The notes: generated from the sequence alone by a model not told the origin. A stretch of DNA of 64,000 nucleotides from a virus (IMGVR_UViG_3300046170_000323), one strand, 5' to 3'; counted from the first letter of the stretch, positions 1-64,000 are shown. Made by a program: numbers and translations.

Positions 1-1
1 T

Positions 2-331
2 GCATTCAAAAAGATGCCGATAGAAATACAGAAACAAAAACCTCGTTCTGTTCTCCAACACAACTACCACAAGTACGTTGTACGTTTTGAGGATCGGGAG
101 ACTCGTGACTTTATTAAGAAGTCTATAAAACAAACAGGGAAGTTCAAACCAGCTGTTCACTACGGTTGTCCACTTTCAGATCATGGTTGTTTTGATAACA
201 TAAACTTTCGTAAAGATGACACGCCTAATTCCAAGACCGCATCACAGACGATAATGTCACTACCTATCCATCCTTTCCTTACAGACGATGAGATAAATAC
301 CGTTATAGAATCAATCGTGGGAATATTATAG
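2..331 (+). CDS. DegT/DnrJ/EryC1/StrS sugar aminotransferase, C-terminal part (5' truncated by window)
   Basis: Frame open from base 2; C-terminal motifs YHKYVVR, VHY and SLPIHPFLTDDE typical of the family. Confidence 0.8.
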   Translation, partial: AFKKMPIEIQKQKPRSVLQHNYHKYVVRFEDRETRDFIKKSIKQTGKFKPAVHYGCPLSDHGCFDNINFRKDDTPNSKTASQTIMSLPIHPFLTDDEINTVIESIVGIL

Positions 332-332
332 T

Positions 333-1145
333 ATGAGTTCAGAAAAATTTGGATTTGGTATCGACTTCTATTTGACAAAGTCGTGTAACAAATCTTGCCA
401 TTATTGTACTGCATGGACAACTGAGATGAGAAATCTCGACATTGACATGGAGTTCGCAGCCCCTCTTCTTAAATGGTTATCACCATACAAAGCAAGAATC
501 AATCTTCTTGGTGGAGAACCTGCACTTACAAACAACTTAGATGAGATGATTGCAGAGATTAAGAAGTATCCTAATCTCACACCAGTTGTATTGTCTAACA
601 GTTTGATCAGAAAATTTTACCCTCACATCTTAGAAGATCCAGCCGTCCACTATGTGGAACATTTGGTATTGGACTTCTATGAAGATCGTATTGAGAAGTT
701 GGGCAACTATGACTTCCTAGAGGAAAACGAGAATAATAATTACAATGTGATTATCATGACTCCTAACTTCGAATTGTATAAGAAGAAACATGGACTCATG
801 GAACTGCATCACAAGAATACCTTGTTTAAAGAGTACAACTCAAGATCGCCCACTTACTCTACATTTGATCAGGAACCAGAGATGGTGAGACGTTTGTGTT
901 CTCTCTTCCCTCGTGTTCCAGTAATTGATTTTGAAATGAAAAAAATCCGACACTGTAGTAAAAAAGTTATCAACGGTTCTCGTCACTTTGATGTGACACA
1001 GGAGAACATTGATAAGATGATGAACTTCGATCTATTTGAATTCGAAAAGTACTGTCAAATGTGTACAGAGAAACTGTCTCGCAGAGGTAGTAAGATTGAA
1101 GCAGTGATGATGGATAAAATACTTGATAGGATGACAACAGCGTAA
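333..1145 (+). CDS. radical SAM protein
   Basis: CNKSCHYC (CxxxCxxC) and LLGGEP motifs. Confidence 0.8.
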   Translation: MSSEKFGFGIDFYLTKSCNKSCHYCTAWTTEMRNLDIDMEFAAPLLKWLSPYKARINLLGGEPALTNNLDEMIAEIKKYPNLTPVVLSNSLIRKFYPHILEDPAVHYVEHLVLDFYEDRIEKLGNYDFLEENENNNYNVIIMTPNFELYKKKHGLMELHHKNTLFKEYNSRSPTYSTFDQEPEMVRRLCSLFPRVPVIDFEMKKIRHCSKKVINGSRHFDVTQENIDKMMNFDLFEFEKYCQMCTEKLSRRGSKIEAVMMDKILDRMTTA

Positions 1146-2745
1146 TGGCACAGATCTTTGCCCAACCCCTAAACTTACATGATCATAACACATTCGACGG
1201 AAAGACACACATACAGTACGAGAGATACCCTGTATCATATCGTCGTAAACACTGTCACTGGCGGATAAAATATAACGAGAAGAATCCAGAACATCTCAGA
1301 ATGTTGGATCAACAAATTCCTTTTCAAAACATGTATAATGAATTGTTTGATCAAAACGCTGACTCTGAAACTATCCTCGCAATGAACCACACACTGAATG
1401 GTCTGAAACTGTACGGTGCGGATAGGTTCATTGAGAAGTTCGATGAATTTGGTAAAGATACCATTGGGTTCAATCCAAAAAACTTGTGGGACTATCAGGC
1501 ACAGGGTAATGTGTATTACACTGATCACCACCTCGCCCATGCAGCGCACACGTTCTTGTCTTCTGGTTACGAAGAGTCAGATATTTTTATCATCGATGGC
1601 GGTGGTAATATGTTCCGTTCTATCTTCGTTGACTCTAAAAAACAAGAAGTCGTTGATCTAAGTGATCATCTACCACTGGGTTGGTTGTGGAATGTCATGA
1701 CAAAAATTGGAGACTTTGGTGTACTTCAAGAAGGTAAACTTATGGGCCTCTGTAGGGTTACGGTAAGTTCGACATTCGTTGGTATGAGATATTCCATCTT
1801 ATGTTTGAAGAGTTCTGGAATCAGGCAGGTAAGTATTGGCCAGATCATCCATACTTCGAATCCTTCATGAAGAATGATAGTTGGAAAGTTGACATGGCTC
1901 ATACTCTACAACAGTTTACCTTAGATAAGATTGAAGAGATTGTATTACCATTGAAGACATCTAACAACCTATGTGTTGCAGGGGGTGTTGCATACAACGG
2001 TTATATGAACGAGATGTTAACCAAACACTGGGATAACGTTTATGTACCTTGTGCGCCTGGCGATGAGGGACAATCTATTGGTCTGTACATGCACGCTAAC
2101 TATGTTCTCAATGGAGAGGTAGACATCCCACCAATTTATATGGGGGATGAGTACGAAGTCGATCCACAGATCTTTGAAGGTTTGTCTGCAGAAGAGATGG
2201 ACTTTGATGACATCTGTTTAGTCGTTGCAAAAGAGATTGCGAATGGTGCAACAGTTGGTTGGCATCAAGGACGTGCGGAGAGTGGTAATCGTGCACTGGG
2301 TAATCGTAGTATTCTTGCAGATCCACGTGATGCTAGAATCAAAGACATTATCAATGGACGTATCAAGATGCGTGAAGACTTCCGTCCGTTTGCACCTAGT
2401 GTTCTGGTTGAACATTATCAAGACTATTTCGATACAAACCAACCAAGTCCATTCATGTCACGTATCATGCCTGTCAAGGAAGATAAGAAAGAGGTAATCC
2501 CTGGCGTCACTCACGTCGATGGAACCGCTCGTATCCAGACTGTTGATAAAGAGACTAATGAGAGATACTACAAAGTTATCGATGCATTCTATAAAGAGAC
2601 AGGTGTTCCTATGCTTGTTAACACCAGTTTCAATTGTCAAGAACCTGTGGTGGAGACACCGAAGAATGCAGTGGATACATTCAAGAGAACAGGACTTGAT
2701 ATTCTTGTGGTAGGGAATTGGCTAGTTAGAAAATGGAAAAAATAA
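1145..2745 (+). CDS. carbamoyltransferase (NodU/CmcH family), split by probable sequence indel near 1750-1757
   Basis: HHLAHAA, IDGGG and EGKLMGL in ORF 1145-1870; AGGVAYNG, GDEGQSIG, GRAESGNRALGNRSILADPR, FRPFAPSV and NTSFN in ORF 1801-2745; GYG resumes after a frame change. Confidence 0.85.
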
Positions 2746-3452
2746 ACTTATATAATAACACCATAGATCTTGACTATATGCGAACGTTAGTCAAATTTGG
2801 AGAAAGGTTTCCAGATCGTCAAAGTGATATCTGGGACTCTGTTTCTGCAAATCAGTTTGTTTCTAAAAAAGAACTGTTGACAACCATACTAGAAAGTGGT
2901 ATATTAACAGAGAAACTAACGGTAATAGTTATTGGATCTTGGTATGGATCTATCATCGTTCCTGTAATTGCGCCTTTGGTGAAGAAAGTAGTCTTGTTTG
3001 ATATTGACGAACAGACAACACATATGGCGTCAAACCTACACGATTATGATAACTGTGTTTACAGTACAGTGGACGTTACAAAATATAAGTCTGGAGAATT
3101 CGACACCGACGATCTGTTAATTATAAACACATCGTGTGAACATATGCAATCTATGTGTGATGTATTGGCACTTCAAAAATGCCCTTGGAATCACAAAAGA
3201 ACGCACTTTGCGTTTCAATCAAATAACATGTACGGTATCGAAGGACATGTGAACTGTAAAGACACAATAGATGATTTTAAGAAAGAACTGCCACCTCGTC
3301 ATCTAATTTTAAAACAACAAGGAATAACTGAAGAACGTGGCACCAGATATTTCTTATTCGGCATGTTACCGCCCAATCAATCGATGAGGTCAGATGGATC
3401 ACGTCAGTTGAATTTGAGGCAGAGAACAGAGCAAGGGGTTAAAAGAAAATGA
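2733..3452 (+). CDS. class I SAM-dependent methyltransferase-like protein
   Basis: VIVIGSWYG glycine loop followed by LFDID; INTSCEHM motif. Confidence 0.55.
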   Translation: MEKINLYNNTIDLDYMRTLVKFGERFPDRQSDIWDSVSANQFVSKKELLTTILESGILTEKLTVIVIGSWYGSIIVPVIAPLVKKVVLFDIDEQTTHMASNLHDYDNCVYSTVDVTKYKSGEFDTDDLLIINTSCEHMQSMCDVLALQKCPWNHKRTHFAFQSNNMYGIEGHVNCKDTIDDFKKELPPRHLILKQQGITEERGTRYFLFGMLPPNQSMRSDGSRQLNLRQRTEQGVKRK

Positions 3453-3985
3453 GTAATTTAAAAGAACTTACATGGGAACATCATGAGAAGGCTGAGACAT
3501 CTCAGTTCGCAACAACACTGATGAGTGGTGATATTACACCAAAAGAGTATCAGGAGTATTTGTTCAATCAGATGGTTTGTTATGGTGCACTTGAAGGTGC
3601 AGTAGATCTACCAGAAGAATACAAACGTGTGTTTCGTGCAAACGCAATCTTTGAAGACATGCATGAACTGATGAAAGAATTCAATCTTCAACCGATTGAA
3701 ACTGCACTAGAAACAACTGTAGAATACGTGAACTATATTGAGAGCATTAAGAATGATAACCATCGTCTTCTTGCACACTTGTATGTACGTCATTTTGGTG
3801 ACTTGCATGGTGGTCAGATGATCTCAAAGAAAGTGCCAGGCAGTGGTAAGTATTATCAGTTCGAAGATAGATATGAACTAATCAAAGGGATGCGTACATT
3901 ACTTGATGATTCGATGGCAGACGAAGCAAGAATTTGTTTTGATTTTGCATTTCGATCTTTCGAGGAAATGAGCACAGATGAGTGA
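3449..3985 (+). CDS. heme oxygenase (HemO/Ho1-like)
   Basis: LKELTWEHHEKAE proximal His helix; LAHLYVRHFGDLHGGQMI distal helix. Confidence 0.9.
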   Translation: MSNLKELTWEHHEKAETSQFATTLMSGDITPKEYQEYLFNQMVCYGALEGAVDLPEEYKRVFRANAIFEDMHELMKEFNLQPIETALETTVEYVNYIESIKNDNHRLLAHLYVRHFGDLHGGQMISKKVPGSGKYYQFEDRYELIKGMRTLLDDSMADEARICFDFAFRSFEEMSTDE

Positions 3986-4658
3986 GCACGCTGATAAGTT
4001 AAAAGGATTCGCATTTTTTCTCGAAACACAATTCGATAAATACCTCAACCAATGGGATAATAAAAAACACTTCCAACACCTTCATGGGTGGCAAGATGAT
4101 TTTTGGAATAGTGATCTCGTTGAAAAATGTCATCTTAAAACGATTGACTTGTTAGAAGAACGTAAACTATGGTTACTACATCTTAATATATTTCCACGGC
4201 CAGGCTGGGACATCCCTATCCTTGGTTGTGATATTGTTGCAGGCCCTAATAAGATTAGTGGTGCGTTCTTTGATTTTTCTCCAGTTGTCCATGACGATCA
4301 CGAAATGTGTAAACACTTCAATGATCAGACACAAAAGTTTACTTGGAAGAAACCACGTGAACTGCCTCCTTGGGCAAAGGAGATCTTCAGTGACCACATG
4401 ATGGCAATCGGAAACGTGCGTGGTGAGGAAACAGATAACTTCCTTCTTGCCATTTCCCAATTAATATGTTATTATCTAAAGAACATGGAAGATAAAGCAG
4501 TGCAGGTAGATTTCTCTACACGAGAGATCCTCAACAAGTATTGTATTAATCAGAAGAAGAATGATCAGTTGCACAACAGTATACGTGCAATGGGTATCAG
4601 TGACGAAGCAAAAGACTACTATGTAAACAACGTATTATTTGAAGAGATCAATGACTAA
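3978..4658 (+). CDS. pcyX: ferredoxin-dependent bilin reductase, PcyX/PcyA-like
   Basis: LHLNIFP, PILGCDIV, FFDFSPV and RELPPWAKEIFS motifs; overlaps heme oxygenase; PcyX versus PcyA not resolved without phylogeny. Confidence 0.75.
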   Translation: MSEHADKLKGFAFFLETQFDKYLNQWDNKKHFQHLHGWQDDFWNSDLVEKCHLKTIDLLEERKLWLLHLNIFPRPGWDIPILGCDIVAGPNKISGAFFDFSPVVHDDHEMCKHFNDQTQKFTWKKPRELPPWAKEIFSDHMMAIGNVRGEETDNFLLAISQLICYYLKNMEDKAVQVDFSTREILNKYCINQKKNDQLHNSIRAMGISDEAKDYYVNNVLFEEIND

Positions 4659-5415
4659 AACTTTACTTACCCTTGGGGATAGTTGGACAGACAGTGAATA
4701 TCCTGGCTATGCACCCAACGGTGTAGTAACTTGGGCTGAACAAGTAATAGAAAAGATGGAAGGTTGGAAACTCGTCAACCTTGCACAAGAAGCATCTGGT
4801 AATGAAAAAATTATGAAGACTGGTGTAGACTATCTTCGTGACAATACACCAGATGCAATCTGCGTGTTGTGGTCAGAACAACATAGAGAGGATTTCTACA
4901 ATCGTCATAACTTGATGCCTATCTCTGCAATGTATAATAAATCGTGTGATCCGAAGACTACAGAGATATACAACGTTGAGGCGGTTTATGATTCTCTTGT
5001 GAATACAAACTTACACTTAAATGTACCTAAAGAATATTTTAGAAACCTGTACATTCTTCAAAGTTTTGCAGACATGAAGGGTATACCGATATATCACGGA
5101 CAGGGTACTAAGTTGTGGTCGAAATGGATCTACAATAAGGTGGGAATGAAAGTTGGAAACCGATTGTGGCGAGAATGGTTAACTGCATTCATAGAGTGTG
5201 AGTACTTTGAGATGTTTGATAAAGATCACAAAAACTTTGTGGGATGGCCTATGCAACATGGTATTACCAGTAAGGGGTTTGCTTTCACCGAAAGGTTTGA
5301 TGGTAGACACAGAATATCTGGTGATGATCCACACCCTAATACAAAGGGACATGAAATGATTGCTTATGAGTTCTTGAAGAAACTAAAGGCAAAGGAAACA
5401 ATCGTCAATGCCTAA
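4639..5415 (+). CDS. SGNH/GDSL hydrolase-family protein
   Basis: GDSWT block I, GN block II, DPHPNTKGH block V. Confidence 0.8.
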   Translation: MKRSMTKTLLTLGDSWTDSEYPGYAPNGVVTWAEQVIEKMEGWKLVNLAQEASGNEKIMKTGVDYLRDNTPDAICVLWSEQHREDFYNRHNLMPISAMYNKSCDPKTTEIYNVEAVYDSLVNTNLHLNVPKEYFRNLYILQSFADMKGIPIYHGQGTKLWSKWIYNKVGMKVGNRLWREWLTAFIECEYFEMFDKDHKNFVGWPMQHGITSKGFAFTERFDGRHRISGDDPHPNTKGHEMIAYEFLKKLKAKETIVNA

Positions 5416-6179
5416 ACTTCTCGCAGTGGGATGCAGTTGGACAGATCAGAACTACAACACTCCAGTTAACGACGAACATGGTATAAAGACATGGCCGACA
5501 CTTCTTGGTGATTCCTTGGGGTACGAAACCGTTAACATGGGCATATCTGGTTCTGGTAACAACAGTATCATGAAACAGGCAATCAATGGTATCCACAGAG
5601 AGAATCCCGATTTGATCTGTGTCTTGTGGTCGAACCAAGGCAGAATTGATCTATGGAACTTCGAACACCTCTTGCCATTCAATCTATTTTTTGGTAATAT
5701 ACAGAATATAGAAAGGTGGTCATCGCTTAACTCAAAAGTTTGCGGCCACGATGGTAAGGAGACTTATACACGATGAGGAAGATTTAAATGTTATTGACGA
5801 GTTCTTTAGAAATATGTTTATTCTTAATGACATTGCAACTCATAGGAACATACCGATATACTTTGGTACGGCTATAAAAATATGGCCTCACACTCATTAT
5901 AAGGTTCAAAGCAAGAACGTTGATGAGGTTAAACGATATAAAAGATTCATGAAAGAGTGGATTAGAAACTCCTACTTTAATGAGTTCGATAAGAAGAAGT
6001 ATAAAGAAAAATTTATCGGGTGGCCATGGTTAGAAGAAGCGGGTGGTTTTACGATGGAAGAATTGTTGAAAGATAAAGATCGAAATCCGATACATCGTAT
6101 CTCAGTAGAAGATACTCACCCCAATGCAAAAGGACACGAGGTAATCGCAAATGAGTTTCTTAAGAAGATTAAAATATAA
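5408..6179 (+). CDS. second SGNH/GDSL hydrolase-family protein, split by probable extra G at 5744-5745
   Basis: GCSWT and GSGN in ORF 5408; DTHPNAKGH in ORF 5751; paralogous to upstream gene. Confidence 0.75.
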
Positions 6180-6257
6180 AATCCGAATTTTTTTCGCAAG
6201 ATGGGATAAAGATGAGGAACCAGAAACATTCATCTATGAAGAGGAAGATACAGGCAA

Positions 6258-6512
6258 ATGAATACAACTGTGGTGTCACTAACACCAGAAAAAATACATC
6301 ACGCTATTGCAGAACAAATCGCAAGAGGCGTACCATACATTGACGCATTGATTACTTACGCAGAAAAGAACAATCTGGAAATAGAATCTGTGGCTGATGT
6401 GATTAAAAAGTCCTCTATTCTAAAGGAAAAGATTCGCAGAGAGGCAACTGAACTTAGAATGGTAAAGAAACCCGAAGAAGAACAGCTTGATGTAACAACA
6501 TTATGTGATTGA
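6258..6512 (+). CDS. 33: gp33-like late promoter transcription co-activator
   Basis: YIDALITYAEKNNLEIESVADVI...LKEKIRREA pattern; lies just upstream of gp59-gp32. Confidence 0.75.
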   Translation: MNTTVVSLTPEKIHHAIAEQIARGVPYIDALITYAEKNNLEIESVADVIKKSSILKEKIRREATELRMVKKPEEEQLDVTTLCD

Positions 6513-7215
6513 TATGGCCAACTTGGAACCTCTAGGACTTCGATCATCAGAAGATCCCATTGAAAATATTAAAACAGTACTTGACAACTATGACCATATT
6601 GGTATATGGTTGAGTGGTGGTGCAGACTCAGCGTTGGGTTTGTATTTACTTCAGATGTATAATACGAATACAACTATCTTGCCTTTGCATGGTATGGACA
6701 TTCGTAGATGGAGAGATGGTCAAACAAAACTTTCTGAGGGTGCAACTGAAGACATCATAAAGGTGATAAGGAAAAGACAACCAGAAAAGTCTCATCTACT
6801 TCACGATATGTATTGTTTTGATTATGAAAAAGAGGACTGGGAGACTAAGGCAAAATATCACCAACCAGTTGAAGATGGACTACGTGCAGATGGGACAATA
6901 CAAGTCGCACTTAATTTTGTGACAAAGAACCCTCCAATCCAACTCCATAATCAACAAGAACCACGTAGAGATAATAAGAAAGCAAAGGTTCGGAGACCTT
7001 TCGCTCGACGTGATAAAAAATGGGTTGCAAGTTTGTATGAAGAATATGACTTGATGAAAGACCTATTCCCACTAACTGTATCTTGCATTTCGCCATGGGA
7101 TGAACCATGCAAACAATGTTTCTGGTGCAAGGAAAAGAAGTGGGCTTTTGGAATGTATGATGGTGGAATTAAAAATGATCGAATTACCAAAATATATAAA
7201 CGACGAGTCGTATAA
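6505..7215 (+). CDS. QueC-like PP-loop (adenine nucleotide alpha-hydrolase) protein
   Basis: LSGGADS PP-loop; C-terminal SC...PCKQCFWC Cys cluster. Confidence 0.65.
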   Translation: MIDMANLEPLGLRSSEDPIENIKTVLDNYDHIGIWLSGGADSALGLYLLQMYNTNTTILPLHGMDIRRWRDGQTKLSEGATEDIIKVIRKRQPEKSHLLHDMYCFDYEKEDWETKAKYHQPVEDGLRADGTIQVALNFVTKNPPIQLHNQQEPRRDNKKAKVRRPFARRDKKWVASLYEEYDLMKDLFPLTVSCISPWDEPCKQCFWCKEKKWAFGMYDGGIKNDRITKIYKRRVV

Positions 7216-7771
7216 GGTATACGTAACATACCTTGCAATGAAGAGACATTTCACTTCACCAAAGTACGATTATCATAAATATAATGGTAGAGTAAGTGCA
7301 TCGTTTGACTCTTTTAAGAAGCGAACGGATGCATATTATTTTGCAAAACTGTCAAAGAATGATGACTATGAGAACGTCCTTCTCGCACACATGATCAAGA
7401 ATCCAAACACTTGGATACGAGACGTTGTCGAGGATGACTACATTTACTTTGACTGGAAGAAAAAGATAGATGCGCTTGGCTATACCTTCAAGTCTGAACT
7501 CAAAAATTTAGACGACGACTGGAAGACAAATTTCATATCGCATGGTGGACAACACCCTTTGATTTTGACGTTGCGTTTGCAACAGAAGATCTCCTTGGAG
7601 ACGTTTACCATATTGACCCATGTCGCAAATATTTTTGATTATTGGGAGCAGAATTTGCTTGACAAATACGTGGCTTCTGATATAATACAACAATCAAGAA
7701 AGTACTTTCCCTTCTTGATGTTGGATGTGAAACGATTCAAGACTATGGTCAAGGATCACTTTGACATATAA
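7175..7771 (+). CDS. 59: gp59 helicase loader
   Basis: YLAMKRHFTSPKYDYHKYNG and ISLETF motifs; immediately upstream of gp32; start moved to ATG 7175. Confidence 0.85.
   Translation: MIELPKYINDESYKVYVTYLAMKRHFTSPKYDYHKYNGRVSASFDSFKKRTDAYYFAKLSKNDDYENVLLAHMIKNPNTWIRDVVEDDYIYFDWKKKIDALGYTFKSELKNLDDDWKTNFISHGGQHPLILTLRLQQKISLETFTILTHVANIFDYWEQNLLDKYVASDIIQQSRKYFPFLMLDVKRFKTMVKDHFDI
7659..7686 (+). promoter_or_regulatory. sigma70-type promoter upstream of gp32
   Basis: TTGACA-16 nt-TATAAT. Confidence 0.55.
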
Positions 7772-7800
7772 CACAACGCAAATACAACGTAATACAACGC
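7770..7800 (+). repeat. three imperfect AAYACAACG repeats in the gp32 leader
   Basis: aacacaacgc aaatacaacgt aatacaacgc just before AAGGAG RBS. Confidence 0.7.
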
Positions 7801-7817
7801 TATAAAGGAGAATAATT

Positions 7818-8762
7818 ATGGCATCAGACTTTAACGCACTCAAGAAGAACCGTTCTAAGTCACTAGACAAGTTGAATGCTCAACTTGACAAAATCACCAC
7901 AAAATCATATGCAGATCCCAATGAAGGGAAGTTTTGGAAACCAACTCGTGACAAAGCGGGTAATGGGTTTGCAATCATTCGTTTCTTGGCACCAACCCAA
8001 GGGGAAGAAGTGCCGTTTGTACGTATCTGGGATCATGGTTTCCAAGGGCCAACAGGTCAGTGGTATATCGAAAACTCTCTGACTACACTGAATCAAGACG
8101 ATCCAGTATCAGAGTATAACTCAAAACTGTGGAACTCTGGTGTGGAGTCCGACAAGGAACTCGCACGTAAACAGAAACGTCGACTGAAGTATGTGTCGAA
8201 CATCTTGGTGATCAAGGATTCAGCGAATCCTGAGAACGAAGGTCAAGTCTTCATGTACCAGTACGGTAAGAAGATCTTTGATAAACTCAACGATCTGATG
8301 AACCCTCAGTTTGAGGACGAGACTCCAGTAAACCCATTCGACTTCTGGGAAGGTGCAAACTTCCGTCTGAAGATTCGTAAGTTCGAAGGTTACCCAAACT
8401 ATGACAAGTCAGAGTTTGATGCGCCATCACCACTATTCGAAGATGATGCAGAAATCGAATCAGTATGGCAAAAGCAACACAAGTTGCAAGACCTTCTGGA
8501 TCCGTCAAACTTCAAATCATATTCTGAGTTGAAGGAAAAGTTGTACCGTGTCCTCGCATTGGATGACGCTGGCCCAACTGCACCTAGTGCATATGATGAT
8601 GAAGACGATGGACTGAATCTTGGGGCATCAATGCCTTCATCCGCTCCTACTCCATCACCTACGATGGCGGACGAGATCCCTTTTGATACCGCTCCTAGTT
8701 CAATGAATGTTGATGACGATGATGATGATCTTTCAATCTTCAAGGAACTCGCTAAAGGATAA
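7818..8762 (+). CDS. 32: gp32 single-stranded DNA-binding protein
   Basis: FWKPTRDKAGNGFAIIRFL, GQWYIENSLTTL, NPFDFWEGANF; acidic tail. Confidence 0.97.
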   Translation: MASDFNALKKNRSKSLDKLNAQLDKITTKSYADPNEGKFWKPTRDKAGNGFAIIRFLAPTQGEEVPFVRIWDHGFQGPTGQWYIENSLTTLNQDDPVSEYNSKLWNSGVESDKELARKQKRRLKYVSNILVIKDSANPENEGQVFMYQYGKKIFDKLNDLMNPQFEDETPVNPFDFWEGANFRLKIRKFEGYPNYDKSEFDAPSPLFEDDAEIESVWQKQHKLQDLLDPSNFKSYSELKEKLYRVLALDDAGPTAPSAYDDEDDGLNLGASMPSSAPTPSPTMADEIPFDTAPSSMNVDDDDDDLSIFKELAKG

Positions 8763-8768
8763 GACGGT

Positions 8769-9084
8769 ATGAGTAGTAAACAAACTTCTGATATTATCGA
8801 TTTCGATTTTGGATTCAGCTTTATTGATGATGAAATCGAAGAGGTAAAAGAAAAAAGCAGCGTCCGCTGAGGGCACTGCTGAAGAACTTGAAACACAACT
8901 CAGTAATCTCATGAATGAGAAGATTAGCTTAGAAGCAAGACTGGATAAACTGTTTAACTCAGTTGTTCCCTTCCTTGACAATCTATGTAAATCACCAGAG
9001 AAGAGTACAATTTTCTGGCCTGATCGTGTTGACAAGATCGACAACTACAAACAAAAGTTAAAGGCTATCGCTGAAGGAGATTAA
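8769..9084 (+). CDS. hypothetical protein (about 104 aa), split by probable extra A at 8851-8856
   Basis: ATG 8769 MSSKQTSDIIDFDFGFSF; removing one A gives an open frame to TAA 9084, filling the gp32-uvsX gap; absent from ORF track. Confidence 0.6.
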
Positions 9085-9085
9085 G

Positions 9086-10150
9086 GTGAGTCTATTAGAT
9101 AAAATGCTCAAATCAGGAGCAGTGAAGACTTCTTCAATTCTTTCTAAGTCAAAGTTTTTCGAGGCGAAGGATCCCATTCAAACGGAACTTCCCATCGTTA
9201 ACATTGCATTTAGTGGATCATTGAAGGGGGGATTAATCCCCGGCCTAACTGTAGTTGCAGGGCAGTCAAAGTCATTTAAGACTTTGCTGTCTCTGTACTG
9301 CATGAAGGCATATCTAGATAAGTACGAAGAAGGCGTGGCATTATTGTACGACTCTGAGTATGGTATTACACCAGAATATCTAGAAAGTTACAACATCGAC
9401 ACCAACCGTGTTATACATATTCCTGTAGAAGATGTTGAACAACTAAAGTTCGACATCACTAAGAGGTTGGACGAAGTAGACAAAGGTGATCGTGTATTCG
9501 TCATGATTGACTCTGTTGGTAATCTTGCATCTAAGAAAGAAGTCGAAGACGCTAAGAACGAGAAGGCAGTTGCCGACATGTCTCGTGCGAAAGCGTTGAA
9601 GTCTCTCTTCCGCATTATTACACCTAAGTTGACTGCAAAAGACATCCCTTGTCTTGCAATCAACCACGTCTATCAGGAAATCGGAATGTTTCCTAAGGCG
9701 ATTGTATCTGGTGGAACTGGTATCTATTACTCCGCAAACCAAATCTTTATCATCTCTAAATCGCAAGAGAAGGATGGTACAGATCTCGCAGGGTTTAAGT
9801 TTACTATCAACATCGAAAAGTCACGCTTCGTGAAAGAGAAGTCCAAACTTCCATTCACAGTTCTCTATGAGTCAGGTATTCAGAAGTGGTCATCATTATT
9901 TGACCTCGCACTGGACGCAGGGTTCATTGCCAAATCTACACAGGGATGGTATAATCTCGTAGATATGGATAGCGGTGAAGTTATCGAACCACGTCGACGT
10001 TTGAAAGATATCGAACAAGATGACGCATTCTTTGAGAAATTGGTTGCCAACGATGACTTTAACGTGTATATTGAGCGCAAGTTTAAATTAAACATGGCAC
10101 AGGCTGAAGATGATAGAAACAACGATACTGACGAACCTGATTCTGAATGA
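9086..10150 (+). CDS. uvsX: UvsX RecA-like recombinase
   Basis: AGQSKSFKT Walker A, YDSEYG, IDSVGNL, SGGTG motifs. Confidence 0.95.
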   Translation: MSLLDKMLKSGAVKTSSILSKSKFFEAKDPIQTELPIVNIAFSGSLKGGLIPGLTVVAGQSKSFKTLLSLYCMKAYLDKYEEGVALLYDSEYGITPEYLESYNIDTNRVIHIPVEDVEQLKFDITKRLDEVDKGDRVFVMIDSVGNLASKKEVEDAKNEKAVADMSRAKALKSLFRIITPKLTAKDIPCLAINHVYQEIGMFPKAIVSGGTGIYYSANQIFIISKSQEKDGTDLAGFKFTINIEKSRFVKEKSKLPFTVLYESGIQKWSSLFDLALDAGFIAKSTQGWYNLVDMDSGEVIEPRRRLKDIEQDDAFFEKLVANDDFNVYIERKFKLNMAQAEDDRNNDTDEPDSE

Positions 10151-11529
10151 GGAATACTACCGAAAGGTATATCCTTATCTGAAACCAGATTACTTTGAAG
10201 ACTCAAATCTGCGCAAGGTGTTTGACACCTTCGCAGACTACGTTGAGAAGTACAAAGAGCAACCTTCCTTGGAAGCTCTTAAACTCACACTAGACAAAAG
10301 AAAAGACTTCAACGAAGACAGTTACTCACAAGTGATGTCTGTGGTCAATACTTTTGCACGTGATGAGGAAACAGATAACAAGTTCTTGGTTGATGAAACT
10401 GAAAAGTTCTGCCAAGACCGTGATCTGTATAATTCTATACGGCAATCAATTCAGATTCTTGAGGGTGAAGGGGGTGGACTCGAAAAGGGTTCCATCCCCA
10501 AACTTCTTTCAGACTCTCTTGGGATTAGTTTCGACACCAGTGTTGGACACGACTTCCTAGAAGACTTTGAAGGTAGATATGAATTCTATCACCGTAAAGA
10601 AGAACGCATCCCCTTTGATATTGACATCATGAATAAGATTACCAAAGGTGGTCTGCCTCGTAAGTCTATGACTGTACTACTCGCCACGACTGGTGGTGGT
10701 AAGTCATTGATCAAATGTCACATGGCTGCGAACCATCTCATGTACGGTAAGAATGTTCTGTACATCACTATGGAGATGGCAGAAGAAGAGATTGGTAGAC
10801 GTATTGATGCAAACATCATGGACGTGACTATTGATGAGATATCAATCACTCCACGTGATGTGTTCGAGAAACGTATGAACAGGTACAAGTCTAAGACGCC
10901 AGGCAAGTTGGTTATTAAAGAATACCCAACTGGTTCTGCACACGTTGGACATATGCGACATCTGTTAAACGAACTTCGTATGAAAAAGAATTTTCAACCA
11001 GATATCATATTTGTTGATTACCTCAACATCTGTTCATCTGCACGTGTTCGTGGCGCAGCCGCAGCCAATTCATACACATTGGTGAAATCTATAGCAGAAG
11101 AGGTACGTGGTCTTGCGATGGAATTTAATTGTGCTGTGGTTACTTCGTCTCAATTCAATCGTGATGGTTATGGGAATAGTGACGTTGACCTTACTAATAC
11201 TAGCGAAAGTATGGGGATAACACACACAGCAGACGCAATCTTTGGTCTAGTTACGACAGAAGAACTAGGATGATCTTGGTCAGATTATGATCAAACAACT
11301 CAAAAATCGTTGGGGAGATCTTGGTTATTACAGAAAGTTCCTTGTAGGGGTTGACAGATCCAAGATGAAGATATATGATTTAGAAGAGAGTGCACAGGAC
11401 AATATCGGTCAGTCAAGTGACGATAGAGTAAATGGAAACAAGCCTGATGACACTCCTCTATTTGATAAAACTTCTATTGGTACAACTAAGAAGAAGGACA
11501 TTTTCAGTATGACTGAAGGCCTTCAATAA
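10110..11529 (+). CDS. 41: gp41 replicative DNA helicase, split by probable extra G at 11268
   Basis: LATTGGGKS Walker A, YITMEMAE, VDYLNI, SESMG; C-terminal IKQLKNRW in ORF 11287. Confidence 0.93.
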
Positions 11530-11530
11530 T

Positions 11531-11538
11531 GATAAATA
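11531..11538 (+). promoter_or_regulatory. T4 late-promoter-like octamer GATAAATA
   Basis: One mismatch to TATAAATA, 33 nt before ATG 11571. Confidence 0.45.
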
Positions 11539-11570
11539 GGATTACAGAAACATCTAAAACGAGTGAAAAG

Positions 11571-12629
11571 ATGAAATCCTTTAAACAACACCTCACCGAA
11601 TCTATTAAGGCAGAGGACTTTGAGGCTGCTATTGTAATTGGTTGGCACGAAATCACAGGACAGGAACTAAATCCTAGTGATGCTGGTATATCTGATAAGG
11701 TATACCAGTCTCTCGTTGCACAACCAGAATATATCGAAGCAGGCAAAAAGATTGCCACGTCTATCCAGAAACATTTCAAGTTAGGTAATAACGTGAAAGC
11801 AGAACAGTACGGACGTGCCAAGTCCAAACTGACTGGTTTTTGGAAAGGATACGGTGCTTCAGATATCACACCAAAGACTGATATCCTAATCGGTGACAAA
11901 AGATTGTCTCTAAAGATTGGTATGGCACAGTTGATGTCTGGTGGTAAATCAGAGTCAACTGCAACCTTTTATGCGGCTCTAGAAAAATCACAGATCAATG
12001 AATCTGCACAACTGGGTAAGGTAACAAAGATCTTTGACGACTTCGTCACTGCATCACTTGCGCCAGGCAAACTAAGACCTATCATCAAGTCAGGCGAGAA
12101 TGAACTCGTCAACCGTGGTGAGAAGGCACACAAATTAGTTATGCAAGAACTTGGTACTCTGTTCGAAGAGAACGAGAAGTTCAAGATTGAATTTGCACGT
12201 GAAGCAATGTCTGGTTTCATGAAGTACGGTGAGAACGCAAATGCTGCTGCAGAATTCATGGTGGTATCAGATCACGCAGGTTCCTCTACAAAGATTACAT
12301 CAGTATATGACGATGCGTACTGTAAGAAGATCGCAGATCAGATGAAACTACAAGCACGTTTCAAAACGTCATCACGCAAACTCAAAGGTAAGAAGACAGG
12401 CGAGTATAACTTCTGGTCTGTCATTTCTCTTATCGTAGATGCTAAACTAAACGAAGACGTTGACACTCTTGACGAGAACATGTTCAAACGTATTGTTTCT
12501 AAAATCAAAGGTAAACTGGGTAACGCACTTAAGAAGGCGAAGTCTTTTGTTAAATCAAAGGCATCAAACGTTCTTAAGTTTTTCGGCGTTGAACCCGATA
12601 TCAAAGTAAACGACAAGGTAGAATTCTAA
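11571..12629 (+). CDS. putative head-internal protein with possible PD-(D/E)XK-like fold
   Basis: N-terminus MKSFKQHLTE; TPKTDILIGDKRLSLK resembles a D...xLK nuclease core. Confidence 0.45.
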   Translation: MKSFKQHLTESIKAEDFEAAIVIGWHEITGQELNPSDAGISDKVYQSLVAQPEYIEAGKKIATSIQKHFKLGNNVKAEQYGRAKSKLTGFWKGYGASDITPKTDILIGDKRLSLKIGMAQLMSGGKSESTATFYAALEKSQINESAQLGKVTKIFDDFVTASLAPGKLRPIIKSGENELVNRGEKAHKLVMQELGTLFEENEKFKIEFAREAMSGFMKYGENANAAAEFMVVSDHAGSSTKITSVYDDAYCKKIADQMKLQARFKTSSRKLKGKKTGEYNFWSVISLIVDAKLNEDVDTLDENMFKRIVSKIKGKLGNALKKAKSFVKSKASNVLKFFGVEPDIKVNDKVEF

Positions 12630-13873
12630 TGCAAAAGTTCAGTCAGTTTACTAATTTGTTATCAGAAGAAAAAAACCTTCACATGACACATGCAGAGGAT
12701 GCAGTGATAGATGGTGGAGTGACTGGTACACGCAACGTAATTAATTACCTTCGTGCAATTAGAGATATGTTAGGTGGTAACACCAAAGCGCCTGTAAACC
12801 TTTCAGTAAAGTGGGATGGTGCGCCTGCAATCTTTGCAGGGGTTGATCCATCAGATGGTAAATTCTTTATTGCAAAGAAAGGTGTATTTAACAAAAACCC
12901 AAAAGTCTATAAGACTGCCCAAGAAATTGATGATGATAGTTCTATTAAAGGTGACCTCAACTCCAAATTTAAAGTAGCACTTTCAGAGTTCTCAAAACTT
13001 GGAATTGAAGGAGTGATACAAGGTGATTTCCTCTATACTACGGAAGATCTTTCGACGGATGCTATTGATGGAGAATCGTATGTTACTTTCCATCCTAATA
13101 CGATTGTTTATGCGATACCAAAGAAAAGCGAACTCGCTAAAAAAATATCAAGATCCAAGATCGGTGTGGTCTGGCATACAGTCTACAGAGGAGAATCTCT
13201 TGAGACAATGTCTGCAAGTTTTGGAGAGAAGATTACACCTAATCTCAAAGAAGTAAAATCTGTATGGGCAGTTGATGCCGTATTCGAAGATAAGTCTGGT
13301 AGTGTAACCATGACTGCAAAAGAAACGGCGGCGGTGACTAAGAAACTGAGTGCCGCTGGAATGATCTTCAGAACAATCAAAAAAGATATCCTTAATGAGT
13401 TAGGAAACAACGAAGAGTTGAACCTACGTGTTAACACGTTCATTAATACTAAAGTTCGTGAAGGACAACGTATTGGTAATCCTAAAACATTCGTTAAGGG
13501 ACTTGTAAAATATATTCAAGACTACTATCAAAAAGAAGCCGACAAAAAGAAAACTGAAAAAGGTAAGAAGACGCAGACAGATAAGATGTCTAAAGCGTTG
13601 ACAATGTTCAGTGACAAGAATACCAAAGAGATCGAAAAGGTATTCGAACTCTACAATCTATTAGTCGACACCAAGTTGATGGTTCTTGACAAACTTAATA
13701 AAGTAGATAGTTTAAAAACATTCCTTAAAACAAATAAGGGATATGAAGTTACTAATCCAGAAGGATTTGTTGCAATGGATCACTTGGGTAAGAACTCTCT
13801 TAAACTCGTAGATCGCCTTGCATTTAGTAAGGCAAACTTTGATCCTCAGTATATCAAAGGATGGCAGAAATAA
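12629..13873 (+). CDS. ligase/nucleotidyltransferase-like protein (DUF6267-like)
   Basis: KWDG, QGDFLY, PEGFV and KLVDR resemble ligase motifs I, III, IV and V. Confidence 0.55.
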   Translation: MQKFSQFTNLLSEEKNLHMTHAEDAVIDGGVTGTRNVINYLRAIRDMLGGNTKAPVNLSVKWDGAPAIFAGVDPSDGKFFIAKKGVFNKNPKVYKTAQEIDDDSSIKGDLNSKFKVALSEFSKLGIEGVIQGDFLYTTEDLSTDAIDGESYVTFHPNTIVYAIPKKSELAKKISRSKIGVVWHTVYRGESLETMSASFGEKITPNLKEVKSVWAVDAVFEDKSGSVTMTAKETAAVTKKLSAAGMIFRTIKKDILNELGNNEELNLRVNTFINTKVREGQRIGNPKTFVKGLVKYIQDYYQKEADKKKTEKGKKTQTDKMSKALTMFSDKNTKEIEKVFELYNLLVDTKLMVLDKLNKVDSLKTFLKTNKGYEVTNPEGFVAMDHLGKNSLKLVDRLAFSKANFDPQYIKGWQK

Positions 13874-14244
13874 TGGCAAACGTACATTACCTAAAACGAT
13901 CACATAACGAAGCAGTAATCAAAGTATACGTAACAGACTCATCTGGTGATACGGTTGATGTGGCTTTGTCAGACCTTATTGCTGATGGGGAAACATTTGA
14001 CTGCAGGTACAGGCTTCAGTAACTATTAAAGAAATCTTTTGGGGTTGTAAACACAATAAACACATAGACATCTCACGATGGGATGGAGCAAATGCGCACG
14101 GTCATTACTATCTCGTAAACTCAGGTTCTCAACGAATATGTTGGCTTTGTAGATGATGTATACTCAGGAAGAGATATAAGAATCATAGGTGATGGTGAAT
14201 TCCATTGTATAATGAAATTAACTAAGGTTAGTGGATATTCGTAA
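13873..14244 (+). CDS. hypothetical protein (about 120 aa) broken by about three probable indels
   Basis: ATG 13873 MANVHYLKRSHNE; pieces ASVTIKEIFWGCK and EYVGFVDDVYSGR...SGYS* in adjacent frames fill the gap. Confidence 0.45.
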
Positions 14245-14267
14245 CAGATTAGAAACGGAGAACAGTT

Positions 14268-14618
14268 ATGTTGAGAAGAATACCAGCAGTATTGTTAGGT
14301 ATTTTCCTAACAGTACCATTTAATGCACAGGCTGAACAGTTTGTGATGCCCATTGGGTTGAGGTGTGACACTGATGTCAACAACATCATAGACATGGTTC
14401 AAACAAAATATGGTGAAATTCCTTTCGCCAGTTCCGAAACTTTGGTACAAGTAGTACCACAGGGTACATGGTTGCCAGGCGTTACCTTGCAGTTTATCAA
14501 TCCCACATCTGGTTCATTCAGTATGATTATGATGGACGAAGCAACAGGTGCAGGGTGTATGGTAATCGCAGGTCAAAAAATGACTTCCGTTAATGGTTAT
14601 AAACCAACTACTAAATAA
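14268..14618 (+). CDS. hypothetical secreted protein
   Basis: Signal-peptide-like N-terminus ending AQA; GGAG RBS. Confidence 0.6.
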   Translation: MLRRIPAVLLGIFLTVPFNAQAEQFVMPIGLRCDTDVNNIIDMVQTKYGEIPFASSETLVQVVPQGTWLPGVTLQFINPTSGSFSMIMMDEATGAGCMVIAGQKMTSVNGYKPTTK

Positions 14619-14641
14619 AAGAAAAACTTGGAGACTAGACT

Positions 14642-15205
14642 ATGGGAATGATACGTGATCGTGGACATGATGGTGGAAATACTTGGCGGTGGTTAGTCAT
14701 CGAAAAGATGGTACGTCAAAACGGATGGACTAAGGGCGCAGAACTTGGTGTGTGGCAGGGACAAACCTTCACGCATCTTGTACGTACTTGTAAAAACCTA
14801 AATTTGATTGGGGTAGATCTTTATGCACCTCAACCACAAAATAATGGGCCAGAGAAATGGACTGCAGGTGAAAACGGACACCCTTGGGATCACGAAACAT
14901 ATTACAATCGTATGAAACAGTTTTGCGCACAGTATCCAGATCGTGCATTTATTCATAAGGATTATACTACAGCGGTAGCAGACACATTAGAAGACGAGAG
15001 TCTCGACTTTGTTTTTATCGATGCGGATCATGGTTATGAAGGATGTTCACGTGATATTGACGCATGGGCTCCAAAGGTGCGTAAAGGTGGATACATCATG
15101 GGACATGATATTCACTTTGACACTGTTCTCAAAGCCGTGACAGAACGTTACGGTGATAACTATAACGTAGAAGACGACTTCATTTGGTGGGTAGAAAAAC
15201 AATGA
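14642..15205 (+). CDS. class I SAM-dependent methyltransferase (Methyltransf_24-like)
   Basis: GAELGVWQG, GVDLY, DFVFIDADHGY and GGYIMGHD motifs. Confidence 0.85.
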   Translation: MGMIRDRGHDGGNTWRWLVIEKMVRQNGWTKGAELGVWQGQTFTHLVRTCKNLNLIGVDLYAPQPQNNGPEKWTAGENGHPWDHETYYNRMKQFCAQYPDRAFIHKDYTTAVADTLEDESLDFVFIDADHGYEGCSRDIDAWAPKVRKGGYIMGHDIHFDTVLKAVTERYGDNYNVEDDFIWWVEKQ

Positions 15206-15852
15206 ATATCGAAAAGAAAATAACTCAGATCTGGATTGGGCCAAACCCTGCGCCGATGGCATGGATGGACACTTGGAAAGAAAAACATCCAGAATGGGAA
15301 TATGAAATATTTACAGATCAGATGTTGAAGGATCGCAAATGGATGAACCAACATCTCATCGAACACTATTATAATAACAAGAGATGGGCAGGCGTTTCAG
15401 ATCTTATCCGTTACGAACTACTACTAGAACGTGGGGGTTTCTTTCCAGAGGCAGACATGGAGTGTTATCATAACACTGATGAACTGTTTACTTCCCCACC
15501 ACATATTGCATATACTTGTTATGAAAACGAATTGTATCGTGCAAACTTTGTACAACCAGTTCTTGCTTGCAATCCTGGCAATATGTTTGTTCGTATGTTG
15601 GTAGAGACACTACACCAACTTCGTGCAGATCAACTGCATTACGAACCATTCAGATCTACAGGTAATGAGTTCTTGAGTAAACATATTCCAATGAACCTAG
15701 ACAAAGTAAAAGTCTGGCCTTCACATTACTTCATCCCACAGTTCTATGTACGTGAGTCGAAGAGATATGACGGTACTGATAAGGTCTATGCGGAACATCA
15801 TTGGGGTTCTACTGGAATGCCTTGGACAAAACAGTACTCAACTGCTACCTAA
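15202..15852 (+). CDS. glycosyltransferase, GT32/DXD sugar-binding family
   Basis: KITQIWIG, TWKEKHPEWEY, SDLIRYELLLERGG..EAD; start at ATG 15202. Confidence 0.8.
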   Translation: MNIEKKITQIWIGPNPAPMAWMDTWKEKHPEWEYEIFTDQMLKDRKWMNQHLIEHYYNNKRWAGVSDLIRYELLLERGGFFPEADMECYHNTDELFTSPPHIAYTCYENELYRANFVQPVLACNPGNMFVRMLVETLHQLRADQLHYEPFRSTGNEFLSKHIPMNLDKVKVWPSHYFIPQFYVRESKRYDGTDKVYAEHHWGSTGMPWTKQYSTAT

Positions 15853-15962
15853 TGCATGGTGACAGAGGAAATATGCTCACCGTAAAGGTAATGGTTATTC
15901 TATGTGTGGTTTTACACTTTGTAGTCATACCAATATGGATGTGGAGTTTAGGATTACATTGA
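15852..15962 (+). CDS. 36-aa hydrophobic small protein
   Basis: Coupled to both neighbours (TAATG, TGAATG); one TM-like segment; below ORF-track cutoff. Confidence 0.5.
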   Translation: MHGDRGNMLTVKVMVILCVVLHFVVIPIWMWSLGLH

Positions 15963-16724
15963 ATGTTTATATCACACAAATACAAATTTATTTTTCTTAG
16001 AGTTCCGAAGACTGCCTCAACTAGTCTTTCGGAATTCTTTGTTCGTAACATAGACGATCCAGATGCATTTTACACAGACGTAGATGATGCAAATCTTGAT
16101 GGGACTGTGCCTCATGATAAACTCAAAGAGATTAGAGGAGTACACGAACACTACAAACCCTTCTCACACCTACATTTAAATCTAAAAGAACTCGTTGATC
16201 ATGGTATAGTAACACCAGAACAAATCAACGAGTATTATTGTTTTGCGGTTCTCAGAGATCCTATTGAAAGACAAAAGAGTTTTTACTACTTCTTTAAGAA
16301 GTGGGAAGATGAGAGATCTGGTAAGAAACCCTATGATATAGACGATTACAAATTCATGGCACCTAATGGGTGGTTTGATGGTGACAAGGCAACAGGTGAA
16401 GATAACTCTAAACTACTTCAGTCCGATTTCCTCATGTATGATGGTAAACAACAAGGTGAGTATTGGTTATATGAAAATATAATGGATCACCTTATAGAGT
16501 TTATGAATAAACTTGATTTGGAAATAAAACACCCATTGAAAAAACACAAATCAAATTTTAGAGTAGATAAAATTGATGAGTCCAAGTCATTTAATTTTGA
16601 TCACCAAGCAATCACCTCAATGAGACATTATTATAAAAATGACTTCAACTTATATTCATTATTAAAGAGACAATATCATGCAGACACAACGAGCTTACAT
16701 ACTTACAATAGACAAACCAATTAG
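15963..16724 (+). CDS. sulfotransferase family 2 protein
   Basis: FIFLRVPKTASTS 5'-PSB loop and VLRDPIERQKS 3'-PB motif. Confidence 0.85.
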   Translation: MFISHKYKFIFLRVPKTASTSLSEFFVRNIDDPDAFYTDVDDANLDGTVPHDKLKEIRGVHEHYKPFSHLHLNLKELVDHGIVTPEQINEYYCFAVLRDPIERQKSFYYFFKKWEDERSGKKPYDIDDYKFMAPNGWFDGDKATGEDNSKLLQSDFLMYDGKQQGEYWLYENIMDHLIEFMNKLDLEIKHPLKKHKSNFRVDKIDESKSFNFDHQAITSMRHYYKNDFNLYSLLKRQYHADTTSLHTYNRQTN

Positions 16725-17404
16725 TCGTGAATACGCACAACATGCATCTGCTTCTTGTGATGAGATAGGTCTCAACTGGGAGTACTTCGAAGGTTGGTGT
16801 GATATCCCTGGCGTTCTTGCATGGGCAAGATCGGGGATTAATTTGCGTATAAACGAGGGGAGACCAATTAAACTTCCCCCTGCAGATCTGGATTACCCAC
16901 CAAATCCAAACTTACCTATGGGTGAGAAAGCAGAGTGTTGTACGGTTGGTCATGCTGCGATATGGAAAAAGATTGCAGAGGGTGAAGAGGATGTAGGTAT
17001 TGTGTTAGAACATGATGCAATTATGTTACATTCTGTGGACATTGAAATACCAGAGAATAATATGGTTGTTTTAGGATACAAACTAGACAAACCTAATAGG
17101 TATGATCATTTGACTGCAGGGCCCTGCAGTGAGACTTGTACCAATCAGAGGACATGAAGGTGCACATGCATATGCGATGACTAAGAAAACAGCGCAGATA
17201 TTGATTGATGAGATCGAAACAGGTGGTCGATTAGGGTGTGTAGATAATGCATATTTCATCTTAAATCAAAGACGCACAAAGGTTCCTCTATGTATCGCAG
17301 ACCCAACACCCGCTTTAGGTTGGTTAAGGGCATCTACTATTTGGCAGGAATCTGCACATGTTAACTACGAATTTCTTGATTCATTCAAACAGAATTATAA
17401 ATAA
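16678..17404 (+). CDS. glycosyltransferase family 25-like, split by probable indel at 17119-17124
   Basis: CCTVGHAAIW, VLEHDA and downstream GAHAYAMT motifs. Confidence 0.7.
17396..17403 (+). promoter_or_regulatory. T4 late promoter TATAAATA
   Basis: Exact consensus 33 nt upstream of ATG 17436. Confidence 0.8.
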
Positions 17405-17435
17405 ACAGTAAAACACAAATTACAAGAGAATAATC

Positions 17436-20400
17436 ATGTACAACCTCAAAGAAACTGACAAAAAAGAAAAGAAGTCCAAGAAGAAGGATGTGATGAAATT
17501 CAAAGAGTTTGATCCTTCTCAGTACATCGAAACAGAACCGACACTCAAAGAAGCAAAGAGTGATACGGTTGTGTTTTCTTTTGGTCGTATGAATCCAGTG
17601 ACTATCGGTCACGAGAAACTTGTCAACAAGGTTAAGTCTGTTGCTAAATCCATGTCAGCCGATTCACGTGTCTATCTATCGCACACGCAGAATAATCAAA
17701 AAGATCCCCTCAGTTATAAAGACAAATACCGATTTGCGAGGAAAGCATTCGGGCCAATCATTATACAATCAAAAGCGAGACAAGTATTCCAAATCGCAGC
17801 CGAACTCGAAAAGGCGGGATACAAGAACATCGTCATGGTTGTTGGATCTGATCGTGTAGAAGAGTTCAAAAGAATTCTAGACAAGTACAACGGTAAGGAC
17901 TACGACTTCGCATCTATCAAAGTTGTTTCTGCTGGCGCACGTGATCCAGACGCAGATGGTGTTGAAGGAATGTCAGGTACAAAACTAAGAGGTATTGCCC
18001 AAAAGGGACAGTTTGACGACTATACAGATGAGAAGGGTAAGAAACAATTCGGTTTCAAAAGTGCTGCTGCATCTAAGTTGTCAGACAAAGACAAGATGGC
18101 AATGATGAAACTTGTTCAGAAGAACCTCGCAGAGGCGGAACTTCAAGAAGCGTTGACCAGACAACAACGTATGCAACGTGCACGTACATTCCGTAGAATC
18201 AAACATAAGATTAAAAAGGGACGTGAACGGGCGTCAAGAAAACGTGCAGGTATCGACAAGTTGCAGAAACGTGCCGCAAAGGGTGCAAGAAATCTCTTGA
18301 AAAAGAAAATGACTAAGGGACAAGACTACAAACAAATGTCTTATGGTCAAAGACAACAGGTCGATAATCGTCTGAAGAAAGTATCTCCTGCCCGTCTAAA
18401 AGCATTATCTAAACGTCTCTTACCTTCAGTGAAGAAGAAAGAGATGGAACGTATTAAGAACCGTAATAACAAATCTGAGGGTGTTGCACAGGACAGACAA
18501 GTCAAAGACATGCCGGGCACACAGCCAAAAAAGTACTATAGCGGGCTTGATAAAAAGGATAAGGAATCACGTGCAAGACAGTTTGCACGACAGGCGAAAA
18601 TGTCTGATGATGATCCACGTGCTTACAAACCCGCTCCTGGCGATAAGGAAGCGAAGACCAAACCGTCAAAACATACTAAGAAGTTTCAACAGATGTATGG
18701 TGAAGCAGATGCAGTTGCGGCTGCAAGAGAACGCATCAAACGTGAGAAACAGTCTGATAAAGATAAACACGATGCAATGATGGATCGTGCAAGAACTCAG
18801 GATACCAGATCTAAGAATCAAAAGACTGAGGCAATCTCCCCTGCACAACAGGCTGCGATTGCTATTGCAAAGAAAGCAAAAGGTCAGAAACCTAAGAATG
18901 AAGATGACGATCCATGTTGGGATACTCACAAGCAAGTTGGTATGAAGAAAAAGGGCGGCAAGATGGTTCCAGATTGTGTCCCTAAAAACGAATCAATTGC
19001 AGAAGAAGTTTCTCAGAAACAGATCAATGACCTAGAGAAATTTGCAGATCGTATTCTTGCGAAGTTCAAGATTGACGTGGAGTTTACTAAACACTTCGTT
19101 GATAGAATGAACGACAAGAGAAACACACCAGAAATTAAAGTTGCAGAACTTCAAAAGTTATTTAAAAAGATACAGAAGAATAAGGGCAAAGATGTTAAAG
19201 ACAATGAGGGTATTGAAGCAGTTCTTAAAGATCTGTCATCTGACTTAAACCTTCCAGTTGTAATTAAAACAAAAGGTGACGAGATCGAACTCGTCAATAA
19301 GACCATTATGAGAAAAAAAGATTTTAAAACACCTTCTAAGGTAATCAAGTACGAACAGTTTTCAAACATGGACGAAGCATCACGGGCGGACATGAGAGTA
19401 CGTAAAAGACCACACATGATGTTGAAGGCAGGGAATGCTGGAGTCAAGTTCGATGGTCGTTTCAAAATGTACAAGAAGAAACAGGTACTGAAAGACGAAG
19501 AGAAACCGTTGGAAGAATCATTTGAATCTATGGAGAACATGATCTTCGATCTAATGGAATCAACTGAAGCCGTGATTGCGGAAGATTCAGGCGAAGCACT
19601 TAAGAAGAAAGCAGAAAAATCTGGAATGCCTCTTGGTATTCTAAAGAAGGTTTTTGATCGTGGTGTTGCCGCATGGAGAACAGGACATAGGCCTGGCACT
19701 ACTGCAACTCAGTGGGGTCTTGCACGTGTCAACTCATTTGTAACTAAGTCTAAAGGTACTTGGGGTAAAGCAGACTCTGATCTTGCCGCAAAGGTTAGAA
19801 AAGAATCTGTTGATGAGGAAAAAGAATTAGAAAAAATCTTAACTACGGATGGTCGTATGAAATCGTTTAAAGAGAAACTCAGAAAACTGGGTTATAAAAA
19901 AATCGACGAAGGAAAGTCTTCTTCTGGATACGAACTGTACCACAATGATTTCTCCTCTGCAATGAAACATGCATACAAACATGCGAAAGACAAACTGAAA
20001 GTGGATATCGATCCTAATGAGATCGATGACAAAGTGGCAACTGGGCCTCGTAAACCTTCTAAGGGTAAAACGAATTCATATCGTTTGACAGATAAGTCTG
20101 GTAAAAAGGCAGTACAGATCCAAGTGTACAACATGGACGGTAAAAAATACGAACTGAACATGTACAAGGAAGACTTGGACGAAGCACCTCGACGTAAACG
20201 CCCACCTAAAATGACTGGTGACTCTATTGCAATTCAACGTGCAAAAGACGCAGAACTTAACAAAGCTCTTGGTCGTACAAAGACTGGACGTAAGAAACCA
20301 GTACGCAAAATGACATCTACCCAACGTTCACTTGCGTCATTACGTGGGGAAGAAGTAGAAAACATTGATGATCAGTTTGACGCTATCATCAAAGAGGCAG

Positions 20401-21491
20401 AATCAAACAAGAAATCTTATGGTGACCTTGTAGTAGAACTGACTGCCGCCGAGAAAAAACTTGTCAATCAAATGTATGACAAGAAAGGTAACCTCACACC
20501 ACTTGGTAAAAAGGTTATGAATCACGGTAAGAAAAAAGGTGACAAGGGTTACGTAGAATCAGTGGAAACACTAGAGGAAGGTGTAAACGATCCTGGCATC
20601 TTTAAGGCAGTGTTCCTCGCAGGTGGGCCAGGCAGTGGTAAATCATTTATGGTTGGTAAGACTGCATTGACTTCAATGGGATTGAAACTGATCAACTCAG
20701 ATCCTGCCTTCGAAGCGCAGTTGAAAAAAGTTGATTTGAAACCAACACCAGAAGACATCTTCACTGCTAAAGGACAGGATGCACGTGCAAAGGCGAAAGC
20801 ACTTACTGACAAAAAACAGGCACTTGCACTCGCAGGTAGACTTGGTCTGGTAATTGACGGTACTGGTAAGGACTATGAGAAAATTGCAAACCAAGCGATG
20901 TCACTCAAGAAGTTGGGTTATGAAGTCGGAATGATCTTTGTAAACACAAACTTGGAGACTGCAATCTCACGTGATGAAAAACGTTCTAGAACACTTGGTG
21001 CGAAAGAAGTAACCAATATGTGGAATGCAGTACAGAACAACATTGGTAAGTTCTCATCACTGTTTGGTGGGAACATGCAGATCGTTGATAACTCAGAAGG
21101 TGCAGACTTTGAGAAGGGTGCAACCAAAGCATATAAACAAATGAAGAAATGGGTTGCAAAAGATCCCAAGTCTCCAATGGCGAAAAAATGGATTGCCTCT
21201 GTGAAAGCACAACGTGGTATCACAGAAGACGATTTAGGTAAAATGATTAACAGTATGGTAGAGGGCAAAGATCAGGAAGATCTTTCAAAAACAGCTTCAC
21301 TATTTGAAAAGGATATTGTAATGGTTCGTGAAGGTTTGGACGTGAAGGAGAGTAAAGTACTTGAGTTGGGGAAACCAGAGACTACGAAGAAATATAAAAC
21401 TGAAACGCCTGGCGAGAAGCCGACGACAGAACCTCAGAGGTTTTCGCAGAGAATTAGAGAAAACATTCTCCGAAACCAAAGAAGAAAATAG
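17436..21491 (+). CDS. 1351-aa modular putative head-internal polyprotein (HIGH-type nucleotidyltransferase, putative BECR RNase, P-loop kinase and small modules)
   Basis: FGRMNPVTIGHEKL; FTKHFVDRMNDKR; LAGGPGSGKS with VIDGTG; hydrophobic-x-E motifs between modules; late promoter. Confidence 0.7.
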   Translation: MYNLKETDKKEKKSKKKDVMKFKEFDPSQYIETEPTLKEAKSDTVVFSFGRMNPVTIGHEKLVNKVKSVAKSMSADSRVYLSHTQNNQKDPLSYKDKYRFARKAFGPIIIQSKARQVFQIAAELEKAGYKNIVMVVGSDRVEEFKRILDKYNGKDYDFASIKVVSAGARDPDADGVEGMSGTKLRGIAQKGQFDDYTDEKGKKQFGFKSAAASKLSDKDKMAMMKLVQKNLAEAELQEALTRQQRMQRARTFRRIKHKIKKGRERASRKRAGIDKLQKRAAKGARNLLKKKMTKGQDYKQMSYGQRQQVDNRLKKVSPARLKALSKRLLPSVKKKEMERIKNRNNKSEGVAQDRQVKDMPGTQPKKYYSGLDKKDKESRARQFARQAKMSDDDPRAYKPAPGDKEAKTKPSKHTKKFQQMYGEADAVAAARERIKREKQSDKDKHDAMMDRARTQDTRSKNQKTEAISPAQQAAIAIAKKAKGQKPKNEDDDPCWDTHKQVGMKKKGGKMVPDCVPKNESIAEEVSQKQINDLEKFADRILAKFKIDVEFTKHFVDRMNDKRNTPEIKVAELQKLFKKIQKNKGKDVKDNEGIEAVLKDLSSDLNLPVVIKTKGDEIELVNKTIMRKKDFKTPSKVIKYEQFSNMDEASRADMRVRKRPHMMLKAGNAGVKFDGRFKMYKKKQVLKDEEKPLEESFESMENMIFDLMESTEAVIAEDSGEALKKKAEKSGMPLGILKKVFDRGVAAWRTGHRPGTTATQWGLARVNSFVTKSKGTWGKADSDLAAKVRKESVDEEKELEKILTTDGRMKSFKEKLRKLGYKKIDEGKSSSGYELYHNDFSSAMKHAYKHAKDKLKVDIDPNEIDDKVATGPRKPSKGKTNSYRLTDKSGKKAVQIQVYNMDGKKYELNMYKEDLDEAPRRKRPPKMTGDSIAIQRAKDAELNKALGRTKTGRKKPVRKMTSTQRSLASLRGEEVENIDDQFDAIIKEAESNKKSYGDLVVELTAAEKKLVNQMYDKKGNLTPLGKKVMNHGKKKGDKGYVESVETLEEGVNDPGIFKAVFLAGGPGSGKSFMVGKTALTSMGLKLINSDPAFEAQLKKVDLKPTPEDIFTAKGQDARAKAKALTDKKQALALAGRLGLVIDGTGKDYEKIANQAMSLKKLGYEVGMIFVNTNLETAISRDEKRSRTLGAKEVTNMWNAVQNNIGKFSSLFGGNMQIVDNSEGADFEKGATKAYKQMKKWVAKDPKSPMAKKWIASVKAQRGITEDDLGKMINSMVEGKDQEDLSKTASLFEKDIVMVREGLDVKESKVLELGKPETTKKYKTETPGEKPTTEPQRFSQRIRENILRNQRRK

Positions 21492-21502
21492 GGAGTAACT
21501 AA

Positions 21503-21658
21503 ATGATTAACTGGATTACAAAACGTTTAACTGAACGTACCACATGGGATGGAGCAGTATTGGTTGCAACAGGTGTTGCAATGATTCTAGTTCCTGTAGA
21601 TCTAATCGCATATGCCGCAATCTTCTACGGTGCATGGACAATGTGGAAGTCAGAGTAA
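21503..21658 (+). CDS. 51-aa membrane protein
   Basis: GGGAG RBS, two hydrophobic segments, abuts next ATG; absent from ORF track. Confidence 0.6.
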   Translation: MINWITKRLTERTTWDGAVLVATGVAMILVPVDLIAYAAIFYGAWTMWKSE

Positions 21659-22093
21659 ATGTATGAATACAGAGTTAAAATCCTTCGTGTAGTAGACGGT
21701 GACACAGTAGATGTGGACATCGATCTAGGTTTTGGTGTATGGTTGAAGAAGGAACGTGTACGTATTATGGGTATTGATACTCCAGAGTCACGTACGAGAG
21801 ATAAGGTCGAGAAGAAGTTCGGTATGGCTGCAAAGAAATGGGTAAAAGATCATATGCCTGTTGGTAGTCATCAGATTCTGAAGACTGAGATCGATAAGTC
21901 TGGTGAAGACAAAAAAGGTAAGTTTGGTCGCATCTTGGGAGACTTCCTCTTAGATGATGGTGAGCAAAGACTCACTGAAAAGATGACCGCCGCAGGGCAT
22001 TGTGTCCCTTACTTTGGTGGATCTAAAGAAGAAGTTCAGGCGTTACACATGAAGAACAGAGAACGTCTAATGCTGGAAGGTGTTGTAAAGTGA
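21659..22093 (+). CDS. thermonuclease (SNase)-like nuclease
   Basis: VVDGDTVD, RVRIMGIDTPE and GKFGRILG motifs. Confidence 0.85.
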   Translation: MYEYRVKILRVVDGDTVDVDIDLGFGVWLKKERVRIMGIDTPESRTRDKVEKKFGMAAKKWVKDHMPVGSHQILKTEIDKSGEDKKGKFGRILGDFLLDDGEQRLTEKMTAAGHCVPYFGGSKEEVQALHMKNRERLMLEGVVK

Positions 22094-22482
22094 AACGTTT
22101 TAAACAATATACTGTAGAAAATTTTGGTTTGTACGAGGGGGTAACAGTTCCCCTCGAATCTCCTATGATAGAAATAGATCCTATCGTATGTGAAGAGAAA
22201 GAACCAGAACTCAACTCTCCAAAAAGAAATAGTGGGGATGGCAAAAAGTATGTTGTTTATGTAAAGGATCCGAAGACAAGTAATGTCAGAAAGATAACAT
22301 TTGGGGATGAAAAGGGTGGATTGACATCTAAGATTGGTGACAGAGATGCAGCACGTGCATTTGCAAGTCGTCATAGTTGTGATACTAAGACTGATAAGAT
22401 GACGCCTGGATATTGGGCGTGTCGTCTACCGAAATATGCAAAACAGTTAGGATTAAGTGGTGGCGGAGATTACTTTTGGTAG
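22090..22482 (+). CDS. putative head-internal protein (DUF6321-like)
   Basis: N-terminus MKRFKQYTVE; KKYVVYVKDPKT...FASRHSC...GYWAC module. Confidence 0.5.
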   Translation: MKRFKQYTVENFGLYEGVTVPLESPMIEIDPIVCEEKEPELNSPKRNSGDGKKYVVYVKDPKTSNVRKITFGDEKGGLTSKIGDRDAARAFASRHSCDTKTDKMTPGYWACRLPKYAKQLGLSGGGDYFW

Positions 22483-22726
22483 GCCATATCTGGATGATGG
22501 GGGGTCAAGACGGTTTGACCATTTACGGGATGACTATGTTTGGCACAGAGATCATTACGACAGAACAGTACGTGTCATTGATGGGAACGGATGGCAGTTC
22601 CAGTTCGACGGATGTTTGCCCTTCCTCATCAGAAAGGGAACAACCTTCAGAATAGAACGTGGTGTGTACCACAGACTTATAAAGGGCGTTGACGAACTTC
22701 ACATCAATATTATAGAACATAAATAG
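22457..22726 (+). CDS. small cupin-like hypothetical protein
   Basis: WHRD...WQFQFD...YHRLIKG pattern; start uncertain. Confidence 0.5.
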   Translation: MVAEITFGRPYLDDGGSRRFDHLRDDYVWHRDHYDRTVRVIDGNGWQFQFDGCLPFLIRKGTTFRIERGVYHRLIKGVDELHINIIEHK

Positions 22727-22768
22727 ATATAGTTAATTAACGATCCAAATAACCTTAAGGATAAAACA

Positions 22769-24901
22769 ATGGACTTTAAAGATAAAATAGACAGTCTTTT
22801 CGGTACTCTGGTTCACCAGAAACTAGAAGAGAAAAAGAACACAGCAGAAGACGCATCAAACGACAAGTCTGATGACGGCGAAGGAATGGACAAAGTAGAT
22901 CCAAAGGCTGCGAAAAAGAAATTCAAAGATCGTAAAGATAAAGATCTGGACAACGATGGTGACATAGATTCATCCGATAAGTTCTTGCACAAGAGACGCA
23001 AGGCAATCGGTAAAGCTATGTCCAAAGATCAGAAAGACGAATCTGTAAAAAAGTCTGATGCGGTAGACCTCAGTGAAGGTGACATGAAGTCTGCCGCTAA
23101 AGAACTGGAATCATATGCCAAGAAGTCTGGTGGAATCGATAAGAAAGATTTCATGAAGGCAGTGGCGATGATGAAAAAGGGTGATGCAAAGGGTCTTGCG
23201 AAGTTTACTAACGATCAAGATACAGAACCACGTGATAAGATCATCGATATAGTTGCAAAACAAATCGGTGTACCCCAAGCAGAAAAGTTGTTTAGTGTCA
23301 GTATTCGTGAAGCAAAAGAGATGACTTCAGCGCAGAAGAAAGCGTTTGATAAACTGTACAAGAAACTAGACGGTGGCCCAGAACATCGTAAGATCAGACA
23401 GAAGATTCAGAATCCTGTCAAAGCAGATGATGCATTTCATGCAATGGTTAAGAAGATGGTTATGGGTGAGGATTACTCTCCACAGTCTATCGTAACTGAA
23501 GCGGAAGTCGAAGAAGGTAAACGTGGGTTTATCATGGCTGCAAAAGCTGCGAAGGCAAAAGGTGAAAAGACCTTTATGTTTGCAGGTAAAGAATATAACT
23601 GTGAAGACATCGATCTTGACGAGGCATCTAAAACTGTTGATGCAATGAAACAAATCGTTGACAAAAAACAGGCGATGAAAATCGACGGTGTTATGGTTGA
23701 CATGTTCACTGCTTCTGCAGTTACGCAGATTTACGACAAAGTAAATGATGCGAACAAGGCGAAGATGGACAAGATGAAAGCAACTCAACTTGCAAACATT
23801 GCAATGAAGATGTTGAAGAAAGAAGAGTTGGAAGAGGCCGCAAAGATGTGCGAGTCCTGTGGTAAAGTCCACGAAGGTTCTTGCATGGAAGAGATGAAGA
23901 ACACTCATGCGCTTATCAACACTGCAGACGGTAACAAAGTTGTTGCAATGGCATCATCTGAAGATGGTGTTAAACAATCTAAAGCATCTGCACAACGTCC
24001 ACCTATGTCAATCAAAGACAAGAACACTCTGAAGATTGTTAAACTTAAGAAACCTGTAAGTCAAAAGGCATCCGATAAAATAATGGGTCGTCCTTTGAAT
24101 GAGGAAACACTTGATGAGAAAATGTCATTCTCACCTAAAGAGGTTAAGATGGCAATCGGTGTTGCATCAGATAAAAGATATGCTGGTGGTAACATGACAG
24201 GTGCAGTCAAGGCAATCGATAAAATCAAAAAGGGTTTGTCAGACCATCCACAAGTCGCTGCAGTTCTAAAGAGACAGAACGAAGAGAAGGTGGAGTGCCC
24301 TCAGTGTGAAGGTAAAGGTTGTGATCATTGTGATAACAAAGGTTACCACACAGAATCTAAAAAGATGGCACTTGCAAAGAAACTTGCAAAGGTATCTGCG
24401 GCTTCTAAAAAGGGTAAATCAAAAGTAACTCTTAAGAAGGCGCCTTGGGACAAGAAAGAAACAGTCAATACTGAACCAGAATTAGAAGAAGCAAAAAACT
24501 ATGAGTACAAGGGCGGTAAAGTCCATATCTCTAAGAAAGACTTCCGCAAGGTTCACAAAGACTTTAAGAATGCAACAAAGGGTAAAGAACGTATGATGAT
24601 TCTTGATCCTAAAACGCAAGCATCTATATCTGTACCAGTTGTGTTCAAAGAAAGTTCTTTTAAAACCAAATTTAAGAATACCCTAAGTAAGAGACTTGCA
24701 GAAACAACTAAAACAGAAGAAAAATCTGATGAAGTTGCAAACAGATATAATGAACTTAAAACAATGCCGCCAGTGGAATTGATGAAACTTTATCAAAAGC
24801 ATGAAAGCGATGCCGACATAGATAAGGTTAAGAAAATGAGCAAAGACGAGATGATCTCGAAAATTGTTGAAAAAGAATTTCAAAACCAAGGAGAAGAATA
24901 A
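22769..24901 (+). CDS. 710-aa modular Lys/Glu-rich putative head-internal polyprotein
   Basis: Many hydrophobic-x-E motifs separating short modules; two CxxC pairs; CATAAATA upstream at about 22718. Confidence 0.6.
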   Translation: MDFKDKIDSLFGTLVHQKLEEKKNTAEDASNDKSDDGEGMDKVDPKAAKKKFKDRKDKDLDNDGDIDSSDKFLHKRRKAIGKAMSKDQKDESVKKSDAVDLSEGDMKSAAKELESYAKKSGGIDKKDFMKAVAMMKKGDAKGLAKFTNDQDTEPRDKIIDIVAKQIGVPQAEKLFSVSIREAKEMTSAQKKAFDKLYKKLDGGPEHRKIRQKIQNPVKADDAFHAMVKKMVMGEDYSPQSIVTEAEVEEGKRGFIMAAKAAKAKGEKTFMFAGKEYNCEDIDLDEASKTVDAMKQIVDKKQAMKIDGVMVDMFTASAVTQIYDKVNDANKAKMDKMKATQLANIAMKMLKKEELEEAAKMCESCGKVHEGSCMEEMKNTHALINTADGNKVVAMASSEDGVKQSKASAQRPPMSIKDKNTLKIVKLKKPVSQKASDKIMGRPLNEETLDEKMSFSPKEVKMAIGVASDKRYAGGNMTGAVKAIDKIKKGLSDHPQVAAVLKRQNEEKVECPQCEGKGCDHCDNKGYHTESKKMALAKKLAKVSAASKKGKSKVTLKKAPWDKKETVNTEPELEEAKNYEYKGGKVHISKKDFRKVHKDFKNATKGKERMMILDPKTQASISVPVVFKESSFKTKFKNTLSKRLAETTKTEEKSDEVANRYNELKTMPPVELMKLYQKHESDADIDKVKKMSKDEMISKIVEKEFQNQGEE

Positions 24902-25464
24902 TGCCACAATGGGGAGACACTGATACTCTGGCGGACGCACCAAAGTTCGAAACGCCAGTATTCACAATCGATGGATCCGATTCTGCAGTAGTAAGTGCAG
25001 TAGCGGACACTGTCGTTCTACCAAATCACGCACTGGAAACAGGCGTAAGAGTAAGATATGATGCATCAAACGTAACACCAATCGTTGGTCTTACAGATGG
25101 TGAAATGTATTTTATTATTCGTGTAGACGAAAACACAGTTAAACTTGCAACATCGTTGTCAAATGCGAATGCAGGTACACAGGTAAACATCACTAACGTT
25201 GGTGATGGTACTGAAGATACTATTCAAGTTGCACCTGCTGATCTGTTCTTCGTTGACCAAGACGAGGCCGCAGTAGAAAGTAACCGTAATAAAGGTATCC
25301 GTACTGCAGGTTGGAATAGTGTAGTAGAATATACTGATCAGAATGGTAACACACGCAGACGCATCGAACCACTTGTTGCAATGCGTAAGACTTCAGCAGA
25401 TGCTGGAGACGCAGGTTTGACTGGAACAACTGGTGACGAAGACGCAACAGTTGCAGATAGTTAA
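24901..25464 (+). CDS. putative virion structural protein
   Basis: Beta-rich acidic sequence; NHALETG...GLTDGEMYFIIRVDENTVKLATS module seen in phage structural proteins. Confidence 0.45.
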   Translation: MPQWGDTDTLADAPKFETPVFTIDGSDSAVVSAVADTVVLPNHALETGVRVRYDASNVTPIVGLTDGEMYFIIRVDENTVKLATSLSNANAGTQVNITNVGDGTEDTIQVAPADLFFVDQDEAAVESNRNKGIRTAGWNSVVEYTDQNGNTRRRIEPLVAMRKTSADAGDAGLTGTTGDEDATVADS

Positions 25465-25486
25465 TCTGGAAGTAGTTACCTAAATT

Positions 25487-25861
25487 ATGATATTAACAGA
25501 ATCAACCTTTTTAATGTATGCAATGAAACACTATGAGAATCCTCACTGTTCAGACATATCTGAATTCGAGGAAGACATGAAACGTTTCCAATATCTCAGG
25601 AAACTCTTTGGTCGATATAGACAAGAGAACGAGTTGAAGGAAAGGTTGATTCTGAATCATATGATAATCATATATAATGTGTTTGGGGAACAGGGAACGC
25701 CCATGTTATTCATGAAGTTGCCTGAATACCACGAATATTTAAAACCTTTTGTAGAGTACTTAAACTATATGCCAACAATCATACGGTATGATGGCATTGG
25801 AATACACCAAGATAGTATCAATGCAGACAGGCATATAATTCAAGTACTTAAGGAAATCTGA
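25487..25861 (+). CDS. conserved T4-like hypothetical protein
   Basis: YAMKHYENPHC...EFEEDMKRF...LKERLILNH pattern. Confidence 0.6.
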   Translation: MILTESTFLMYAMKHYENPHCSDISEFEEDMKRFQYLRKLFGRYRQENELKERLILNHMIIIYNVFGEQGTPMLFMKLPEYHEYLKPFVEYLNYMPTIIRYDGIGIHQDSINADRHIIQVLKEI

Positions 25862-26241
25862 TGGTAGTCGATTTATTTCTAGTATATTCTTTCATAAGGA
25901 AACTTGTCACACCATTTGACAAGTGGCCTGCATATGAACAGGGTATCATAGATGATAAGGGTAAGATCCTTATCAAGAGAAAGAACTTTCTGAAGAAAGC
26001 CCAACGTGATGCGTTTGGGATCTTCGATCTCATGATATTGAACCTCAAAAAAATACTTGCAAAAGTCCCTGGCGGACAATCAAAACTTGCATCCTATGCG
26101 GCTGCATTGTTTTTAATTAGAGAATGGCAACACTTTAGTGATGATTCGCTGTTGACAGAAGAAGTCAATGATGATATAATAGAGGAGTCACTAAAGAGAT
26201 TTGAATGTGAATATTTGAATCCTCTACTAAAGAAGGAATAG
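25861..26241 (+). CDS. conserved T4-like hypothetical protein
   Basis: FIRKLVTPFDKWPAYEQGIIDDKGKIL pattern; coupled start. Confidence 0.6.
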   Translation: MVVDLFLVYSFIRKLVTPFDKWPAYEQGIIDDKGKILIKRKNFLKKAQRDAFGIFDLMILNLKKILAKVPGGQSKLASYAAALFLIREWQHFSDDSLLTEEVNDDIIEESLKRFECEYLNPLLKKE

Positions 26242-26244
26242 ATT

Positions 26245-26442
26245 ATGGCAATTGGTATGGCATTTATCGCAAGGTATTTTGGTGGTAGTACACCCCATGC
26301 GATTAACGAATATTATGGGGTGGCGCCTGGCATCCCATCTAGTGGAACAATTAGATGGTCGGATTTCGACACGTATTTTCGTAACAGGGGTATTACGCCT
26401 GGCTTGACATCAGTGGAATTCGAATTAACTGCAGACGTATAA
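26245..26442 (+). CDS. 65-aa hypothetical protein
   Basis: Fills gap; YFGGSTPHAINEYYG..GIPSSGTI.WSDF motif. Confidence 0.45.
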   Translation: MAIGMAFIARYFGGSTPHAINEYYGVAPGIPSSGTIRWSDFDTYFRNRGITPGLTSVEFELTADV

Positions 26443-26451
26443 GGTAAAGTA

Positions 26452-26877
26452 ATGGCAAAGGGAACCATATTCAGAAAACCAGAGACTGCCAAAGAGTGGT
26501 CAAACCCTGAAGTACTCATTCAGGGTTATGGTCGTTTGAACCTTGAGACTTTGAAAAAGAAGATCGCCAAGGATCATGCAGACGCAATGCGTTTTTTGAA
26601 GATGGAGAACTATGATAATTACGAATATGCCATGAAAAACCTCATGGAGTTTGTTCAAGCAGTCTTAGATGTTGAGACTGAAATGAACGCACCCAGATAC
26701 AAACGTATGAAAAAGAGACTTAAAGAAGAACCTGCTAACAATGTAGGTGGTGGTAAAGTCGCTGGACTGGGAGTTGGTGCACAAGGAGAGCCTGGCTTTA
26801 CTAAGGCACAACAACGCAGATGGGTTAAGAAAAATCGTTCTAAAAGAAAAGATTTTGCCCAATTTATAAATAAGTAG
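26452..26877 (+). CDS. hypothetical protein, possibly head-internal
   Basis: RLKE followed by EPANNVGGGKVAGLG module. Confidence 0.5.
   Translation: MAKGTIFRKPETAKEWSNPEVLIQGYGRLNLETLKKKIAKDHADAMRFLKMENYDNYEYAMKNLMEFVQAVLDVETEMNAPRYKRMKKRLKEEPANNVGGGKVAGLGVGAQGEPGFTKAQQRRWVKKNRSKRKDFAQFINK
26865..26872 (+). promoter_or_regulatory. T4 late promoter TATAAATA
   Basis: Exact consensus 33 nt upstream of ATG 26905. Confidence 0.8.
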
Positions 26878-26904
26878 ACAATTAACTTTTATTAGGAGAT
26901 AACA

Positions 26905-27207
26905 ATGTCTGTAGAAAGTATTATTCAGTCGGCACTAGCGAATAATCCAATGCAAATGAAAAAAGATTTTGCGGATGAAATTTCTGGACGTGTACAGACT
27001 GCACTAGAAGCAAAGTATCAAGAAATGGTTGATGCACAGGAATCAGTTGAAGAGTCCGTAGAGGACATGATCGACGCAGAACTCGACGAAGGCAAAGTCA
27101 AAGAAGAAGATGACATGGAGTCTGATGAAGACGAAGATGATGATGAAATGCCTAAGAAGAAGAAAAAGTCTGACGACGATGAAGACGAAGATGAGGACGA
27201 CGAATAG
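26905..27207 (+). CDS. small acidic prohead-core-like protein (gp67-like)
   Basis: About 100 aa, very acidic tail, LDE motif, late promoter and AGGAG RBS. Confidence 0.5.
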   Translation: MSVESIIQSALANNPMQMKKDFADEISGRVQTALEAKYQEMVDAQESVEESVEDMIDAELDEGKVKEEDDMESDEDEDDDEMPKKKKKSDDDEDEDEDDE

Positions 27208-27218
27208 TCGTTAAATAG

Positions 27219-27710
27219 ATGTTTGCCTCAATTAAAATTGCTGCAGTTATTGTAGTCCTCGCTACCGGCGGGGTGGGTTACCTATACGTAACCAAACTTC
27301 AATCAGACTTAGAAACTGCACGTGCAAACGTGGCTAAGATGGAAGTTGCAGTTCAGACTGCAGAGGCAAGCATTAAAACTCTCCAAGAAGATACACAAAG
27401 ACTTAATGAGTTAAATCAGGGTCTACAGAATAATCTTCAGAGAGCGGAAGAGTACGGAGACGATCTCCGTCTAAAACTCCAGAGACATAATTTAACTGCA
27501 AGGGCTTTGAAAAACCCTGCTGATCTTGAAGGATCTATGAATGGTGCGACAGCAAAATTATGGCGTGAGTTGGAACAAGACACTGGTGGTAGTGGGAACG
27601 CTCCTCTGCCTAACTGGTTGCAGTCTGGTGACTCCAGAACCGAAAGTAGTGACGGTGACGGAGATACAGAAGACGACAATTCCGACAGTAGCACGTCCAA
27701 AACCGATTAA
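27219..27710 (+). CDS. inner-membrane spanin (Rz-like)
   Basis: N-terminal TM helix then long coiled coil; 3' end overlaps lipoprotein gene. Confidence 0.7.
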   Translation: MFASIKIAAVIVVLATGGVGYLYVTKLQSDLETARANVAKMEVAVQTAEASIKTLQEDTQRLNELNQGLQNNLQRAEEYGDDLRLKLQRHNLTARALKNPADLEGSMNGATAKLWRELEQDTGGSGNAPLPNWLQSGDSRTESSDGDGDTEDDNSDSSTSKTD

Positions 27711-27924
27711 CTTATCTGATACACGACTATATGTCGTTAATGAGGGTAACATTGACGAATTCTTAGATGAGTTCGAAAGTGTTAATGGTAATCGTGCGTT
27801 TGTTGCATTCTCAGTTAAAGATTATGAGAACCTTGCCCTTAATATTTCTGAACTGCGACGATATATAAAGCAACAAGGTGAAATTATTTTGTATTATGAG
27901 GACGCTGTGAAACCTGCCCCTTGA
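27541..27924 (+). CDS. outer-membrane spanin lipoprotein (Rz1-like)
   Basis: Lipobox LTGC after hydrophobic stretch, Pro-rich linker; overlaps i-spanin in another frame. Confidence 0.7.
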   Translation: MVRQQNYGVSWNKTLVVVGTLLCLTGCSLVTPEPKVVTVTEIQKTTIPTVARPKPINLSDTRLYVVNEGNIDEFLDEFESVNGNRAFVAFSVKDYENLALNISELRRYIKQQGEIILYYEDAVKPAP

Positions 27925-27970
27925 TAAATATCCTTAGTAATTAGGTATACTATTATTTGCGTAACAAATG

Positions 27971-27990
27971 AAACCCCGATTAGGGGTTTT
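27971..27990 (+). terminator. intrinsic terminator-like hairpin
   Basis: AAACCCC-GATTA-GGGGTTT followed by T. Confidence 0.55.
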
Positions 27991-28009
27991 ATCAATTCCA
28001 TCAAGGGGA

Positions 28010-28471
28010 ATGAACTTGTCAGAAGAATTAAACCAATTAAAAATAGACATTGCTTTAATTAAAAAAGACATCCGTCAAATCGAGCGTTTCTTCAACAAGG
28101 TTGATGAGACCGTTGACGCTATGTCTGGAATTGCAAAGGATCTGGCAGTTCAAGAACAGAAGAATGTTAACGCTAACCAAAAAATAAAGTTTCTTGATGC
28201 CAAGATTGATGAGAACACCAAGTCTCAACTTGAAGCACGTCTTGTATTGGCAGACCAATTGGATGATACACGTATAGAATTTCGTGATGCACTCGCCAAG
28301 GTCTCCTCTGTGGACGAGGACGGTATCAACGAGGTATTCGAAAAGATCCAGTCGTTAGAAGACCGTGTAGTCGATCTAGAACGTGCCAGATGGTACGGTA
28401 TGGGAGTCGCAGGCACAATTATCTTTATCCTAGGCATAATTTCTTTGGACTTTCTGCCTTTTAATGGTTGA
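28010..28471 (+). CDS. coiled-coil protein with C-terminal TM helix
   Basis: AAGGGG RBS before ATG 28010; heptad pattern; hydrophobic C-terminus. Confidence 0.55.
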   Translation: MNLSEELNQLKIDIALIKKDIRQIERFFNKVDETVDAMSGIAKDLAVQEQKNVNANQKIKFLDAKIDENTKSQLEARLVLADQLDDTRIEFRDALAKVSSVDEDGINEVFEKIQSLEDRVVDLERARWYGMGVAGTIIFILGIISLDFLPFNG

Positions 28472-28496
28472 CAAAGCTTTAATCTAGTGTTATAAT
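28468..28496 (+). promoter_or_regulatory. sigma70-type promoter upstream of primase
   Basis: TTGACA-17 nt-TATAAT. Confidence 0.8.
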
Positions 28497-28535
28497 CTCT
28501 CTAACAGTTAAACACACTTGGATACTTTTTATAAT

Positions 28536-29550
28536 ATGGTTGACTTTACAGATCTTCAGTACGCTCAGATGTTGTCTGGGCGCTTACAGAACTTTCGCAT
28601 ACGCAACACAAATCCCTACAAGATAAACTTTAGATGTCCTATCTGCGGTGACTCTCAGAAGTCACGCAGTAAGTCACGTGGTTGGTTGTTAGAGAAGGAG
28701 AACAAGTTCTTCTACTACTGTCACAACTGTGGCGCCAGTCACAACTTCTCCAACTTCCTTAAGACCGTAGACCACCTCATGTACAATGATTGGGTGGCTG
28801 AGAAGTTTATCAAAAAGGATAAAAAAGAACCTTTTTCTTTCGAAGATACTACCGAAAAGAAACTGACTGTTCTAAAGAAAAATCCCCTACGTTCTATAAA
28901 AAAAGTCTCTCAGTTGCATCACAATCACGCAATCAAAAGATATATAAGTAAGAGACACATTCCGGCACGTCACCATTATCGTCTGTATTATACCAAGGCG
29001 TTCAAGAAATGGATTAACGGAATTATACCTAATAAATTCGACAACGTAGAGAAGGACGATCCTCGCCTAATTATCCCATTCATTGATCAAAACGGTAAAG
29101 TATTTGGGGTATCGGCACGTGGATTTGATCCTAATGGTCTTCGTTATTTGACTATAATGTTCGAAGATCGTCCAAAGGTTTTCGGTCTCGATACTGTTGA
29201 CTTTAGTAAAGAGTATCATGTTGTTGAAGGAGCTTATTGACAGTTTATTCCTCTCGAATGCGGTTGCGATGGCAGGCGCTGAAGGAAACGTCGACGGTTT
29301 CGATAATATTGAGAATGCTGTATTTGTCTTTGATGCAGAACCACGCAACAAAGAGATACACAAACGAATGGAGAAGGTGATCAACAAAGGATACAGAATT
29401 TGTATCTGGCCTGAACAGATTTCGACAGTCGGTAAAGACATAAATGAGATGTATCTAAATGGCATGTCAAATGTCGAAGATATAATACGTGCTAATACGT
29501 TCAAAGGTTTAGAAGCAACCTTTAGATTACAAAAGTGGAGAAGAACATGA
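28536..29550 (+). CDS. 61: gp61 DNA primase, split by probable extra T near 29233
   Basis: FRCPICGDS...YYCHNCG zinc finger; VEG / IDSLFL / FDAEPRN TOPRIM motifs across the break. Confidence 0.92.
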
Positions 29551-30242
29551 AAGTTAGATTAATATCTTGCAGTCAACCTATCAAGGACAGCATCATTGGA
29601 TTAGAGGATGTACAGGACTTGATTGCATACTGTGCCAGAGTATCTAACCCCGATAACCAACTGAACTCTAAGACTTCAGACAAATTACTCAACTACCTTG
29701 CAAAACATAAACATTGGTCACCGTTTGAAATGGTGAACGCATGTATCGAAATTGAAACAACTCGTGATATTGCAAGACAACTACTACGACATCGTTCTAT
29801 GTGTTTCCAAGAATTTTCTCAGAGATATGCTGATCCTGTGAAAGAATTGGAATTCGTAAAACGTGAATGTCGTTTACAAGATCCAAAGAACCGCCAGAAC
29901 TCTATCGAAATAGAAGGTGATCCCGCCTTGGTTGAAAATCAGAAGAACCAAGAATTGATTGCTGAGTGGAATCGTAAACAGACTGGTGTAATTGAATTGG
30001 TGAAGAAGAACTACCAATGGGCAGTTGAACAGGGTATTGCAAAAGAACAAGCACGTGCCCTACTGCCAGAAGGTTTGACTGTATCAAGACTATATGCAAA
30101 CGCAACAATCCGTTCGTGGATTCATTACGTTGACTTGCGTTCTGCCAATGGTACACAAAAAGAACATATGGAGCTTGCGAAGGCAGTAGGTAAGGCAATT
30201 ACTGAAATATTCCCCCTCGCAGACAATTACATTAACAACTAG
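29547..30242 (+). CDS. thyX: flavin-dependent thymidylate synthase ThyX
   Basis: HWSPFE and RQLLRHRSMCFQEFSQRY signature. Confidence 0.95.
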   Translation: MKVRLISCSQPIKDSIIGLEDVQDLIAYCARVSNPDNQLNSKTSDKLLNYLAKHKHWSPFEMVNACIEIETTRDIARQLLRHRSMCFQEFSQRYADPVKELEFVKRECRLQDPKNRQNSIEIEGDPALVENQKNQELIAEWNRKQTGVIELVKKNYQWAVEQGIAKEQARALLPEGLTVSRLYANATIRSWIHYVDLRSANGTQKEHMELAKAVGKAITEIFPLADNYINN

Positions 30243-30258
30243 AACATTAGGATCAACT

Positions 30259-32577
30259 ATGACGCAAGTAACCAAGAGAGACGGCTCTAAAGAACTCCTC
30301 GACATCGAAAAACTTCACAAGGTAGTTTTTCACGCATGTGATGACATCACTGGTGTAAGTCCAAGTGAAGTAGAAATTAAAAGTCAAATTCAATTTTATG
30401 ATGGTATAACGACGAAGGAAATCCAAGAGACGTTAATCAAGGCTGCGGCTGATCTGATTGATGAGGACACACCCAACTACCAATACGTTGGTGGACGTTT
30501 GATTAACTATGCACTTCGTAAAGAAGTATATGGTCAGTACGAACCATGCACTGTAAAAGAATTGGTTGTCAGGAACATCGAAAGTGGTTTCTATGATGAA
30601 GAACTCATAGATAAGTATGATGACGAAGAGTGGGCAAAGATTGACTCATTCATCAAACATGGTCGTGATGAGAACCTAACATATGTTGCCATGGAACAAC
30701 TACGTGGTAAATACCTATGTCAGAACCGTGTCACAGGAGAGATCTTTGAGACTCCACAGATGTGTTATGCATTAATTGCAGTCACGTTGTTCGCAGACTA
30801 TCCTAAAGAAGAAAGATTAAAATGGGCGAAAGATTATTATGACGCTATTAGTTTACACGATATTAGCCTTCCTACGCCCGTCATGGCCGGTGTCCGTACG
30901 CCTATGCGTCAGTTTTCCTCTTGCGTTCTTATTGAGTCTGGGGATAGCCTTGATAGTATCAACGCAACTAGTTCTTCTATTGTCAAATATGTAAGTCAGA
31001 AAGCAGGTATTGGTATCGGTGGTGGTCAGATCCGAGCGATTGGATCTCCCATTCGTAAAGGTGACGCATACCATACAGGCATCATTCCCTTCTACAAACA
31101 CTTCCAGTCTGCAACTAAGTCCTGTTCACAGGGCGGTGTTCGTGGTGGTGCGGCGACTATCTACTATCCTATCTGGCACTATGAAGTCGAAGATATGTTG
31201 GTATTGAAGAACAACAAGGGTACAGAAGAGAACCGTGTGCGTCATATGGATTATGGTGTGCAGTTCAACAAACTCATGTACGAACGTCTCATCTCTGGTG
31301 GTGACATTACTTTGTTCTCTCCTAGTGACGTGCCTGGCTTGTATGATGCATTCTTTGCAGATCAAGATGCCTTCAAAGAAATCTATGAACGTGCAGAACG
31401 TAATACACGACTTCGTAAGAAAACTATCAAGGCAATTGATTTGTTCAGTTCCTTTATGGAAGAACGTAAGAACACAGGACGTATCTATCTACAGAACGTA
31501 GACAATGCAAATGATCATGGTTCATTCCTACCAGAGGTTGCACCAATCAGACAATCGAATCTTTGTGCCGAAATAGACTTGCCAACCAAACCATTACATG
31601 ATATAAATGACCCTGATGGTGAGATTAGTCTCTGTACACTGTCTGCAATCAACTGGGGTAATGTTCGTTCACCAAGAGACTTTGAACGTGCCTGTACTCT
31701 CGCTGTTCGTGGACTGGATGCGTTGTTGTCTTATCAGAACTATCCTATCCTTGCGGCACAACTCTCTACGGAGAAACGTAGACCTCTTGGAGTGGGCATT
31801 ATTAACTTCGCATACTTCATGGCGAAAAACGATTTGACTTATCAGGACATCACCCCACAAGGTTTGTCACTGATTGATGAGTACGCTGAAGCATGGTCAT
31901 ACTATCTGATCAAAGCATCTGCAGATCTTGCAGCTGAGAAGGGTGCACCAAGTGGTGTTATGGAAACAAAATATGGACATGGTATCACACCAAACATGAC
32001 ATACAAAACTGATCTTGATGAGTTGGTTAAACATAAAGAACGTATGCCATGGAAGAGTCTGCGTAATCAGTTGAAGAAGACTGGTATCAGAAACTCTACT
32101 CTGATGGCGTTGATGCCTAGTGAAACAAGTGCGCAGGTTGCAAATGCGACGAATGGTATCGAACCACCTCGTTCATTGATTTCAGTAAAACAGTCAAAAC
32201 ATGGCGTTTTGAAACAAGTTGTGCCTGAGTACAAAAGATTAAAGAATAAATATGATCTCCTATGGGATCAAAAGTCTCCTGTAGGTTACCTTAAAATTAT
32301 GGCTGTACTACAGAAATATATTGACCAAGGTATTAGTATCAACACCAGTTATAACCCTATCTTCTCAGAGAATGAAAAAATCTCTATGAGTGAGATGTTG
32401 CAACACGTATTAATGTTTTACAAGTACGGTGGAAAACAACTGTACTACTTCAATACGTATGACGGTCAGGGCGAAGTTGATGTCGACAAGATGATGCAAG
32501 AGACACCGATAGAACGATCTGAGTTCGAAGGTTCGGACGAAGAATATGACGATTATTGCGAAAGCTGCACGATATAG
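30259..32577 (+). CDS. nrdA: ribonucleotide reductase class Ia alpha subunit
   Basis: N-terminal ATP cone VTKRDG, QFSSCVL, QSNLCAEI, MPSETS, C-terminal CESC. Confidence 0.98.
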   Translation: MTQVTKRDGSKELLDIEKLHKVVFHACDDITGVSPSEVEIKSQIQFYDGITTKEIQETLIKAAADLIDEDTPNYQYVGGRLINYALRKEVYGQYEPCTVKELVVRNIESGFYDEELIDKYDDEEWAKIDSFIKHGRDENLTYVAMEQLRGKYLCQNRVTGEIFETPQMCYALIAVTLFADYPKEERLKWAKDYYDAISLHDISLPTPVMAGVRTPMRQFSSCVLIESGDSLDSINATSSSIVKYVSQKAGIGIGGGQIRAIGSPIRKGDAYHTGIIPFYKHFQSATKSCSQGGVRGGAATIYYPIWHYEVEDMLVLKNNKGTEENRVRHMDYGVQFNKLMYERLISGGDITLFSPSDVPGLYDAFFADQDAFKEIYERAERNTRLRKKTIKAIDLFSSFMEERKNTGRIYLQNVDNANDHGSFLPEVAPIRQSNLCAEIDLPTKPLHDINDPDGEISLCTLSAINWGNVRSPRDFERACTLAVRGLDALLSYQNYPILAAQLSTEKRRPLGVGIINFAYFMAKNDLTYQDITPQGLSLIDEYAEAWSYYLIKASADLAAEKGAPSGVMETKYGHGITPNMTYKTDLDELVKHKERMPWKSLRNQLKKTGIRNSTLMALMPSETSAQVANATNGIEPPRSLISVKQSKHGVLKQVVPEYKRLKNKYDLLWDQKSPVGYLKIMAVLQKYIDQGISINTSYNPIFSENEKISMSEMLQHVLMFYKYGGKQLYYFNTYDGQGEVDVDKMMQETPIERSEFEGSDEEYDDYCESCTI

Positions 32578-32587
32578 GGAAAAAGAA

Positions 32588-33721
32588 ATGGGCGTTTTTG
32601 ACACACAAAACAAAGCAGATCACACAAAAGTAAAAATGTTTTTGGATCCCACAGGGGGCCCAACCATTCAACGTTATGATCAGTTGAAATACAAATCCTT
32701 TGATAAACTGACTGATAGTCAACTTGGTTTCTTCTGGCGTCCAGAGGAAGTTGATATCTATAAGGATGCAAAGGACTTCAAAAGTCTTACTGAACATGAA
32801 CAACATATTTTTACAAGTAACCTAAAGAGACAGATCCTATTGGACTCTGTACAAGGTCGTGCGCCCGTAGAGGCGTTCGCACCTATTGTAAGTTTACCAG
32901 AGATTGAGAACTGGATACAGACATGGACATTCTCTGAGACAATCCACAGTCGTTCGTACACACACATCATTCGTAACGTGTACAGCAACCCAAGTAAAGT
33001 CTTTGATGAACTTATGGACATCCAAGAGATTGTTGAATGTGCAGATGATATCTCTCACTATTACGATAAATTAATTGAAATGAGTATGTGGTACAACTTG
33101 TTAGGTGAAGGTACACATCAGATTAATGGCACACGTAATGTGAAAGTAGATCTCTACGAACTGAAAAAACTTCTTTGGTTGACATTGATGAGTGTGAACA
33201 TTCTTGAAGGCGTACGTTTTTACGTATCTTTTGCATGTTCATGGGCATTCGCAGAACTCAAGAAGATGGAAGGTAATGCGAAGATCATTAAGTTGATTGC
33301 ACGTGATGAGAACCTTCACTTGGGTTCTACTCAGTTGATGTTACGTACACTCAAGAATAAAGACGATCCAGACTTTGCAAAGATCGCAGAAGAAACAAAA
33401 GACGAATGTATTAAAATGTTCGTCGACGCAGTAGACCAAGAGAAAGCATGGGCTAACTATTTGTTTAAAGATGGTTCCATGATTGGTCTTAACGCAGCCT
33501 TACTAAGTGATTATATTGAGTATATCTGCACTCGACGTATGAAACACGTTGATCTTGAATCTCCTTACAATGTTAAAAACAATCCTCTTCCTTGGACACA
33601 GAAGTGGATCTCAGGTGCAGAAGTCCAAGTCGCACCACAAGAGACAGAGATTACATCTTATGTTTCTGGTGGAACTAAACAAGACGTATCAGAGGAAACA
33701 TTCAAGGGGTTCAGCTTATGA
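32588..33721 (+). CDS. nrdB: ribonucleotide reductase class Ia beta subunit
   Basis: FFWRPEEVD, ETIHSRSY, LEGVRFY and RDENLH diiron motifs. Confidence 0.98.
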   Translation: MGVFDTQNKADHTKVKMFLDPTGGPTIQRYDQLKYKSFDKLTDSQLGFFWRPEEVDIYKDAKDFKSLTEHEQHIFTSNLKRQILLDSVQGRAPVEAFAPIVSLPEIENWIQTWTFSETIHSRSYTHIIRNVYSNPSKVFDELMDIQEIVECADDISHYYDKLIEMSMWYNLLGEGTHQINGTRNVKVDLYELKKLLWLTLMSVNILEGVRFYVSFACSWAFAELKKMEGNAKIIKLIARDENLHLGSTQLMLRTLKNKDDPDFAKIAEETKDECIKMFVDAVDQEKAWANYLFKDGSMIGLNAALLSDYIEYICTRRMKHVDLESPYNVKNNPLPWTQKWISGAEVQVAPQETEITSYVSGGTKQDVSEETFKGFSL

Positions 33722-33948
33722 CAGTAGAAATATACGGTAAAGACAATTGTGCATATTGCACGAAGGCAATTAATCTTGCGGAAATTCAACATATGAATTT
33801 TACCTATAAGAAACTTGGTGTGGACTTTAATCGTGACGAAATGTTATCCATGTTCCCATCTGCAAGAACTTTCCCTCAAATTAAAGTTGATGGACATTCG
33901 ATTGGTGGGTATGAACAGTTCATGGAGTATGTCAAGAAGGCAGCCTAA
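33718..33948 (+). CDS. glutaredoxin
   Basis: CAYC, TFPQI and IGGY motifs; follows nrdB. Confidence 0.92.
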   Translation: MTVEIYGKDNCAYCTKAINLAEIQHMNFTYKKLGVDFNRDEMLSMFPSARTFPQIKVDGHSIGGYEQFMEYVKKAA

Positions 33949-33987
33949 ATACTTCTAGATATTCTAGAGTAATGGTAAAGCGAAAAA

Positions 33988-35183
33988 ATGATATCAAAAG
34001 ATTATTTTGAAGACGTAATTCATCAATTTAAAACCGAAGGCAAATATAGAGTCTTCAACGATATACTCAGAGAGCGGGGGAAGTTTCCCCGCTCAATTTG
34101 GTATGGAAAATATGCACCAAAAAACATTGTTAACTGGTGTTCTAATGACTATCTCGGCATGGGACAAAATCAATATGTTATTGATGCCATGCATACCGCA
34201 CTAGATCAGACTGGTGCAGGTTCTGGTGGAACCAGAAATATCGGTGGTACATCACATTATCATGTGACACTTGAAGCAGTTCTTGCACAACACCACCAAA
34301 AAGAAGGTGCACTATTATTCTCCAGTGCATATGTTGCAAACGAGTGGTCACTCATTGCACTCAGTCGTATCATCCCCAACATAAGATTTATTTCAGATGA
34401 CAAGAATCATGCCTCATTGATTATGGGTATGAAACATAGTCGTGCGAGTAAGATGGTCTTCAGACATAATAACATGGAAGATCTAGAACACTGTCTCAAA
34501 CTGGCACAAATGGAAAACAAAACTCCATGTGTCGTGTTTGAATCTGTGTATTCTATGGATGGTGACGTAGGGAAAATTGAAGAAATATGTGATCTTGCAG
34601 ATAAATATGGTGCAATCACTTATATCGATGAAGTACATGCAGTGGGTCTATATGGAGACACTGGTGGTGGTTATTGTGAAAAGTTAGGTTTAGTAGAGAG
34701 GGTAGATATTATAAATGGAACACTGGGAAAAGCCTTTGGGGTTCAAGGTGGTTATATTGCTGGGGATAGTATTGTCGTTGACGCTATTAGGGCCTTGGCT
34801 TCTGGGTTCATCTTTACAACAAGTATCTCGCCCGTCATCTGCGCCGGAGCAATCGCCTCAATCAAATATCTCAGTGACCACACTACCATTCGTCAAGTCC
34901 ATCAAGAAAGAGCAAAGCACCCTAAAAGAAATGTTGAAGTACGCAGGCATTCCAGTACATGAGAGTGCGTGTACTCATATCGTTCCTGTGATGGTAAACA
35001 ATGCATTCAAGTGTAAAGAAGCATCTGATGATCTTCTAAATAATCATGGGATTTATATCCAACCTATTAATTATCCTACTGTCGAAGAAGGAACCGAAAG
35101 ATTGCGAATTGCACCAACCCCATTCCATGATGATGTGATGATGGTGGAACTCGTTCAAGCCCTTGAAGAAAGTTTTGTTATGA
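33988..35183 (+). CDS. hemA: 5-aminolevulinate synthase, with probable extra A near 34913 and near 35169
   Basis: [48 protein letters not shown]; C-terminal THIVPV and [20 protein letters not shown] in frame of ORF 34715. Confidence 0.9.
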
Positions 35184-35867
35184 TTTATGAAAACAAGTTT
35201 GGTAAGGTAGATATTCTACCAGATCCAGATTTTTGGGATGGACATATTATTGGTATTGCCATGTCAGGCGGTGCAGATAGTCTTATGTTATGTTACCTTG
35301 TTGCAAACACAATCAAGAAACTAAAACTAAATTCTTCTATACAACCTTACAATGGGTATGACATTCATGTACCACATGATTCTAATGCCGCCGTAAAAAC
35401 TCTCCCTACTCTTATCAGAAAATTTCCTACCGTAGATATCAAGTGGCCTATCTCCACAGTGTTTAATTCTAATGGTGAGGATAACAAAATGGATTATATC
35501 ACAAAACTCAGGAAGGCGCTTGCAGGTGCAACGTTCACGAGACACATTACTGGGATAACTCTTGGGCCACCATACAAGGTGCAGAACAGTTGGCCCAAAA
35601 ACGGTGAGTAACCAGAGGATTCGTAGAATACCAAATTACATGAGTGAGTCAGAAAGTGCATGGGATGACTGGCCTTTAGAGACTACTCCATTCAAGAATA
35701 TAGATAAAAGATTTGTAATACAATGTTACAAAGACTTTAAACAAATGAAATTGTTTCATCAAACAGTTTCGTGCACCACACCAACCAATGGAAATAAACC
35801 ATGTGGTAAGTGTTGGTGGGATTACGAGAGGGAATGGGCCCTCAACGAAGTACAGAAAAGATTATAA
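35180..35867 (+). CDS. second QueC-like PP-loop protein, split by probable indel at 35592-35601
   Basis: MSGGADS PP-loop; TVSC...PCGKCWW in ORF 35562. Confidence 0.6.
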
Positions 35868-35925
35868 CATGAATCAATTAGAATCAGCATTCTTTGGAAA
35901 GAGGATCTGGGAAAAGGAAAGTAAA

Positions 35926-36345
35926 ATGAGTAAAATTAAAAAGGCGTTTTGGTTTGTCTGTGGTATCCTGTGTTTAGGTATTGCTTATCTGGGAGTTATT
36001 CTGCCAGGCATTCCTTGGAGTACTCCTATTCTAGGTGCAGCGTTCTGTTTCGCAAAGTCTAGTGAGAAGTTCCACAACTGGATCATGAACCACAAGACCT
36101 TTGGCCCGTTTATCACAGAGTGGCAGACTTATAAAGTGTATCCACAAAAGGCAAAGTATTTGATGATGGCAGTAATGTCAACATCCTTGGCGGCAATGTA
36201 TTTCGGTACAGGCAATCCAAAGGCAACCTTATACCTGTTCATCTTGTTCGCATTGATTGTGACATGGGCATGGAGATTTCCTGGCTCAAAAGAAGAGTCG
36301 CAGAGACGAATTGATGCAGGTGAAAAACTGGGTTGGTTTAAATAA
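35926..36345 (+). CDS. YbaN/DUF454 family inner-membrane protein
   Basis: GILCLGIAYLGVILPGIPWSTPILGAAFCFAKSSEKFHNWIMNHKTFGPFI matches the family N-terminal pattern. Confidence 0.85.
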   Translation: MSKIKKAFWFVCGILCLGIAYLGVILPGIPWSTPILGAAFCFAKSSEKFHNWIMNHKTFGPFITEWQTYKVYPQKAKYLMMAVMSTSLAAMYFGTGNPKATLYLFILFALIVTWAWRFPGSKEESQRRIDAGEKLGWFK

Positions 36346-36548
36346 TGGATGAGAGGGAGAAAACCATCAGGGACTTGAAGGTTAGGATAGAGGAGTTGCG
36401 TGTTCGTACTGGATACTACAACAACCCACCATCCAAACCCAACACTGATGACATTCCCCCTCTAACACCAAAGAGTCAGGCTCGTAAGAATGTTGCCACA
36501 TCAGAGATGGATTCGTTAAAAGCAAAACTCATGGCAAAAAAGACTTGA
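36345..36548 (+). CDS. hypothetical protein
   Basis: Coupled start (TAATG). Confidence 0.55.
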   Translation: MDEREKTIRDLKVRIEELRVRTGYYNNPPSKPNTDDIPPLTPKSQARKNVATSEMDSLKAKLMAKKT

Positions 36549-36573
36549 CAAGACTTTTAATGTAGGATATAAT
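36545..36573 (+). promoter_or_regulatory. sigma70-type promoter
   Basis: TTGACA-17 nt-TATAAT. Confidence 0.7.
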
Positions 36574-36574
36574 T

Positions 36575-36967
36575 ATGGATGATTTGAAATTTACAACGTG
36601 CGGAGATTTTATGAAAGATCAAGAACAAGACAAATATGCTGTCGTGACAGTCATATCTCAATTCAGGCAACGATATGTAATGCCTGTGAGTAAACTACAG
36701 GAAAAGAATACAACCATTAGTCTGACTGATCATCCAGAACAGATCGTTCCTTGGGCAGAAGATGCAGTCACATGCGAAGAAACAAAAGAGTTCTCTCAAA
36801 AATGGTTGGGTGAACAGATTGTGGATACCTTTATTCTTGATGAAGAAAGAGCTCTTCAGTTGTTTGATCGTGATAATTCATACCTGTTGGAATTGACAAC
36901 GGAAAAGAAATTAGAAAGTATTCAAGATTGTTGGGAGAAAAAGAAAGATGTCAACTCTAAGAAATAA
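36575..36967 (+). CDS. hypothetical protein
   Basis: 130-aa ORF in gene-dense run. Confidence 0.6.
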   Translation: MDDLKFTTCGDFMKDQEQDKYAVVTVISQFRQRYVMPVSKLQEKNTTISLTDHPEQIVPWAEDAVTCEETKEFSQKWLGEQIVDTFILDEERALQLFDRDNSYLLELTTEKKLESIQDCWEKKKDVNSKK

Positions 36968-36974
36968 GTTTCAT

Positions 36975-37146
36975 ATGTATTTGGAAAAGTATAAAACGGC
37001 AATTCAGTCAGAAATTGAATTAGGGGCCTGATCACGACGATACTAAGAATTATTTTCTTATAGCTAATCAGACAAAGAAATCGCTTCAATATGATTTGCA
37101 GAAAGCAGAAGAGTATCTAGAAAGTTTGGTGCCAGATGATGGTTGA
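36975..37146 (+). CDS. hypothetical protein (about 56 aa), split by probable extra G at 37023-37026
   Basis: ATG 36975; removing one G gives an open frame to TGA 37146. Confidence 0.4.
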
Positions 37147-37396
37147 AATTTTTGGAACTCCGAACTGCGTCAACTGTGAGAAGGCGATGCGGATTTCAAA
37201 GGAATATGGATATGACTACGAGTACAAGAACATCACGTATAAAAGATATCGTGACGAACTTGAGTCGTATGTCGGTGTTGCAGAGTATTACGATTTACCA
37301 CTAGTCTTTGTTAATAAAAAGTACGTTGGACATTACTCTGAATGGGCGCAATATATTGAAGATCATATGGGGGGATTCGGGGATCAACCGATTTAA
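37136..37396 (+). CDS. glutaredoxin-like protein
   Basis: CVNC motif, LPLVFV..KYVG. Confidence 0.8.
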   Translation: MMVEIFGTPNCVNCEKAMRISKEYGYDYEYKNITYKRYRDELESYVGVAEYYDLPLVFVNKKYVGHYSEWAQYIEDHMGGFGDQPI

Positions 37397-37399
37397 GTT

Positions 37400-37627
37400 A
37401 TGGCAGGTAGAAAACTCAGAGAAGAAGCAGTTGGTGAACTGCAATTAGAAAAGAACGAGTTGGTTAGAGAAAACAAAGATCTCGTTTTTGAAAATGAATT
37501 AATTAGACGACAGAATATTATGTTGATGGAGACATTGGAAGCAGTTGCAACTGATGAAATTATCGCAGATCCTAATGTTCTCTTTCGTCTCAAAACTGTT
37601 TTAAAAAATATTGAGGAAATGCAATGA
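37400..37627 (+). CDS. hypothetical coiled-coil protein
   Basis: 75-aa ORF in operon-like run. Confidence 0.55.
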   Translation: MAGRKLREEAVGELQLEKNELVRENKDLVFENELIRRQNIMLMETLEAVATDEIIADPNVLFRLKTVLKNIEEMQ

Positions 37628-37842
37628 CGTGGGTATTAGTATTCGTCTATCTTTATGGTGGGGTGTCTTATGCGGAAACGTATGATGAATATCCCTCTAT
37701 GGTTACATGTTTTCAAGCCAGAGAAGAACTTGGTGCGGCCCAATCTGGACGCAGAGGGTATTTTCCAAATGGCCAACAGGCGCTGTGCATTCCGTACGAT
37801 ATCACGGCTGATGGAGTTACTCCATATGAACTAGATGAATAA
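37624..37842 (+). CDS. hypothetical protein
   Basis: ATGA-coupled; hydrophobic N-terminus, two Cys. Confidence 0.55.
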   Translation: MTWVLVFVYLYGGVSYAETYDEYPSMVTCFQAREELGAAQSGRRGYFPNGQQALCIPYDITADGVTPYELDE

Positions 37843-38506
37843 ACTTCCTCAACTCAAAAAAATTCGTCCTCTTACAGACAATCAACAACTAACGTTTGAT
37901 GCTTGGGAAAGAGGAAACAATCTGGTACTTGCAGGATCTGCAGGTACAGGTAAAACCTTCCTTGGATTGTATCTTGCACTGAAAGATGTGTTTGATGGAA
38001 ACACTCCGTATAGGAAGGTTATTGTCGTACGTTCAGTCGTACCTACAAGAGATATGGGATTCTTGCCTGGCGATGAACAGGAAAAGAAAGACGCATACAC
38101 TCGTCCCTACATTGGCATCACTGCAGAACTCTTTGGGAGATCTGATGCATGGTTAGGACTTCAAGTGAGTGAGAAAGTGCAGTTTGAATCCACATCTTTT
38201 ATTAGGGGATTGACGTGGGACGATGCAATCATCGTAGTTGATGAAATGCAGAACCTCAACTTCCACGAACTTGACTCTGTCATAACACGTGTAGGTGAGA
38301 ATACTAAACTCATCCTCTGTGGTGATTATTACCAGTCTGATTTCCACTGGGATACAGACAAAAAAGGGATCAGTAAATTTATCAAGATTATGAAAATGCT
38401 CGATAGGTTTAAAGTGATTGAATTCACATGGGAAGACATCGTAAGATCTGATCTTGTGAAAGATTACATTATGGTTAAAGAACAAATGAAAATAAAAGGA
38501 GTATAA
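37835..38506 (+). CDS. phoH: PhoH-like ATPase
   Basis: GSAGTGKT, RDMGFLPG, FIRGLT, VDEMQN, TRVG, CGDYYQSD motifs. Confidence 0.95.
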   Translation: MNKLPQLKKIRPLTDNQQLTFDAWERGNNLVLAGSAGTGKTFLGLYLALKDVFDGNTPYRKVIVVRSVVPTRDMGFLPGDEQEKKDAYTRPYIGITAELFGRSDAWLGLQVSEKVQFESTSFIRGLTWDDAIIVVDEMQNLNFHELDSVITRVGENTKLILCGDYYQSDFHWDTDKKGISKFIKIMKMLDRFKVIEFTWEDIVRSDLVKDYIMVKEQMKIKGV

Positions 38507-38509
38507 TAC

Positions 38510-38614
38510 TTGCAACGCCGTGTAAGAAAGAAAACATCGATTGGCAAATCGGTTCGATCAAAACTTTTACGTAAAGGGAATGTACGTAAAAAATATAGAG
38601 GACAGGGAAAGTAA
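38510..38614 (+). CDS. 34-aa highly basic peptide
   Basis: TTG start after AAGGAG; KTSIG...KKYRGQGK; stop abuts next ATG. Confidence 0.45.
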   Translation: MQRRVRKKTSIGKSVRSKLLRKGNVRKKYRGQGK

Positions 38615-38815
38615 ATGTTTAGCAAACAGTGCAAGGCTCACTTAGAAGAAGTGGGTGAGACTGGACTTCAACATATGGGGAAGGCACTAAAGATTGCAGT
38701 TACGCTGCAACTACTCGTTCCAGTCGTATTAGTTCATGCAGTCGCACCACGTTTTTTCAAGAAGACTGCTTCAACTGCAATGAAAGATATCGTTAAAGAT
38801 AGGAATAAAACATGA
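38615..38815 (+). CDS. small membrane protein (DUF6356-like)
   Basis: HLEEVGET..QH....VHAVAP.F...AS pattern. Confidence 0.55.
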   Translation: MFSKQCKAHLEEVGETGLQHMGKALKIAVTLQLLVPVVLVHAVAPRFFKKTASTAMKDIVKDRNKT

Positions 38816-38904
38816 CTTTAATTTTTGAAAGAGTGGGCAACACTGTGTACGCACGAGAGTTTGGTTCACACCCTAGTACGAGGTGGGTATATAAAACGTT
38901 ATGA
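38812..38904 (+). CDS. 30-aa hypothetical peptide
   Basis: ATGA-coupled at both ends; IFERVGNTVYAREFG. Confidence 0.45.
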   Translation: MTLIFERVGNTVYAREFGSHPSTRWVYKTL

Positions 38905-39614
38905 AACGATTTATCTTCGATGTAGATGGGACACTCACACCTAGTCGTTCAAAGATCAATTCAGAATTTCTGGATTGGTTTCTTGATTTTTGCGACAGAG
39001 AAAAGGTGTGGTTAGTAACTGGTTCTGATTACCCAAAAACTCTTGAGCAGTTGGGTAAAGAACTATGTGAAAAAGTTGTGACTGTTTATAACTGTTCTGG
39101 TAACGATGTCTTCTTTAAAGGAAAACGTGTTAACACTAAATCGTTTGAACCGCCCAAAGAGTTGTATGACTTAATGCATGGGTGGTTACAAAGTAGTTCG
39201 TTTCCATTACGCACAGGTAACCACATCGAAGAACGCAGGGGTACAATCAACTTCAGTATCGTTGGACGTAACTGTACACTGGGTGAAAGAAAACTCTATA
39301 TTAAACATGACGAGGCAACTAGAGAACGTGAGTCTATAGCACTTCAAATTAATATGGAGTTCCCTACTATCACTGCTGCAGTTGGTGGGGAAACAGGAAT
39401 AGACATCTACAGAAAAGGTGGAGACAAGTCGCAAATCCTAGATGACTTCGACGCTCCATATTCTGAGATCTATTTCTTTGGAGATAGGATGGAACAAGGG
39501 GGTAATGACTATCCCCTTTCCGTACATTTGAAATCAAAACAAGTTTTTGCAGTCAAAGACTGGAAAGACACTTGGGAAATACTGAAGACACTAGATAGTA
39601 GCGATAGTCTCTGA
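38901..39614 (+). CDS. phosphomannomutase, HAD-IIB (eukaryote-type PMM) family
   Basis: FDVDGTLT, IEERRGTINFSIVGRN and FFGD...GGNDY motifs. Confidence 0.85.
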   Translation: MKRFIFDVDGTLTPSRSKINSEFLDWFLDFCDREKVWLVTGSDYPKTLEQLGKELCEKVVTVYNCSGNDVFFKGKRVNTKSFEPPKELYDLMHGWLQSSSFPLRTGNHIEERRGTINFSIVGRNCTLGERKLYIKHDEATRERESIALQINMEFPTITAAVGGETGIDIYRKGGDKSQILDDFDAPYSEIYFFGDRMEQGGNDYPLSVHLKSKQVFAVKDWKDTWEILKTLDSSDSL

Positions 39615-39917
39615 TAGAGTCCAACCTGCTGCTTCCAACGTTGCTTTGTTTACGTTTGTATCTGCAGGCCATGCACCACGGTAATCATCCCATGCAGAGT
39701 TCAACCAAGTTCTTTCGAACTCCATTGTTTGTGTTGCTTCGGTGTACGTGATTTCAATAAAGAAATCTCCAGTAATAGCTGCAGACTCTAAAGCATTAAG
39801 GTGATCAGAGTCACCACTTGCAATACAGATATCTCTGATCGCTGCAATTGCATCATCTTCGTTGGCGTAATTCACATCACTGGTGTTTACATAAGTCACT
39901 GTTTGTATGACAGACAT
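39591..39917 (-). CDS. acidic hypothetical protein, lone minus-strand late gene
   Basis: AGGAG RBS and exact TATAAATA on the minus strand upstream. Confidence 0.65.
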   Translation of the reverse strand: MSVIQTVTYVNTSDVNYANEDDAIAAIRDICIASGDSDHLNALESAAITGDFFIEITYTEATQTMEFERTWLNSAWDDYRGAWPADTNVNKATLEAAGWTLSETIATI

Positions 39918-39955
39918 CTTTCATTCTCCTAAACTGGATTGTAAGTTTACATAAG

Positions 39956-39963
39956 TATTTATA
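39956..39963 (-). promoter_or_regulatory. T4 late promoter TATAAATA (minus strand)
   Basis: TATTTATA on plus strand, 39 nt upstream of ORF 39917. Confidence 0.7.
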
Positions 39964-39986
39964 AAAGTAATAAACGGACTACTAAA

Positions 39987-40814
39987 ATGTTTTTCAACCG
40001 CTTCATGCAATTCTCCACCCTGATCACTTCAATTGCAATTGCAGTTGTGGCGGCCTACTTTTCTGTAATAGGTCTCGCAACTATTTTTGCAGGTGCAGAA
40101 CTTGCAGTAATCATAATGGCATCTATATTAGAGTTAGGTAAACTCGTAAGTGCAGTATGGTTGCACATCTACTGGAAGTCAGTAAGTCTTTTCAGTAAAC
40201 TCTATCTCTTACTCGCAGTATTAGTACTTATGCTTATTACGTCAATGGGTATTTTTGGATACTTATCAAAAGCGCATATCGAAACTGGTGCGTCTGGTGG
40301 TGAGTATAAGGCACAGATAGAACGTATTGAAAACAGAATCAATCGTCAAAACACAACTATCGCACGTGCAAATAAAACACTCGACGATCTTGACACTGCA
40401 CTAGACAAGTACAATGAACTTGGTGCAGTTACCAGAGGATTGAATGCACGTAAGGATCAGACAGAACAACGTGCACAGTTGAACGATGCGATTGATGAAG
40501 CGTATAACAAAATCGATGAATACAACGAAGATATCGCAGACATCAAAATCAACATTCGTGCATACGAGGTAGAAGTCGGCCCTATTAAGTATATTGCTGA
40601 ACTCGTCTATGGTGACAGGGCAGAAGAAATGACAGGGGATGCGATTAGATATGTTATGTTACTCATCATCTTCGTATTCGATCCCCTTGCGGTTATCCTA
40701 TTGATCACGTCTACCAAGGCAATCAAAGAACAGAGGAAACCACCAGTGAGACGATCTAAGAAGAACGTCTCTTACATTGACCCTAAAGATATAGTGAAGA
40801 TGGACTCTATTTAA
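39987..40814 (+). CDS. membrane protein with three N-terminal TM helices, coiled coil and C-terminal TM
   Basis: Hydrophobicity pattern; FVFDPLA motif. Confidence 0.65.
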   Translation: MFFNRFMQFSTLITSIAIAVVAAYFSVIGLATIFAGAELAVIIMASILELGKLVSAVWLHIYWKSVSLFSKLYLLLAVLVLMLITSMGIFGYLSKAHIETGASGGEYKAQIERIENRINRQNTTIARANKTLDDLDTALDKYNELGAVTRGLNARKDQTEQRAQLNDAIDEAYNKIDEYNEDIADIKINIRAYEVEVGPIKYIAELVYGDRAEEMTGDAIRYVMLLIIFVFDPLAVILLITSTKAIKEQRKPPVRRSKKNVSYIDPKDIVKMDSI

Positions 40815-41552
40815 TGAATGAACATGAATATTATGAATCACTGAGAAATCGTTATCAAACTGCCTGTTTCAAACAAGACCAAATACCAGATAAAGAACTA
40901 ATAGAAAAGATCCTCAAAGAGTCAGTCGAGTCGACGCCTGTATTCAATGGGGATTATCACTATGCAATCGATGTCTTTGGGGCCTGAATATTCGTTCGAC
41001 AAACGAAAGGTTTGTCTGCAAACCATAGAAGATAAACGTTATCGAAAGATGTTTGACAGTCGTAAGAAGGGTGAGTATGGCATTTCTACACTGTATCATG
41101 AGTTATCTTTATTTGAACAACAGATCGAAGATTTTAAAATGAAGGAAAAGGGTTTCAGTGTGTTGGCAAAACATGCTAAAACTATGACCTTCAACATGCA
41201 AGTCATGGCGCCTTATCTCCTTCTCTTCAGATATTCACCAGATCAGTTCATCCACTATGATAAGGAAGAAGGTTCTAAGGCGAAGAAGACAAAGTCAATA
41301 CAGGCGTCCATGACTAATGCATATGCTATTAGTATCATTGCAGATCACTATGGAGTTCAAAGTGGTTTCTGTGGATGTTTCATCCTCAACGACGAAAACG
41401 TAAATGAAGTTTTCTACAATGACGAAGACGTTTGGTTTATGATGGGTCTTGGTTATAAAGAAGATTGGTGTTACAGTGCAGAAGGATCTAAACATCATAG
41501 ACTAAGACAAGAAGAAAAACCCACTCACGACAAGGTGGTGAACTGGGCCTAA
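40814..41552 (+). CDS. nitroreductase-like protein, split by probable extra G at 40979-40982
   Basis: N-terminal RNRYQTACFKQDQIPDKELIEKIL; C-terminal GVQSGFCGC and MGLGY. Confidence 0.6.
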
Positions 41553-41581
41553 ATATCTCTATTAGACATGGAGATTTTATT

Positions 41582-42148
41582 ATGAACATCGCAGGCATAG
41601 ATTACAGTTTGACTTCACCTGCCATATGTGTACACTCAGGTGACACATGGGATTACAAAAACTGTCAATTTTATTATATGGTAAAACGTGACAAATTGTT
41701 GCATCCAGAAAAACAATTCAATGCAACCATGTATCCCGAATATGACCACGACATCGAAAGGTTCGAAAAACTTTCAGACTGGTCTCTCAATATCCTCAAA
41801 AAACATAATGTTACAGACGCACACATCGAAGGTTATGCTTTCGGTGCAGTTGGTCGTGTCTTTCAAATTGCGGAGAACGCAGGGCATCTCAAGTATCAGA
41901 TCCACAAAGCAGGTATGGTACAAGCGGTTCATGCTCCGACTGTGATCAAAAAATTCGCAACAGGAAAGGGTAATGCGACAAAAGAAAAGATGTATGATGC
42001 ATTTTTTTCTGAAACAGGGGTTGACATTCGTGAAAAAGTTGGTATAATATCATTTAAACAATGGAACCCTATCAGTGACATTGTGGACGCATATTATATC
42101 GCAAAACACGGTTTTGTCAAGGAGAAAGAAAATGCAGATCAGTCGTAA
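41582..42148 (+). CDS. RuvC-like Holliday junction resolvase
   Basis: GIDYSLT, IEGYA, KKFATGKGNATK and DIVDAY catalytic motifs. Confidence 0.85.
   Translation: MNIAGIDYSLTSPAICVHSGDTWDYKNCQFYYMVKRDKLLHPEKQFNATMYPEYDHDIERFEKLSDWSLNILKKHNVTDAHIEGYAFGAVGRVFQIAENAGHLKYQIHKAGMVQAVHAPTVIKKFATGKGNATKEKMYDAFFSETGVDIREKVGIISFKQWNPISDIVDAYYIAKHGFVKEKENADQS
42021..42048 (+). promoter_or_regulatory. sigma70-type promoter inside RuvC-like gene
   Basis: TTGACA-16 nt-TATAAT. Confidence 0.5.
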
Positions 42149-42359
42149 GAGTTCCCTCACAGGTATCTATCGCACACGTGAGGTAAAAGTGAAAGAAAAA
42201 GATTATGAATTGTGGGAGAAGGGATACGCAAGTATCATGGATGCTATGCCTTATCTGAATGAGAATGACCGAACGTTCCTCTTGGCAGGTATTACGGATG
42301 ATGAGTGGAGACAGGCATTCTCATCTGAAATAAGTAGTATAGTAAACGACAAGTTCTAG
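42132..42359 (+). CDS. hypothetical protein
   Basis: GGAG RBS before ATG 42132. Confidence 0.6.
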   Translation: MQISRKSSLTGIYRTREVKVKEKDYELWEKGYASIMDAMPYLNENDRTFLLAGITDDEWRQAFSSEISSIVNDKF

Positions 42360-42367
42360 GAGACCTC

Positions 42368-42550
42368 ATGGAAACGACATGGTTACTATTGTCATATGTT
42401 GCAGGCACAGGTATCGGTTGGTATATCGGTAACAGTAGAAATATGGAACAAACTGTAGGCGCACTTATTGACCGACTTATCAAAGATGGTTATATTAAAA
42501 CTAAAGGACACGGTTCAGACGCCGAGTTGTTGAAACACTGGGAAGAGTAA
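42368..42550 (+). CDS. small membrane protein
   Basis: AGGAG RBS; N-terminal TM segment. Confidence 0.55.
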   Translation: METTWLLLSYVAGTGIGWYIGNSRNMEQTVGALIDRLIKDGYIKTKGHGSDAELLKHWEE

Positions 42551-43189
42551 ATGAGTATTATTATCTTTAATGGCCCACCCAAATCGGGTAAGGACGAAGC
42601 AGCGTCTTATTTCAAGAGACGTGGTTTTGCACATCTTAGTTTTAAACACCAACTGTTTAAGGAAACAATCAATGAGTTTGCTGTTGATACTATATGGTTC
42701 ATGGATGGTTTTAATGACCGTTCTACTAAAGAACGTCCAGAAGATGAACTTCGTGGAATGTCTCGTCGAGAGGCAATGATCCACACATCAGAAGATGTTA
42801 TCAAACCAAAATATGGTAAGTCATTTTTTGGTGACAAGGTCGCAGAAGAACTTGACATTGGTAACGAGTACGTTATCAGTGACGGTGGTTTTGTAGAAGA
42901 ACTTGAACCTATCATTGATAAGATTGGTGCAGATAATATTCTTCTCGTTCAACTCGTACGAGATGGTTGCACATACGAATATGATTCCCGCCGATACTTT
43001 AACGGTTACTGTATTAAAGAATTCATCAATGGATATAAATCAGACTTTCAAACTCAGTATCTACTAGAAACTGAGATGCCTTTGACCACCTATCGCATAT
43101 ATAATAATGGAACCCTTTCTGGATTCCATCACTCCTTGGAGAAAATATACGAAATGGTCATCGGGAGAGAAGATGAAACTGACAGCTGA
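42551..43189 (+). CDS. deoxynucleoside monophosphate kinase (gp1-like)
   Basis: NGPPKSGKD P-loop, REAMI and VISDGGF..E motifs. Confidence 0.75.
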   Translation: MSIIIFNGPPKSGKDEAASYFKRRGFAHLSFKHQLFKETINEFAVDTIWFMDGFNDRSTKERPEDELRGMSRREAMIHTSEDVIKPKYGKSFFGDKVAEELDIGNEYVISDGGFVEELEPIIDKIGADNILLVQLVRDGCTYEYDSRRYFNGYCIKEFINGYKSDFQTQYLLETEMPLTTYRIYNNGTLSGFHHSLEKIYEMVIGREDETDS

Positions 43190-43391
43190 ACAACATGGCG
43201 AAATGGTTTTTCATATCTTGTTTAATGATTATCACAGACCCTTTGTAAAAGGCAAAGCGAACAAATCAAAGATTGAAGACCAAATTATAATCGGTATGTA
43301 CAAAAAGGAAATCCCACCATGTACACAAGCAGACGTAGACATGGTAGTACTCTTAGTAAATGATCTTATTGCAAATGGTATTGACAACTAA
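43173..43391 (+). CDS. hypothetical protein
   Basis: GGGAGAG RBS before ATG 43173. Confidence 0.55.
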   Translation: MKLTAEQHGEMVFHILFNDYHRPFVKGKANKSKIEDQIIIGMYKKEIPPCTQADVDMVVLLVNDLIANGIDN

Positions 43392-43409
43392 TTAATATGG
43401 AAGTTCGTA

Positions 43410-44168
43410 ATGGTTGAGAAATTAGTCGGTATACCCCGGCCTAATATTGTGAACCTCAAAGAATGCGAGGATCGTCGAGAGTATATGTCTAATGCGCTTA
43501 GTGCATTGGGTGTAGACCTTGTACGGTTTTATCAATTTGAACGGTATGAAAACTCCAATGTAAAAGCCTTCTGTGATGACATGATCGAACCTTACTGGAT
43601 CGACAAGGGTACAACAACCTCACACCTACTCACAATCAAAACATGGTTAGAAGAAACGGACGAAGAGGTTGGTCTGTTCATGGAAGATGACGTGGATTTC
43701 TCTACAGTCCAACACTGGAACTTCACCTTCGAAGAGTTTCTCTCAAGGATGGGTACAAAGTGGGGCGCACTACAATTAGGTATCGTACACGAAGGAACTC
43801 CTAACATGGTTCCTCGTAAACGTGAACAACAAGATCATGGACTTCAGTGTTACATGTTAAAACGTAGATATGCAACTAAGTTAGTTAAGTTCTATTTCAA
43901 TCAGGGGGATGACACGATACATTATAGAATGCCCGTTGGGGCGGCGTTGTCTTTAGAGAACGCAGTCTTATGGGGGTTTGACAGAGTATTTACCTTTCCA
44001 CTGTTTAACCACAATGTGACAGAGTTCACATCAAACAACATCTTCAGTCCAAACGCACAGGTTCAAGCGTCTATAAGATCCTATCATACCATTAGAGCAT
44101 GGTGGGAGAATACAGGCAGAAACCTCAGTCTGGATGAAATATTCGAAAACAACACAATAGATTACTAA
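43410..44168 (+). CDS. glycosyltransferase family 25-like protein
   Basis: IVNLKECEDRR, SHLLTI, MEDDVD, ALQLG pattern. Confidence 0.7.
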   Translation: MVEKLVGIPRPNIVNLKECEDRREYMSNALSALGVDLVRFYQFERYENSNVKAFCDDMIEPYWIDKGTTTSHLLTIKTWLEETDEEVGLFMEDDVDFSTVQHWNFTFEEFLSRMGTKWGALQLGIVHEGTPNMVPRKREQQDHGLQCYMLKRRYATKLVKFYFNQGDDTIHYRMPVGAALSLENAVLWGFDRVFTFPLFNHNVTEFTSNNIFSPNAQVQASIRSYHTIRAWWENTGRNLSLDEIFENNTIDY

Positions 44169-44179
44169 AAGGAAAAATT

Positions 44180-45142
44180 ATGAGCGTAGTATATAAAGGT
44201 CAAGTGATTGATTCTGAACTATCTAAAAACTCGTTTGGTGGCACAGAAATGATGCGTGAACGAGTTATCAAGAATGTAGACCCACAGTGGTTGGATAAAG
44301 TTGCAATTCACTTTTCTCGTCCACGTCAATTGTTCGATGATGTATTGAACATCATGTACTGCCACGATCTTGCAGAAGATCCAGAGAATAATATTCTTGC
44401 GAATGGTGGATGGCAAAAGTTTGATCACTTTGTCTTTGTCTCTGCATGGCAACGTGACCAATACATAGATAGGTTTGGTATCCCTTATTCGAAGAGTACC
44501 GTAATCTACAATGCGGTGGAAACACAATATGACCCTTATCAAAAAGATGTGGAAACAATTCGTTTCATTTATCACACTACTCCTCATAGGGGTTTGGAGC
44601 TTCTCGTTCCTATTTTTGATTCTCTATCTCAGCATTTTCCTAATATTCATTTGGATGTTTATTCGTCTTTTGGGATTTACGGTTGGGAACAGAGGGACGA
44701 ACCATACAAACCTCTTTTCGAAAGAATCGAAAACCACGAAAAAATGACCTATCATGGGCATCAACCCAATGATGTTGTCTTGGAAGCTTTGAAGAAGTCT
44801 CACATCTTTCTCTATCCAAACATCTGGAAAGAGACATCGTGTATTGCAATGATCGAAGCAATCAAAAACCAATGTATTGTCATTCATCCAAACTACGGTG
44901 CATTGACAGAGACTGCGGCTAATGCGACAATCGTTTACGAATATAACGAAGACAAGGGTGCACATGCGAACTATGCATTCTCCATTGCTGCACAACTCCT
45001 CAAAGTTCAACAGGAGAACCCAAACTATTTTAATCGTTTCACATTCAGTGATCGATACAACCTTGCGAGAAACAATATCGATTCCTTCACAAACGTGTGG
45101 AATCAGGTTCTCTCGCTACTAGTACAGGAGTCCGAAAAATAA
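44180..45142 (+). CDS. glycosyltransferase, GT-B fold (GT4-like)
   Basis: GGTE, HTTPHRGL and YPNIWKETSCIAMIEA motifs. Confidence 0.85.
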   Translation: MSVVYKGQVIDSELSKNSFGGTEMMRERVIKNVDPQWLDKVAIHFSRPRQLFDDVLNIMYCHDLAEDPENNILANGGWQKFDHFVFVSAWQRDQYIDRFGIPYSKSTVIYNAVETQYDPYQKDVETIRFIYHTTPHRGLELLVPIFDSLSQHFPNIHLDVYSSFGIYGWEQRDEPYKPLFERIENHEKMTYHGHQPNDVVLEALKKSHIFLYPNIWKETSCIAMIEAIKNQCIVIHPNYGALTETAANATIVYEYNEDKGAHANYAFSIAAQLLKVQQENPNYFNRFTFSDRYNLARNNIDSFTNVWNQVLSLLVQESEK

Positions 45143-45146
45143 CAGC

Positions 45147-45175
45147 TTGACATTACTGCCAAAATGTACTACAAT
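45147..45175 (+). promoter_or_regulatory. sigma70-type promoter upstream of rnh
   Basis: TTGACA-17 nt-TACAAT. Confidence 0.7.
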
Positions 45176-45207
45176 TATGGTAATGTAAATTTGTTGGAAA
45201 TTATAAT

Positions 45208-46074
45208 ATGGCAATCTTAGTAGATTTTAATCAGGTGATGCTCGCCTCGTTCTTCGCAGCGACTGGTGGTCACGCCAATGAAAATGACATTGACGAGTCA
45301 ATGATTCGTCACATGTTTCTCAATTCAATTCGTTTCAACCGTAAGAAGTTTACGGAAGAATGGGGCGAAATTATTATTTGTTGTGATAGTAAGAATGTAT
45401 GGCGAAAAGATATATATCCTTACTACAAGGCAAATCGGAAGAAGGCTCGTAATGAGTCTGATATCGACTGGAACAAACTTTTTACAGTTGTTCACAAGAT
45501 TCGTGACGAACTAGACGAATTCTTTCCTTACAAAGTCATAAATATTGATCGATGTGAGGCAGATGATATTATTGGAACAATCTGTCACCGTGAAGGAACT
45601 GAACTAAATACAGGTAGTGAAAAGTATTTGATCTTGTCTGGTGACAAGGATTATATTCAATTACATAACTATGCAAACGTTGGTCAGTATGATCCAGTAC
45701 GTAAACGGTGGATCCGCAATGATAATCCTGAGAGATATTTCAAGGAGCATCTATTGAAGGGTGACGCAGGGGATGGAGTACCAAATGTTCTCTCTCCAGA
45801 TAACTGTTTAGCGATTGGTGAACGTCAAAGACCAATGACTTCCAAGAGACTATACACTCTTTTGGATCAAGGTGAAAAGGGAATGTCTGAAGAAGTTCTT
45901 TCTGCATTCCATCGTAATCGCATGATGATTGATCTGAATGAAGTGCCCCAAAACTATAAAGACGAAATTGTAGAGAAGTTTGATGAAGAAAAAACAGTTG
46001 GTAGAGAACACCTCTTCAACTTCTTTGTTAAAAATAAACTAAAGAACCTTCTCACTGATATACAGGACTTTTAA
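45208..46074 (+). CDS. rnh: T4 RNase H (5'-3' exonuclease)
   Basis: LVDFNQ, YKANRKK, EADDIIG, SGDKDY and KGDAGDGVPN motifs. Confidence 0.95.
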   Translation: MAILVDFNQVMLASFFAATGGHANENDIDESMIRHMFLNSIRFNRKKFTEEWGEIIICCDSKNVWRKDIYPYYKANRKKARNESDIDWNKLFTVVHKIRDELDEFFPYKVINIDRCEADDIIGTICHREGTELNTGSEKYLILSGDKDYIQLHNYANVGQYDPVRKRWIRNDNPERYFKEHLLKGDAGDGVPNVLSPDNCLAIGERQRPMTSKRLYTLLDQGEKGMSEEVLSAFHRNRMMIDLNEVPQNYKDEIVEKFDEEKTVGREHLFNFFVKNKLKNLLTDIQDF

Positions 46075-46076
46075 AA

Positions 46077-46511
46077 ATGAAACGATTGGCGATATCTATC
46101 GTATTGGAACGTGCCGCAAAAATGCGGTCAAAGAAAGAAAAGACAGAGTGGCTACAGGCTCACGACTCAGTACCTATGCGCACATGTCTTAGATTGTTGT
46201 ATGACGAAGGTGCAGAATTCCTTGTACCAGATGAAGCTCCACCCTATAACAAAAATCAGACACCTGATGAAGGTATGATGTTATATCACGAGTTTCGAAA
46301 ACTTCGCATCTTTGTAAGAGGTGGTGGTTACGATAACCTAAACCAAACAAAGAGAGAATCTCTGTTCATCGGACTACTAGAAGACGTTTGTGAGTCTGAT
46401 GCAGATATGCTCTGTAAGATGATCACTCGACAGAAGATCAAAGGTCTTACAAAAGCAACAGTGGAAGAAGCATTTCCACGTATTTTTATAGATCCAATCA
46501 AACTGAGTTAA
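46077..46511 (+). CDS. conserved T4-like hypothetical protein (DUF6433-like)
   Basis: PDEAPPY and KRESLFIGLLE patterns; follows rnh. Confidence 0.6.
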   Translation: MKRLAISIVLERAAKMRSKKEKTEWLQAHDSVPMRTCLRLLYDEGAEFLVPDEAPPYNKNQTPDEGMMLYHEFRKLRIFVRGGGYDNLNQTKRESLFIGLLEDVCESDADMLCKMITRQKIKGLTKATVEEAFPRIFIDPIKLS

Positions 46512-46517
46512 AGGACA

Positions 46518-46688
46518 ATGGCAAAAAAATTCAAGAACTTCCGCAAAAATGATCATTACGATGATGAATGGGGCGATGTTAATGAAGACCGTCTCAAAGA
46601 AAAAGAACGTGCTAAAAAGAATAAGCAACGTAAGCAAGAAGTACGTGAACGAAAACACATAGCGTTTAAAGACTTTAGAGATAATTGA
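46518..46688 (+). CDS. 56-aa charged hypothetical protein
   Basis: AAGGA RBS; open frame to TGA 46688; below ORF-track cutoff. Confidence 0.55.
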   Translation: MAKKFKNFRKNDHYDDEWGDVNEDRLKEKERAKKNKQRKQEVRERKHIAFKDFRDN

Positions 46689-46718
46689 AAAAAATTTGAA
46701 TTAATTTCAAATTAGGGC

Positions 46719-46747
46719 TTGACATTTGGTGCATTATAGACTATATT
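46719..46747 (+). promoter_or_regulatory. early sigma70-type promoter
   Basis: TTGACA-17 nt-TATATT with AT-rich upstream tract. Confidence 0.8.
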
Positions 46748-46776
46748 AATAGTGTACTAAGAAAGAAAGATATATT

Positions 46777-47361
46777 ATGTTTGCTACTAAAGAAAAAACC
46801 ATCCTCACCGATTGTGACGGAGTTCTATTAGACTGGGAGTACGCTTTCGGTCAATGGATGTACCGGCATGGTTATCGGGTTGTCCAAGATGGTTGCTATG
46901 ATATGGATACCAAATACGGTATCGAACGGAAAGAATCAAAACGGTTGGTTCGGATGTTCAACGAGTCTGCTTGGATTCGGAAATTGCCTCCTCTTCGGGA
47001 CGCAATAAAATACGTGAAAAAACTCCACGAAGAACATGGATATGTATTCCATGCGATTACTAGTTTGAGTAACGATCAATACGCTCAACATCTACGGTCT
47101 AAGAACCTTCGGGAACTCTTTGGTGAGACTGCCTTCGAACGGTATGTCTACCTTGACACTGGTGCTGATAAGGACGACGAACTCGAACCTTATCGGGGAA
47201 CTGGTTGTTACTGGGTTGAAGATAAACCTGAGAACGCTGACTTAGGTCACGATCTTGGCCTAGATACTTTACTAGTCGCCCACAGTCACAACGTAAGTTA
47301 CGATGGCCCTGTCAAGCGGGTTCGGGACTGGAAGGAGATTTACCATATTATCACAGGATAG
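46777..47361 (+). CDS. HAD-family 5'(3')-deoxyribonucleotidase-like protein
   Basis: TDCDGVLLDW, ITS and VEDK motifs. Confidence 0.8.
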   Translation: MFATKEKTILTDCDGVLLDWEYAFGQWMYRHGYRVVQDGCYDMDTKYGIERKESKRLVRMFNESAWIRKLPPLRDAIKYVKKLHEEHGYVFHAITSLSNDQYAQHLRSKNLRELFGETAFERYVYLDTGADKDDELEPYRGTGCYWVEDKPENADLGHDLGLDTLLVAHSHNVSYDGPVKRVRDWKEIYHIITG

Positions 47362-47364
47362 AGT

Positions 47365-47616
47365 ATGCCAACATACAACTTTAAAAACATAAATACTAAT
47401 GAAGAATTTGAGGTCACTATGAAAATTAGTGACCTTGACGCATATAAGGAAGCGCATCCTGAGTTGAAACAATTCATATCGAAACCACCATCTATTGGTG
47501 ATTCGGTTCGTTTAGGGTTGAGGAAACCAGATGCAGGCTTTCGTGATGTACTAAAAAATGTGAAGCAACACCACCCTGGCTCTAGAAATATCCAGAACAA
47601 GATAAACGATTGGTAA
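47365..47616 (+). CDS. FmdB-like small protein
   Basis: MPTYNF.N..T N-terminus and DAGFRDVL pattern. Confidence 0.55.
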   Translation: MPTYNFKNINTNEEFEVTMKISDLDAYKEAHPELKQFISKPPSIGDSVRLGLRKPDAGFRDVLKNVKQHHPGSRNIQNKINDW

Positions 47617-47617
47617 G

Positions 47618-47911
47618 ATGCCGAGATTAACAGTTAAAGGTCACTTTCATGTAGGACACGCTTCTCCTACACCAAACCCCTTTCATAAAACTCCGTACGT
47701 AGCGGGGCAAGATAAGGTGTGGGGTGGTGGAAGAGAAGTGATCCGTATTGGTGACAAAACTGGTTGTGGAGATCCCGCTGTTGGTGGATCATCTAAAGTT
47801 CGTGCGGCTGGGTCTTTTGTGCATAGGTTTGGTGATGCAACAGGTGGTCATGGATCTTGGGTTGCGAATAGTTCAGCAGGTGGCTTGTTTAAGATTAACG
47901 TAGGACAATGA
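47618..47911 (+). CDS. PAAR-like spike-tip protein (gp5.4-like)
   Basis: RIGDKTGCGD, GSSKV and HRFGD repeats; His/Cys metal ligands. Confidence 0.75.
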   Translation: MPRLTVKGHFHVGHASPTPNPFHKTPYVAGQDKVWGGGREVIRIGDKTGCGDPAVGGSSKVRAAGSFVHRFGDATGGHGSWVANSSAGGLFKINVGQ

Positions 47912-47912
47912 T

Positions 47913-48314
47913 ATGGCAAATCCAGACTATGCTGCGTTACTTGCACAGATCGCTGCAGAAACGGATCCAGTTCTAAGACAAGCGTTAATTGATCAAGCAT
48001 ATTCCTTCCAAGAGGAATTGACTGATGAAGAAATTGAACTATTTGAATATACACAGTTTGGTTATATTGATCCAAACCCTGGCGTCTTTCAAGACACGAG
48101 TGCATTTTACTTTACGCCAGGCTATGTCGATGTTGATTATGTTATCACGGCCGCAACCTCGTATGTAGATATATATTATGTAGCAAATAATTATTTTGAA
48201 GATGCATTTGGTACTGAACCAGAATACGCTGCCTTCGTCGGTAACTACTTCGACGACACTGGTGCGAACACTGGCGGGCCATATGATCCAAGCGATTATA
48301 TATCACAATTTTAA
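47913..48314 (+). CDS. acidic hypothetical protein
   Basis: 133-aa ORF between spike tip and fibre. Confidence 0.55.
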   Translation: MANPDYAALLAQIAAETDPVLRQALIDQAYSFQEELTDEEIELFEYTQFGYIDPNPGVFQDTSAFYFTPGYVDVDYVITAATSYVDIYYVANNYFEDAFGTEPEYAAFVGNYFDDTGANTGGPYDPSDYISQF

Positions 48315-48332
48315 GGGCGGAGACTCTACTAA

Positions 48333-51300
48333 ATGGCGATTACAAAACGAATTACAAAAGGTTCATCCCTCACGTATCAAGAGATGGATGACAACCTCGA
48401 GCAGATTGCCCCCTCGCACCAGTTCTACTGGATCTATTCAAATCCCTGCAGGGACTACTGCAGAACGTGACAGTTCGCCAGCAGCAGGTTATCTGAGGTA
48501 CAACAACCAACTCAACCAGTTTGAAGGATACACCACTTCTTGGGGTGCACTCGCTGGCGGAGGCGGAGGCGGTGGTGAAGTAAACCAAAACGCATTCAGT
48601 ACTTTCTCAGTATCTGGTCAAACCAATATTGATGCGGATAGTTCAACTGACACTATCAACTTCGCCGCAGGTTCGAACATCACTCTGACAACAAACGCAT
48701 CGACTGATACTCTTACTATCGCTGCGTCATTCTCACAAGACTTTGCATACAGTTCCTTGACTGGTACACCTACTACAGTGTCAGGTTACGGTATTACAGA
48801 TGCACAACCACTTCTTGTGTCTGGTACAAATATCAAGACTGTTAACGGCAACTCTCTTATGGGTTCTGGTGATATCTCACTTACTGCCTCTACAGATTGG
48901 TCGACGATCACAAACAAACCAAACACAATATCAGGTTTTGGCATTATCGATGCATTCGATGGTGCATACTCTTCGTTGACAGGCACTCCTACAACCTTGT
49001 CTGGTTATGGTATTACAGATGGGCAGTCAACTCTCGTATCTGGTTCTTCAATCAAAACAATCAATGGTGTTTCTGTTCTTGGTTCTGGTGACTTAACAGT
49101 TACAGGATCTTATGGAGACTCTGATGTTTCTTCACACCTCAACACATTAAGTGCGACAACTGGACAAGTTCTTTCTTGGACAGGTATCGACTTCCAGTGG
49201 ATTGCGGCAGGCGGTGGTGGTGGATCTGAGACAGATCCAGTCGTAGGTGGAATCACTGGTATTGTTAAGGCGGATGGTAGTGGTAATATATCTGCTGCAG
49301 TTTCGGGTACAGATTATTCAACTTTCGATGGTGACTGGAACAGTCTCACTAATACACCCACAACTCTTACTGATGCAGGCATTGTTGCAGGTCTTCTTGA
49401 TTTAACAAATTCTAATAGTAACAATATCAACGATGGTTCAGCTGGACAATACCTTCAAACGGATGGAAATGGAAACTTTAGTTTTTCAACCGTATCAGGT
49501 GGCGGCGGTGGTGCATCTGCATGGACTGCTCTTTCTGATACACCTAACAACTATGTTGGTGCACAAAACCAAGTCGTTACAGTTAACTCTCAGGCAACAG
49601 GATTAACATTTACAACTCTTAACTCTGGTGCAGAATCAAACGATCTATCATCTATTGTTACTTGGGACATTGTACCAGATGCATACATTTCTAATACAAG
49701 TGTCGTACAACACCAATCAGATCTTCGTATTACAGAAAGTCAAATCACTGACTTACAGGCCTATCTTCTAACTGAAACTGATCCAGTCTTTAGTGCACAT
49801 ACTACTGCAAACATCAACAACGGCAGTGGTTTTCTTGCACAAGATGGTGCAGGTAACTGGTTCTACGATTCGAACACCTTATATCACAAGTACGGCTGTA
49901 GAAACAGATCCAGTCTTTACTGCGCATACAACGTATGACATTGTTCAAGGCACAGGTCTACTTGGAAACTTGGGAACTGCAAACTCTTGGTATTATGATT
50001 CAAACACATACATTCAAGGTTCAGATGTTCCAGACAACGAGACTGATCCAATCTTTAGTGCGCATACTACATCAAGCATCAACAACGGTTCTGGTTTCCT
50101 AAAACAAGACGGAGCGGGTAACTGGTTTTATGACTCGAACACATATGTAACATCTGCAGGTTCTGAAACAGATCCTGTTTTCACTGCGCATACCACATAC
50201 AATATCGCTAATGGTCTTGGATTGTTGAAGAACGATGGTGGTGGAACATGGTCATATGATAACGCTACTTACCTATCAGCTGAACTAGATCCAATCTTCG
50301 ATGCGCATACAACGTCTGACATTGTAGATGGTGAAGGTTTCCTAAGACAAGACAGTGCGAACAACTGGTATTGGGATGCAAATACTTACATTACAGCGAA
50401 TGATATCCCTGCATCTTCACTTACTCTAGACGATGTTACCACGAACGGTAGTTCCACAACTAACTCAATTGAAGTTGGTGCGGCGACAGTCGGCGGTGTT
50501 AACGTCATGTTGGAAGGTTCGAACAATGCACTTTTGTCAAACGGTGCATCATTCATTACCTTAGAAGATCTAAGTGCAACTGGTGACGTAACCTATGATA
50601 ACACAACTGGTGTGTTCTCTGCAAACATTGTGTCTACTGGAATTGAATTAAACGATCTTACTGCGATTGACGATCCAACACCAAGTGGAAACGGTTCACT
50701 AAGTTACTCTAGTTCTAACGGTACATTTGTATTCACTCCACCAGATCTTTCTGGACTAGGCGGAGGCGGTGGATCTGAAACAGATCCAGTCTTTGGTGCT
50801 TCTGCAGTTGCAAACGTTGTGGCAGCCGGATCAGGTACAGATGGTTTCTTGAGAAACTATAACGGTGAGTGGTACTATGATGCAAACACTTACAGTACTT
50901 CTACAGTCGCAAACCTTGATGATCTAGGAGATGTATCAATTTCTGGTCTTGCAGATAACGAAACCCTGCTTTGGGATTCGGGACAATCTGTGTTTGTAAA
51001 CGGTACGATAGACTCTCTTATAGATACGCATTTAAATCAATCAAACCCAACAACTGGATATGTTCTTTCTTGGGATGGTGCAGATTATGCATGGGTCGCA
51101 CAGTCAGGTGGTGGCGGCGGTGGTGGTATCGCATTAACAGACTTGAGTGCATCAACTGCAGCTGCAGGTACTGCAGATCTATCTTATGACAATACAACTG
51201 GTGTGTTTACTTACACTCCACCAGATTTAAGTAGTTATCTGACTTCATATACAGACACTCTGGCAGATGTAACCAATAGAGGAAATACCTCTACGGCAGG

Positions 51301-53605
51301 TATTACTGTAAATGGTAATCTAGATGTGGCAGGTGGTGCAAGTGATGGTGGTAAGATTACTCTCAACTACGGTCAGACAGGTTCGCCTTCTTCTTCAAGT
51401 ACCAACTGGTCTTACTTAGAAGTAGAACGTGGTTCTTTGTCGAACGTAAGTATTCGTTGGCATGAAGGGTTTGATCGTTGGGAATTCACTAACGATGGTA
51501 CTAATTTTACAGAACTTGGCGCCCAAACAATACCAACATTAGATGCTGTAATGGGAGCGGGTGATGAGACGAACAACCCTCTAACACTCTACAGAGGTAC
51601 TGATGGTAATATCAACGAAGGTACTCTGAAGTTTGAAACTAGAGATACTACGCCAACTCTTGGTCAGGCAATAGGTGACATCCAATGGTATGGCGATACT
51701 GATACAGATCCAATCACCAGTACTCTTGGTGAAATGGCAAGACTCAGTGCAAACAAACATTCGAATAATTACACTGGTGGTGTAGACGTTGGACAAATGG
51801 TATTTGGTGTAACGGTTAACACAACACTAACTCCAGCATTAAAAATAGGTGACACACCTGCTGGAGGCAACCCGACTTCAACCACATATGCTACGCACTT
51901 TGAAAACCTTCCTGTATGGATGGAAGACTCACTTAGAATTTATGAAACAGTTACTGATACTGCAGACATTACCAGTGATGCTGATATTGCAGGTTTGAAA
52001 TTAACTGCATTAGATGGTTTGGGTAATTATAAAGACCGTGTTTCATTGTCTCATCAAAATAATATTGCTAGGTTAAATGTTACAGATCGTGTTAATGATG
52101 ACGAATATACAGAATTGATTATGATTCCAAGTCAAACGTCAATGCTTTCTGTTAACTATAAAGCATCAGGTGGATCTACGAGTTCGTATGATGTCTGGCA
52201 CGATTATAACGGTGGTCAAAAAGTCATAGATGAAATCACAGACGAAAATGTCTTACACAAGTTTGGTAGTTATGCAAATACTGAATACATAACTGAAAGA
52301 AGTGACTTCGGTGGTTTCAATGGTGGATCTTCTAATGGTGCTGATCTTGTGCCAAGTAGCGCACAGAATGGTTCTCTCGCTTTCTTTAATTGGCCAGATA
52401 CCTTAAATGGTACTGCAGGGGCAAACAGATATATCCCTGCAGGTCACGCAGAAGAAGTTGTACATGGAATGGGTATTCTCCGTGACGGTGGACAACACTC
52501 TTTAGGTGCACAAAGATGGGATCCATTCGGCGGCCCAGATTTTAGAGTAAGTGTAGATAATACAGGCGGTAGTGCCACAGGTCTTGGTGGACTTGTTTAC
52601 ATGTTTGGTGGTACATCAATTTCAAATGATGATACTCCTGTCACAACAATTATTACAAACCAAAACTATAACGCAACTGATGGTACGATCATTTCGCAGA
52701 CGAGTTATAGAACAGGTCAAAACACAACTACTTTCGATCATGAAGAATATGCAAGAGTAACTGTATCAGCGGTAGATGTCACTAGTGGGACAGAGGATGC
52801 AAAGATAGTTCATGCCGTACAAAAGGCAGGAACTCTTACTGATATGCTCGAAGTAAGTCCTGATGGAATTGATGTTGATGGTGATGTCACAATCGATAAT
52901 AGAAATAGACTTAGGTTGGCAGATGCAGGTGTTGATAAGGCACTGATTGGACTTAACCAAGGTAAATATCTATACATGGGATCAGAAGGTACTAATTCAG
53001 ATCCAAGAATAAGGTTTGATGGTGAAGCGACTCAGGCGGCAATTGTGCCTACACTCCCTGCAGGTTCAACAACATCAGGTGCTTCTGGATACCTAAACTT
53101 AGGTTCCACAACTTCTGCATTTAAAGAAATCCACTTAACTGATGGTGTGGTTTTTCCTGATGCTGGTGGCACTAATACCACAACTTCAAGTAATACTCTC
53201 GACTCATATGAAGAGGGCACTTTCACACCAAACCTTACAGGAACAGGTGGAGCATTCAGTGGTGCATCCTATGGCACTCAAAGTGGCAAGTACACTAAGA
53301 TTGGAGATACTGTTCATATCCAAGTGCATCTAGTTTGTTCTGCGGTAACTGGTGGTAGTGGATCTCTAGCAGTAGGTAACCTTCCGTTTACTATAGGAGG
53401 CGCTTGTGGTGCATCAATAGGATATGTCAGTGGGTTGAATGTCGATGAGACCACATTCACGCAATTCGGTTTGTACACAACTACCAGCGGAGGCGCAAGA
53501 CTCATATTTACTAAAACAGGTGATAATGCTGCCGCTGGTGAGGTATTGATTAGTGAGTTTACATCAGCATTCAACATAGTATTCACTGCCACATACAAAG
53601 TTTAA
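48333..53605 (+). CDS. long tail fibre protein (about 1750 aa) with probable indels near 48410 and 49878
   Basis: MAITKRITKGSSLTYQEMDDN start; Gly/Ser/Thr-rich; ETDP repeats continue across the 49878 break; C-terminal YEEGTFTP...YTKIGDTV...NLPF module. Confidence 0.85.
49765..50890 (+). repeat. about 40-aa ETDPxFxAHTT...GxW(F/Y)YDxNTY protein repeats (6 copies)
   Basis: Copies start near 49775, 49903, 50039, 50167, 50281 and 50777. Confidence 0.85.
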
Positions 53606-53645
53606 ATTAACCCTTTCGGAGATTGGGTCGGACAGGAGAAAATAA

Positions 53646-53897
53646 ATGGCTTTAGAAAAAGTAACAACACAAGATAAAATTGAGATCGTAGGCGATTACA
53701 AAATCGTGCAGGTTCGTACAAAAACCGCAATCATAGAAGATGGAGTTGAAATCTCCTCAAGTTTTCACCGACATGTCGTTGCGCCAGATGCAGACATCAC
53801 AAGTGAAAGCGCAGATGTTCAAGCCATTTGTAATGTAGTTCATACTGATGAAGTTAAAGCAGCTTATCTCGCACATCTTGCGGAAGAAAGCGCTTGA
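53646..53897 (+). CDS. small tail-fibre-associated protein
   Basis: AGGAG RBS directly after fibre; KIEIVG..VQVRT...FHRHV pattern. Confidence 0.6.
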   Translation: MALEKVTTQDKIEIVGDYKIVQVRTKTAIIEDGVEISSSFHRHVVAPDADITSESADVQAICNVVHTDEVKAAYLAHLAEESA

Positions 53898-53922
53898 CAA
53901 CCTAAAATTTATTTGTTATAAT
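53894..53922 (+). promoter_or_regulatory. sigma70-type promoter
   Basis: TTGACA-17 nt-TATAAT. Confidence 0.85.
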
Positions 53923-53944
53923 ATGAAAAGAAATTGGAGATAGT

Positions 53945-54619
53945 ATGTTTAATCATGTAGACCACGGCATTGAGTTGCCCAAATTAACTAGGGAAACGAA
54001 AGAGTCTGGTCGAAAATACTTTACTCCAGAAGGAAATGCATACCCCTCAATCACAACAGTCCTCGGCATTCTATCGAAACAATCGATTGCAGAATGGCGA
54101 AGACGTGTGGGTGCAGAGGAAGCAAATAGAATCTCTCGCAGGGCAGCAGGACGTGGGACTGCAGTACACAAACTTGCGGAAGACTATATAGATAACGTGC
54201 AAAATTGGCAGGACAAACATATGCCTGCAAACCTCTTCACGTTCAATACAATTAAAAGACTGATTGATGAGAACCTTAATAATGTTTGGTTTCAAGAAGA
54301 ATTCTTATATAGTGATAAACTCAAAACGGCAGGTCAAGTAGACTGCATTGCTGAGTGGGATGGTGAGTTGTCGATAATCGACTTCAAGACTTCTAGAAAA
54401 CTCAAAAAGGAAGATCACATTCAGAATTACTTTATGCAGGCATCTTTTTATGCGGCTGCATTCTTGGAAAGAACAGGTGTTCCTATCAAACAAGCTGTCA
54501 TCCTCATTGCGGTTGACGATAACGAACCACAGGTGTTCAAGGTAGATACATTCGACTACCTCGAACATTTTTGGTCAGTAAGGAGCGCATATGCTGAACT
54601 CTATGAGGGAGAAGGATGA
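53945..54619 (+). CDS. Cas4-like PD-(D/E)XK exonuclease
   Basis: YPSITTVL, RGTAVH, AGQVDC, IIDFKTS and QASFYA motifs. Confidence 0.85.
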   Translation: MFNHVDHGIELPKLTRETKESGRKYFTPEGNAYPSITTVLGILSKQSIAEWRRRVGAEEANRISRRAAGRGTAVHKLAEDYIDNVQNWQDKHMPANLFTFNTIKRLIDENLNNVWFQEEFLYSDKLKTAGQVDCIAEWDGELSIIDFKTSRKLKKEDHIQNYFMQASFYAAAFLERTGVPIKQAVILIAVDDNEPQVFKVDTFDYLEHFWSVRSAYAELYEGEG

Positions 54620-54688
54620 TGATCCTCGTCGAGATGATCCTCACGACGATTGTACACACTGGTTAGGAAAGATGTAAGGAAATATATT

Positions 54689-54910
54689 ATGGAATCAAAG
54701 TTGCTATATGATGATAGACATGGTGGCCCTTATGATAGGGGTGGTGCTGACAGTTACTATGGAAGAGGGTTCAGACCCCACTACTTTGTAGGTGATACAT
54801 ATCGATCTGATGCTGTTGAGTTAGAAGACATGACACCAGAAGAGATCACTGCTTACTCTGCAGGTTACCGTGATAACGAAGACGATGGTAATTTTAAGGA
54901 TTGGGGATAA
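54689..54910 (+). CDS. hypothetical protein
   Basis: AAGGA RBS; HGGPYDRGGADSYYGR motif. Confidence 0.65.
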   Translation: MESKLLYDDRHGGPYDRGGADSYYGRGFRPHYFVGDTYRSDAVELEDMTPEEITAYSAGYRDNEDDGNFKDWG

Positions 54911-55017
54911 TGTACACAGTTAACGGAAAAAGGTTCAATTGCGTTTTAGATGCAATTGACTACAGAGATCATTTGGACGCTCATTATATAAAGGTAGTTT
55001 GGGAGACACATGCGTAA
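54910..55017 (+). CDS. 35-aa hypothetical peptide
   Basis: TAATG-coupled start; open to TAA 55017. Confidence 0.4.
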   Translation: MYTVNGKRFNCVLDAIDYRDHLDAHYIKVVWETHA

Positions 55018-55072
55018 CCTAAATACAGTCAGAAGGTCATCTTCTACCCCGATACAATTAGACGGAGGTTCA

Positions 55073-55480
55073 ATGATCGAATTACCCAAAACTAAAACGA
55101 GATACATCATCATTGATGACAGTAATGGTGTGTTCTTAGGAACATACACAATGGCTGACTTTGAGGAAGAAATTGAAAGTAACTTTCTTCAAGAAGGCGA
55201 GTATATCGCTCAAGAAGATTTAGACAAATCCTTTGCACTCTTCGCAAAGGACAATCCATTCTCAATCCATCGTGCCTGTTCCTTCGCATCAGTCGAAGAA
55301 GCACAACGGTTCATCAAAGATAGTTTCGGAAAGACTGCCAAGAACCTCAAACTTGATGCCTTTCCAGTTGAGACAACAACCTATTATCCAGATATTGTTG
55401 ACCTTATCAAGTCTGGATATTCACAACATACATTCGATATGTTGGACGGACTAGAAAGTCCCTCAAAAAAAATGCATTAA
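55073..55480 (+). CDS. hypothetical protein
   Basis: GGAGG RBS before ATG 55073. Confidence 0.65.
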   Translation: MIELPKTKTRYIIIDDSNGVFLGTYTMADFEEEIESNFLQEGEYIAQEDLDKSFALFAKDNPFSIHRACSFASVEEAQRFIKDSFGKTAKNLKLDAFPVETTTYYPDIVDLIKSGYSQHTFDMLDGLESPSKKMH

Positions 55481-55495
55481 AATCAAAAAAAGTGC

Positions 55496-55524
55496 TTGAC
55501 ATTTGTTTTTAAAACGTTTATACT
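55496..55524 (+). promoter_or_regulatory. early sigma70-type promoter
   Basis: TTGACA-17 nt-TATACT with A-tract upstream. Confidence 0.8.
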
Positions 55525-55568
55525 GTGTGTATAAATTGAGTTTAACCTCTCGTAAAGGAGAAATACAA

Positions 55569-56525
55569 ATGGCACATGAACTAGAAATCGTTGGTGGTGA
55601 AGCACAAATGGCCTACCGTGAGAGCAAGGGTCTTCCTTGGCATGGACTAGGTACACCAGTACATGATTTTATGTCACCACAGATGATGATGGAAGCAGCT
55701 GGTCTCGACTGGGACGTTGAGAAAGTTGATACCTTTATTCGTTACAAAGGTGACAATGTAAAAACAGGACAACAAGCACTTGTTCGTTCTACAGATGGTA
55801 AGATCCTCACACAAGTAGGTGAAGGATGGAATCCAGTACAGAACGCAGAAGCGTTCGAATTCTTCACAGAGTTTGTATCTAACGGTGACATGATCATGGA
55901 CACTGCAGGTTCACTTAAAGGCGGTCAGATCGTCTGGGCACTTGCAGATGTACGTGATGGTTTTGAACTGTTTGGTGGTGACGAAGTGAAAGGTTACCTT
56001 CTGTTCTCAAACCCACACCAGTACGGTAAAGCAATCGACATCAAGTTCGTAATGGAACGTGTTGTCTGCAATAACACACTGACTGTGGCACTGAACGAAA
56101 AGGGTATGCCTGGCGTTCGTATCAATCACCGTTCGCAGTTCAATGCAGATATGGTGAAACAGACTCTTGGTATCGGACACAATCGTGTAGAACGTTTCAA
56201 AGAAGCTGCAGAGTTTCTTGGTTCAAAGAACTACAACAAGTTCGATCTTCAGAAGTTCCTTGGTGATGTATTCGGTACGTCTGCAAAGGAAGGTAAAGAT
56301 CTTTCTCGTACTGCAGAACGTGCACTTGAGATTGTCGAGACACAGCCTGGAAATGAGTTCAAGCCTGGCTCATGGTGGAATGCATACAATGCAGTGACTT
56401 ACATGACTGACCACGAACTTGGTCGTTCTGCAGACACTCGTATGACTTCTGCATGGTTTGGTGTTAACGCAAAACGTAAAGTTGATGCCTTAAACACTGC
56501 ATTAGAGTACGCAGAATCTGCATAA
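55569..56525 (+). CDS. DUF932-family protein
   Basis: MAHE..PWHGLG, AGLDWDV, VQN.EAF, TAGSLKGG, RVVCNNTL, W.AYNAVT motifs. Confidence 0.9.
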   Translation: MAHELEIVGGEAQMAYRESKGLPWHGLGTPVHDFMSPQMMMEAAGLDWDVEKVDTFIRYKGDNVKTGQQALVRSTDGKILTQVGEGWNPVQNAEAFEFFTEFVSNGDMIMDTAGSLKGGQIVWALADVRDGFELFGGDEVKGYLLFSNPHQYGKAIDIKFVMERVVCNNTLTVALNEKGMPGVRINHRSQFNADMVKQTLGIGHNRVERFKEAAEFLGSKNYNKFDLQKFLGDVFGTSAKEGKDLSRTAERALEIVETQPGNEFKPGSWWNAYNAVTYMTDHELGRSADTRMTSAWFGVNAKRKVDALNTALEYAESA

Positions 56526-56529
56526 GGTT

Positions 56530-56549
56530 GGGGGGATTTCCCCCCTTTT
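56530..56549 (+). terminator. intrinsic terminator
   Basis: G6-ATTT-C6 hairpin followed by TTTT. Confidence 0.8.
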
Positions 56550-56566
56550 CCTCGAAAGGATAAAAT

Positions 56567-57298
56567 ATGCGTGTTATGTTAACAGGTCACAGAGGTTTTA
56601 TAGGTAGTTACCTATATGATCGATTGGTAGATGAAGGTATGGATGTTGAAGGCTACGATATCATAAGTGGTCAAGATCTCTTCGACTGCCCTCTACCAAA
56701 AGATCCCCCTGATCAGATTATCCATCTCGCAGGCCTAAGTGGTGTGCGTGATAGTATGAAAGATCCAGCGGGATACTGGCGTAATAATGTTGAAGTATCT
56801 AAAAGATTATTCGAACGTTATCCTCGTACCAGAATTCTATATGCGAGTTCTTCTAGTATATACGAACCAGACTTGAATCCATATGCTGCGAGTAAGTATA
56901 TTGTGGAAGAGTCGGCACAAAGACACCCCAACACATTAGGAATGCGATTCCATACTGTATATTCAGATAAACCACGTAAGGGAATGTTCTTACAAAAGTT
57001 ACTGGATGATGAGTTAGAATACGTTACTACTCACAGACGTGACTTTATTCATTTAGAGGATCTCTGTGATGCAATCCAATTGTTGATGGAACATCCCATA
57101 GGCGGATATACAGATATAGGTACAGGAGATCCAGTAAAGGTTTCGGATCTAGCGCCCAGTTCATTACCAGTAAAATTGAACACACCAAATGAAAGAGAAT
57201 ACACTTGTGCAGATATTCACAATCTGCAAGATCTAGGATGGACACCCATTCATGATGTGAGGAAACTAAAACATGGCGTACAGAACAGCCCAGAGTGA
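56567..57298 (+). CDS. NAD-dependent epimerase/dehydratase
   Basis: TGHRGFIG, HLAG, YASSSS, YAASK and RDFIH motifs. Confidence 0.92.
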   Translation: MRVMLTGHRGFIGSYLYDRLVDEGMDVEGYDIISGQDLFDCPLPKDPPDQIIHLAGLSGVRDSMKDPAGYWRNNVEVSKRLFERYPRTRILYASSSSIYEPDLNPYAASKYIVEESAQRHPNTLGMRFHTVYSDKPRKGMFLQKLLDDELEYVTTHRRDFIHLEDLCDAIQLLMEHPIGGYTDIGTGDPVKVSDLAPSSLPVKLNTPNEREYTCADIHNLQDLGWTPIHDVRKLKHGVQNSPE

Positions 57299-57644
57299 TG
57301 TCAGAGAAAAGTTTGATATCAATCTAATTGACGAAGTATTAGAACACTCAGGTGGGGCGCTATATGCTCTTACAGTACCATTGAAGAATGGAAGGAACAT
57401 CCTTACCCATTCTAATCTGTCTTGGAACTGGAGTGTTCTATATGATTGTAAATATAATGACACAGAGAAGATATGGGAAAGTCATATTAATCTGTGGAAA
57501 CGTGGACAAGAGAAAGCAGGACTCTCTACTCGTCGAAAGAAAGTCTCAAAGAAAATGTGGGACGATCTGGAAAAGAAATGGAAGAAAGAAAAAAGCGAAT
57601 CAAAGAGCACGTTCATTGCGTGTGGAAAAAAAGATGGCGATTGA
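57273..57644 (+). CDS. hypothetical protein
   Basis: 123-aa ORF in operon-like run. Confidence 0.55.
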   Translation: MAYRTAQSDVREKFDINLIDEVLEHSGGALYALTVPLKNGRNILTHSNLSWNWSVLYDCKYNDTEKIWESHINLWKRGQEKAGLSTRRKKVSKKMWDDLEKKWKKEKSESKSTFIACGKKDGD

Positions 57645-58044
57645 ACGTGTAGCTGCAGAAGAGTTGAGAAAGAAACTCGCAGAAGAAGAAAAGATCCAAA
57701 GAGATCTGGCGATGAAACGCATCATGGAAGAAGAACCGCCGAAAGATGTTAGAACTGTTAAGACACGTAAAAGACGTACCAAGGCAGAAGTAAAGGCAGC
57801 GAAGGCGGCAGAGAGTACCTTAGATGCATTCATGGAGAAACCTAAACGGAAACCTAGAAAAAAGAAAGTTGTCAAGAAGTATAAGACTGCAGAGTTTCAA
57901 GCACTCACTAAACCACAACTAATACATATAGGTAGCAAACAATTCAAAACAAAACTCGACAGTCGTAAGAAGAAAGATGATCTGGTTAAAGATCTTATGA
58001 AAGCGCAACGAGAGTTTTTTAAACCAAAGGGTAAGAAGAAATGA
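57634..58044 (+). CDS. Lys-rich hypothetical protein
   Basis: Start moved to ATG 57634 (MAIERV); very basic. Confidence 0.6.
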   Translation: MAIERVAAEELRKKLAEEEKIQRDLAMKRIMEEEPPKDVRTVKTRKRRTKAEVKAAKAAESTLDAFMEKPKRKPRKKKVVKKYKTAEFQALTKPQLIHIGSKQFKTKLDSRKKKDDLVKDLMKAQREFFKPKGKKK

Positions 58045-58466
58045 TCATACACGAACCCACATCAAATACTGCTGGTGTAATTGAACACTACAGTGATCCA
58101 AACGGGCCGACTGTAACTTATGTTTTGACAACAGATTTATATCAACCTAGTGCGAACGTACAGTTTACTGCAGATGTGTTTTATCAAAACCCAGCGAATG
58201 AAGATTTTGGAAATCATTACTTTGGGATTTATCAGCGTGGGACTAATACTTACATTTGCAACGCAGATCAGGTTGAAGACTATATGATTGGTATGGTAGA
58301 GAATGATGATGGCGACTTAGTCTATTCATCTAATCGTCATGACCACAAGTCGTTTGATAATGGAAACATGATTGACGGTGGTCGTGACTACCTGCATTCT
58401 GCAGGGGAAGTTCAATATTACAAAATTGCTAACGGAGAGTTTTATGAAGTACGCATTGATGGTTAA
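58041..58466 (+). CDS. hypothetical protein
   Basis: ATGA-coupled; YSSNRHD..MIDGGRDY motif. Confidence 0.65.
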   Translation: MIIHEPTSNTAGVIEHYSDPNGPTVTYVLTTDLYQPSANVQFTADVFYQNPANEDFGNHYFGIYQRGTNTYICNADQVEDYMIGMVENDDGDLVYSSNRHDHKSFDNGNMIDGGRDYLHSAGEVQYYKIANGEFYEVRIDG

Positions 58467-58638
58467 TTATGACTACGCAAGTGGTAATGATTCAGATTGG
58501 GTTTATGTAAACGCAGCAGGTATGGAAAGTTCTATGCCACAAATGTATGAAGATTTTGATAGTGCTTATCAGGCTGCGACAGTTTGGATGCAACAGAACA
58601 AAGGACAGTCGAAGGTTGTAGAGTACTTGTCTGAATGA
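58444..58638 (+). CDS. hypothetical protein
   Basis: GGAG RBS before ATG 58444. Confidence 0.55.
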   Translation: MKYALMVNYDYASGNDSDWVYVNAAGMESSMPQMYEDFDSAYQAATVWMQQNKGQSKVVEYLSE

Positions 58639-58856
58639 TATACAAGTGGTTTGGTACGGTATGTTTTCTATCGGCCGCAATTCTGTTGTCAGCTAACATC
58701 GAATGGTCTCGTTATGGTTTCTTTGTTTTCCTTACTGGTCACATAGTACTGAGTTATTACTTCTGGTTTAGACAAAAAGATGCAGCTCTCGCAACACAGA
58801 ATACTTGTTTTATTCTGATTGATGCAATGGGTATATACAGGTGGTTTATTGCTTGA
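58635..58856 (+). CDS. small three-TM membrane protein
   Basis: Three hydrophobic segments; ATGA-coupled. Confidence 0.6.
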   Translation: MIYKWFGTVCFLSAAILLSANIEWSRYGFFVFLTGHIVLSYYFWFRQKDAALATQNTCFILIDAMGIYRWFIA

Positions 58857-59142
58857 AGACTTCTTAGAAGATGATCCACAGATCATATCTGAACAAATAC
58901 GCCTGCGCATACGCCTGTGCGTGTATGCGTACGCTTACGAGATTGCGAACGAAACTCTGATACCAGATCACGAATTTGATGCAATGTGTCTAAAGGTTGA
59001 TCCGTCCATAGAGACAGGTAACGAAAAGATGGATGCGTGGTTCAAGAAAGAGTTCGATCCATCTACAGGACAATGGATCCACAAACACCCAGAACTTGGC
59101 CGTATTGTGGACATCTACAAGAAATATTATCAAAAAAGTTGA
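58819..59142 (+). CDS. stand-alone protein resembling NAD-dependent DNA ligase domain Ia
   Basis: YAYAYEIANETLIPDHEFD resembles LigA YxYY..DxPxxxDxEYD; start uncertain. Confidence 0.5.
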   Translation: MMQWVYTGGLLLEDFLEDDPQIISEQIRLRIRLCVYAYAYEIANETLIPDHEFDAMCLKVDPSIETGNEKMDAWFKKEFDPSTGQWIHKHPELGRIVDIYKKYYQKS

Positions 59143-59161
59143 TTTTTTTTCAAAAAAAGGC

Positions 59162-59190
59162 TTGCCTTTTGCTTCAATAAGCATTATATT
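59162..59190 (+). promoter_or_regulatory. early sigma70-type promoter
   Basis: TTGCCT-17 nt-TATATT; shares TATATTAATAGTGTA with the 46719 promoter. Confidence 0.7.
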
Positions 59191-59225
59191 AATAGTGTAA
59201 GTTGAGAAAAGAAAGAGAGTTTGAT

Positions 59226-59564
59226 ATGAAAAACAATGCAATGAACGTCCTGATCGAAAAAATCAAAGAAGACTACCTTGCGTGGCATACACGTAGAGGC
59301 GAAGAAATGTCTCCTCACGCCCTTAAAATGATCGAAGAATTCAACAATGGTCTTGAGATCAAACAAGGTCGTAAGTACACAAAGATTATTTCAAACCGTT
59401 CAGTTTGGGGTTTCATCGTGAACACTGAAAACGATAAGAAGTTTCAGTTCGGTGATATTCTGAAAGCAGCAGGTTGGGCGACACCCACTCGTAACGCTGC
59501 ACGTGGTAACATCTTCAATGATGAGTATCATGTAAACTGGACTGGCCCTGATTACTTGGTTTAA
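59226..59564 (+). CDS. conserved phage early hypothetical protein
   Basis: KYTKII..SVWGFI...GDILKAAGW.TP...RGNI pattern. Confidence 0.65.
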   Translation: MKNNAMNVLIEKIKEDYLAWHTRRGEEMSPHALKMIEEFNNGLEIKQGRKYTKIISNRSVWGFIVNTENDKKFQFGDILKAAGWATPTRNAARGNIFNDEYHVNWTGPDYLV

Positions 59565-59575
59565 GGAGAACTGAA

Positions 59576-59851
59576 ATGAAAATACCTCAAGTAAAACCCG
59601 ATTGGAATACAGGCATCTACATTGGAAACGGTGTAGTAGCCAAAGAACCTACAGATGAAATTGCGCAAATGCAAAAAGAGTATGAGTTTTTCAGTAACAT
59701 GTTAAAGACACTGGAACGTAAGAAAAAGAACTCGCCTGGCAACTGGACGCCAGGCAATGGTTTCGCAAAGATGAAATGTCGTGAACGCATTGCAGCACTT
59801 GAAGCAGCGTTTGATAAAATTGATTATATGACACAGGTGGTATACGACTAA
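59576..59851 (+). CDS. hypothetical protein
   Basis: AAGGAG RBS. Confidence 0.65.
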   Translation: MKIPQVKPDWNTGIYIGNGVVAKEPTDEIAQMQKEYEFFSNMLKTLERKKKNSPGNWTPGNGFAKMKCRERIAALEAAFDKIDYMTQVVYD

Positions 59852-60042
59852 TGATTACTGTAGATCTAAAAGGCCCACAGGGCAATGCATTCTATCTCAT
59901 GGGTTACGCTCAGACACTCTCAGACAATCTTGGGATTGATGCAGAACCGATTATAGAAGATATGCAATCGGGTGACTATGGTCATCTTTGTGAAGTCTTC
60001 GAAGAACACTTTGGCGATTACGTGGAGTTAGTTGATGCATGA
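59851..60042 (+). CDS. hypothetical protein
   Basis: Coupled start; VDLKGPQGNAF...SGDY pattern. Confidence 0.65.
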   Translation: MITVDLKGPQGNAFYLMGYAQTLSDNLGIDAEPIIEDMQSGDYGHLCEVFEEHFGDYVELVDA

Positions 60043-60295
60043 CGTTGATGAATGGGAACAATCTGTCATTGATAATGCAGTATCTTATTCAGTAGTTGCC
60101 TTTACTCCTCAGAGAGGGTCTCAGGCGGTGCCTGAGTTACCTTCTTTTGATATTGCATATGAGACTGCAGAGAACACTCTAGCGCAAGACGGGCGTGTAC
60201 GGGCGTGCATGATATACGCAGTCAATGAATACAACAACCATGCAATGGTTGGATCTCTTAACTCTCATGGATGGACACCTGTAGAAAGGAAGTAG
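60032..60295 (+). CDS. hypothetical protein
   Basis: Overlapping start, stop abuts next ATG. Confidence 0.55.
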   Translation: MMHDVDEWEQSVIDNAVSYSVVAFTPQRGSQAVPELPSFDIAYETAENTLAQDGRVRACMIYAVNEYNNHAMVGSLNSHGWTPVERK

Positions 60296-60925
60296 ATGTC
60301 TCAACAACAACCTAAAATAGGCGGACACATTTATCGTGCGTTCCCTACACCACTGTATAGAGAAACTTTAAATCTTGATAAGACTATTATCAATCCTATC
60401 TTAAGAGATATGGAGTTCCGTAGATTGCCCAGTGATGATGGGTGGTCAAGTCCAAGTAATTATATTTTGGATGAAGATCTTGCACCTGTAAAACCTCTCA
60501 TCCAACAACAGATGGATAATTTCGGTTACAACCATATGAAATTTAAAAAGTCTCAAACCTTTGAGATAACCAACAGTTGGGTGATGAAACACAAAGAGGG
60601 TGACTTGGCTGGAATGCACTGGCATTCTAACAGTCTCTTCTCTGGTATTCTCTATCTACAATGCGATCCGCAATCTGGAGACTTGATTTTTGTTAATCAA
60701 CAAAACTGGAACAATAATATATTTTCATTTGATTATGAAGAAGACTCTCCACTAAACCAAGACTCAATTGCGACAACGCCAGGCGAAGGAGATATCATTA
60801 TCTTCCCATCCAAGACGTATCATATGGTGACACCATCTAGATCAAAAGATATGCGTTTTTGTATTGCATTTAACGTATGGGTAAGGGGAGATGTCGGTAG
60901 AAGTAACGCTCAAGTTACTCTCTGA
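60296..60925 (+). CDS. 2OG-Fe(II) oxygenase (TIGR02466-like)
   Basis: HWHSNSLFSGILY (HxH), IIIFPS..YHMV and RFCIAFN motifs. Confidence 0.85.
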   Translation: MSQQQPKIGGHIYRAFPTPLYRETLNLDKTIINPILRDMEFRRLPSDDGWSSPSNYILDEDLAPVKPLIQQQMDNFGYNHMKFKKSQTFEITNSWVMKHKEGDLAGMHWHSNSLFSGILYLQCDPQSGDLIFVNQQNWNNNIFSFDYEEDSPLNQDSIATTPGEGDIIIFPSKTYHMVTPSRSKDMRFCIAFNVWVRGDVGRSNAQVTL

Positions 60926-61069
60926 CCACTTCTAAACTCTATCCACAACTTCTCTTTCTTAGTTAAAGGGGGGCTTGAATGTATATCCCTTATGTGGGAT
61001 GAATATTCTGCCCTCTTTTTCTAATTGTTCTGGTGTTGTCTCAAAGTTGCATATTTCTATCTTTTTCAT
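60910..61069 (-). CDS. possible 52-aa protein, needs removal of one base in the G run at 60968-60973
   Basis: ATG at 61069 directly after upstream minus-strand gene. Confidence 0.3.
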
Positions 61070-61079
61070 TCTAATATCA

Positions 61080-61689
61080 CTAGTTAGCCAATGGGTTGTC
61101 TAGTGCCCTCTGTAACTTGTTAGTAATGTCAGTTTCTAATGTCGACAGATCACGTTCTACTTTGTTCTCTAAGTCAGTCATACGCTGATCATTAGACGAA
61201 CGAAGCGCATTGGGCCTTTTCATCATAATCGTTCTGAAGAGCATCCCTTTTGTTTTCAAAACGTTCTTCTGCGTTCTGAATGATTTCTCTTACTTCGTTT
61301 TCTTGTTCTCTGAGTTTGTCCTCAATTCTGTCGACAGTTTTTTCAATGCCCAGAATATCATCACGTAACCCTTGTTTAATGTCACGTGTGTATGAAATTG
61401 CCTCTTCGATACGAACTAGGTTCTCATCCATCTTAAGGATGACCTTTTCGTTCTCAGCCGCAATTGCGTCTACATCTATGTTCTGTACGATCTCTTTCAT
61501 GTCAGTATAATCTTTATATACTTCAAATGCACCGTATAACGAACCACCTATCGCACCAAGTAGTGCGAACAATGCCCCGATAGTAGTAGGGGTCATTGTA
61601 ATACCGAAGATTTTCATCTTCTTATTCTTTAATTCTTCAACCTCATTCTCAAATGCTTCAAGACCGTCACCTAAGTCTTTTTCAGCCAT
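61080..61689 (-). CDS. membrane-anchored coiled-coil protein, probable extra base at 61212-61216
   Basis: TM segment then heptads; removing one base extends ORF to ...RALDNPLAN*. Confidence 0.65.
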
Positions 61690-61992
61690 TTATTTTCCCT
61701 TTGTAGTCTTCCTTTTTTTAGACTCAACCGCATCTAAACGTTTTTCAATATCATCGATTTTCTTAGTGATCTTTGGATACTTCTTTCTCCAAGCGTCTTC
61801 TGGTTGTTCTAACCAAGTCCAACCCCAACGTTCTACTAAGAAGTCCATTGCATTGTCAAACTTCGCATACAACCACAACGCCATACGTGTCGTTGAGAAC
61901 CAAGTTGAAAATGCAAGACCAATAATCGATCCTGCTATTGCAGTATAGATCCATAGTCGATCCCCTGTCATCTGTGTAATCATATCCCACAT
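61690..61992 (-). CDS. membrane protein
   Basis: N-terminal TM helix; abuts neighbours. Confidence 0.6.
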   Translation of the reverse strand: MWDMITQMTGDRLWIYTAIAGSIIGLAFSTWFSTTRMALWLYAKFDNAMDFLVERWGWTWLEQPEDAWRKKYPKITKKIDDIEKRLDAVESKKRKTTKGK

Positions 61993-62724
61993 TACACTAC
62001 ACCCTTCGTTGCGGCGACATAGTTATCCATGCCGTGATCTTTTGCACCGTCGAGTATTCCTGATTTCCATCCTCTCCACTTATCTTTGATCATCTGCCAC
62101 GTAGTTAACTTACGGATATTACCATAAAAGTTTATATACTGTAACTTACCGTGGTGTTTGTATCCCATAATAAACAATGGAACTTTTGTTACAATGTCGT
62201 TATTGTTTACATATCTCATATGTGGAGTTGAGATGTGTTTAACGAATTTGCGTGTACCAACTCTGGGCGAACCGAAAGTTGTTAACTGTTCTACCTTTAC
62301 TGCTTCCTCTAAACGAGAAGTCGCAATCGTTGCCATTGCTGCACCAAGTGAGTGACCAGTAATATAGATCTTTTTACCTTGGTGTCCTTTAGTCTTACCG
62401 TTATCTCCGCCCCAATGTTTCATAATTGGATTCCAGAGTTTATCAGTCTCACCTCTAAAACCTGAGTGGACTAAACCGTGAGTCATTGCGCCACGTGGAA
62501 TCGCATTAAGATCTGCAAGAACATCTGAAAGTTCTGAGGGTTCTGTTCCTCTAAATGCGAGTACATATTCGTTTTTATTCCAAATTGCGTGGCATTGTGC
62601 ACCACCCTTTTCGAAAAACTTGTGTCCAGTATATCCAAGTTCTTTCATACGTGGTTTTGCTTCTTTACCGTCAAGGTACGCTAAAAGCGGCCAACTTGGC
62701 CATTTTGTGACAAACTTCTGACAT
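61992..62724 (-). CDS. class 3 lipase (alpha/beta hydrolase), probable extra base near 62685
   Basis: AFRGTE, VHSGF, ITGHSLGAAMAT, TFGSPRVG, DIVTKVP and DH motifs; true start probably ATG 62724. Confidence 0.88.
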
Positions 62725-62732
62725 TTACTCTC

Positions 62733-63173
62733 CTAGTCCGTTTCGAACTCTATGCCTCCGCCATTGTTTAATTTGCGTAGTGCATCTAATTCTGCTTGTA
62801 ACTTTAAAACTTCTAATCTTTTTTTCCTCAACTCTAATTCATATAATGAATTGCAGTTGATTCTCTGTTTTGGTTTGTCGAGAGGTATTGTTATCCTTGC
62901 ATACACACCCACGTCTCTCGAACTCTCAAATCCATCCGCACCGTTGTTGCCAAATGGACTCTCATAGTTATCTATAATACCAGTCACGCCAAATTCTAAA
63001 TTAGTAGAACCACCTATTGAGTTCTTACAATCCAAACCATCAGGAGTTCTGATACTGTCTTGTCCATAGGAACCACCTGAGTTGGGAATCGCAAGGTTGA
63101 TACCACTTGTTTCTGATTGTGCAGTTGATGAAATAAACATAATCATTAATGCACTCATAATAAACCGTTTCAT
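62733..63173 (-). CDS. secreted hypothetical protein
   Basis: Signal-peptide-like N-terminus, two Cys, C-terminal coiled coil. Confidence 0.65.
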   Translation of the reverse strand: MKRFIMSALMIMFISSTAQSETSGINLAIPNSGGSYGQDSIRTPDGLDCKNSIGGSTNLEFGVTGIIDNYESPFGNNGADGFESSRDVGVYARITIPLDKPKQRINCNSLYELELRKKRLEVLKLQAELDALRKLNNGGGIEFETD

Positions 63174-63566
63174 TTAATATAGCCTTCTCTCTTTGACCTT
63201 GGAACAAATCCTAGACTTAATTGCAGTTCGTTTCAGATTTTCTTTCCTCAGTTTAGACTTCGAACAAATGTACACAACTCTTTTTACATCTCCTCGTTGT
63301 ATATAAATTTCTATTGTCGCACTTGTTAAATATGGTATCTTATATACCTTATATTTAGATACAAATGGGATTGGTTGCCAATCTCCATCAAAAACACCCA
63401 CCTCATAATATTCCACATCACTACGTTTATTAAACATCGTCATGGTGGTAGCATAAAGCCCGTCCATGAAAGATGGTCTAAACTTAGGATATGTTGGCAC
63501 CATTTCGTGTGCGTTGACACTGGTTGTAAAAACCAGTGCCAATAAAATGTATAATGCTTTCTTCAT
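63174..63566 (-). CDS. secreted protein, possibly pilus-chaperone-like Ig fold
   Basis: Signal peptide ending VNA; beta-rich; start moved to MKKALY. Confidence 0.55.
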   Translation of the reverse strand: MKKALYILLALVFTTSVNAHEMVPTYPKFRPSFMDGLYATTMTMFNKRSDVEYYEVGVFDGDWQPIPFVSKYKVYKIPYLTSATIEIYIQRGDVKRVVYICSKSKLRKENLKRTAIKSRICSKVKERRLY

Positions 63567-63664
63567 AATCTCTTTCTTAAGTATCATCACGGACATCCAC
63601 CTAATCTTCTACATGTTGGACTAGGGTTCACTACTGGTGAAGGGGTTCCGCTAGATCCTCCCTT

Positions 63665-64000
63665 TCATTGAGCAATGCACTCAGCAGTTACAAGCGCAGT
63701 ATAGTTACCGCCTGGAAATGCTTTAGATCCACCCATAGTCGCAACAGATGAAGTCTCAAACCATGTAGATCCAGTTGCAGTCAGATCATAACGATCTGTC
63801 ATTCCAAGTTCTACCTTGTTTGTTTCGTACGATCCCATACCTGTGGCATCAGACATTGCATCTACTTCAGTATCACCAGTCCAAGTTACTACGTCTGGCA
63901 GATTTGGAGATGAACTGAATTCAGTTGGTGGCGTAATTTCTACGTAATATGCATCAGCGAGTGATACGTCCACACGAATACGTGCATCTTCACCACCATC
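63665..64000 (-). CDS. fimbrial/pilin-like beta protein, C-terminal part (truncated by window)
   Basis: Frame open to window end; ends FPGGNYTALVTAEC (G-x-Y-x-x-x-V-T strand). Confidence 0.45.
   Translation of the reverse strand, partial: DGGEDARIRVDVSLADAYYVEITPPTEFSSSPNLPDVVTWTGDTEVDAMSDATGMGSYETNKVELGMTDRYDLTATGSTWFETSSVATMGGSKAFPGGNYTALVTAECIAQ

Follow-up and report, generated by a model that had tools for sequence, protein, structure and literature searches.

Internal head proteins and the analysed locus

In bacteriophage T4, the internal proteins (IPs) IPII and IPIII begin with MKTYQEFIAE↓A (arrows mark cleavage sites or candidates for them), a leader in which residues 4 and 7 serve targeting and residues 8 and 10 processing (PMC9026906). 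Polyvalent proteins, which occur in phages and in conjugative elements and from which T4 Alt was kept apart by Iyer et al. 2017, are predicted to accompany the DNA and to be split into separate domains (PMC5512222).

The window analysed here is a stretch of 64,000 nucleotides of viral DNA (IMGVR_UViG_3300046170_000323). A preliminary description of it proposed an ORF for a polyprotein of enzyme modules separated by sites like those of a prohead protease. This ORF, which encodes a protein of 1351 aa (152.7 kDa, pI 9.8; Table 1), is real: the nearest virus record holds a 98% identical copy without interruption, and more than 3000 long homologues exist. The late promoter claimed ahead of it was found as the octamer TATAAATA 33 nt 5' of the ATG; with three occurrences in the window versus 2.96 expected, this octamer is not enriched. 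The same placement is seen for GATAAATA (NATAAATA), 33 nt before a gene at 11571 that starts with a capsid-targeting leader (CTS), and a similar one for CATAAATA, 44 nt before ORF 22769. Judged by its upstream octamer, the 1351-aa ORF is predicted to be transcribed late. Homologues of the gene at 11571 begin likewise, Melnitz_15 with MQGFKTFLSE↓A and L015 with MYKFNEYLTE↓A. In other phages, phrog_455 links the family of the neighbouring DUF6267 protein to the nucleotidyltransferase.

Table 1. Features of the 1351-aa ORF and of neighbouring genes in the window
Feature	Position	Strand	Remarks
GATAAATA, then CTS gene starting at 11571	11531..12629	+	canonical 10-residue CTS MKSFKQHLTE↓S
DUF6267 (KxDG ligase-like) protein, leader MQKFSQFTNLLSE↓E	12629..13873	+	phrog_455
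T4-type late promoter octamer TATAAATA	17396..17403	+	33 nt upstream of start codon
Whole ORF, proposed internal-protein precursor	17436..21491	+	homologues; uninterrupted near-identical copy
N-terminal propeptide, residues 1-39, Lys-rich, then FKEFDPSQYIETEPTLKE↓A	17436..17552	+	low pLDDT; conserved phi-x-E column
HIGH-type nucleotidyltransferase, residues 40-238, NMNAT/NaMNAT/PPAT fold	17553..18149	+	ends LQE↓ALT
Very basic helical module, residues 239-350 (ALTRQQRMQR...)	18150..18485	+	AF2; CTS-led genes in relatives
N-terminal half of DUF5824 model, residues 351-524 (PGTQP...KPAPGD)	18486..19007	+	ends IAEE↓V
Alpha/beta module, residues 525-647	19008..19376	+	AF2; flanked by IAE↓E and MDE↓A
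Mostly disordered linker, residues 648-716	19377..19583	+	tandem LEE↓S (694), LME↓S (708), IAE↓D (716)
C-terminal half of DUF5824, residues 717-825, helical	19584..19910	+	ends IDE↓G
Small alpha/beta module, residues 826-916	19911..20183	+	AF2; between IDE↓G and LDE↓A
Basic linker and helices, residues 917-1048	20184..20579	+	CTS-like remnant DQFDAIIKE↓A (987); ends TLEE↓G
Zeta-toxin/AAA_33-type P-loop kinase, residues 1049-1264	20580..21227	+	between LEE↓G and ITE↓D
C-terminal tail, residues 1265-1351, basic end	21228..21488	+	low confidence

Module composition of the 1351-aa protein

At least seven separable modules are present, and the predicted cleavage products would all be basic (pI 8-10.5) like the T4 IPs. 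The first module, which follows a 39-residue extension (MKFKEF at positions 20-25, TLKE↓A at its end) and not a canonical 10-residue CTS, belongs by its motifs (TIGH at residues 56-59, MSGTKLR near residue 180) and Rossmann-like fold to the HIGH-type nucleotidyltransferases (NMNAT/NadD/PPAT). The structural match to NaMNAT/PPAT/NMNAT (VIA Z 12.9, rmsd 3.1 over 151 residues; Foldseek E 4e-5) covers residues 42-235, with NMNAT/NadD and PPAT tied at Z 12.9 versus 12.8. The Pfam model CTP_transf_like scored 13.3 bits, under its cut-off of 21, and phrog_3041 'cytidyltransferase' matched at 1.4e-90.

The last folded module is a P-loop kinase of the zeta-toxin/AAA_33 type. It contains GGPGSGKS, LVIDGTG and RDEKRSR as Walker A, hhhhD Walker B and lid arginines, respectively, exceeds the Zeta_toxin cut-off (28.6 versus 22.3 bits) and stays just under that of AAA_33 (25.5 versus 27 bits). 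Foldseek matches to adenylate and thymidylate kinases, the Pnkp kinase and zeta/PezT indicate a P-loop NMP-kinase fold. Both enzyme assignments of the preliminary description are thereby borne out, in contrast to its RNase label for residues 524-640, which is without support: the Pfam search, also with regard to a BECR-fold RNase, gave no match, Atlas returned unnamed viral clusters only, and structural comparison, with the module modelled as part of a longer chain, matched this part to a single entry, the viral PAV1-137 (Z 7.2).

DUF5824 (PF19141; 63.8 bits versus a cut-off of 25) is split within the chain, positions 1-68 of the profile matching residues 364-439 and positions 63-123 matching residues 725-782. 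Besides the N-terminal half of this model, residues 351-524 form a long helix and a beta hairpin with two Cys. Melnitz (_31), the Paraglaciecola GD virus and phiM12-like phages encode the module of residues 525-647 on its own, that of residues 826-916 recurs inside Melnitz_20 with identical flanking sites, and the last part of the C-terminal tail resembles HTVC008M gp128.

Candidate cleavage sites

Every x-E motif quoted in the preliminary description was found in the protein, the P1 Glu residues being 39, 238, 523/524, 647, 716, 825, 916, 987, and 1048; sites at 694, 708, and 1264 were added in our analysis. The motif [LI]xE[AGS], whose small-residue P1' term was picked after inspection of the data, occurs 9 times versus 2.0 +/- 1.4 expected (2000 shuffles, 0/2000 reaching 9), and bare [LI]xE is weakly enriched (15 versus 9.9). 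In the 710-aa neighbour ORF, [LI]xE[AGS] was counted 5 times versus 1.2 expected. Enrichment is limited to these two ORFs; the 57 ORFs of the window besides the 1351-aa ORF, when pooled, show no excess (26 versus 25.3 expected). For 121 long proteins (119 homologues, the query and an identical database record of the query) the mean is 5.8 versus 2.0 expected. Depletion of [LI]xE in mature kinase domains (37 versus 94; 29 versus 121) is uninformative, because the control [LI]xQ is similarly depleted.

Most sites are conserved across more than 100 homologues, while the flanking linkers are variable and otherwise unalignable. The phi-x-E motif is kept in column 39 in all 63 homologues possessing the N-terminal extension, in column 238 in 101 of 103 sequences, and in column 825 in 41 of 41. 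Before the kinase, P3 is Leu in 92% (Ile or Val in the rest) and P1 is Glu in 82% of the fusions, Ala replacing it in 18%, with neighbouring positions at about 1 bit. After the kinase, G-phi-x-E was found in 76 of 100 fusions; the other 24 proteins terminate exactly there. E916 is conserved partly. As to the junction IIKE↓A (E987), the quoted motif is present but is not conserved among homologues.

Module boundaries had been proposed to fall on the x-E motifs, and the domain edges of the AlphaFold models, computed for two halves of the protein, indeed coincide with the sites. E39, E523/4, E825, E916, E987, and E1048 adjoin segments with pLDDT below 50, E238 closes the last nucleotidyltransferase helix, and E1264 lies within a dip at residues 1261-1264. 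E233 (LAE↓A) is located inside a helix, and E708, E716, and E987 are predicted within helices.

Separate module genes in related phages

The modules exist as separate genes in Melnitz, HTVC008M, C48C1, S-RIM8, and thousands of metagenomic phages. These genes begin with capsid-targeting leaders similar to that of T4 IPIII, and the leader ends at the position of the L-x-E in the fusion. This comparison between the fusion and the CTS-led separate genes is the decisive evidence. The shuffling of modules among related phages, suspected in the preliminary description, is directly seen as fused versus separate genes.

Short leaders were found in 112 of 120 stand-alone kinases, and all except one of these (111/112) end with phi-x-E just before GVNDP. 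The leader is exactly 10 residues long in 64 of the 112. Among 65 proteins (43 distinct sequences) fitting a 10-residue leader, position 4 is Phe in 95%, position 7 Phe or Tyr in 94%, position 8 Leu or Ile in 91%, and position 10 Glu in 100%, which results in the typical start M-x-x-F-x-x-F/Y-L/I-x-E↓GVNDP. In case of the nucleotidyltransferase, leaders are present in Melnitz_18 (MKKFSEIIE↓A) and in S-RIM8 and S-CAM22 (MKKFSAFLTE↓A). About 80% of its stand-alone homologues and some long fusions begin at the domain itself, without a leader, and packaging of the nucleotidyltransferase is therefore not universal. The basic module of residues 239-350 is CTS-led in Melnitz_17 and in C48C1 gene 88 (MLSFKQFVSE↓V), the C-terminal half of DUF5824 is a stand-alone, CTS-led gene of 90 aa in C48C1 (gene 90, MITFKKYLEE↓K), and DUF6267 is headed by a leader as well (C48C1 gene 87).

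Protease genes and virion proteomes

Melnitz, HTVC008M, and Atu_ph07 (gp204) encode a Peptidase_S77 (gp21) protease; no gp21 match was found in the nearest virus record, which is 63% complete. The S-CREM2 cytidylyltransferase (ORF154) was detected in virions, and the same paper speaks of 'frequent detection' in cyanophage virions for both kinases and cytidyltransferases, cautioning that non-structural proteins present in large amounts may be purified along with the particles (PMC10665884). The cyanophage 'Cytitidyltransferase' T4-GC190 is also flagged with proteomic data (PMC3037559 supplement 3).

Atu_ph07 gp53 (778 aa, 87.07 kDa) carries a kinase 43% identical to that of the 1351-aa protein, and sites are found at its N-terminus (MKWNDLNE↓A), before the kinase (VTE↓G), and after it (NLTE↓L). 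It was identified in virions with 31 peptides and 45% coverage and peaks in gel band 9, where proteins of 21-22 kDa run (PMC6102473 Table S5); many Atu_ph07 proteins smear across many gel bands (PMC6102473). The phiM12 homologue gp159 is annotated as hypothetical only, and the adjacent gp157 is annotated as a virion structural protein.

Proposed function and alternative explanations

We consider it probable that the 1351-aa protein is a late internal-protein precursor of the capsid in a T4-like myovirus of marine origin, which is cut by the prohead protease and whose enzymes are delivered with the DNA. Four independent lines support the packing and cutting: the enrichment of sites, their match to domain edges together with their conservation, the CTS-led separate genes, and the homologues in virions, one of which migrated in fragments. 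Capsid packing, cutting, and delivery appear probable because the joints carry cut sites of the head-maturation protease; for the 1351-aa protein itself the polyprotein reading is a supported prediction. The propeptide or another part of the chain would bring the precursor into the prohead core, where a gp21-type protease would cut after Glu in L/I/M-x-E, N-terminally at E39 and at the junctions E238, E523/524, E647, E694/708/716, E825, E916, E1048, and E1264. Two enzymes would be set free, the NMNAT/PPAT-like adenylyltransferase (22 kDa) and the P-loop kinase (24 kDa), together with several small modules of basic character; all of these would remain in the head beside the DNA and, by analogy to the T4 IPs and Alt, may enter the next host at ejection. 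The fusion presumably joined genes that related phages have singly, each behind a 10-residue capsid-targeting leader, and the processing residues of these leaders (positions 8 and 10) would have been retained at the joints.

It is unlikely, though worth weighing, that the protein is packaged whole, with only the propeptide removed as in T4 Alt and the internal phi-x-E motifs being leftovers of leaders that are no longer cut. The weak or missing conservation of sites 987, 916, and 233, the Ala at P1 before the kinase in 18% of the homologues, and the helical prediction for E708, E716, and E987 would fit such leftovers. These should decay, however, and yet P3 and P1 are the only conserved linker positions before the kinase despite strong divergence; moreover, proteins that stop after the kinase do so precisely at the proposed site, and the 87-kDa gp53 of Atu_ph07 is most abundant in a gel band of about 21 kDa. 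We regard as improbable a cytoplasmic late multi-enzyme that is never packaged, e.g., a cofactor synthase like NadR or COASY, in which the Glu motifs reflect linker composition: the motif excess is specific to the ORF and survives composition-matched shuffling, the leaders of stand-alone kinases fit the T4 CTS at four of four functional positions, and homologues were detected in at least three virion proteomes, notwithstanding the known bifunctional layout of nucleotidyltransferase plus P-loop kinase, the leaderless start of most stand-alone nucleotidyltransferase homologues, and the annotation of phiM12 gp159, which does not name it a virion protein. A scaffold-like filler of the core, chopped by gp21 like gp22 and expelled in pieces before DNA entry without any delivery, would account for the many cut sites, the extended helical segments of basic character (239-350, 415-461), and the low-complexity linkers. 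Since both enzymes have kept their catalytic motifs (Walker A, TxGH, SxTxxR-like) intact and at high conservation, folded domains of 22-24 kDa are unlikely to exit via capsid pores, and homologues are present in mature virions, such a filler is very improbable.

Returning to the proposed precursor, our guess for its enzymes is that, supplied ready-made, they might salvage cofactors of the NAD or CoA type or phosphorylate 5' ends, countering host defence. Only tentatively do we suggest that marine T4-like phages possess plug-and-play cargo, in which a 10-residue tag and an L-x-E site load any enzyme gene and the resulting kit pre-empts host defences. Genes would be free to fuse into polyproteins or to split, because the maturation protease re-separates the products. 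If true, a kit of adenylyltransferase, kinase, DUF6267 ligase-like protein, and nuclease would be delivered alongside the DNA and would restore NAD/CoA-type cofactors or repair cut RNA before phage gene expression, so that abortive-infection defences would be blunted in abundant ocean bacteria.

Comparison with known systems

NadR (NMNAT and ribosylnicotinamide kinase) and COASY (PPAT and dephospho-CoA kinase) likewise combine a HIGH-type adenylyltransferase with a P-loop kinase. Here, the two domains are 800 residues apart with unrelated modules in between, no membership in NadR/COASY was found at the sequence level, and the kinase fits best with Zeta_toxin/AAA_33. In phiKZ, 201phi2-1, and SPN3US, which have inner-body and ejection proteins, a gp21-related protease cleaves many head proteins behind Glu, a few of them more than once, and large enzymes are packaged and ejected as proposed for the 1351-aa protein, but the cuts mostly strip propeptides and follow an S/A/G-x-E type motif. 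To our knowledge, no site-separated chain of independent enzymes has been described for these phages. T4 gp22 offers a parallel to the processing proposed for the 1351-aa protein, as it is cleaved within the prohead at many L/I-x-E sites; gp22, however, forms a structural coiled coil, is broken down and is largely expelled, whereas the predicted pieces of the 1351-aa protein are folded enzymes with intact active sites.

With the polyvalent proteins (Iyer et al. 2017, PMC5512222), the 1351-aa protein shares several unrelated effector domains in a single chain of a mobile element, zeta-like kinases included. Polyvalent proteins carry their own peptidase and have MuF/portal or conjugation ties; Pfam and PHROGs searches with the whole protein and with pieces revealed neither a peptidase nor a MuF domain, and a capsid protease would be needed in trans.

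In gene setting there is a likeness to T4 IPI, IPII, IPIII, and Alt, which are also late genes outside the head cluster and encode basic proteins, Alt being a head-carried enzyme. Their cargo is an ADP-ribosyltransferase or nuclease inhibitor, whereas the 1351-aa protein would carry a transferase of the NMNAT/PPAT type along with a P-loop kinase and further modules. In contrast to the T4 proteins, many modules are joined in one chain with about 10 internal sites, and the propeptide comprises 39 residues with its own conserved IE-x-x-P-x-L-x-E motif. The T4 IP leader, in which positions 4 and 7 are aromatic, position 8 is hydrophobic, and position 10 is Glu, is matched by the stand-alone homologues of the modules, and the fusion keeps positions 8 and 10.

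Genomic Context of the Putative Polyprotein ORF

The window derives from a marine T4-like myovirus. The putative polyprotein ORF is surrounded by uvsX, the gp41 helicase and gp61 primase genes, and nrdAB, and by protein similarity the nearest isolates are Pelagibacter phage HTVC008M and Methylophilales phage Melnitz, both belonging to the Kyanoviridae. No isolate phage matched the polyprotein gene by megablast. The frame at 17436-21491 (+ strand) comprises 1351 open codons and encodes a product of 152.7 kDa with a pI of 9.8. An assembly or annotation artefact was rejected, since the nearest virus record (63% complete) contains a stop-free copy of 1359 aa with 98% identity and the architecture recurs in over 3000 proteins between 1000 and 1650 aa long; the uninterrupted ORF of the preliminary description is thus real. 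The octamer TATAAATA, read as an exact late promoter in the preliminary description, is located at 17396-17403, 33 nt upstream of the ATG; with three occurrences in the window it does not exceed chance expectation. However, NATAAATA precedes gene 11571 by 33 nt, the same spacing as at the polyprotein ORF, and ORF 22769 by 44 nt.

A sugar-modifying cassette at 14268-17404 (Methyltransf_24, DXD glycosyltransferase, sulfotransferase, and a weak GT25 match) separates the polyprotein ORF from the genes led by a capsid-targeting sequence (CTS). The GT25-like reading is divided between the overlapping ORFs 16678-17157 and 17129-17404, possibly through a frameshift. Downstream, a small membrane protein-like ORF (21503-21658), conserved in Melnitz (_32), is followed by a gene for an SNase-family nuclease (21659-22093) and an ORF with a GTG start and the CTS-like leader VKRFKQYTVE/N (region to 22482; slashes mark proposed cuts).

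Modular Architecture

The anatomy was derived from Pfam, PHROGs, and two AlphaFold2 models built from homologue alignments, covering residues 1-680 (mean pLDDT 72) and 640-1351 (mean pLDDT 65).

Modules of the polyprotein and leaders of related genes
Feature	Location	Characteristics
Propeptide	residues 1-39	Lys-rich, disordered
Nucleotidyltransferase	residues 40-238	HIGH-type; TIGH and MSGTKLR motifs
Helical module	residues 239-350	very basic
DUF5824, first half	residues 351-524	Pfam DUF5824 first half, long helix, two-Cys beta hairpin
Alpha/beta module	residues 525-647	no assigned function
Linker	residues 648-716	mostly disordered
DUF5824, second half	residues 717-825	
Alpha/beta module	residues 826-916	small
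Basic linker	residues 917-1048	with helices
P-loop kinase	residues 1049-1264	GGPGSGKS
Tail	residues 1265-1351	low model confidence
Stand-alone transferase	Melnitz_18; S-RIM8 and S-CAM22	MKKFSEIIE/A; MKKFSAFLTE/A
Stand-alone basic module	Melnitz_17; C48C1 gene 88	C48C1 gene 88: MLSFKQFVSE/V, with ..TQRR.. motif next, as after LQE/A in the polyprotein
Stand-alone DUF5824 C-half	C48C1 gene 90	90-aa gene; MITFKKYLEE/K ... DLEE/G
DUF6267 neighbour	C48C1 gene 87; window ORF 12629	leader of window copy MQKFSQFTNLLSE/E
Gene at 11571	window 11571	MKSFKQHLTE/S; relatives MQGFKTFLSE/A, MYKFNEYLTE/A

Both enzyme assignments of the preliminary description hold. In case of the HIGH-type nucleotidyltransferase, residues 42-235 fit NaMNAT, PPAT, and NMNAT structures equally (VIA Z 12.9/12.8/12.8; Foldseek E 4e-5). 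The zeta/AAA_33-type kinase scores above the Pfam Zeta_toxin cut-off, and its structural matches (adenylate and thymidylate kinases, the Clostridium Pnkp kinase, and zeta/PezT toxins) do not specify a substrate. For the small modules, Pfam gave nothing credible at E up to 5, and hits in the ESM Atlas were confined to viral clusters without a name (0.79-0.87). Neither Pfam nor the Atlas nor structural search with the 680-residue model lent support to the putative RNase of the preliminary description (residues 524-640). The VIA-align results for this model were dominated by the nucleotidyltransferase domain and included, for residues 523-605, a single match, to PAV1-137 (Z 7.2).

The Pfam DUF5824 model, of which the literature searched contains no mention, is a composite of two separable modules. 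In the polyprotein, its halves at 18525-18752 and 19608-19781 (residues 364-439 and 725-782) are separated by 285 residues, which hold other modules. Residues 525-647 split the model as an insert with one x-E site per side and occur as a separate gene in Melnitz (_31).

Candidate Cleavage Sites

Glu motifs exceed chance in the polyprotein ORF: it contains nine [LI]xE motifs with A, G, or S as the next residue, compared to 2.0 +/- 1.4 expected, and none of 2000 composition-matched shuffles reached nine. Among the 59 ORFs of the window, an excess was observed for this ORF and the 710-aa ORF 22769 only; the remaining 57 taken together contain 26 (25.3 expected). Across 121 long proteins, query included, the observed/expected ratio is 2.9. 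These statistics alone are insufficient, because the P1' class was chosen post hoc, after the data had been seen, and bare [LI]xE shows just a mild excess (15 vs 9.9 expected). An apparent site avoidance inside mature kinase domains ([LI]xE at 0.24-0.39 of expectation) was rejected as evidence, since the control [LI]xQ shows the same depletion and the sequences analysed are relatives of one another.

ORF 22769 (window 22718-24901) has CATAAATA 44 nt upstream and five [LI]xE[AGS] motifs compared to 1.2 expected. It matches no Pfam family and probably represents a second processed precursor, either a head-core protein or cargo.

As the preliminary description had anticipated, domain edges in the AlphaFold2 models coincide with x-E sites: E39, E523/524, E825, E916, E987, and E1048 adjoin segments of pLDDT <50, E238 terminates the last nucleotidyltransferase helix, and model confidence dips at E1264. 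As their linkers are unalignable, the 120 long sequences compared (query included) take up 4705 alignment columns. Hydrophobic-x-Glu is kept in 63 of 63 sequences at E39, 101 of 103 at E238, 41 of 41 at E825, and 96 of 120 at E1048. The 12 closest homologues keep sites 39, 238, 523, 647, 694, 708, 825, and 1048, but 716 and 916 are kept in part and 987 is not.

With the fusions aligned at the invariant GVNDP of the kinase start, the pre-kinase junction has Leu at P3 in 92% (Ile or Val in the rest) and Glu (82%) or Ala (18%) at P1. P3 and P1, both of importance to T4 gp21, are set apart in this linker from the neighbouring positions, which carry about 1 bit. The 18% of fusions with Ala at P1 would be uncuttable before the kinase. 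Behind the kinase, G-(I/L/V)-x-E is found in 76 of 100 fusions, and the remaining 24 proteins terminate at that point.

Stand-Alone Relatives with CTS-Like Leaders

The comparison with related phages is the decisive evidence. There, the same modules occur as separate genes, in other orders, with leaders resembling the T4 CTS at their starts. T4 IPII and IPIII both begin with MKTYQEFIAE/A in the T4 record; in the T4 CTS, targeting is governed by residues 4 and 7, and processing by residues 8 and 10 (PMC9026906). A short leader is present in 112 of the 120 stand-alone kinase homologues (about 222 aa); it ends with hydrophobic-x-Glu immediately before GVNDP in all except one (111/112) and is exactly 10 residues long in 64. 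The 10-residue pattern is matched by 65 proteins, representing 43 distinct sequences, e.g., MLSFKSYLSE/G and MKSFQQYLDE/G; these proteins have Phe at position 4 in 95%, Phe or Tyr at position 7 in 94%, Leu or Ile at position 8 in 91%, and Glu at position 10 in 100%. Many fusions retain the whole CTS pattern at the pre-kinase junction (..EAFESYLEE/G); the polyprotein ORF retains only positions 8 and 10 (..VETLEE/G).

A 143-kb metagenomic contig shares the uvsX-gp41-cargo synteny of the window and encodes the kinase as a free gene. Due to this free kinase and the separate, CTS-led modules of the relatives, fusion and fission are directly visible: CTS-led genes fuse and split, and the release site is retained at the joints. 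The module shuffling suggested in the preliminary description is likewise directly evident. A leaderless DUF6267 version starts five residues past the end of the leader of the window copy. Most stand-alone transferases and some fusions lack any leader, and therefore this enzyme is not always cargo.

Gene 11571 is the sole match of a strict 10-residue CTS expression across the window (null 0); ORFs 12629 and 22090 carry looser variants. For the region 11529-12629, the longest ORF starts at 11529, and GATAAATA at 11531 together with the canonical CTS points to ATG 11571 as the true start. The product, without Pfam or PHROG family, is conserved beside DUF6267 in Melnitz, HTVC008M, and the 143-kb contig.

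Homologues in Virion Proteomes

A cytidylyltransferase homologue is present in purified S-CREM2 virions; the authors of that study describe "frequent detection" of kinases and cytidyltransferases for cyanophage virion proteomes but warn of possible carry-over (PMC10665884). In supplement 3 of PMC3037559, proteomic data are indicated for the cyanophage core cluster T4-GC190 "Cytitidyltransferase". The homologue gp159 of phiM12 carries no annotation as a virion protein. In S-RIM8 (3420-5138) and S-CAM22 (2423-3882), the gene after the cytidyltransferase bears the same label; it encodes a long, low-complexity, Glu/Lys-rich protein without transferase motifs and was likely mislabelled by proximity.

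Agrobacterium phage Atu_ph07 gp53 (778 aa; calculated 87.07 kDa, 87.08 in Table S5 of PMC6102473) contains a kinase 43% identical to that of the polyprotein ORF, with candidate sites at the N-terminus (MKWNDLNE/A), before the kinase (VTE/G), and behind it (NLTE/L). It was found in virions with 31 unique peptides (45% coverage) and peaks in gel band 9, where 21-22 kDa proteins run, whereas other proteins of about 87 kDa peak in band 1 (PMC6102473 Table S5). This is the appearance that would be expected of a cut polyprotein, and gp53 is the most telling of these literature cases. Two further large virion proteins of Atu_ph07 likewise migrate well below the mass predicted for them: gp44 (86 kDa) peaks in band 10 and gp108 (98 kDa) in band 13. 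This suggests extensive head-protein processing, a point absent from the discussion in PMC6102473. Homologues of gp21 are encoded by Atu_ph07, Melnitz, and HTVC008M; the nearest virus record gave no Peptidase_S77 match, and therefore gp21 is assumed for the source phage from its relatives.

Proposed Mechanism and Significance

We presume that the polyprotein is made late and that its propeptide, which ends with a conserved IE-x-x-P-x-L-x-E motif and not a canonical CTS, would carry it into the prohead core. A gp21-type protease would then cut at the N-terminus and the module junctions, and the products, all with a predicted pI of 8-10.5, would be retained alongside the DNA and delivered into the next cell. 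We regard this full chain of events as reasonably probable; packaging with N-terminal processing is likelier, and cleavage at every listed site less so. As to what the cargo might do, the pairing of an ATP-using adenylyltransferase with a P-loop kinase recalls NadR, which acts in NAD salvage, and COASY, which acts in the synthesis of CoA. If the DUF6267 ligase-like protein and the neighbouring SNase are included, a kit for repairing RNA or DNA ends is conceivable as well.

Together with its thousands of relatives, the locus suggests that the address-and-release code of T4 is in wide use, for loading enzymes into the head, among the T4-like phages dominant in the oceans. The same evidence suggests that a single protease-resolved polyprotein can encode an entire set of enzymes. 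This would explain the recurrence of unexplained "cytidylyltransferases and kinases" in cyanophage virion proteomes, would provide a sequence rule for predicting injected proteins in metagenomes, and points to enzymatic first-strike functions in the cultured relatives Melnitz, HTVC008M, cyanophages, and Atu_ph07. Natural leader variants may also serve T4 protein-packaging technology.

Comparison with Known Systems

The CTS and gp21 processing of T4 are textbook knowledge for a handful of small coliphage proteins; in the literature searched, one review only ties the CTS to cyanophages. T4 IPs and Alt resemble the proposed system in the CTS plus gp21 mode of working, and phiKZ-type phages in the multiple cutting of head proteins. 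Polyvalent proteins (Iyer et al. 2017, PMC5512222) are similar in concept but are defined by an embedded peptidase and a MuF-type anchor, both of which the polyprotein lacks according to Pfam and PHROGs. Unlike these, its release would rely on the capsid protease acting in trans.
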